A DNA stretch of 64,000 bases from Macrostomum lignano. Lineage: Eukaryota. Below, piece by piece: positions 1 through 64,000 of this stretch. A program made the translations under genes and the position numbers. Positions within the stretch are counted from its first letter, which is position 1, and every line of letters starts with the position of its first letter. The notes beneath the pieces were generated by a model. That model saw only the letters and a program-made list of their open reading frames with translations. It was not told the DNA's origin and did no database searches. The stretch is from NCBI GenBank assembly GCA_002269645.1, contig NIVC01000061.1, positions 744,001-808,000 of the forward strand. The letters are read 5' to 3'.

Positions 1-370
1 CGCATTTATAAAACGGATTGTAGGATTCCACCCCTGACTCCTGGACTGTTCTGATACAGATTGCATCAACTTCTAGGGTGCACTAGGGTGAGGAGAGAGA
101 GAGAGTGGAGAGTTATGACTAGAGTTGGACAAACCTCGCTTCTTGGACAAATCTTAGGATGCAGGCTTCTCCGAAAAATACACTACGGAGATAGGAAGCT
201 TTCATTTTTCAGCACAAAAATGGTTATTGCTTGCGATAGGAGGCAGACTCAATGTTCATCTTTTTATATGTTGCGCCTTTCTTATATTATAGCTCTATTG
301 ATATTCATAAAGCTTTTTTGTTAAAAAAAACTAGGGTTCTATGTTAGTTTTTATTCTATGTATATTTGTA

Positions 371-551
371 CATGTCCTGTGCCTGAAAACCATTAAGATC
401 GCACAGCTCGACTCATTGGTTTTATGAGTCTATTTTATCAATCTTAGCTGACTGTGTAACAATATGTGTATCAGAGATGATAAAATAGACTCATAAAACC
501 AAACAGTCGAGCTGTGCGATGCATTTTTATGATTTTTTTGGTACAGGGAAT
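371..551. mobile_element. MITE-like inverted-repeat element
   Basis: Arms ATCGCACAGCTCGACT...TTTTATGAGTCTATTTTATCA (about 398-445) and its reverse complement (about 474-520), extending imperfectly to the ends. Confidence 0.6.
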
Positions 552-608
552 GCACGTGGAATAAAAAAACTAAGCTAGACCAAATTTATCATCTTTATCG
601 GTCATCAC

Positions 609-29070
<28,462 letters not shown>

Positions 29071-29551
29071 ATTGCGGCGCTTTCCTGACTACTATTATTA
29101 GTAGTAATTATAGCTATCAATACAGCCGGGTTTATTCGCATTTATAGTCTGCGTTGCCAATAGCAACGCCGAGACTCGGCTTTGCTTAAACGGCAAATTC
29201 GATCGATTTCTGGAATTCAAGGACGTTTTAAGTCAAGGACATTTCTTGGAAAACTTTCAAGGGCTCGCATTTTTTAAGAAGCCAATTGGGTATTAAGCCT
29301 CTGTCCAGGCCCTACGCTTTGTTTGTTTGCTAGGAGCCATATTTGTTTACAAAAAAACAAACTCTAAGAAGCCGTCAACACGAGCATTTATCTGCAAGCT
29401 ACATGTGTATTTTATTAACAGCATTGAAGTCAGAACAACACTCGTACAAGAATGCGCGCTTATGGAAACACACAGAAAACTAAAAATTGCGTTTAACTGC
29501 TAACACTATTTGTGTATTTTATAAGATCCTTGCTGTAGCTCCAGTCTGTCA

Positions 29552-29820
29552 AGGGCGATTCTGATGGCGGACTCAAGGGCGATTCTGATGGCGGACTCAG
29601 GGGCGATTCTGGTGGCGGACTCAGGGGCGATTCTAATGGCGGACTCAAGGGCGATTCTAATGGCGGACTCAAGGGCGATTCTAATGGCGGACTCAGGGCG
29701 ATTCTGGTGGCGGACTCAGGGGGCGATTCTAATGGCGGACTCAAGGGCGATTCTAATGGCGGACTCAGGGCGATTCTGGTGGCGGACTCAGGGGGCGATT
29801 CTGATGGCGGACTAAGGGGG
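29552..29820. repeat. ~24-bp minisatellite (GGGCGATTCTRATGGCGGACTCAR) between MRPS12 and SZT2
   Basis: Direct reading. Confidence 0.85.
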
Positions 29821-29867
29821 GTGGGGCTAATGGCAGATTCAGGGGAGAGTGAGTCACAGTTGAGTCA

Positions 29868-30476
29868 CTACTTAGGCACAGGCTTAACAACGTGAGCGCA
29901 GTCGTATTTGCCGCGCACAACTTTATGCTTGACGCCAATCAAGTCCTGACACCTGCCGCCTCTAACCAGCACCATATTGTGCTCCTGCAGGTTGTGCCCG
30001 ATGCCAGGCACGTAGGCCGTGATCTCGCGACCGTTGGACAGGCGGACTCGGACGCATCGCCGATTGGCCGAATTCGGCTTCTTCGGCTTACGAATCAGAG
30101 TTCGCAGTACAACGCCTTTCATAAACGGCCGGCCGTCCATGTGCCGATTGGGCGGCCGCTTCTTCATGATCGGCCCGTAGCGGGCCATGCGGTTCAGCAG
30201 GTTGTCGTCTTCCACGCAGGTTGGCAACTCGATGCTCCACCGGCTGCGAGGCACCACGGCTGTTTCGTCGAACAGTTCAAGGGAATCAGTGTTAGAGAAT
30301 CGCCGCTTGATGGTGCTGACAAAGCGAACTGGCAAGGACTGGAGCGCCGACAAGCAGGGAGTTCTGGTGGCTGCTGGCACTGCCAATGCTGTCTGCAGCC
30401 GGCCGCCTAGCAGCACTCGCTGGCATGCTGTGGAGGCTACCGACTGAGCAAGCGGCCTCATCAATCTGGCCAGCAT
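29868..30476 (-). CDS. MRPS12: Mitochondrial ribosomal protein S12 (uS12m), single coding exon
   Basis: ATG at 30476 gives an Arg/Ala/Leu-rich, acid-poor targeting-like leader [13 protein letters not shown]; S12 core [35 protein letters not shown]...[13 protein letters not shown]...[13 protein letters not shown]. Confidence 0.93.
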
Positions 30477-30627
30477 CCCGGGAATTGATTTCGATTTTCT
30501 ATAAATACGATTTGTGTGACGTATTGCACACCCGCGGCTATACAGCATTAAAAAACAATCAAAAGCACGTGATAATCGAATCAGGTAAGATATATTCACA
30601 CTCATTACCTTTATATGTTAGCTTTAA

Positions 30628-32478
30628 CCTTCAGCGGGCCCTCACTCAGCTCCTTCAGCGGACCCTCCCTCAGATCCTTCAGCGGACCCTCCCTCAGATC
30701 CTTGAGCGGGCCCTCCCTCAGATCCTTCAGCGGACCCTCCCTCAGATCCTTCAGCGGGCCCTCCCTCAGGTTCTTCAGCGGGCCCTCCCTCAGATCCTTC
30801 AGCGGGCCCTCCCTCAGGTCCTTCAGCGGGCCCTCCTTCAGGTCCTTCAGCGGGCCCTCCCTCAGATCCTTCAGCGGGCCCTCCCTCAGATCCTTCAGCG
30901 GGCCCTCCCTCAGATCCTTCAGGGGGCCCTCCCTCAGATCCTTCAGCGGGCCCTCCCTCAGATCCTTCAGCGGGCCCTCCCTCAGATCTTTTAGAGGACC
31001 CTCCCTCAGGTCCTTCAGCGGGCCCTCCCTCAGATCTTTTAGAGGACCCTCCCTCAGATCCTTCAGCGGGCCTTCACTCAGATCCTTCAGCAGGCCTTCA
31101 CTCAGATCCTTCAGCGGGCCTTCTCTCAGATCCTTCAGCGGGCTCAGACCCTTCAGCGGGCTCAGACCCTTCAGCGGGCCCTCCCTCAGATCCTTCAGCG
31201 GGCCCTCCTTCAGGTCCTTCAGCGGGCCCTCCCTCAGATCCTTCAGCGGGCCCTCCCTCAGATCCTTCAGCGGGCCCTCCCTCAGATCCTTCAGCGGGCC
31301 CTCCCTCAGATCCTTCAGCGGGCCCTCCCTCAGATCCTTCAGCGGGCCCTCCCTCAGATCTTTTAGAGGACCCTCCCTCAGGTCCTTCAGCGGGCCCTCC
31401 CTCAGATCCTTCAGCGGGCCCTCCCTCAGATCCTTCAGCGGGCCCTCCCTCAGATCCTTCAGCGGGCCCTCCCTCAGATCCTTCAGCGGGCCCTCCCTCA
31501 GATCTTTTAGAGGACCCTCCCTCAGATCCTTCAGCGGGCTCAGACCCTTCAGCGGGCCCTCCCTCAGATCCTTCAGCGGGCCCTCCCTCAGATCTTTTAG
31601 AGGACCCTCCCTCAGGTCCTTCAGCGGGCCCTCCCTCAGATCCTTCAGCGGGCCCTCCCTCAGATCCTTCAGCGGGCCCTCCCTCAGATCCTTCAGCGGG
31701 CCTTCACTCAGATCCTTCAGCAGGCCTTCACTCAGATCCTTCAGCGGGCCTTCCCTCAGATCCTTCAGCGGGCTCAGACCCTTCAGCGGGCCCTCCCTCA
31801 GATCCTTCAGCGGGCCCTCCCTTAGATCCTTCAGCGGGCCCTCCCTCAGATCCTTCAACGGGCCTTCCCTCAGATCCTTCAGCGGGCCCTCCCTTAGATC
31901 CTTCAGCGGGCCCTCCCTCAGACCCTTCAGCGGGCCCTCCCTCAGATCCTTCAACGGGCCTTCACTCAGATCCTTCAGCGGGCCTTCACTCAGATCCTTC
32001 AACGGGCCTTCACTCAGATCCTTCAGCGGGCCTTCACTCAGACCCTTCAGCGGGCTCAGATCCTTCAGCAGGCCCTCCCTCAGATCCTTCAGCGGGCCCT
32101 CCCTTAAATCCTTCAGCGGGCCCTCCCTCAGATCCTTCAGCGGGCCCTCCCTCAGATCTTTTAGAGGACCCTCCCTCAGATCCTTCAGCGGGCCTTCACT
32201 CAGATCCTTCAGCAGGCCTTCACTCAGATCCTTCAGCGGGCCTTCCCTCAGATCCTTCAGCGGGCTCAGATCCTTCAGCGGGCCCTCCCTCAGATCCTTC
32301 AGCGGGCCCTCCCTTAAATCCTTCAGCGGGCCCTCCCTCAGATCCTTCAACGGGCCTTCACTCAGATCCTTCAGCGGGCCTTCACTCAGACCCTTCAGCG
32401 GGCCCTCCCTCAGATCCTTCAGCGGGCCTTCACTCAGATCCTTCAGCGGGCCTTCCCTCAGATCCTTCAGCGGGCCCT
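30628..32478. repeat. 24-bp minisatellite (CAGATCCTTCAGCGGGCCCTCCCT), about 75 copies, with 15-bp half units
   Basis: Direct reading. Confidence 0.95.
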
Positions 32479-33136
32479 ACAATGCCACAGCACCCCCTTA
32501 GATTCTGAATTACTTTAAGTACAGGAGATGTAATTTGCCTAAGTTAATTTCAGAGCAATTAGATAAAAGCAGAGAAAGAGCAATACAAGTGAGCATCTGA
32601 TACGCCTTGATCTGTGTATATTTAATTACTTGACATGCAGTGAAGAGCGGCGTGACTTATTGCTATTTATAATTCAATTTTAATTGAACGAACCGCAAGA
32701 ACTTGACGTGGCATTCTCTAGAGCGATAAACAGACACAAGTAATACAGAAAAAATTCAATAATTTAGAAAGCAGCAGCACATGACTTTCCAAACTTTGCT
32801 CAATGTAAGCATCGGCTACTATAAGTAATAATTTGCGGCCAAAACTTCTGTATTGGTATAATTCACCTGCACCCACGCGTACGAGGGGGGACATTGGACA
32901 AAAACTGTACAAAATCAAGGAAAACCAAAATGGAATAAGAGCTATCATATCATGTTTTTTTAAAGCGCGCACGCAAGCAGCACACAGTAAGGGAGGGCAA
33001 ATCAAAACTTTGAAAACTCTATAAGGGATTTTTCTTATTATGACTAATCTTCAAATCATAGAAATTGGCTCACGCAAATCTTCGGCTCCAGATTCAACTT
33101 AACTCGATAAATTTACTAATAAGAGTAGCTGTCAAT

Positions 33137-33850
33137 GCTCATGGGGGAATTGCTGAGATGCCAAGGCTCATGGGGAATTGCTGAGATGCCAAGGCTCATG
33201 GGGAAATTGCTGAGATGCCAAGGCTCATGGGGGAATTGCTGAGATGCCAAGGCTCGTGGGGAAATTGCTGAGATGCCAAGGCTCATGGGGGGAATTGCTG
33301 AGATGCCAAGGCTCATGGGGGGGGGAATTGCTGAGATGCCAAGGCTCATGGGGGGGAATTGCTGAGATGCCAAGGCTCATGGGGGAATTGCTGAGATGCC
33401 AAGGCTCATGGGGAAATTGCTGAGATGCCAAGGCTCATGGGGGAATTGCTGAGATGCCAAGGCTCATGGGGAAATTGCTGAGATGCCAAGGCTCATGGGG
33501 GGAATTGCTGAGATGCCAAGGCTCATGGGGAATTGCTGAGATGCCAAGGCTCATGGGGGGGAATTGCAGAGATGCCAAGGCTCATGGGGGGAATTGCTGA
33601 GATGCCAAGGCTCATGGGGGAATTGCTGAGATGCCAAGGCTCATGGGGGAATTGCTGAGATGCCAAGGCTCATGGGGAAATTGCTGAGATGCCAAGGCTC
33701 ATGGGGAAATTGCTGAGATGCCAAGGCTCATGGGGGGGGGAATTGCTGAGATGCCAAGGCTCATGGGGAAATTGCTGAGATGCCAAGGCTCATGGGGGGA
33801 ATTACTGAGATGCCAAGGCTCATGGGGGAATTGCTGAGATTTCATAGGGG
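33137..33850. repeat. ~29-bp minisatellite (GCTCATG[G]nAATTGCTGAGATGCCAAG) with a variable G run
   Basis: Direct reading. Confidence 0.9.
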
Positions 33851-35319
33851 AAACATCATTTTCCTTTAAGAAACTAACAATAGTAACTGTACAATGTCAA
33901 AAGCATGTACATGTAGTTTATTAAAAAAAATTTTCCTTTCTAAAGTAGCCTCCCCAACGGGGTCGCAGATTGTTAGTCTTTACTATCTGATAGTGGTACA
34001 AGCGCGTGAACACTTATTTAATGAGTATTTTAAAAAAAGCAACAAAAAGCATCGATGTTTTACCTTTCACCTGCTGGCTATTTAAACTATTTGATGCACA
34101 CTGCTTTATACAAATCATAAAATTGAAATCTGTCGTTCAAGAATCACACGAAGCCTGACAAAAGGAGTTTCAAATTATTTTTTTTTATAAACAAACTTGA
34201 TAGTCTGGTCTGGAATTTTAACAGAAGCGGAACAAAAACACTAGCAAAAGATATCTGCCTACAAACAGAGGATAAATGATAAATTAAGACTCGAAGCAAT
34301 ATTGCTTTTTTTCAAATTCTATTTGAAAGGTAACCGAACTTCTATTTCGAAGATGAGCGCAATATCAAATGATAAAATTTGACTCGATTTTTTCTGATTT
34401 CTCGCGCTTCTATTTGCTAGAAATTACTTTCTTTCTTAGAAAATCGATTTTAAAGGTATCTTAAATAATAAGCATTGCTCTTGAGATCAGTTTTGCTATA
34501 TTTAGCTATTTAGACACCACCCCCATCATTTAAAGCTCCGCATCTGTTCATCAGACTAAAGCAACAAAAAAGGGAATCAAAAACCTGCAAAACAATTTGC
34601 AAGGATTACTACTGAAAAACTCGGGACGCAGAACTTAAACTTGGTAGGAATTTGTATACCATTCTAAAATCAGCCATACTGCTGGCCTTAAATAGTCAGT
34701 GTTACGCTAATTAGTTAGAGACTTTTTACCATAGAGAATGCTTTCAGGCGGGCCTTGAAGAAAATTCCCACTAAGTTTTAGGTTCCGCGCAAAGATCATA
34801 TATACACAAGATGGTGGTGGCCATAGAAGCTAATGTAAATAATTTTGCATCTCGCGACAGCGCGAAAATCAACTACTGAACTCAATTTCATCAGTAGTCT
34901 CTGCAGTTAATTCATCATTCTTAGTTGAATTGAGCATTCGTTTAATTAATTCATGAGAAGTTTTATTGAATTCTCAAAAAATAGCGTCTATGTCCTTAAG
35001 CTACTGAACTCAAATTTATAAGCAACCTATGTCGGCTTTTTCCCAACAAGTGACGAAAAAAAGCGGTCGCACTTTCCCTATTAACGCCATACGAAGTGGC
35101 CTATCTTAGGGAATATAAGATCTATGGTTCTGCGTCCTGAGTTTTTCAGCAGTCCTTGACAATTTACTCGATTAATTACGTAATTGAAAAAACATGATTT
35201 TCATATAGAATTCAAGTTTGTTTTGCTTGCTTCTTTACTCTGTCTCTGGTTAGTATACGGCCTTATTAGTCTCGTAAGATAGAAGATCACGATTTTTCGG
35301 CCTCTCTATTCGCGTGAAA

Positions 35320-35910
35320 CGACTGTTACATGAGCACTGTGTGGTCAAGGCTGCTGTTACATGAGCACTGTGTGGTCAAGGCTGCTGTTACATGAGCACT
35401 GTGTGGTCAAGGCTGCTGTTACATGAGCACTGTGTGGTCAAGGCTGCTGTTACATGAGCACTGTGTGGTCAAGGCTGCTGTTACATGAGCACTGTGTGGT
35501 CAAGGCTGCTGTTACATGAGCACTGTGTGGTCAAGGCTGCTGTTACATGAGCACTGTGTGGTTAAGGCTGCTGTTACATGAGCACTGTGTGGTTAAGGCT
35601 GCTGTTACATGAGCACTGTGTGGTTAAGGCTGCTGTTACATGAGCACTGTGTGGTTAAGGCTGCTGTTACATGAGCACTGTGTGGTTAAGGCTGCTGTTA
35701 CATGAGCACTGTGTGGTCAAGGCTGCTGTTACATGAGCACTGTGTGGTTAAGGCTGCTGTTACATGAGCACTGTGTGGTTAAGGCTGCTGTTACATGAGC
35801 ACTGTGTGGTTAAGGCTGCTGTTACATGAGCACTGTGTGGTTAAGGCTGCTGTTACATGAGCACTGTGTGGTGAAGGCTGCTGTTACATGAGCACTGAGT
35901 GGTGAAGGCT
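35320..35910. repeat. 31-bp minisatellite (CTGTTACATGAGCACTGTGTGGTYAAGGCTG)
   Basis: About 19 copies. Confidence 0.95.
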
Positions 35911-36131
35911 CAAGTCTCTCCAGGTGGGAAAATCGTTTTTTTCTCTCGAGTAAACTGTTTTTACAGGTTCTCTTTCATTCATTTTTTGCTTTAATCTGCT
36001 TAAACAGATGCGCTAAGGTAGGTAGGTCTTCATAATCCTGACGAAATAGAAGTTAATTATTAACAAGCAGAAGTTGAAAAAGCAAATTTTGGAGCGGAAC
36101 TCAACAGAAGACAGTTGCGGGACTAAGCGGA

Positions 36132-39100
36132 TCAGCTGTGAATGGCCTTGTCCAGGTGATTTGGAGCGTCAGCAAACCAAGACTTGAGCTTGAAGGCTTC
36201 GGCCAGCAGCAGGGTGACCTCCTCGTCGCCCCACTGATGCGTTGGCAGGTCCTGCAGCATCAGCATGAGGCCTTGGAAGTCCGATTCGCGTTTGAGGTCG
36301 CGCGAGAAGCGCAGTAGGAATGCAGCGCACACGTACAGGTGAAAATGTGAGAAGCCGTCAACTTCAGACTGCGGGATTCATGAGATGTGGCGTGAAGAAT
36401 CTCCATCAAATTAGAGGCATTTGAAATCAGTTCTAAATTTTTGCAGGACTGTCCCACAATTCTGCCCATTCCGCGCTCTCCTGAGCACACTGTGCGCTGG
36501 CAGCCACTCATGCACACAGGGTGTTACAGCGGCTCTGACTTTCTAAGCGTCAGGCATGTGCACTCTCTGTGCCTTGGGGTGGGAACTAATAGAACTCATT
36601 AGAATTATTACTGTAGAATCTCATTAGAGCTTATACAATCTTACTAGGAGAACTAATAGCATCTCATTGGAACTAATACAATCTTATTAGGGAAACTAAT
36701 GGCATCTCATTAGGGAAACTAATAGCATCTCATTGTTGGAACTAATAGAATCTCATTAGGGGAACTAAAAGCATCTCATTAGGGAAACTAATAGCATTTC
36801 ATTAGGGAAACTAATAGCATCTCATTAGGGAACTAATAGCATCCAATTAGGGGAATTAATAGCATCTCATTAAGGGAACTAATTACATCTTATTGGAACT
36901 AATAGAATCTCATTGTTGAAACAAATAGAATCTCATTAGAGCTAATAGCTGTAATTCTACTGTTATTAGACACTATTAGATTCTACTATTATACACCCAT
37001 AATGGCCAACCATCAAGGCACCGAGGGTGTGCATTCCAGATGATGGGAAAGTCAGGGCGGCTGTACACTCCATGTAAATTGCCTCAGCGCTGGTTGTGAA
37101 ACGATATCGTCAAAGGGCTCCCTGCGAATTTTGTTTTTTTTCTAACCCGCTTGTCAGAAACTCACGTGATACGTGTCCCACAGCCGGATAATGCAGCGCA
37201 AAGGAATCTCCCGCATTAGTAAATTATTCATCCAGCGGAAGGCGAATTGCAGGTACTCAACATCGTGCCGTTCCAGGTGCGAATCCAAATCACCTGATAA
37301 ATAAATTTGGGAATAAAGACGGGTTCAGAGAGGCTTTTGGATTGGGATTTACGATCATAATAAATTTTTACGGCTAAATCTATGGCAATATGGAATATAA
37401 AAGCTACGTAGTTTACCTGAAGAGGGGCAAGATTACTAGTCTAATATACTAGTTAAACATTATGAATAAAAATAGACAAATTAGAGATTATAAAAGCTAC
37501 CCCAAGGGGGGGGGCAAAACAGCTAGTCTAATATACTAATTGAACATTATGAATATGCATAGACAGATAGAAATTATAAAAGCTACCCCAGGGGGGGGGC
37601 AAATCGGCTAGTCTAATATACTAATTAAACATTATGAATATGCATAGACAGATTAGAAATTGTAAAAGCTACCCCAAGGGGGGCAAATTGGCTAGTCTAA
37701 TATACTAATTGAACATTATGAATATACATAGGCAGATTAGAGTCGATAAAAGCTGGGACTGACTACTAGTCAAAAATGCCAGAATTGCCTAATACGAAGA
37801 AACTTTATTAATTAGCTATCTCACTACCCACCATCAACTCGTTGTATAATCTTCCTGAGTGCCAGCACATTCTGCTGGATGCCAGGCTGCGGGAACACGA
37901 AGTTCTCCTGTATGGTGTCCAGCAGTGCCGACAGGGACCAATAGCAGTCTGCCTCGATGCTGGCTAATTCACTATCGTTCGGCGGCTCGCCGCGCAATCT
38001 CAAACGATCGCTCGAGTCAACGTCTACAGTGCAATATTCGGATAGGTAAACTATGAAATATGGCGTTACAAGGTCATTCATGCCCTGCACGTAGGTGCTC
38101 GCCGGTCGGCGCATGCTCCAGATGAATAGTATTCGGGCGAACACCTGGCAAAAGGTAAATTAAAATGAGGTGACAAATAGCTAAATTCAATGAAAAATTT
38201 CTACTAGTCTGAGCTACTGCACGTTTGTTAAATTTTCAAATATATATATAGACCTATTACTTTTACGTTTTACCGATACTAATAGCCCACCCCAATCATC
38301 AGTGACCCCTCTCGCAACGATCCAGTGGGTCAAAACTGTACAATAATTCTACACCACTAAAGTACAGTCATGCCGCAGACCATAGACTATACTGTACAAT
38401 AATTCTACACCACTAAAGTACAGTCATGCCGCGGACCATAGACTATACTGTACAATAATTCTACACCACTAAAGTACAGTGATTCCGCGGACCATAGACT
38501 ATACTGTACAATAATTCTACACCACTAAAGTACAGTCATGCCGCGGACCATAGACTATACTGTACAATAATTCTACACCTCTAAAGTACAGTGATTCCGC
38601 GGACCATAGACTATACTGTACAATAATACCACACCACTAAAGTACAGTCATGCGAATTCGCGCAGACCATAGACTATACTGTACAATAATTCTACACCAC
38701 TAAAGTACAGTGATTCCGCGGACCATAGACTATACTGTACAATAATTCTACACCACTAAAGTACAGTGATTCCGCGGACCATAGACTATACTGTACAATA
38801 ATTCTACACCACTAAAGTACAGTCATGCCGCGGACCATAGACTATACTGTACAATAATTCTACACCTCTAAAGTACAGTGATTCCGCGGACCATAGACTA
38901 TACTGTACAATAATACCACACCACTAAAGTACAGTCATGCGAATTCGCGCAGACCATAGACTATACTGTACAATAATTCTACACCACTAAAGTACAGTGA
39001 TGCCGCAGACCATAGACTATACTGTACAATAATTCTACACCACTAAAGTACAGTGATGCCGCGGACCATAGACTATACTGTCAATAATTCCACACCACTA

Positions 39101-40885
39101 AAGTACAGTCATGCCGCGGACCATAGACTATACTGTCAATAATTCCACACCACTAAAGTACAGTCATGCCGCGGACCATAGACTATACTGTACAATAACT
39201 ACTTGTCATTTGTCTACATTCCATGCCTGATTTTGAAAGTGCCAAAACTAAACTAATACTCAGTTTAAATTGAGCATGCCTAAATCATACTCATTCTCAA
39301 ATTTTGCAATCCAATCTCTTTATAACTAAGTTTAAGGAAACCATTTAAGACACGCATCGACATGGTAGGTGCCATAAACTATTACCTGATGAAACTGAGT
39401 ATGCTCAGCCAGCACAGTCATGCGCACCAAATCCTTCAATATCTGCTTGTACATGCCGTCGTTAGCCGGCTGAGTTCTCTTGCCATAGTATTCGTCAACC
39501 ATGCCAGCGTACATTCGTCGTTTCTCTTGAAGCACCGCGGCCCGCCTAGAGGAATTCACCGGTGCATATTTAATGAGCAGTTTCCACACAATCGGCGCAC
39601 AGTATGAGTGACGCCCGACCAGGCCAGCCGGCGCAGCTCGTCCATATTAGTGGCGGCAGCGCCTATCAGGGAGGCGAATTTCGACTCCTTCTCAACTGTG
39701 TCGGCCGACTTGCCGCCGCTAGCGTTACTGCCGCCGCCGCCAGCGTCCTCTGATAGTCTACGGTGGGCGCAATAGATGCTGTGAATCTGAGCTGTCGAAT
39801 AGCCACTCTGACGGACGCCTAGACCGGGCGCTGGAAGCTTCGGTTTTGCTCGGTTTGGCTGCTGCCGTTGCTGTTGTGGTTGCTGCTGCTGCTGCTGCTG
39901 CTGCAGTTCTTTGGCAGATTGAGCAGAAGATGCGACTGAAGGAGTCGCCTTGCTGCTGCTGCTGCCAACCGATCGGCGATGATTCTCAATCACCTGCGGG
40001 TGCGCGGCTATAAATATAGCAAGCGGCATCCTCAACTGGCGCTGACCCGTTCCGAGAACTAATTGCCCAGCAACCTCTTATGGAGGATTCAACAACACGG
40101 GAGCCCTAAAATTAACGTGGCCTGAAATTGGTATCCAGGTCAAGAAGCGTCCCAGAATCATTTGCGTCGTCATAGAAACCTTTCAGAGTCGTTGCATGTT
40201 AAAACAGGTAAAAGGAAAAAGTAAAAGTCGCCAAAGAGAGTCGCCTAAGATTCAATTTTTGGCGTTTAATTGTCTGCGACTCTGGGGCGCTTTTATACTG
40301 ACTCTGGGGCCGTTGAGTCGTATCTGAGGCGTGCCGGAGTCGCTGTAAAATCACTGAGTTGATTCTAAAGCGCATTTATAACAACTCTATTTAGCCTACT
40401 TTGGTTAGTAGAAAGTAAAGCGCTGACACAGCGACTCTTGGACGACTCTTTACGATTCTACAACTCACGTGATGCACTCGTGACTCAACAATCGCCTTTC
40501 CATCGCATTACAATAGTTTGAGTCGTGAGTTGTTTACAAGGACTCTTTAGCAATTCTCGTCATGGTAACGTTTTCAATGGGTTGATCATATATATTACAT
40601 CACTGCTAATTACCTGATTAGCGGTGGCGCTAGCCAATGAAGCCGAGTGCTGTACCTGGCTGAGAAACTCCTCATCATTGGCATCCCAGACGTCGTCGGT
40701 GCCCCGGTTGAACTTGTCAAAAGCCAGCCGGCTCTGTGAATTGTTTGACGCAATGATTGCCGCTTTGACAGTCTGCTGGCCTAGCTGAGAGGGAGAGCAG
40801 GCCGAAGATGGCCACCAGGTCTGTACAGCTTGCTAGCGCAATTGATGGAGCCAAAGTGCTGTACGCTGCTGCGTGTAGGAGGCAT
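36132..40885 (-). CDS. TBC1D22: TBC1 domain family member 22 (Rab-GAP); 5' end uncertain; two 1-nt frameshifts
   Basis: Exons: about 40885/40868-40614, 39993-39386, 38144-37832, 37293-37166, 36368-36132. Motifs: SVQHFG, DDVWDANDEE, LRRLAWSG..VR[P]IVWKLL, YVQGMNDLVTPYF, EADCYW, YLQFAFRWMNNLLMREIPLRCIIRLWDTY, GFSHFHLYVCAAFL, LAEAFKLKSWF. Confidence 0.9.
36486..37080. mobile_element. Foldback/MITE-like element: imperfect long inverted arms around an internal ~22-bp minisatellite
   Basis: GTGTTACAGCGGCTCTGACTTTC...TGCCTTG (about 36520-36575) mirrors the reverse complement of 37016-37070; internal CTAATAGCATCTCATTAGGGAA repeats. Confidence 0.5.
37440..37769 (+). mobile_element. Head-to-tail array of ~85-bp Helitron-like mini units
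   Basis: Units 37440-37526, 37527-37611, 37612-37695, 37696-37769. Each begins TCTAATATACTA and ends CTAG; the first three carry a CCCC(A)AGGGG hairpin before the CTAG; junctions read CTAG|TC. Confidence 0.55.
38335..39198. repeat. 56-bp satellite in a TBC1D22 intron
   Basis: TACTGTACAATAATTCTACACCACTAAAGTACAGTCATGCCGCGGACCATAGACTA, about 15 copies. Confidence 0.9.
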
Positions 40886-43800
40886 GCACAAAATTAATCA
40901 ATAGCTCGTATAACAGCTATATGACCTTCTCTGTACCCATTTGTATGGCAGCTTATGTATTTCTACTTTTAGTAGCATCTAAAGTAGAATATTTTTAATT
41001 TACTCTCAGCAACTGATATGCTTATTTCAAACATTAAACAGAAATTTTCAAATGTTTACCAACTAAAATTCACAAAGCATATAGTTTAATTATACATCAT
41101 GATCAAAGATATATAATCAAAATACATTTTTACTTTTACAATTTAGTCTTATATAATGACTCAATAGGGCAGGCTGGCTTTAGTGGACCAGAAAAATGAA
41201 GTTTTTTTTCAATTTTTTGTTAATTTCGAACTATTCGTTTTTTATCTTATGCTTGGCCCATTACCATGATTTTATTTGGATGTTTATTGTTTAACATAGG
41301 ATAAATTGACTTTAAACTCTTAATAATACATTATATCTACTTATGAAATTCTATTTTCTAGTAGCTTTTTTACCACTTCACTTTTCTGCTTGTTAAGTAT
41401 GATGATAGGCTTGGATTTTGTTTAAATAGGTACTTTCAAAAGCTTTATATTATCCATTTTGCTATTAGGGCATAACATCTTATAGAAAAAAATGTTTTAT
41501 AGGATTTATTTAGATTTCTATTTTTAGGCAAAATGTCATCAACAAGGTCAATAAGAAGCAGGACAAAACATAGCTTTCTGTCCTAGGTAGATAACTTTGT
41601 TAAAGAAAGCAGGCTAAATAATGTTGCAATTGATGGTATTAATCAGGCTGATAAAGTGCAATCAAATGCTAAATCATAAAGTTTAAAGTCAAACACTTCA
41701 AATTGAGATTACACAACAATCAAACTTTGCTTTCCATTGCTATCATCTATCCCAAATTATTTTACTCCCCAATCCAATCACTTCCTATGACTGCCAAAGC
41801 CAACAAACTAAAGCATCTACAAGATGAGCTGAGTCTAAGTGCCAGTGACAAAGGAGAGTTAGACAGTGATACTGAAAATGAACTACTAGCCCTGGAATGC
41901 CAAAGAACTAGGCCCAATCCTCCAGGAGCAAGGCTCCAGCCATCCTTAGTTGTTGTGCACCCAGATTGGCCCCTTTCCACAACATCCCAAGATTGGGCCA
42001 AGCTATTGAAATAGTAGGCTGATGCCCCAATTAATGTTTCCCCTGCCATAGCATGATGACAGCCCAAAGATGACAACTAAGGTTGCCTATTAAACAGCCA
42101 TTGTCCCCTTCTCTGGTAATGCCACCATCAACCTACAAAATGCAACCCCAGCATCAGGCTGTGACCAGGCTGCTAGCAAAACAAGAAATCCCAACTGAGA
42201 TCCTGCCATTAATGTGAGATGTGTCCAAGCTAGAACCACTCCACAAAATCAGTGGCAATTATAGCAAGATCATTGCTAAAATGCTGGAGCATTACCACAT
42301 CAAGTATTGCTAACTAGTCACAGAGATCCAACTCTATTTGGTGTGAGTAGGGCGATATCGCATGGATGGTTGGCCATTTCCTATATGAGACAACCTTTGC
42401 TCCACTATCCAGACATTACAGTGAATGCTGACTGCCCATGCTGTTGCAGTCTGGAAATGCATAGTTGCAAATGCACTGTTTGATTTAAACATAGCTGGGT
42501 CAACTGAGCCAATGTCTATACTGTGGTCTAGTGGCTTGGCAAGGAGTGTGGCTGGCCCTACTTAGATCAGTTGCCAAAGGGGATACTGACTAAAACCTAG
42601 AAAAATACTCATTTATAAATGCATTCCTATTTTTCATGTTTAGAAAAACAATTGTTATAGTTATTTTAGTAGTGCTTATTATTGCAAACCAATATACTTT
42701 GCCTTCCTTTTTTTAGTAGTATATGCTTATTTTGTGAAATAAAGACACACAAATTACATGTTTTTACTGATAAAAATATCTCTACCTTTTTCTAATAAAA
42801 TAGCTACTTGAATATATCTGAATAACCTATATTGCAATATTATTCATATTTTATATTTTCTCATCTAAGTTTTTTTTCAAAATAGTCCACCATCTTTAAT
42901 GATTTTTGTATGAATACTAGCAAAAATATCTTGAAGAGATAACTCTTTCTTGAAACTGCTTTGTTTGCCTATTCAGCCTTGCTAACTAGTGCCTATAGCA
43001 TTGAGGCCTTGATGAACATTTTGTATAGCATAAAGAACCTTTTCAAACTGATAATTAGGTTGATAATTTACCTTTCTTGTCTATACTATTTATAGCAGAT
43101 AACTAATATGCACAAAATTTTGTTTTATTATATTATTAATGAGCCTAACAATAACTCTTCTAGTCTAGATAATTCTATAAGTGTATGCCAGGTGTGCACA
43201 CATACTTTTTTCTTAGGAATTTTGCATGCTAATTGTGCATGCCAACTTTTGGCGCACAAGGCCAATGCACACTCGAATTTTTGGGCATATATTGGGCATT
43301 AACAATATGATCTAGGGTATGGTAGCAATTAGGCAATTAGGTTCCAATAGAATTTAGCAATTAGGTTCTCCAATAAATTTTTTATCTATAAACAAAAGAC
43401 AAAAAACTAAAATTAAATAGGATAAGCAAAATATATTGCAAAAAAATTAAAACTAAAGATATAAAGAATAATTTTTTATTCCTTATTATTAAAATTATTT
43501 TCAAAAATAATTGTATTTTTACTTTATTTAGTAGGCATAAATTAGTAGTACATGAATTATCTTTACTTTATTTGTACTTATCTGTACTTTATTTAGTACA
43601 TGAATTCCTCAAGATGACTCAAAAGGGCCATGCATAGCTTGGAACTTTGCCTTACAGTGCATCCATGTCCCCTTGATGAGGTTTGTATGCATAGTTGGGT
43701 CTTGAGAATTGATGAATGAGAACTAGTGGTTGACAGCAGCATGATTCTGGAGCTGGGTATATGCTTGCCATCTATTAATAAACACATGTGTACCAGGGAG

Positions 43801-46800
43801 AATGTGGCGTTGAATTAAAGGTAGCAGTGTTGTAGCAGTGCAGTTGGGAACAGCAATCATCACACACCTCCTAGCACTATGTTCATCATTGTTCAACCAT
43901 GCCTAGTACCTATTGTCCAGGCTGGTGGGCACTTTAGTTAGTACTTTCGGTGAAAGAAATAGGGTTTTTTTTATTTGAGGCAGGGGGGTTGTATGCACCC
44001 TGGCACCTTTAAGTGACATAGGCACACAACTGGCAAGAGGCATTATTGCCCATTCTGCTGACTCCCCTGAGCAGGCATACCAGCGTATAGATACGTATAT
44101 AGGCTCACACTCACATAGGAGTATACAGTGGCCCTAACTTTATATTATCATTAGGCATGTACACTTCATTGCGCCTTGGAGGGTTGGCTCTCAAGGCCAT
44201 TAATTGCACAAGCAGAGCCAAGCCAAGATTCCAATTCAGCCCCAAATTAATGTGATTGCACTTGGAATCGAGCCTAGGTTGCTGGCACACCAGAGCAGCT
44301 GCACTAGACCGCTGGGCTATGGCCCCCTGCATCTAGAGTAACTTTCATTTGTATTGTAGTAGTTGGGTACCACCGATTTATTATTTGCTCATTTGATTTT
44401 AATAACATTACAGTTTCTGGACAATAAAATTATGCGTACCTTATTCTAGTCCCTGTTAGTCTACTCCCTGGCGCAAGTCATGACATATTTTTGCCCCCTT
44501 TCTGTTCCCCCTTGCCCCATTTTCTGGTGCTATATGACCAAATTGTGTTTTTCTTTTGTTTTACTATGTATTTCTGCGGTAATTTTGTTGAATCCTTTTT
44601 TGGCCTTTTGAGTTTTCGCCCCTCCCTAGTTTCTGGGCCTCGCCAGCCTTTTTATGTCTTGTCTCTAGGTATTTATTCCCACCCCTTGCACCTGCCCCCT
44701 CCTCATGCATTGCATTTTCGTTCCTTTTGTTCATTCATCTTCTTCTTTGTCTTCTTCCTTCCCCCTTTGCCTTTGCCTCCCCGCCTCCTTCTGTGACGTC
44801 CCTCTACAACTTCCTTCAGGGATTTCCTTTTTTACTAGTTTAATAACTTTAAGATAACTCAACTAACTACTGCCTGACTGAGAACTAACTTAGTTTAACT
44901 TTTCTTGAAGCGAAGGTCCGCACTGCGGCTCCCTGATTATCTGTCATTGGTTGTTTCCTAATTTACGCGTGTGAGACATAGTATAATACTTTTAGCTGTC
45001 TTTTGTAATAACTCATTAAGCAATAAACTCGCATTAATTTACTACAATCCGTTCTTCAATTAAAAGCCATAGCTTAACTTAAGTCATTTGCCCATGGGGT
45101 GTAAAATAACCCAGTCTCACCTTGAAGCAAGCTTTGAAACTTTTCAATGTTTCGTACTACACAAATTTTGGTGGTGGCAGCGCTACTTTACTGTTAGTAA
45201 CACAACAAGAATATGAAACACATTAAATTTATAGTGTCTGAGGACCTGCATCTGAATGCTTGCGCCAATTGAAGACCGCTCACTTACAACTAACTACCCT
45301 CCCCCTGGGATTGAAGACCCTAGCAGACGGAGTATCTACGAGTTGTTTTTATTGGGATTTGCCCATGCAAATTTTCTGGATTTAATTTGTGCAAAATAAT
45401 GATGGCGCCCATTCGAAGGCCTGAGCCACTCAAATTTGACATTAGAGCAAGTGAACACTGGACAATCCTGACCACAACCAATTCTAAATTGCCCCCACCT
45501 CAGTATTTTGCCAACATGTATGGAAAACATATATTGCAAAGAAAGGTGTGCATATGCATCTAGCCCAATGAAAACAATACCTAGGTAAAGAAGCATTCGA
45601 AGTGTTTGCCTCCCTAAATAGGATTATTAGGACAAATTATTTTTTATATTTTTATATTTTATTTTATGAAGCCTATTTTATTTTTTATTTTACTTTATTT
45701 TAATATTTTTATATTATTTATATTTTTTATTTAATTTAGTTTAAATATATTTTGTACCCCCTTGTACAAAGCATTTGCCTCCCTAAATAGGATTAATAGG
45801 ACAAATTATTTTTTGTACCCCTTTCTAGTTTTCTAGCGATATCCCCACAGTTTTAATCATAGACAGTTGCTAAAAGACAATTGTTACTTCACTTTCTTCC
45901 ACGCCTTGGTGCAATTTCAATTTCATGCTTTTCTAAATGCTACAAATATTTCTACAACATACTATTATTGTTTCTGTTGTTTAAAGTTGGTACTGTTTAT
46001 GTTCAAATGAAAAATTAATTTAACAAATGAAAGAGGAAAATTACCAAGTTCTTATAATTGTTTGCTAAGCAAAAATTTGAAGCAAAAAAATTATTGAACA
46101 TGTGCAGGGCAATCTATAATTGTACGAGTAATAATGTTTTTAAATTTGTGCCTAAACGCTAAGTAAATAGTTTGTTATACTGTACGATTTTCTCATAATA
46201 TCTTACAAATATAATTTTTGTTTTAAATCTACGAGTAAAATAGTATAAATAGAAGCAATTTTGGCGGAGGAAGAACCAACCTTGTGCATCGCGGTTCAAT
46301 AATACAAGTTGATAGCAATTAATAAGAGTTCCGAGAAAATAAGAATTGAAGAAGTGTTTTCTGTATTCATTCCTTTAAGAAGTAAGAGTGAAATAGACGG
46401 AAGTGTGTACCGTATATACTACTAAAAAGGAAAGTGTTGAGTAGTAAGAAGTTGCGAAGTAGATCTGAAGTAAGACGTGTAAGAATAATGGAGGCTGTGA
46501 CCCTCTGATCTCAGTAACGCCCAAGGACTTGCAAAGTACATGAAATACATATACCAGTAAGCCAAAATACCGCTCAGGCCATTAGATAAGTAGAACACTA
46601 CCAGAATAATAGAACGCTACCAGAATAATCAAAAGAGTAAAATCTTTTAGGGCTAACAGTTTTTCTCAGACTAAATACTCAGACTAAATACTCAGACTAA
46701 ATACTCAGACTAAATACTCAGACCTATTCTAAGAAACATTTCTCAGATTATTTTAAGATTAATAAACTCATATTTTATTAATAGGATAATCCTGGTGGCA

Positions 46801-49787
46801 GCTACCAACTTAAGAGATTAGTAAATTAGCCCTGTGATAGCTTTTGGTGACAGTGTGAAATTATTATTAGAGACAGAAGCTAGCCCTAAGACAACTTTGG
46901 TAACAGCGGTGGGATTCTCAGTGCACAGGAAACACACCTAGTACAACTTGGTATGGTAACAGCAGTGGGATATTATTAAGAAGAAAGAATCACCCCTGTT
47001 ACAACTTTGGTGGCATTTAGTAGGATTCTCAGTGCACAGGAAACACACCTAGTACAAACAAAAATGTAAGAATGCCACAAATAGACCTATAGTATACAAT
47101 GTAATATATTAGAATTAGTATTATCACAATATAATATATATAATATATGTTTTTATTTAATATAAAATACTTAATATAATTTGTATATAAAACATTATAT
47201 AATTTAACAAATTTACTCATTCAATATTACTATTTGCTTTTCATAGACCCTACTTAACTTTAGTTTAGATCCTAGTAACTAAATATTGTAATTTAAAAAT
47301 AGACTTAAACCAATGTTACTAAAGTATCTGTAAATGAAACAACTGGCGAAACAAAAAATAGGTCTATACTATACGCCTGCTATTCAAATAATTCAATTCA
47401 ATTCAATTATATTTTTATATGTGATTCTGTGTGAACTAAAGTCTTTAGTCTTATTGAGTGTATTCTGTATGTTTATGTTGAGATATGTCTATTTATAACA
47501 GTTCATTTCATTAAAAGCTAGAAATGATAAATGATATGAGAAATGAGAAATGAGAAATGAGAAATGATAAAAATTGCCAGTGGTTCTGCTGCTGCAAAAT
47601 AAGCTGCTGCTTGTCTTAATCTAATCGCATCTTTTCGTCGAAAAAGAAAAATTGTGTTTCGAAATCGTAGGTTCAGAGGTTCTTTTTACAAGAGAGATTT
47701 TTAAATATATATATTTTAAATATTTTTATTTCAGGCACAAAAAAAAGTTTGAATGAACTTTTTATGCTTTTTTAGTTTTTTTTAGCTCGGGAGGTTTTGA
47801 ATTTGTTGTAGTGAATCGGCGCGATAAATAATTCAAATTTTCGTATTACATTACAACTCAAATTGATCGAGCTCAGACCTTGCTAAACTAAAGAAAAATT
47901 CTTTGACTCAGTGATTAGCACAATACACAACTAGCAGACTCAACGTTTTCACTTTTCAGATGTAATTACTCACTTTAAAGTATACCTCAGGTCAATTGTA
48001 TTGGATCCCAGTCACAGGTGGTGATCTTAGAGAAAAGTAGTGTTAATTAATCCTCTCTGTTGTCTGGGCTAACTTAAAATTCGATTTTGTGAATGGAGTG
48101 GGTTAATGAGGTGTCAAGATTAACTGAATCAATTCATCAAAAAGAGCAGTTCGGCTTTCTCTTAAATTTTGAATGCAAAATTATTAAATTACTTAACTAA
48201 GTGGAGCGGTAATTATGGCCTTTTAAAGCTACATGTAACTACCAATTCCTAATCTATAGGGGCAGAAGTTCTACTTTTGTATCCCTGTTAGATTTTTATC
48301 CCATGATAAAATTAGCAAGACTTGATATATAGATTACTTAGATACTAGAACTGAAGTTTAATTTGTGGTGGTTTGATTAAGTTGTATTATGATATTAATT
48401 CTGATACTCCAGCAAATTCTGATACCCCCCGCTCCACTTATGTAATTTAATAATTTTGCATTTCAAATGCTAGCTTGCCTCATTCTACTTAGATCCTGCG
48501 TGGGTTTGGTCCAACTCGGATGGCAAAGGGATCACAGGGGACGCGAAGAGTTATTCACGGGTCCAGGCCGCGTGCACAACCACAATGCAAGCTATTTATA
48601 AATATATATTGAGCTAGTACTCCCAGGCAAATGTTGTTCTATATTACATTGGCTCATATCTTTCCTATGATGAAACTAGCTCGTACGAGTGAGCATACAT
48701 TTTACCTAGCAAATTTTCTCTTACAGTTAAATTAAGAGATGAAGAAGGCAGGGAACGAATCGATGATGGATGTACCTTAGCCACTTAGGACCACTTAGCC
48801 TCAACCATTGCACTCAAAGGGGGGCGGCAATGAACCAGTTGAACTCAGAAAATTCAAATTCACCTGAAAGTGTCAGAAATTCGGGCAATGAGTAATTAAC
48901 GGCCGAAAACTCAAGACACTGCAGGATGCGCCGATGGCGCGGTTGCTGAAGCACAAGACCCACAAAGCAAGGGCAGGAGGGCGAGCATCACAGGCCACGC
49001 ATTTCAAGCCATGTCAAACTTGAGCTGATTGAATCAATGGAACAAAAAATTCCCGGATGTTGAAACTGACAAATTGTTCGTCAAGAGCGGGGCTGCAGCT
49101 TGAGAGAGAGAACCTCTATGTATCGGGAGGAGAGACTGGTGAAAATTAGTCCGAGACTATAATTATTAACTCTCACGCGCAAGCTATAGAGAGCTTACAC
49201 CGGAACTTACGGAAGCTTTAACGGGCCCAATAACTGTTCAAAGACTATCAATGACTTTTAAAATACACTTGAAAATAGAATTTTATGACCTCCACAATTG
49301 CGTTAGCTTTAGTAGGCACCAAATGCGCTAGTGCTCATGGTGATAATAGGGCCTCATGAGTGTTAACGAGAATCAGAGCCACTTAATTGTTTAGTTCGCA
49401 AGCAAAAGAGAATCAGAAAAAGCATCCAGACACATTGAAGACTTTACTAAATGGAAGGCATTATACTGCAAACTGCTTGGCGTCTACAGTGGCCATCTAT
49501 GCGCGAAGTTTAAAAAATAAAAGAGGGACGGCTGCAGATAACAGGTGCGTCAGACAGAGGCATGGAGACCCAGGTGGACTTTGGCATCTGGATTGGAAAC
49601 AAACCAGATTGCAGACACCCAGGCATTTATGCTCTGTACTCCGCGACTCTTGTTTTCCAGCTTCCATGCCCCTCTGTCTCTCTGTGCTCGTATTTTTGCA
49701 AATGTCTCACTCCTCTGCTTCATAAATGTGAGCGCGAGCGCAGCAGCTGCGCAGACCTAAAAGCTTCAACCAGCGCACCTGCCCAGA

Positions 49788-52700
49788 ATGGCCCAGTCAA
49801 CTCGATCAGGTTCGGGCGGGTCCGCTGACGGTCGTTTCGAATTACCCGCCATCAACACCCGGCATAACCCGCACCCACACAGGTGCGTCCACATCAGCTC
49901 CCTGCACGGCTGCCAGGTGCCCAGCGTGGTCGATGATCAAATGCCGCTGCATCTGCACGTGTGAGTTCCTTTGGTGCTGAGTTCCCTTGGTGCTGAGTTC
50001 CTTTGGTGCTGAGTACCTTTGGTGCTGAGTTCCTTGGGTGCTGATTACCTGTTCGTGGGTGCTGATTACCTGTTCGTGGGTGCTGAGTACCTGTTCGTGG
50101 GTGCTGAGTACCTGTTCGAGGGTGCTGAGTACCTGTTCGTGGGTGCTGAGTACCTGTTCGTGGGTGCGACTCTGAATTCCTGCTCACCAGATGAGTTCAA
50201 TTCGCTGTCCAGTATCATTACTAAATATTCGTTAAAAACCAAAATTGAAATTAAATTTAAAGAATTTTACTTTTTAATTTTTTGCGCACTACTGACAGAC
50301 ACTAATTACCAGTAGTAAAAGCAGTACATTGAGAGTTTAGCTGATCTTCAATTAAACTTGCTGGAAATCCGCTCAGCTGCTACCCGACAGCCCGGCCGGA
50401 GGTGCTGCGCGCGGCCGCTGCCAAGCCCAGCGAGCAGCTCAACGGTCTGGCGAAACCTGAGCACCTTGAGCAGTTTTCTCGGCTGCTGGCTAAGGATAAG
50501 TCCGAGTCCTGTAGTGCCTGGCGCGGTGCGCTGTCCAGCCTCACCCGGGAGACTTTCGGCGTCGGCGGCGACGGCAGCAGCGGTGACGGCGCCGTTCCGG
50601 AACGGCCCGGCCGGACTCGAGCGGGTGAAACTTGGTTTTTCGGGGTGATAGTCTAGAGTGCCAGAAGGGTGACGGAAGGGTTACAGCACAGAGTGACAGA
50701 AGGGTGACGGCAGAGGGTGCTATAACAGTGACACTATTATGGTCTCTCTCTGCCTCTCTCCCTGCTTCTCTCCCTGCCTCTCCCTCTGCCTCTCTCCCTG
50801 CCTCTCTCCCTGCCTCTCCCCCTGCCTCTCTCCCTGCCTCTCCCCCTGCCTCTCTCCCTGCCTCTCTCCCTGCCTCTCTCCCTGCCTCTCTCCCTGCCTC
50901 TCCCTCTGCCTCTCCCTCTGCCTCTCTCCCTGCCTCTCTCCCTGCCTCTCCCCCTGCCTCTCTCCCTGCCTCTCTCCCTGCCTCTCTCCCTGCCTCTCTC
51001 CCTGCCTCTCCCTCTGCCTCTCTCCCTGCCTCTCTCCCTGCCTCTCTCCCTGCCTCTCCCCCTGCCTCTCCAGATTAAGAAATTAACCCAAGCCTGTGTA
51101 AAGCTGTTCGTCCTTAAAATAAGCACTATATTGTTTTTTATTTATCACCGTCCTCATGCGCTAGAGAATTTCTCTTGTTTGTATAGTGTTGGAGTAAACG
51201 CGGATAAGCCTTAAGCCGCGTACTAAGAGATGTGTAGAGAAGCAGGGAAGAGGCAGGAGAGAGGCAGGGAGAGATGCAGTAGGGGGGAGAGGGTGACAAA
51301 AGATAGATATACTCAACAACATTAAATTTCAGCTCAGTTTTGACTTTTGAGTGACGCAACTTGCGCCACGCGACGCAGAGTTGGTCTGGATGAGGAGGGA
51401 TTGGGAAGAGCGGAGGGCGAAGATTGGAATAATTGAAGCTTCCACTCGGTTTTAATTGTTTTTTTCAAGCATTTTTTAATATCAAAATGGCTGGCCAGGT
51501 GATAGACACTGGTCGAAAGGCACTCATGCTCACTGGGACAAAGGGTGGCGACTTTTCAATGTTTCTGAGTATAGATAGATACCTAGAGACAAAGAATTTT
51601 TATACAGTGGATTGTTTTTCTCTCTATAGGTACTTCAGTTTGTAAAATCTAACAAATTGAATTAAAGTAGCATCATAATAATTATGTACATATTTCTAAC
51701 AGTGTACAATGCTGGTTACAAACGGTAAATCAGAATAGTTCTGTGAGAGTCCGACTTGACAAAGTTTCGTTTCAATGAAACGATCGATTATTTATAATTG
51801 GGCTTGGGGTGGTCTGCTAGCCTCGGTGTACAATGGAAATGGAGAAGCTGTCTGATTGGTCGGACAGCCGGACCTCTCTCAGACCCTCTCCCATTGAACA
51901 TCCACCCCAACCCCCAACCCCCACCCCAACCCAGACTGTTGCATTAGCACAAGGGTTTGCAAAGGCAATTTTCAAATTATCATTCTAAATAATTAGGGGT
52001 GGTTACACTGCACAATATAAACTCATGCGTCTTCAACCATCGTGTGTGTTTCAATACCGATTGCCAATCTAATTGACTTAGCGAATTGTCAAAAATGTCA
52101 GCTCGACTGCATCCGTTGTTGATTGCGTTGGCTCTTTGGGCCTCATTGACGCTGGCAGCCCCTCCCTTCGGAACTGACACCGGCAACAACGGCAGTGACG
52201 ACGACTGGAAAGTGTCCGAAACTGGTGCTGGCAGCAAGGACGACGACTGGAAAGTGTCAAAAACCGGTGCTGCTAAAAATGACGACGACTGGAAAATAGC
52301 GAAAACCGGTGCTGGCAGCAAGGAAGACGATTGGAAAGTGCCCAAAACCGTTGCTGGCAACAAGGAAAACGCTGGTACCAAAGACAACGACTCAAATGTG
52401 GCCAAAACCGGTGCTGCTAAAAAGAACGACGACTGGAAAGTGCCCAAAACCAATGCTGGCAGCAAGGACGACGACTGGAAAGTGACCAAAAGCGGTGCTG
52501 GTAGCAAGGACGACGACTGGAAAGTGCCCAAAACCAATGCTGGCAGCAAGGACGACGACTGGAAAGTGCCCAAAACCAATGCTGGCAGCAAGGACGACGA
52601 CTGGAAAGTGCCCAAAACCAATGCTGGCAGCAAGGACGACGACTGGAAAGTGACCAAAAGCGGTGCTGGTAGCAAGGACGACGACTGGAAAGTGCCCAAA

Positions 52701-55700
52701 ACCAATGCTGGCAGCAAGGACGACGACTGGAAAGTGCCCAAAACCAATGCTGGCAGCAAGGACGACGACTGGAAAGTGACCAAAAGCGGTGCTGGTAGCA
52801 AGGACGACGACTGGAAAGTGCCCAAAACCAATGCTGGCAGCAAGGACGACGACTGGAAAGTGCCCAAAACCAATGCTGGCAGCAAGGACGACGACTGGAA
52901 AGTGCCCAAAACCAATGCTGGCAGCAAGGACGACGACTGGAAAGTGACCAAAAGCGGTGCTGGTAGCAAGGACGACGACTGGAAAGTGCCCAAAACCAAT
53001 GCTGGCAGCAAGGACGACGACTGGAAAGTGCCCAAAACCAATGCTGGCAGCAAGGACGACGACTGGAAAGTGACCAAAAGCGGTGCTGGTAGCAAGGACG
53101 ACGACTGGAAAGTGCCCAAAACCAATGCTGGCAGCAAGGACGACGACTGGAAAGTGCCCAAAACCAATGCTGGCAGCAAGGACGACGACTGGAAAGTGTC
53201 CAAAACCAATGGTGGCAGCAAGAACGACGACTGGAAAGTGTTTAAAACCAATGGTGGCAGCAAGAACGACGACTGGAAAGTGCCCAAAACCAATTCTGGC
53301 AGCAAGGACGACGACTGGAAAGTGCCCAAAACCAATGCTGGCAGCAAGGACGACGACTGGAAAGTGCCCAAAACCAATGCTGGCAGCAAGGACGACGACT
53401 GGAAAGTGACCAAAAGCGGTGCTGGTAGCAAGGACGACGACTGGAAAGTGCCCAAAACCAATGCTGGCAGCAAGGACGACGACTGGAAAGTGCCCAAAAC
53501 CAATGCTGGCAGCAAGGACGACGACAGGAAAGTGACCAAAAGCGGTGCTGGTAGCAAGGACGACGACTGGAAAGTGCCCAAAACAAATGCTGGCAGCAAG
53601 GACGACGACTGGAAAGTGCCCAAAACCAATGCTGGCAGCAAGGACGACGACTGGAAAGTGTCCAAAACCAATGGTGGCAGCAAGAACGACGACTGGAAAG
53701 TGTTTAAAACCAATGGTGGCAGCAAGAACGACGACTGGAAAGTGTCCAAAACCAATTCTGGCAGCAAGGACGACGACTGGAAAGTGTCCAAAACCAATGC
53801 TGGTAGCAAGGATGACGACTGGAAAGTGTCAAAAACCGGTGCTGCTAAAAAGGACGACGACTGGAAAGTGTCCAAAACCAATGGTGGCAGCAAGAACGAC
53901 GACTGGAAAGTGTCCGAAACCGGTGCTGGCAGTAAGGAAAACACTGGTACCAAAGACGACGAGTGGAAAGTGTCCAAAACCAATGCTGGCAGCAAGGACG
54001 ACGACTGGAAAGTGTCCGAAACCGGTGCTGCTAAAAAGGACGACGACTGGAAAGTGTCCAAAACCGGTGCTGGCAGTAAAGAAAACACTGGTACCAAGGA
54101 CGACGATTGGAAAGTGCCCAAAACCAATGCTGGTAGCAAGGAAGACGACTGGAAAGTGCCCAAAACCGTTGCTGGCAACAAGGAAAACACTGGTACCAAG
54201 GAAGACGACTGGAAAGTGCTCAAAACCGTTGCTGGTAGCAAGGACGACGACTGGAAAGTGTCCGAAACCGGTGCTGCTAAAAAGTACGACGACTTGAAAG
54301 TGTCCAAAACCAATGGTGGCAGCAAGGACAACGACAGGAAAGTGGCAAAAACTGGTGCTGACAGCAACGGAAAGAGTATCTGGAAGGCAGCCAACACCGG
54401 ATCTGAAAGCAGCAACGACGACTGGAAGGCAGCCAACACCGGATCTGAAAGCAGCAACGACGACTGGAAGGCAGCCAACATCGGTTCTGAAAGCAGCAAC
54501 GACGACTGGAAGGCAGCCAACACCGGATCTGAAAGCAACAACGACGACTGGAAGGCAGCCAACACCGGTTTTGAAAGCAAAAACGACAACTGGAAGGCAG
54601 CCAACACCGGTTCTGAGAGCAACAACGACAACTGGAAGGCAGCCAACACTGGTACTGAAGGCAACGACAACTGGAAAGCAGCCAACACCGGATCTGAGAG
54701 CAGCAACGACAACTGGAAGGCAGCCAACACCGGTTCTGAGAGCAGCAACGACAACTGGAAGGCAGCCAACACCGGTTCTGAGAGCAGCAACGACAACTGG
54801 AAGGCAGCCAACACCGGATCTGAAAGCAGCAACAACTGGAAGGCAGCCAACACCGGATCTGAAAGCAAAAACGACGCCTTGAAGGCAGCCAACACCGGAT
54901 CTGAAAGCAGCAACGACGACTGGAAGGCAGCCAACATCGGTTCTGAAAGCAGCAACGACGACTGGAAGGCAGCCAACACCGGATCTGAAAGCAACAACGA
55001 CGACTGGAAGGCAGCCAACACCGGTTTTGAAAGCAAAAACGACAACTGGAAGGCAGCCAACACCGGTACTGAAGGCAACGACAACTGGAAAGCAGCCAAC
55101 ACCGGATCTGAGAGCAGCAACGACAACTGGAAGGCAGCCAACACCGGTTCTGAGAGCAGCAACGACAACTGGAAGGCAGCCAACACCGGTTCTGAGAGCA
55201 ACAACGACAACTGGAAGGCAGCCAACACTGGTACTGAAGGCAACGACAACTGGAAAGCAGCCAACACCGGATCTGAGAGCAGCAACGACAACTGGAAGGC
55301 AGCCAACACCGGATCTGAAAGCAGCAACAACTGGAAGGCAGCCAACACCGGATCTGAAAGCAAAAACGACGCCTTGAAGGCAGCCAACACCGGATCTGAA
55401 AGCAGCAACGACGACTGGAAGGCAGCCAACACCGGATCTGAAAGCAGCAACGACGACTGGAAGGCAGCCAACACCGGATCTGAAAGCAGCAACGACGACT
55501 GGAAGGCAGCCAACACCGGTTTTGAAAGCAAAAACGACAACTGGAAGGCAGCCAACACCGGTACTGAAGGCAACGACAACTGGAAAGCAGCCAACACCGG
55601 ATCTGAAAGCAGCAACAACTGGAAGGCAGCCAACACCGGATCTGAAAGCAAAAACGACGCCTTGAAGGCAGCCAACACCGGATCTGAAAGCAGCAACGAC

Positions 55701-58700
55701 GACTGGAAGGCAGCCAACACCGGTACTGAAGGCAACGACAACTGGAAGGCAGCCAACACCGGATCTGAAAGCAGCAACGACAACTGGAAGGCAGCCAACA
55801 CCGGTTCTGAGAGCATCAACGACAACTGGAAGGCAGCCAACACCGGTACTGAAGGCAACGACAACTGGAAAGCAGCCAACACCGGATCTGAAAGCAGCAA
55901 CGACAACTGGAAGGCAGCCAACACCGGTTCTGAGAGCATCAACGACAACTGGAAAGCAGCCAACACCGGATCTGAGAGCAGCAACGACAACTGGAAGGCA
56001 GCCAACACCGGTACTGAAGGCAACGACAACTGGAAGGCAGCCAACACCGGATCTGAGAGCAGCAACGACAACTGGAAGGCAGCAAACACTGGTACTGAAG
56101 GCAACGACAACTGGAAGGCAGCCAACACCGGATCTGAAAGCAGCAACGACAACTGGAAGGCAGCCAACACCGGTTCTGAGAGCATCAACGACAACTGGAA
56201 GGCAGCCAACACTGGTACTGAAGGCAACGACAACTGGAAGGCAGCCAACACCGGATCTGAAAGCAGCAACGACAACTGGAAGGCAGCCAACACCGGTTCT
56301 GAGAGCAACAACGACAACTGGAAGGCAGCCAACACCGACTTCCAGTCAGCCAGCAGCGAGAACAAAGACAGCAACTACATTGAGTACAAGACAAACAGTC
56401 AGCAGGGCTCAGACTCTGAGAGTTCCTTCAATGCCAACAAGAAGGACGGCGCGAGCGGTGCCGAATTCAGCAAGCAGTACAACACTTTAGACAATGCCTT
56501 CAGCGACAGCAGCGACCAGCAGCAGCAGCAAGAAGAACAGCAGGAAGTCGGTAGCGCCAATCTCAACAGTTACGACTGGAACTTCGGCGACAACAATGAA
56601 CTCCGCGCTGATTACTGAGCGCTTTGAATTGGCTTTTGATGTCAATGCGAACTTCATGCTGTTACTGAAGTCGTTTCTTTCGTTTGATTTCTGATTAGTA
56701 ATGATTCGTTGTTTTTGTTCAAAATATACTACTTGTTGATAAAACAATTCGCTTGGTTTTTGTCGCTGATTTTTGACTGACTTTTATGAAAATAGGGTTA
56801 AAAAACAAGTATTTTATAGATTTGAAAGTACATGGGATGGATGGAAAAATGGAAATCACTAGGTATATTGTGGATAGTTTCTCGTCAATATAGGATTTCC
56901 GATGTTGTGAAGCTAATGTGAATACCGAAGATAATGTATGGCATTATTCTAATAAGAGCCTATACAAGCAGTTGCTTGGATTATACACTGCGTGTTCTGA
57001 ATTCTGAACATTTTGGAGTGTGCGGATCCCTCAGTAACATGGGGTGTTTTCTTAGTGACCTGGGGTATTCCCTTAGTGACATGGGGTATTCCCTTAGTGA
57101 CATGGGGTATTCCTTCAGTAACATGGGATATTCCCTCAGTGACATGGAGTGTTCCCTTAGTGACATGGGGTATTCCCTTAGTGACATGGGGTATTCCCTT
57201 AGTGACATGGGGTATTCCCTTAGTGACATGGGGTATTCCCTTAGTGACATGGGGTATTCCCTTGGTGACATGGGGTATTCCCTCAGTAAAATGAGGGAAT
57301 TATGTATTCCCTCCTTATTTCAACATAAAAACTCATCCAGTCTCCTCCCTCATCAAACTGCAAATCTCAGGCCCACCTGCAAATCCCCATCTGGCCAAGG
57401 AGGCGCAGCGACTGTACAGTCCGCTGACGGGCCGCCTGGTGGCCGGTGGCGACGCTGCAGCGACATCTGCCATCGGCAAGCTGGAGCTGCTGCAGGGCTC
57501 CGTGATAAGCATGCTGTGCCGCATCCTGCAGACTCAGGACCGAGCCGCTGTGCAGGCCTGGCTGATGGCCGCTTCGCCTAGAGAGCGCGAACTCGTGACC
57601 GACATTATCCAATCCTCGGTGGCCAACCGGGACGAGTATTTTGTGGTGAGGCTCGACTGAGTTAATTGGGTAGAATTTTACTGCCGAAACTCGGCTGAGA
57701 TAGAGAGACTTGAGCATAATTATAGGGGAGTAGAGGAAGGGAGAAGGGGAGTAGAGTGATGGAGAAGGGGAGTAGAGGGATGGAGAAGGGGAGTAGAGTG
57801 AGGGAGAAGGGGAGTAGAGTGAGGGAGAAGGGGAGTAGAGTGAGGGAGAAGGGGAGTAGAGTGATGGAGAAGGGGAGTAGAGGGATGGAGAAGGGGAGTA
57901 GAGTGAGGGAGAAGGGGAGTAGAGTGAGGGAGAAGGGGAGTAGAGTGATTGAGAAGGGGAGTAGAGTGATGGAGAAGGGGAGTAGAGTGAGGGAGAAGGG
58001 GAGTAGAGTGAGGGAGAAGGGGAGTAGAGTGAGGGAGAAGGGGAGTAGAGTGAGGGAGAAGGGGAGTAGAGTGAGGGAGAAGGGAGTAGAGTGAGGGAGA
58101 AGGGGAGTAGAGTGAGGGAGAAGGGGAGTAGAGTGAGGGAGAAGGGGAGTAGAGTGAGGGAGAAGGGGAGTAGAGTGAGGGAGAAGGGGAGTAGAGTGAG
58201 GGAGAAGGGGAGTAGAGTGAGGGAGAAGGGGAGTAGAGTGAGGGAGAAGGGGAGTAGAGTGATGGAGAAGGGGAGTAGAGTGAGGGAGAAGGGGAGTAGA
58301 GTGAGGGAGAAGGGGAGTAGAGTGAGGGAGAAGGGGAGTAGAGTGAGGGAGAAGGGGAGTAGAGTGAGGGAGAAGGGGAGTAGAGTGAGGGAGAAGGGGA
58401 GTAGAGTGAGGGAGAAGGGGAGTAGAGTGAGGGAGAAGGGGAGTAGAGTGAGGGAGAAGGGGAGTAGAGTGAGGGAGAAGGGGAGTAGAGGGATGGAGAA
58501 GGGGAGTAGAGTGAGGGAGAAGGGGAGTAGAGGGATGGAGAAGGGGAGTAGAGTGAGGGAGAAGGGGAGTAGAGTGAAGGAGAAGGGGAGTAGAGGGAGG
58601 GAGAAGTGAAGTAGAGTGAGGGAGAGAGAGAAAGAGAAAATAAATGAATGAGAAACAGAAATACTTTGCGCAATAAAAGATTTCCATCAGAGCAGCCAAT

Positions 58701-58910
58701 ACCCACCAACCTCCAGCAGGAGTCGCTGCCGGCCGCATGCAGCATCTGCCGCACCGAGTCCAGGCTGCCAACGCGGAGCTCGAGAAAGACTGTCACCACC
58801 GACAGCGGCAGCGGCGGCGACGGCGCCACCAAGCCGTCAACGGCTGCCGAGTCGGCGGGGAACTCGGCGAGTTCCAGCCGGCAGCCGACCGCGGTCCAGC
58901 TGAGTCTTGA
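49788..58910 (+). CDS. TBATA: TBATA/SPATIAL-family protein, 3-4 exons
   Basis: Exons 49788-49960, 50377-50624, 57371-57635 (or read-through to the stop at 57660) and probable 58691-58910, with compatible phases. Recalled family motifs: TRHNPHPHRCVHISSLHG..V..V.D, AWRGALSSL, LYSPLTGRL, MLCRILQTQDRAAVQAWLMAASPRERELV. Confidence 0.68.
49961..50165. repeat. ~18-21-bp minisatellite starting at the TBATA intron-1 donor
   Basis: GTGAGTTCC..., then CTGAGTTCC..., then GAGTACCTGTTCGTGGGTGCT. Confidence 0.85.
50745..51070. repeat. 12-bp pyrimidine repeat (CTGCCTCTCTCC)
   Basis: Direct reading. Confidence 0.9.
52016..52021 (+). promoter_or_regulatory. Candidate TATA box of the nested repeat-protein gene
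   Basis: TATAAA about 75 bp upstream of ATG 52095; an ATTGG (reverse CCAAT) lies near 51855. Confidence 0.4.
52095..56618 (+). CDS. Uncharacterised secreted tandem-repeat protein (1507 aa), single exon, nested in TBATA intron 2
   Basis: Stop-free 4.5-kb ORF. Signal peptide MSARLHPLLIALALWASLTLA|AP; block A about 50 x GSKDDDWKV(P/S/T)K(T/S)(N/G)A; block B about 45-50 x WKAANTG(S/T/F)ESSND(N/D); unique acidic C-terminus. All repeat length variation is in multiples of 3; TATAAA lies upstream. Confidence 0.85.
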   Translation: MSARLHPLLIALALWASLTLAAPPFGTDTGNNGSDDDWKVSETGAGSKDDDWKVSKTGAAKNDDDWKIAKTGAGSKEDDWKVPKTVAGNKENAGTKDNDSNVAKTGAAKKNDDWKVPKTNAGSKDDDWKVTKSGAGSKDDDWKVPKTNAGSKDDDWKVPKTNAGSKDDDWKVPKTNAGSKDDDWKVTKSGAGSKDDDWKVPKTNAGSKDDDWKVPKTNAGSKDDDWKVTKSGAGSKDDDWKVPKTNAGSKDDDWKVPKTNAGSKDDDWKVPKTNAGSKDDDWKVTKSGAGSKDDDWKVPKTNAGSKDDDWKVPKTNAGSKDDDWKVTKSGAGSKDDDWKVPKTNAGSKDDDWKVPKTNAGSKDDDWKVSKTNGGSKNDDWKVFKTNGGSKNDDWKVPKTNSGSKDDDWKVPKTNAGSKDDDWKVPKTNAGSKDDDWKVTKSGAGSKDDDWKVPKTNAGSKDDDWKVPKTNAGSKDDDRKVTKSGAGSKDDDWKVPKTNAGSKDDDWKVPKTNAGSKDDDWKVSKTNGGSKNDDWKVFKTNGGSKNDDWKVSKTNSGSKDDDWKVSKTNAGSKDDDWKVSKTGAAKKDDDWKVSKTNGGSKNDDWKVSETGAGSKENTGTKDDEWKVSKTNAGSKDDDWKVSETGAAKKDDDWKVSKTGAGSKENTGTKDDDWKVPKTNAGSKEDDWKVPKTVAGNKENTGTKEDDWKVLKTVAGSKDDDWKVSETGAAKKYDDLKVSKTNGGSKDNDRKVAKTGADSNGKSIWKAANTGSESSNDDWKAANTGSESSNDDWKAANIGSESSNDDWKAANTGSESNNDDWKAANTGFESKNDNWKAANTGSESNNDNWKAANTGTEGNDNWKAANTGSESSNDNWKAANTGSESSNDNWKAANTGSESSNDNWKAANTGSESSNNWKAANTGSESKNDALKAANTGSESSNDDWKAANIGSESSNDDWKAANTGSESNNDDWKAANTGFESKNDNWKAANTGTEGNDNWKAANTGSESSNDNWKAANTGSESSNDNWKAANTGSESNNDNWKAANTGTEGNDNWKAANTGSESSNDNWKAANTGSESSNNWKAANTGSESKNDALKAANTGSESSNDDWKAANTGSESSNDDWKAANTGSESSNDDWKAANTGFESKNDNWKAANTGTEGNDNWKAANTGSESSNNWKAANTGSESKNDALKAANTGSESSNDDWKAANTGTEGNDNWKAANTGSESSNDNWKAANTGSESINDNWKAANTGTEGNDNWKAANTGSESSNDNWKAANTGSESINDNWKAANTGSESSNDNWKAANTGTEGNDNWKAANTGSESSNDNWKAANTGTEGNDNWKAANTGSESSNDNWKAANTGSESINDNWKAANTGTEGNDNWKAANTGSESSNDNWKAANTGSESNNDNWKAANTDFQSASSENKDSNYIEYKTNSQQGSDSESSFNANKKDGASGAEFSKQYNTLDNAFSDSSDQQQQQEEQQEVGSANLNSYDWNFGDNNELRADY
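57025..57290. repeat. 21-bp minisatellite (TTCCCTTAGTGACATGGGGTA)
   Basis: Direct reading. Confidence 0.9.
57724..58625. repeat. 21-bp purine-rich minisatellite (GGAGTAGAGTGAGGGAGAAGG)
   Basis: About 43 copies. Confidence 0.95.
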
Positions 58911-59154
58911 AGGCGGCCTGACCGGGACGGGAAAACCGTGGGCTGCCCGCGCTGCCGCTCTGACCCCGGTGACGGCGGCCGGCCGAAGGACCAGCCTGCC
59001 CTCGCTGCTGGCTGGGAAGGCCGGGGACCGTGGCAGAAGAATGTGAGGGGGAGGGGCGGATGGGGAGAGGCGAAAAAGGATGAGGAAGGCGGACGGTAGA
59101 AAAAGAGCTGATGGCAGAGACATGGGCAGATAAAGAGAAAGGAAAGGGAATGGG

Positions 59155-59530
59155 AGCGGAAGGGGCGAATAGGGGGAGGATGGGGCGGATAGGGGGAGGA
59201 TGGGGCGGATAGGGGGTGGGGCGGATAGGGGGAGGATGGGGCGGATAGGGGGAGGATGGGGCGGATAGGGGGAGGATAAGGCGGATAGTAGAAGGATAAG
59301 GCGGATAGGGGAAGGATGGGGCGGATAGGGGGAGGATGGGGCGGATAGGGGGAGGATGGGGCGGATAGGGGAAGGGTGGGGCGGATAGGGGAAGGATGGG
59401 GCGGATAGGGGGAGGATGGGGCGGATAGGGGAAGGGTGGGGCGGATAGGGGGAGGATGGGGCGGATAGGGGAAGGATGGGGCGGATAGGGGAAGGATGGG
59501 GCGGATAAGGGGAAGGATGGGGCGGATAGG
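59155..59530. repeat. 20-bp G-rich minisatellite (GGGGCGGATAGGGGGAGGAT)
   Basis: Direct reading. Confidence 0.9.
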
Positions 59531-59867
59531 GGAGAGAAATGGCAGGGAAAGTATCAAGTGCACTATTTTTTTAACTATTTATGATACCTTTTTTGATTGC
59601 AATTCCTTCAGATTGCGCCAGTGACAGCACTGGCAATTGAGAATCGGCGATTCAAAAGAAAAACTGATAGGGCCGTCCTGATCAAGAATGCTTTGACAAC
59701 AAACTATTGCGCTTTTTTACTAATAGTAGCGTGCACCAGCCGTGCCGAAAGATATCAAACTTAACTTTGCTTTTTTACAAGTACATTGTGTCATTTTCGC
59801 AAAAATAAAAAGTGCTCCTAATTGGATAGAGAGATGGAGTAGCTAAACACTGTGTATTTTTTCACCA

Positions 59868-60240
59868 TGGTTTCAGGGAGTGCTCTGTCACCATGGTTAC
59901 GGGGAGTGTTCTGTCATTGTTATGGACAGGGCTCTGTCACCATGGTTACGGGGAGTGCTCTGTCATGGTTATGGAGACGGCTCTGTCACCATGGTTACGG
60001 GGGGTGCTCTGTCATGGTTACGGAGACGGCTCTGTCACCATGGTTACGGGGAGTGCTCTGTCATGGTTATGGAGACGGCTCTGTCACCATTGTTACGGGG
60101 GGTGCTCTGTCATGGTTATGGAGACGGCTCTGTCACCATGGTTACGGGGGGTGCTCTGTCATGGTTACGGAGACGGCTCTGTCACCATGGTTACGGGGGG
60201 TGCTCTGTCATGGTTACGGACAGGGCTCTGTCACCACGGT
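59868..60240. repeat. 49-bp minisatellite with internal CTCTGTCA..ATGGTTA subrepeats
   Basis: Direct reading. Confidence 0.85.
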
Positions 60241-60376
60241 TTCCTACTTAATAAACAACGAGAATAAAATAGCCAACAGTTTGAAATCCTAAGCAGAATA
60301 ATTAAAGGACAAAAGCAGAAAACACGTCAAGGCACTGTTGAGAAGGCAATGTGTTATCGAATACTCCGTGCTCCCC

Positions 60377-61215
60377 AGTCGTGCACCGTGGTTCGCGCAT
60401 CAGCGGACGAACTTCTGCCAGTTGGCGTCGGTCTCGATGGCGGCCTCCACGGCGGCGTCTCCGTAAAGAACCTGGCGGCAGGCGCGGGTGGCCCTGTTGA
60501 ACAGGACGGCCCTGCACGCGCGGTTGGCGGCGCACAGGGACACGCAGTGGATCCGGTTCCTGGCTGTGACCTCCTCGCCGCGGCAGCAGAACGGCGAGAC
60601 GTGCAGCGGCTGGACTGTCGGGCAGGCCTACAGCACGGCCGGCTCGCAGATGAAGCCGTAGTTGCTGGTGCACACCGCGTCCGACAGCTACAGCAGGGGA
60701 TGGATCTTGCTATTGATGAGGCTCAGGCAGTCATCTTCGGCATTAAGACTGTCGGGTCAGCCAGACAGCAGCTAGCCATCAATACTCATCCAGCCTCTGC
60801 GAGACGTGCCAGCCTCCTTCAGCATGTCGGTGAAGCCTAAAAAATATCGTTCACTGTGTGACACCGGCGAGATCAGTGGCGCCACTGCGATCAGGTTGCT
60901 CACTGTGCTTCGCACCAGTTCAAGTTCCCAATAGTGTTTGCTGGCCTCACATGTTGGCAGAATCCGTACTGCAGGGTGAAGTTCGATGGACAACCCGCGG
61001 CCAGACTCGGCAGGAGGAGCAGCAGAGCCAGCAGCTAAGCTTAGATAAAGGCAGACATTGTGAAGGGCTTGAATTGGTCTAGAATGGCAAATTGACTGCT
61101 GAGGCATCTGCGGCTTTAATATCCAAGATGAAGTGGGGTGCAGATGAAGAGACGGGCATTTGTCTCCGGGGACAGGGGTGAACAGGTGATGTTGGAAGTA
61201 GAGAACTGGGCGCAT
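60377..61215 (-). pseudogene. C-type lectin domain + PAN/apple domain pseudogene
   Basis: One continuous frame: RYFLGFTDMLKEAG...WMSIDG*LLSG*PDSLNAEDDCLSL...LL*LSDAVCTSNYGFICEPAVL*ACP...HCVSLCAANRACRAVLFNRATRACRQV...WQKFVR*. Four premature stops and no frameshift in this stretch. Confidence 0.7.
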
Positions 61216-61652
61216 GGCGACACAGCGGCTAGTTGCTTTCTGGAGCAGCAATCATTTGTAATAAATTATTCAGCTGCTGCCTGCCGACGGGGCTCAAGGC
61301 AATGACAAATAAAATGATAAAACACTTCGGACTGCGGTTAGCGAAATGGGCGGCAACGCCTCCTCGCTGTTTCCGGACGCACGGAGCCCCCTGCAGCTGA
61401 GTCAAGTAAGTCAATATAGAGAATCCGAAATTGAGGCTGAAGAGTCAGGCCTGATGAGGCATAATAAGGCCTAGAAACTTTGGAATAATAAATTGGTGGC
61501 TGCATTCGCTGTCTCCCACCAACACCAACACCAGCAGCGTGCACTGCGGCATTGTTGAGTCAGCCAGCTGCAACGGGGGCTCCATCAACAGCTGGTCCGA
61601 AAATATTTGAGGACTCGTGCAGGAGGCAAAGGACCCATGGGATCATGACTCA

Positions 61653-62703
61653 TCTTGTCTTGTCTTGTCGGGCCATTCGACCTCCTAAGAGGCATGCCTC
61701 TCATTGGCTTTGAGTCGGTTCCGCGGTGCAGACTTTTCGGTGTCTTGCTATATTTGTTTTTGAGATGCTCTTGTTGCAACCTGGGCAAGCAATCTTGGCT
61801 CCTCTCGGTACGTCGGTTGGTTCAGGTCTGCCCGTCGTGTCGGCGTCTTGGCTCTCTTCCTCTTGTTGGTACCCTGTTTGTAGGCCATTGTACTGCGCTC
61901 CTGGGCTGGAGACAGTACGGGCAAGTCCCTTTCGGGGCGCCTTTGCAGATCTTCAGGTGGTTCGTCTCTCTGGCCTTGTTAATTAGGATGTCTCCGCATC
62001 TTGGGCACTTCTTCTCCTCTTGTCTCTGTTCTCGATGCATCCTGGTGTTGTGAATCTTCAGTCCCGTGTGAGTCTTGAACTCTCTGTTGCAGATGATGCA
62101 GTATCTGTCCTCTGTTTGACGTCCTGTTTGTTCCCTTGGCATGACTGTGTTCTTGTTCATTGCTTTCATCTCTTCCCATTTTGATATGTGCTCCACTCTT
62201 GCTTTGACTGCCGTTTTCCAAGATCCTCGGTCCCTTGCGATCTGCTCGATGTCGTCCGGTTCGTATCCAGCTTTTCGTATTACTTTTCGCCAGTAGTCTA
62301 TGGTTGTTTGTTTGCGCTTTCTCACTGTCGTCCTTGGTAGTCTTCTCTTTGGCCAGCCCAGAGTTACCTGCTTCGTGATCCGGAAGTTCTCCATGCGGAG
62401 CAGGTGGCCGATCCTTTCCAGCGTTCTGATTTCGATTTTACTTTCGATGCTCCTTACTTGTAGTTGTCCACGTACTTCGAACATGTTCACTCCCCATTCT
62501 TCCATCTCGCGTAGGGGCTGTTTTGCTGCTCCAGATGTACCGATGGTATCTTGTCATTTTGATGTTAGAGTGAATCAGCCGCTGCAGATCTTTACATCGG
62601 TTTTGGCCTCCTTTGCATTTGCTGCTCCCTTTTTGTTTCCGCACAGCCGAGGCGTGCGGTCTACGCTTGCTACCGCTAGAAGGTAGGTGCAGCATGAGCA
62701 AGC
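61653..62703 (-). mobile_element. 5'-truncated non-LTR retrotransposon (post-RT region + C2H2 fingers) with a 13-bp TSD
   Basis: GVNMFEVRGQL...RTLERIGHLLRM...KQVTLGW; CIICNREFKTHTGLKIHNTRMH; (ACAAG)n tail; GGATCATGACTCA duplicated at 61640-61652 and 62704-62716. Confidence 0.8.
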
Positions 62704-62735
62704 GGATCATGACTCACCAGCCTCCGCCAGCGGCC

Positions 62736-63860
62736 TCATCATCATAATCATCATCTTCTTCTTCTTCATCTTTTTCTTCTTCTTCTTCTTTTTCTTCTTC
62801 TTTTTCTTCTTTTTCTTTTCTTCTTTTTCTTCATCTTCTTTTCTTCTTTTTCTAATTGCCGTTCTCGCTTTTCGGCTTGGCTCCCTCAGGGCCCTCCGCA
62901 TGTCCTCTAGTGTCTCGTCATGTTGGTTGCCGATAGGTTCTTTCTGCAGAAATCACAGCTCTTTGTTTTCGCTCGATACTTCCTTGGTGGAGTGGTCTGC
63001 GTTTCCTGTGCTACTTCCGGTGCCTGATCAGGTTGGACGTCCTTACTCTCTTCCCGCACTTCTCGCACGCCGTCTTCCCACTGTCTTCCGGTTCTCCTCT
63101 ACAGCTCTTTCTATGATTTTTTATCGTTGCTTCTTGTGCAAAGGTTTTGCTGCATTTGCTACATTCGAATTGTACCTGCATGCCCTTGACGCGGTGTATT
63201 CTTTTTGCCATGTATTGTGAGTCCTGCTTTGCTCCTACAGATTTTCTCACACCCTTCATATTCGCATTTGAAGTCCGTTCTCTCTTCTTTCTCTTTCTTT
63301 CTCTCTCTAGGTTTCGCTTCTGGCTTCTCCTCCGTTTCTTCTGGTGGATGGGACCTCTGTAGCGGATTGCTGTCCCTTTCGCCTTCGATCCCCTTAGCTC
63401 GACTCCTCTCCCATTCTTGCATCTCTTTCGTTCTCGTTTCCACAATGGATTTCCACTTCATCGAGTGCTCCTGATTCCCTCCAGTTTCTTGCACCAGCCT
63501 AGTACTGCTTTCTTAGGCTGCCTCTCGTCTGGCATGCGTAACACGTGGCCGATACGAATGAAATGTGCTCGTTCGATCTTCACTCTCACTGATGCTAGGC
63601 CTAACTCGTTCCTAATGTCTTGCATATTAATGCCCTTCTTCTTTCATCTGTTACAGTAGTGTGCTCTCGATTACATGCTTCAACCACTCGGCCTAGCGTT
63701 CTTTTGGAGAGTCTACACTTTACGAAGCTCTCTTGCTCCTCTTGCTTCTGATCGTTGCTTTTTTCTTCGAAACGCAGCATCACCTCCTTTTTCATTGTTT
63801 CGAGACCGCCAGCCAATTCTCCGCGATTCCCGCGATTAGGGAAATAGAAGGGCACAGTTG
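62736..63860 (-). mobile_element. Degraded 5'-truncated non-LTR retrotransposon fragment, related family
   Basis: GINMQDIRNELGLASVRVKIERAHFIRIGHVLRMPDERQPKKAVLGW; fingers CEYEGCEKICRSKAGLTIH, CSKCSKTFAQEATIKNHRKSC, CEKCGKRVRTSNLIRH; frameshifts; (GAA)n/(GAT)n tail at 62736-62850. Confidence 0.75.
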
Positions 63861-64000
63861 GCTGTGGGATTTGTCTCTGGGGGGGATAGACAGGTGACGT
63901 CTTTTTAATGAATTATTCAGCTGTACGCTGCGCTATTGCTCTGACGGGGCTCAAGGCTATAAAAATTAAAAAAAGTAAGTAAGTAAGGGGGCTAAGTAAG

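Follow-up and report, generated by a model that had tools for sequence, protein, structure and literature searches.

A candidate single-exon gene for a secreted, cysteine-free, two-block repeat protein within an intron of a SPATIAL/TBATA-like gene of Macrostomum lignano

Results and discussion

Genomic context of the candidate gene

We analyzed a window of 64,000 nucleotides of the M. lignano genome (assembly GCA_002269645.1, contig NIVC01000061.1, positions 744,001–808,000, forward strand), 36% of which consists of tandem arrays (minisatellites). An open frame on the plus strand extends from 52086 to 56618. From its first ATG at 52095 it runs over 1507 codons from ATG to TGA without interruption, and this stretch, NIVC01000061.1:796095–800618 on the contig, is the candidate gene. 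An in-frame TGA is located at 52074, 21 nt upstream of the ATG. The features of the locus are listed below in window coordinates.

49788–49960 (+): first exon (MAQSTRSG...HLHV) of the SPATIAL/TBATA-like host gene; its GTGAG donor is at 49961
51980–56374 (−): antisense open reading frame of 1464 codons, repeat LSLLLSDPVLAAFQ; a repeat by-product, not a gene
52016–52021 (+): TATAAA, a candidate TATA box; distance to the ATG 74 nt
52095–52157 (+): start codon and signal-peptide-like N-terminus, 21 residues, MSARLHPLLIALALWASLTLA (crude signal-peptide filter)
52158–52196 (+): short unique sequence at the start of the mature chain, APPFGTDTGNNGS
52197–54383 (+): block A, with KVPKTNAGSKDDDW as consensus; some 50 units, 42 nt long; charge-neutral
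54384–56321 (+): block B, with KAANTGSESSNDNW as consensus; some 47 units, 42 or 39 nt long; net charge −49
56322–56615 (+): unique acidic C-terminal tail, 98 residues, rich in S, N, D and Q
56616–56618 (+): TGA stop, then an AT-rich flank (33% GC)
57341–57660 (+): last exon of the SPATIAL-like host gene, with its CAG acceptor at 57338–57340 and its stop at 57658–57660

The first-pass annotation had described the gene as nested. Two exons of a SPATIAL/TBATA-like host gene, both on the strand of the open frame, flank it and support a location within an intron of that gene. Exon 1 matches positions 3–33 of Pfam PF15256 (E 0.002) and is identical to the first exon, with the equivalent ATG, of the annotated 344-aa SPATIAL gene on the homeologous contig NIVC01001134.1; its donor agrees with the M. 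lignano motif GT[G/A]AG (PMC8629364). The last exon matches positions 161–201 of the same Pfam family (E 2e-11), and its acceptor was inferred by splice phase arithmetic (173 + 542 + 320 nt, giving 344 aa plus stop). Given the shared strand, the location within the host span and an AG at 52080–52081 as possible acceptor, the open frame could also belong to the host gene, as a giant alternative exon or alternative 3' end. We regard this as extremely unlikely, since the upstream in-frame stop would require an acceptor within 18 nt, this AG lacks the CAG context that M. lignano acceptors typically show (PMC8629364), and a mid-protein signal peptide would be implausible in a cytosolic SPATIAL protein. 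Moreover, the annotated homeologous SPATIAL protein is not among the listed HMMER matches to a query of repeats plus tail.

The frame of the proposed single-exon, 1507-aa protein was indeed open throughout, and its N-terminus, MSARLHPLLIALALWASLTLA followed by APP, resembles a signal peptide: its n-region is basic, the hydrophobic core spans 16 residues, and T-L-A occupies positions −3 to −1. According to the −3/−1 rule, cleavage would be expected after A21. A candidate for the TATA box postulated earlier was found as well, as the sole TATA-like hexamer in the 300 nt upstream, which is weak evidence taken alone. Near the stop, only AATATA (56723) and GATAAA (56738) resemble poly(A) signals, and no canonical AATAAA occurs within 700 nt. 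The tail, previously put at about 90 aa, measures 98 residues with a net charge of −11 and has no transmembrane or GPI-like hydrophobic end. The antisense frame was rejected as a gene: it starts with TTG, the first ATG comes only at codon 64, within the array, and the composition of its unique part is flat across all three codon positions.

Gene or fortuitous minisatellite frame

Tandem Repeats Finder (TRF) reported a period of 42 in both arrays (52197–54367 and 54380–56337). We counted about 97 Trp-anchored units, close to the earlier estimate of about 50 plus 45–50, with about 50 in block A and about 47 in block B. Splitting the protein after each Trp gave 69 units of 14 aa, 13 of 13 aa and a few double or insert-bearing units. 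An 18-nt in-frame insert (ENTGTK or ENAGTK) occurs four times in block A and two kinds of in-frame 3-nt deletion occur in block B; the arrays also contain higher-order repeats of 102–186 nt. All four kinds of array length change are multiples of 3 and not a single ±1 indel was found in about 4.1 kb of array, so that every repeat indel keeps the frame, as had been noticed before. The consensus sequences of the two blocks are identical at 27/42 nt in register (next best shift 19) and use one common frame. Among the distinct unit variants, 12 are synonymous and 24 non-synonymous (19% synonymous expected; P = 0.03), and none creates a stop. The corresponding dN/dS of about 0.47 is a weak signal, repeat variants being non-independent events.

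Such features may nevertheless arise in non-coding intronic minisatellites, in which case two adjacent 42-bp arrays would be stop-free by luck and the frame fortuitous or dead. Tandem arrays are abundant in the window, and 2–6 open frames are routine in those whose period is a multiple of 3; the candidate's antisense frame is likewise open. A 24-bp array at 30628–32478 bears open reading frames of 628 and 579 aa, shows only in-frame length variants and has no unique coding flanks. ORF length therefore proves nothing alone, because other arrays of the window carry array-long frames, and repeat-based arguments are weak alone, because this minisatellite gives long frames with in-frame variants only. 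In addition, homeologous copies lie on NIVC01001134.1 and NIVC01002891.1, and the three homeologous loci have no transcript model and no annotated protein resembling the repeats, the unique tail or the N-terminus. The missing models count against a gene, as a highly expressed gland transcript should leave partial ones.

However, control arrays lack unique coding flanks, whereas the candidate frame runs past its arrays into unique sequence, by 34 codons upstream (including ATG and signal peptide) and 98 codons downstream. Of the 116 ATG-initiated frames in the window that reach 60 aa or more, 3 passed the crude signal-peptide filter, the candidate included. The unique tail is stop-free in 1.9% of shuffles, and the other five frames carry 1–5 stops there. 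Its GC3 is gene-like (73%, compared to 68% for MRPS12 and 75% for the FReD exon in the same window), and GC drops abruptly from 52% to 33% directly past the stop. Of the kinds of length change seen in control arrays whose period is a multiple of 3, only about 4/10 are themselves multiples of 3, and ±1 changes are the most frequent kind in the other arrays of the window. Here, two diverged arrays hold one frame and register. We thus consider a chance minisatellite frame unlikely. With an ATG and signal peptide in unique 5' sequence, a tail with gene-like GC3, the GC drop at the stop, in-register arrays and no frameshifts, the region 52095–56618 has the appearance of a real gene with a single exon, coding for a secreted two-block repeat protein without Cys.

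Short-read transcriptomes are known to miss repeat-rich proteins (PMC8621496), and the published genome analysis applied TRF masking of tandem repeats for its repeat and duplication estimates (PMC5730564). This masking may also have kept the candidate gene out of the annotation.

Homology searches and comparison with known repeat proteins

The protein had not been recognized as a member of any known family, and our searches led to the same result, without a strong match to a described family. Neither unique end has a match in 5.8 billion proteins, the annotated M. lignano proteome does not contain the protein, and neither PDB (no match) nor Pfam (no meaningful match, no solenoid or repeat family) yielded a relative. 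A HMMER search of 1.84 billion representative proteins returned unrelated proteins with 14-residue repeats, with no apparent relative among the best 150 matches listed or in eleven examined. The best matches listed (E to 6e-35) are the bacterial and phage proteins P0121, P0122, P0124, P0127, P0130 and P0131, with units such as D-L-R-W-A-V-x-N-x-V-S-G-S-x and D-N-R-P-A-V-I-T-G-K-D-x-x-x; the list also includes eukaryotic proteins, a CAMSAP among them, that have 14-residue repeats but are unrelated. The bacterial and phage repeats have the 14-residue period and 5–6 of 14 positions in common with block A or block B, but the matches are confined to the arrays and neither unique end is aligned. The E-values are inflated, because chance similarity between units is multiplied by copy number. 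These bacterial and phage repeats have no Pfam family, and the one tested for a solved structure (P0127) has none. By sequence comparison, the predicted protein is an orphan.

Within the same organism, comparison can be made with Mlig-ap1 and Mlig-ap2, large secreted gland proteins that consist mainly of tandem repeats and low-complexity charged regions. Both were missed or fragmented in short-read transcriptomes and were recoverable only from the genome (Wunderer et al. 2019; PMC6410801, PMC8621496). They contain Cys-rich vWD/C8/TIL as well as C-lectin, EGF, LDL and TSP-1 domains, strongly basic GRK-rich regions and repeats of 221–255 aa (PMC8621496). In contrast, the candidate has no Cys, no Pfam domain, repeats of 13–14 aa and a neutral-to-acidic charge, and shows no sequence similarity to either, with no relative among the 150 best HMMER matches listed, which bears out the mismatch with the Macrostomum adhesion proteins pointed out at first.

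A secreted adhesive made of many short tandem repeats, decapeptides of Trp, Lys, Thr and Pro, is the mussel foot protein Pvfp-1 of Perna viridis, in which C-mannosyl-/7-hydroxy-Trp beside Lys takes the role of DOPA and Thr is O-glycosylated (PMC4275877). The candidate resembles it in its invariant W-K pair and frequent PKT, Thr and Ser. The Pvfp-1 repeats are, however, 10 aa long and basic, whereas the candidate is neutral to acidic, with Trp residues 13–14 apart, no WxxW and no homology. The decapeptide consensus of Pvfp-1, reportedly defined by Zhao et al. in 2009, is said to include a W-x-x-W needed for C-mannosylation.

Composition and predicted structure

The mature chain has 0 Cys, 1 Met, 1 His and 92 Trp. 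Block A is charge-neutral (155 K+R versus 151 D+E), with three Lys per unit and about 42% charged, well-mixed residues (kappa 0.10). Block B together with the tail has a net charge of −60; block B carries about one net negative charge per 14 residues. The composition hence agrees with the earlier description of a Cys-free mature chain with a neutral first and a net acidic second block. Mean hydropathy is −1.5 to −1.6 with 3–4 apolar residues per 14. No hydrophobic segment follows the signal peptide, and the product would be secreted and soluble, because it has neither a further hydrophobic segment nor Cys.

Strict periodicity and a near-invariant Trp would suit a structural role, and a beta-solenoid or amyloid had been suggested. 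In such a product of the same gene each 14-mer or pair would form a coil of a beta-solenoid or beta-roll, or an amyloid, with a Trp ladder in a rigid fibre or rod. Coils of 14–15 residues without disulfides exist, as in the grass antifreeze beta-roll (Pfam PF21300), and the candidate has a strict short period and Gly/Asn/Asp/Thr-rich units in common with beta-rolls and beta-solenoids (PF21300, RTX, MpAFP, FapC). It is, however, far more charged and carries a bulky Trp per unit. AlphaFold2 placed regular strands in both blocks; they recur every 28 residues in block A and every 14 in block B. Yet mean pLDDT on the repeats was about 50 and pTM 0.37–0.38, four of five models scoring 33–47, which is too low to call a fold. 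The tail was predicted to be disordered (pLDDT 36–47, without secondary structure). Foldseek searches with these models gave no match below E 2 (all E ≥ 2.4); the top-ranked neighbours, FapC amyloid, MpAFP, LpxD and pectate lyase, were non-significant, and all of them are solenoids. Periodic strands are thus predicted at low confidence, while the models and the Foldseek and Pfam results do not bear out a fold. Considering also the few apolar residues, the very high content of charged residues and Asn/Ser and the low hydropathy, we find folded repeats rather doubtful.

Disordered polyampholytes and sticker-and-spacer phase-separating proteins (Das–Pappu classification) are known mostly from intracellular cases. 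They form a physicochemical class rather than a family, which the candidate resembles in its strongly charged block A of net charge near 0, low kappa and hydropathy, and evenly spaced aromatics. Judged by sequence physics, a hydrated disordered polyampholyte fits at least as well as a beta-solenoid.

The signal peptide and the many near-identical short units ending in W-K, with acidic residues before the site (DDDWK), could also point to a polyprotein, as proposed initially. Cleavage after the post-Trp Lys and trimming would release about 97 peptides such as VPKTNAGSKDDDW and AANTGSESSNDNW, with roles as pheromones or in defence or signalling. DDDWK is loosely reminiscent of DDDDK-type activation peptides. 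Nonetheless, only 7 dibasic K/R pairs occur in 1507 aa, no dibasic or furin-type site flanks the units, and Gly for amidation is lacking. Lys-directed cleavage would shred block A with its three Lys per unit, and the two blocks would yield two unrelated peptide types. To our knowledge, about 97 copies far exceeds the copy numbers of neuropeptide precursors. We therefore rate the proposal as very unlikely.

Another possibility is an acidic counter-ion or ion-binding secretion, whose acidic half would bind Ca2+/Mg2+ or polycations, for example as a releasing factor for Mlig-ap1. In the duo-gland adhesive organ a releasing factor is predicted to detach the GRK-rich Mlig-ap1 (PMC6410801, PMC8621496); polyanions block adhesion, and a secreted, negatively charged releasing molecule has been predicted (Wunderer et al., PMC6410801, PMC8621496). 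The negative charge of block B plus tail and the DDD clusters in block A would agree with this. However, the releaser is predicted to be a small molecule (PMC6410801), whereas the candidate protein would have about 160 kDa. Its N-terminal half is also neutral and the charge of block B is modest, which makes such a role quite unlikely.

Proposed role as a secreted material

With about even confidence, we propose a genuine, unannotated, intron-less gene in the SPATIAL/TBATA-like intron, encoding the precursor of a secreted material protein that works in a sticker-spacer mode. The precursor would carry a cleavable signal peptide, followed by the two arrays and the unique acidic tail. Both arrays may descend from one 42-nt unit and have grown by in-frame unequal crossing-over. 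The mature product would be a soluble, secreted, Cys-free and extremely hydrophilic chain, with a neutral polyampholyte as N-terminal half and an acidic, Asn/Ser-rich C-terminal half. Disorder and a sticker-spacer mechanism are suggested by this composition: the regularly spaced (D/N)-W-K motifs could act as weak multivalent "stickers" via cation-pi, pi-pi and Asp-cluster charge pairing, possibly joined by sea-water Ca2+/Mg2+, with the polar segments between them as spacers.

A previous study found that M. lignano gland products are often lineage-specific, with signal peptides and without homologues (PMC5977470). For the candidate, a role as a material is most likely; roles as an enzyme, a receptor ligand or a precursor of peptides are less so. 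It may contribute to a hydrated gland secretion such as mucus, rhabdite, cement, an adhesive-associated product or an ejaculate matrix. If the protein is made, AANTGSESSNDNWK-type and tail peptides would be expected in secretions or whole worms.

Reading frame and repeat architecture

The repeat protein is encoded by a frame that is open from 52086 to 56618 (+). Its first ATG, at 52095, follows an in-frame TGA by 21 nt and yields 1507 aa, and a TATAAA is located upstream at 52016. Exact-substring tests, matched by two loci of this contig, place the window at NIVC01000061.1:744001-808000 of the Mlig_3_7 assembly in the same orientation, and the ORF corresponds to 796095-800618. Splitting the protein after every Trp gave approximately 50 units with the consensus KVPKTNAGSKDDDW in block A and approximately 47 units with the consensus KAANTGSESSNDNW in block B, with 13-mers among the latter. 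A 6-aa insert (ENTGTK or ENAGTK) is present four times, and the chain ends in a unique tail of 98 aa. The 42-nt tandem array accounts for about 91% of the gene, and the conserved element of each unit is a single (D/N)-W-K triplet.

The mature chain is devoid of Cys and contains 1 Met, 92 Trp and only 3 Arg, while K (14%), D (14%), N (13%) and S (12%) are abundant and S+T+P reach about 22%. Net charges amount to +4 for block A, -49 for block B and -11 for the tail. Furthermore, the protein has two N-glycosylation sequons and seven K/R pairs, and its predicted tryptic peptides comprise AANTGSESSNDNWK, TNAGSK, DDDWK and peptides of the tail. The description of the open frame, unit composition, charges and TATA box in the first-pass annotation proved correct throughout.

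Coding signature compared with other arrays of the window

The key question for this locus is whether it is more than a MINISATELLITE with an open frame, because the window provides negative controls in its other arrays. Tandem arrays make up 36% of the window; for the whole M. lignano genome, simple and tandem repeats account for 15% (PMC5730564). Arrays with a period divisible by three contain two to six open frames each. For example, the 24-bp minisatellite at 30628-32478 (about 77 units) has ORFs on both strands, of 628 aa (+, FSGPSLRS...) and 579 aa (-, LKDLREGP...), which start and stop no more than about 25 nt away from the array and thus have no unique coding flanks. Its length variants are restricted to -6 and -9 nt, i.e. 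they are all in frame. Across the repeat gene itself, the antisense frame is also open, for 1464 codons. A long ORF and frame-keeping indels thus carry little weight, and the preserved frame among the repeats, which could have been taken as a strong sign of coding, was downgraded, since the control array likewise has in-frame variants only.

The sequence on both sides of the array is more informative. At the 5' side, the coding frame extends 34 codons into unique sequence beginning with the ATG, and the N-terminus reads as a classical signal peptide, with an Arg in the n-region, a 16-residue h-region and T-L-A ahead of the predicted cut; only 3 of the 116 ATG-ORFs in the window passed a crude signal-peptide filter. 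At the 3' side, the frame continues for 98 codons with no stop, compared with one to five stops in the other five frames, and it remained open in only 1.9% of shuffles. Codon positions 1 and 2 of the tail are A-rich and its GC3 is 73%, next to 68% and 75% in two verified coding sequences of the window. Directly past the stop codon, GC content changes from 52% to 33%. Two observations weigh against a gene: the 700 nt after the stop contain no canonical AATAAA, and in none of the homeologs are the unique ends covered by even a partial gene model.

The units themselves again point towards coding. Consensus units of blocks A and B are identical at 27 of 42 nt in register and at no more than 19 of 42 at other shifts; a single ancestral unit therefore split into two subfamilies without ever losing the frame. 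Distinct unit variants comprise 12 synonymous and 24 non-synonymous changes, where 19% synonymous were expected (P = 0.03), a selection statistic that is soft because repeat variants are not independent events. None of the unit variants creates a stop. The antisense ORF is a by-product: it begins with TTG, has its first ATG at codon 64 and shows a flat codon-position composition in the unique part. Judged by its sequence, the + strand of the locus is likely to carry a protein-coding gene that functions or did so until very recently.

Host gene and genomic setting

Two ORFs enclosing the repeat gene match the Pfam family SPATIAL (PF15256). One of them, which stops at 57660 (+), aligns with the 41 C-terminal positions of the family (E 2e-11, 45.1 bits against a gathering cut-off of 27), and the other, with its ATG at 49788 (+), aligns with positions 3-33 below that cut-off (E 0.002, 18.9 bits). 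Host exon 1 ends at a GTGAG donor, the consensus of M. lignano (PMC8629364). On NIVC01000061.1, the annotated locus that was compared reaches window position 49514, shortly before exon 1. The following exons were assigned to the SPATIAL/TBATA-like host gene:

49788-49960, +, host exon 1 (173 nt), with PF15256 match and GTGAG donor
starting near 50377, +, probable host exon 2
57341-57660, +, last host exon (320 nt), with PF15256 match

The homeologous contig NIVC01001134.1 has an annotated, PF15256-bearing SPATIAL gene of 344 aa, the first exon of which is identical to host exon 1 and which extends past the compared locus. By phase arithmetic, 173 nt, 542 nt of middle exons and the 320 nt of 57341-57660 add up to 344 codons plus stop. 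A direct join of exon 1 to the last exon with good splice sites is out of frame, so the host gene must have middle exons; their enumeration gave 141 possible exon chains. The repeat gene, described as nested in the first-pass annotation, indeed lies inside the host span (49788-57660) on the same strand, with its own upstream in-frame stop and ATG. Two 21-bp minisatellites just 3' of the host gene, at 57724-59123 (-) and 57027-57287, have ORFs of 369 and 467 aa (STPLLPH..., SPSLYSP...) without gene-like flanks. An Rfam search of 48-59 kb gave no match.

The contigs NIVC01002891.1 and NIVC01001134.1 are homeologous copies with 85-97% identity, consistent with the redundant assembly of the neopolyploid M. 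lignano (PMC5730564). On both, we compared the 10 kb upstream of the TBC gene, reaching window-equivalents of about 51.5 kb and 48.8 kb. NIVC01001134.1 runs parallel to the window as far as about 51400, a point about 700 nt before the ATG of the repeat gene, and then turns into unrelated sequence with a poly-C run at its end. An inserted, deleted or rearranged segment could account for this break, and the repeat gene may be present or missing on this homeolog.

Further genes and elements were observed in the window. The ORF at 29868-30545 (-), whose product has an identical counterpart among M. lignano proteins, represents a single-exon gene for uS12m (mitochondrial ribosomal protein S12, MRPS12), with three homeologous copies in the assembly and one residue of difference between contigs. 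A TBC1D22-like RabGAP gene is located at 36132-39645 (-); its rebuilt spliced product of 312 aa is identical to PAA54542.1 and PAA71833.1 from the two homeologous contigs, while the annotation of NIVC01000061.1 has it with 268 aa (PAA92164.1). A 56-bp minisatellite (38335-39198) is situated in an intron of this gene. Judged from translations, an LTR retrotransposon at 15281-19451 (-) has an 822-codon RT/RNaseH/integrase-like ORF with overlapping protease-like and gag-like ORFs. An exon for a fibrinogen C-terminal globular domain (PF00147, E 1.5e-34) at 19856-20446 (-) falls inside the region that the annotation of NIVC01000061.1 gives to a gene for a product of 3491 aa.

Homology searches

No gene with such a product is on record. 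Neither the tail with two block-B units nor the N-terminus with block-A units matched any of 5.8 billion proteins, including the annotated M. lignano proteome, and the repeat gene is thus unannotated in all three homeologs. A PDB sequence search with the repeat protein was empty, and the repeat peptides did not occur in the literature. A Pfam match to Tsi3 (26.1 bits) was rejected as a summed-repeat artefact, with no single stretch passing.

When 1.84 billion representatives were scanned exhaustively with HMMER, 286 matches with E-values down to 6e-35 were obtained, scores that are inflated by the copy number of the units. Eleven of the best-scoring among these 286 are mixed proteins sharing a 14-residue period; they include a CAMSAP, a protein with an AANTTAIESNDMDI repeat and phage-tail-like proteins whose units read DNRPAVITGKDxxx or DLRWAVxNxVSGSx. 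We rejected these eleven as homologues, as their alignments are confined to the array and leave the unique ends untouched. Thus, the searches with both unique ends, HMMER, Pfam and PDB agree with the initial impression that the protein belongs to no known family. The locus can be regarded, with good support, as an orphan gene not described before. Its presumed product is of a familiar general type, the tandem-repeat protein secreted by a gland, and its Trp-anchored design is unusually regular.

Six proteins among the HMMER matches (P0121, P0122, P0124, P0127, P0130 and P0131) carry long arrays of 14-residue repeats of the form D-[LN]-R-[WP]-A-V-x-x-x-x-S/T-G-x-x. By sequence appearance, they resemble tail-fibre proteins of bacterial or phage origin. 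In four of them that were scanned, no Pfam family extended over the repeats, and a PDB search with P0127 retrieved no solved structure. They seem to form a separate repeat family that is so far uncharacterised.

Predicted fold and physical character

AlphaFold2 was run in single-sequence mode on 250 aa of block A and on block B with the tail. Mean pLDDT was 49.8 and 50.2 and pTM 0.38 and 0.37, respectively; these low-confidence models show short strands that recur every 14 or 28 residues and an unstructured tail. Foldseek searches reached best E-values of 2.4-2.8, and the solenoids at the top of the list would reflect the style of the models and lend no support to a solenoid. The whole protein matched no Pfam repeat or solenoid family. 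For the beta-solenoid proposed from the strict periodicity, the models thus gave periodic strands at a pLDDT of about 50 and the searches no family match; such a fold is conceivable.

Block A has fractions of positive and negative residues of 0.213 and 0.204, about 42% charged residues that are well mixed (kappa 0.10) and a mean Kyte-Doolittle hydropathy of -1.59. With a charged fraction above 0.35, a net charge of about zero and low hydropathy, it falls within the definition of a strongly polyampholytic intrinsically disordered region. Block B, with an f+ of 0.08 and an f- of 0.16, has the character of a weaker polyelectrolyte on the acidic side, and together with the tail it is acidic and as hydrophilic as block A. 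We infer a secreted, hydrated chain that would be largely disordered or weakly ordered. As the (D/N)-W-K triplet is conserved once per unit, the protein could act as a sticker-and-spacer material of a gland secretion.

Comparison with known secreted proteins

[quoted passage not shown] A Pfam scan of the whole repeat chain detected none of these domains, and the chain lacks Cys. Whereas ap1 has GRK-rich, strongly basic low-complexity regions and ap2 has units of 221-255 aa, the units here are 13-14 aa long and form a neutral and an acidic block. The adhesion proteins are further characterised by expression confined to the cells of the adhesive glands and by loss of adhesion upon RNAi. The protein therefore shares no domain or repeat feature with either, as had been suspected at first reading.

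As an alternative, a polyprotein cleaved into short peptides had been considered. Such precursors usually show dibasic (KR/RR) or furin-type sites regularly flanking the units, and none were found, with only seven K/R pairs in 1507 aa; amidation-type W-G-K/R is also absent from the protein. The usual signs of a peptide precursor thus speak against this alternative.

The protein was likewise compared with other repeat systems. Gel-forming and other secreted mucins have PTS domains, in which Ser+Thr+Pro often make up 40% or more, together with Cys-rich vWD/CK termini; the repeat protein has neither this S+T+P content nor Cys or vWD. Choline-binding and other cell-wall-binding GW-type repeats consist of units of about 20 aa with G-W-x-K and aromatic pairs, in contrast to 14-aa units with a single aromatic residue, and no CW_binding repeat profile was detected in the Pfam scan up to E = 1. 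C-mannosylated Trp repeats of the TSR and Pvfp-1 types carry W-x-x-W/C, whereas the Trp residues are 13-14 positions apart here, without WxxW or Cys. The defining WxxW motif of Pvfp-1, reportedly described by Zhao et al. in 2009, and its basic charge are both missing from the repeat protein. As a secreted adhesive with short Trp-Lys repeats, Pvfp-1 provides a functional precedent (PMC4275877).

In the duo-gland model, the place of the anionic releasing factor is still vacant, and the authors of the model predict a small molecule (PMC6410801). Because of its acidic half, the repeat protein might be named as a long-shot candidate for this factor. We also consider it very improbable, though conceivable, that the protein is the first of a hitherto unknown type of extracellular material. 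The Trp-Lys pairs of this Cys-free chain, about 92 in number and exactly one 14-mer apart, would then drive either a Trp-ladder beta-solenoid or functional amyloid not seen before, or a cation-pi coacervation, with distinct roles for the neutral polyampholyte half and the acidic half in flatworm secretion; the acidic half might serve as the long-sought anionic releasing factor of the duo-gland adhesive system or as a glue modulator.

Implications

The locus holds a warning for minisatellite-rich genomes, where real repeat-protein genes resemble non-coding arrays and unique flanks tell them apart. Its sequence shows a natural 'sticker-spacer' design of unusual clarity, with a Trp-Lys pair every 14 residues, one neutral and one acidic block and no Cys, and could for this reason serve as a model or template for bio-inspired wet materials. 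If expressed, the gene would enlarge the M. lignano secretome by a sizeable gland product (about 160 kDa). It escaped two generations of annotation, probably because a 42-nt tandem array, a structure ill suited to short-read transcript assembly, makes up about 91% of it, and repeat masking may have contributed. Such a missed gene would be of consequence for research on adhesion, mucus, rhabdites, egg cement and seminal fluid in flatworms, as all of these fields rest on transcript catalogues.
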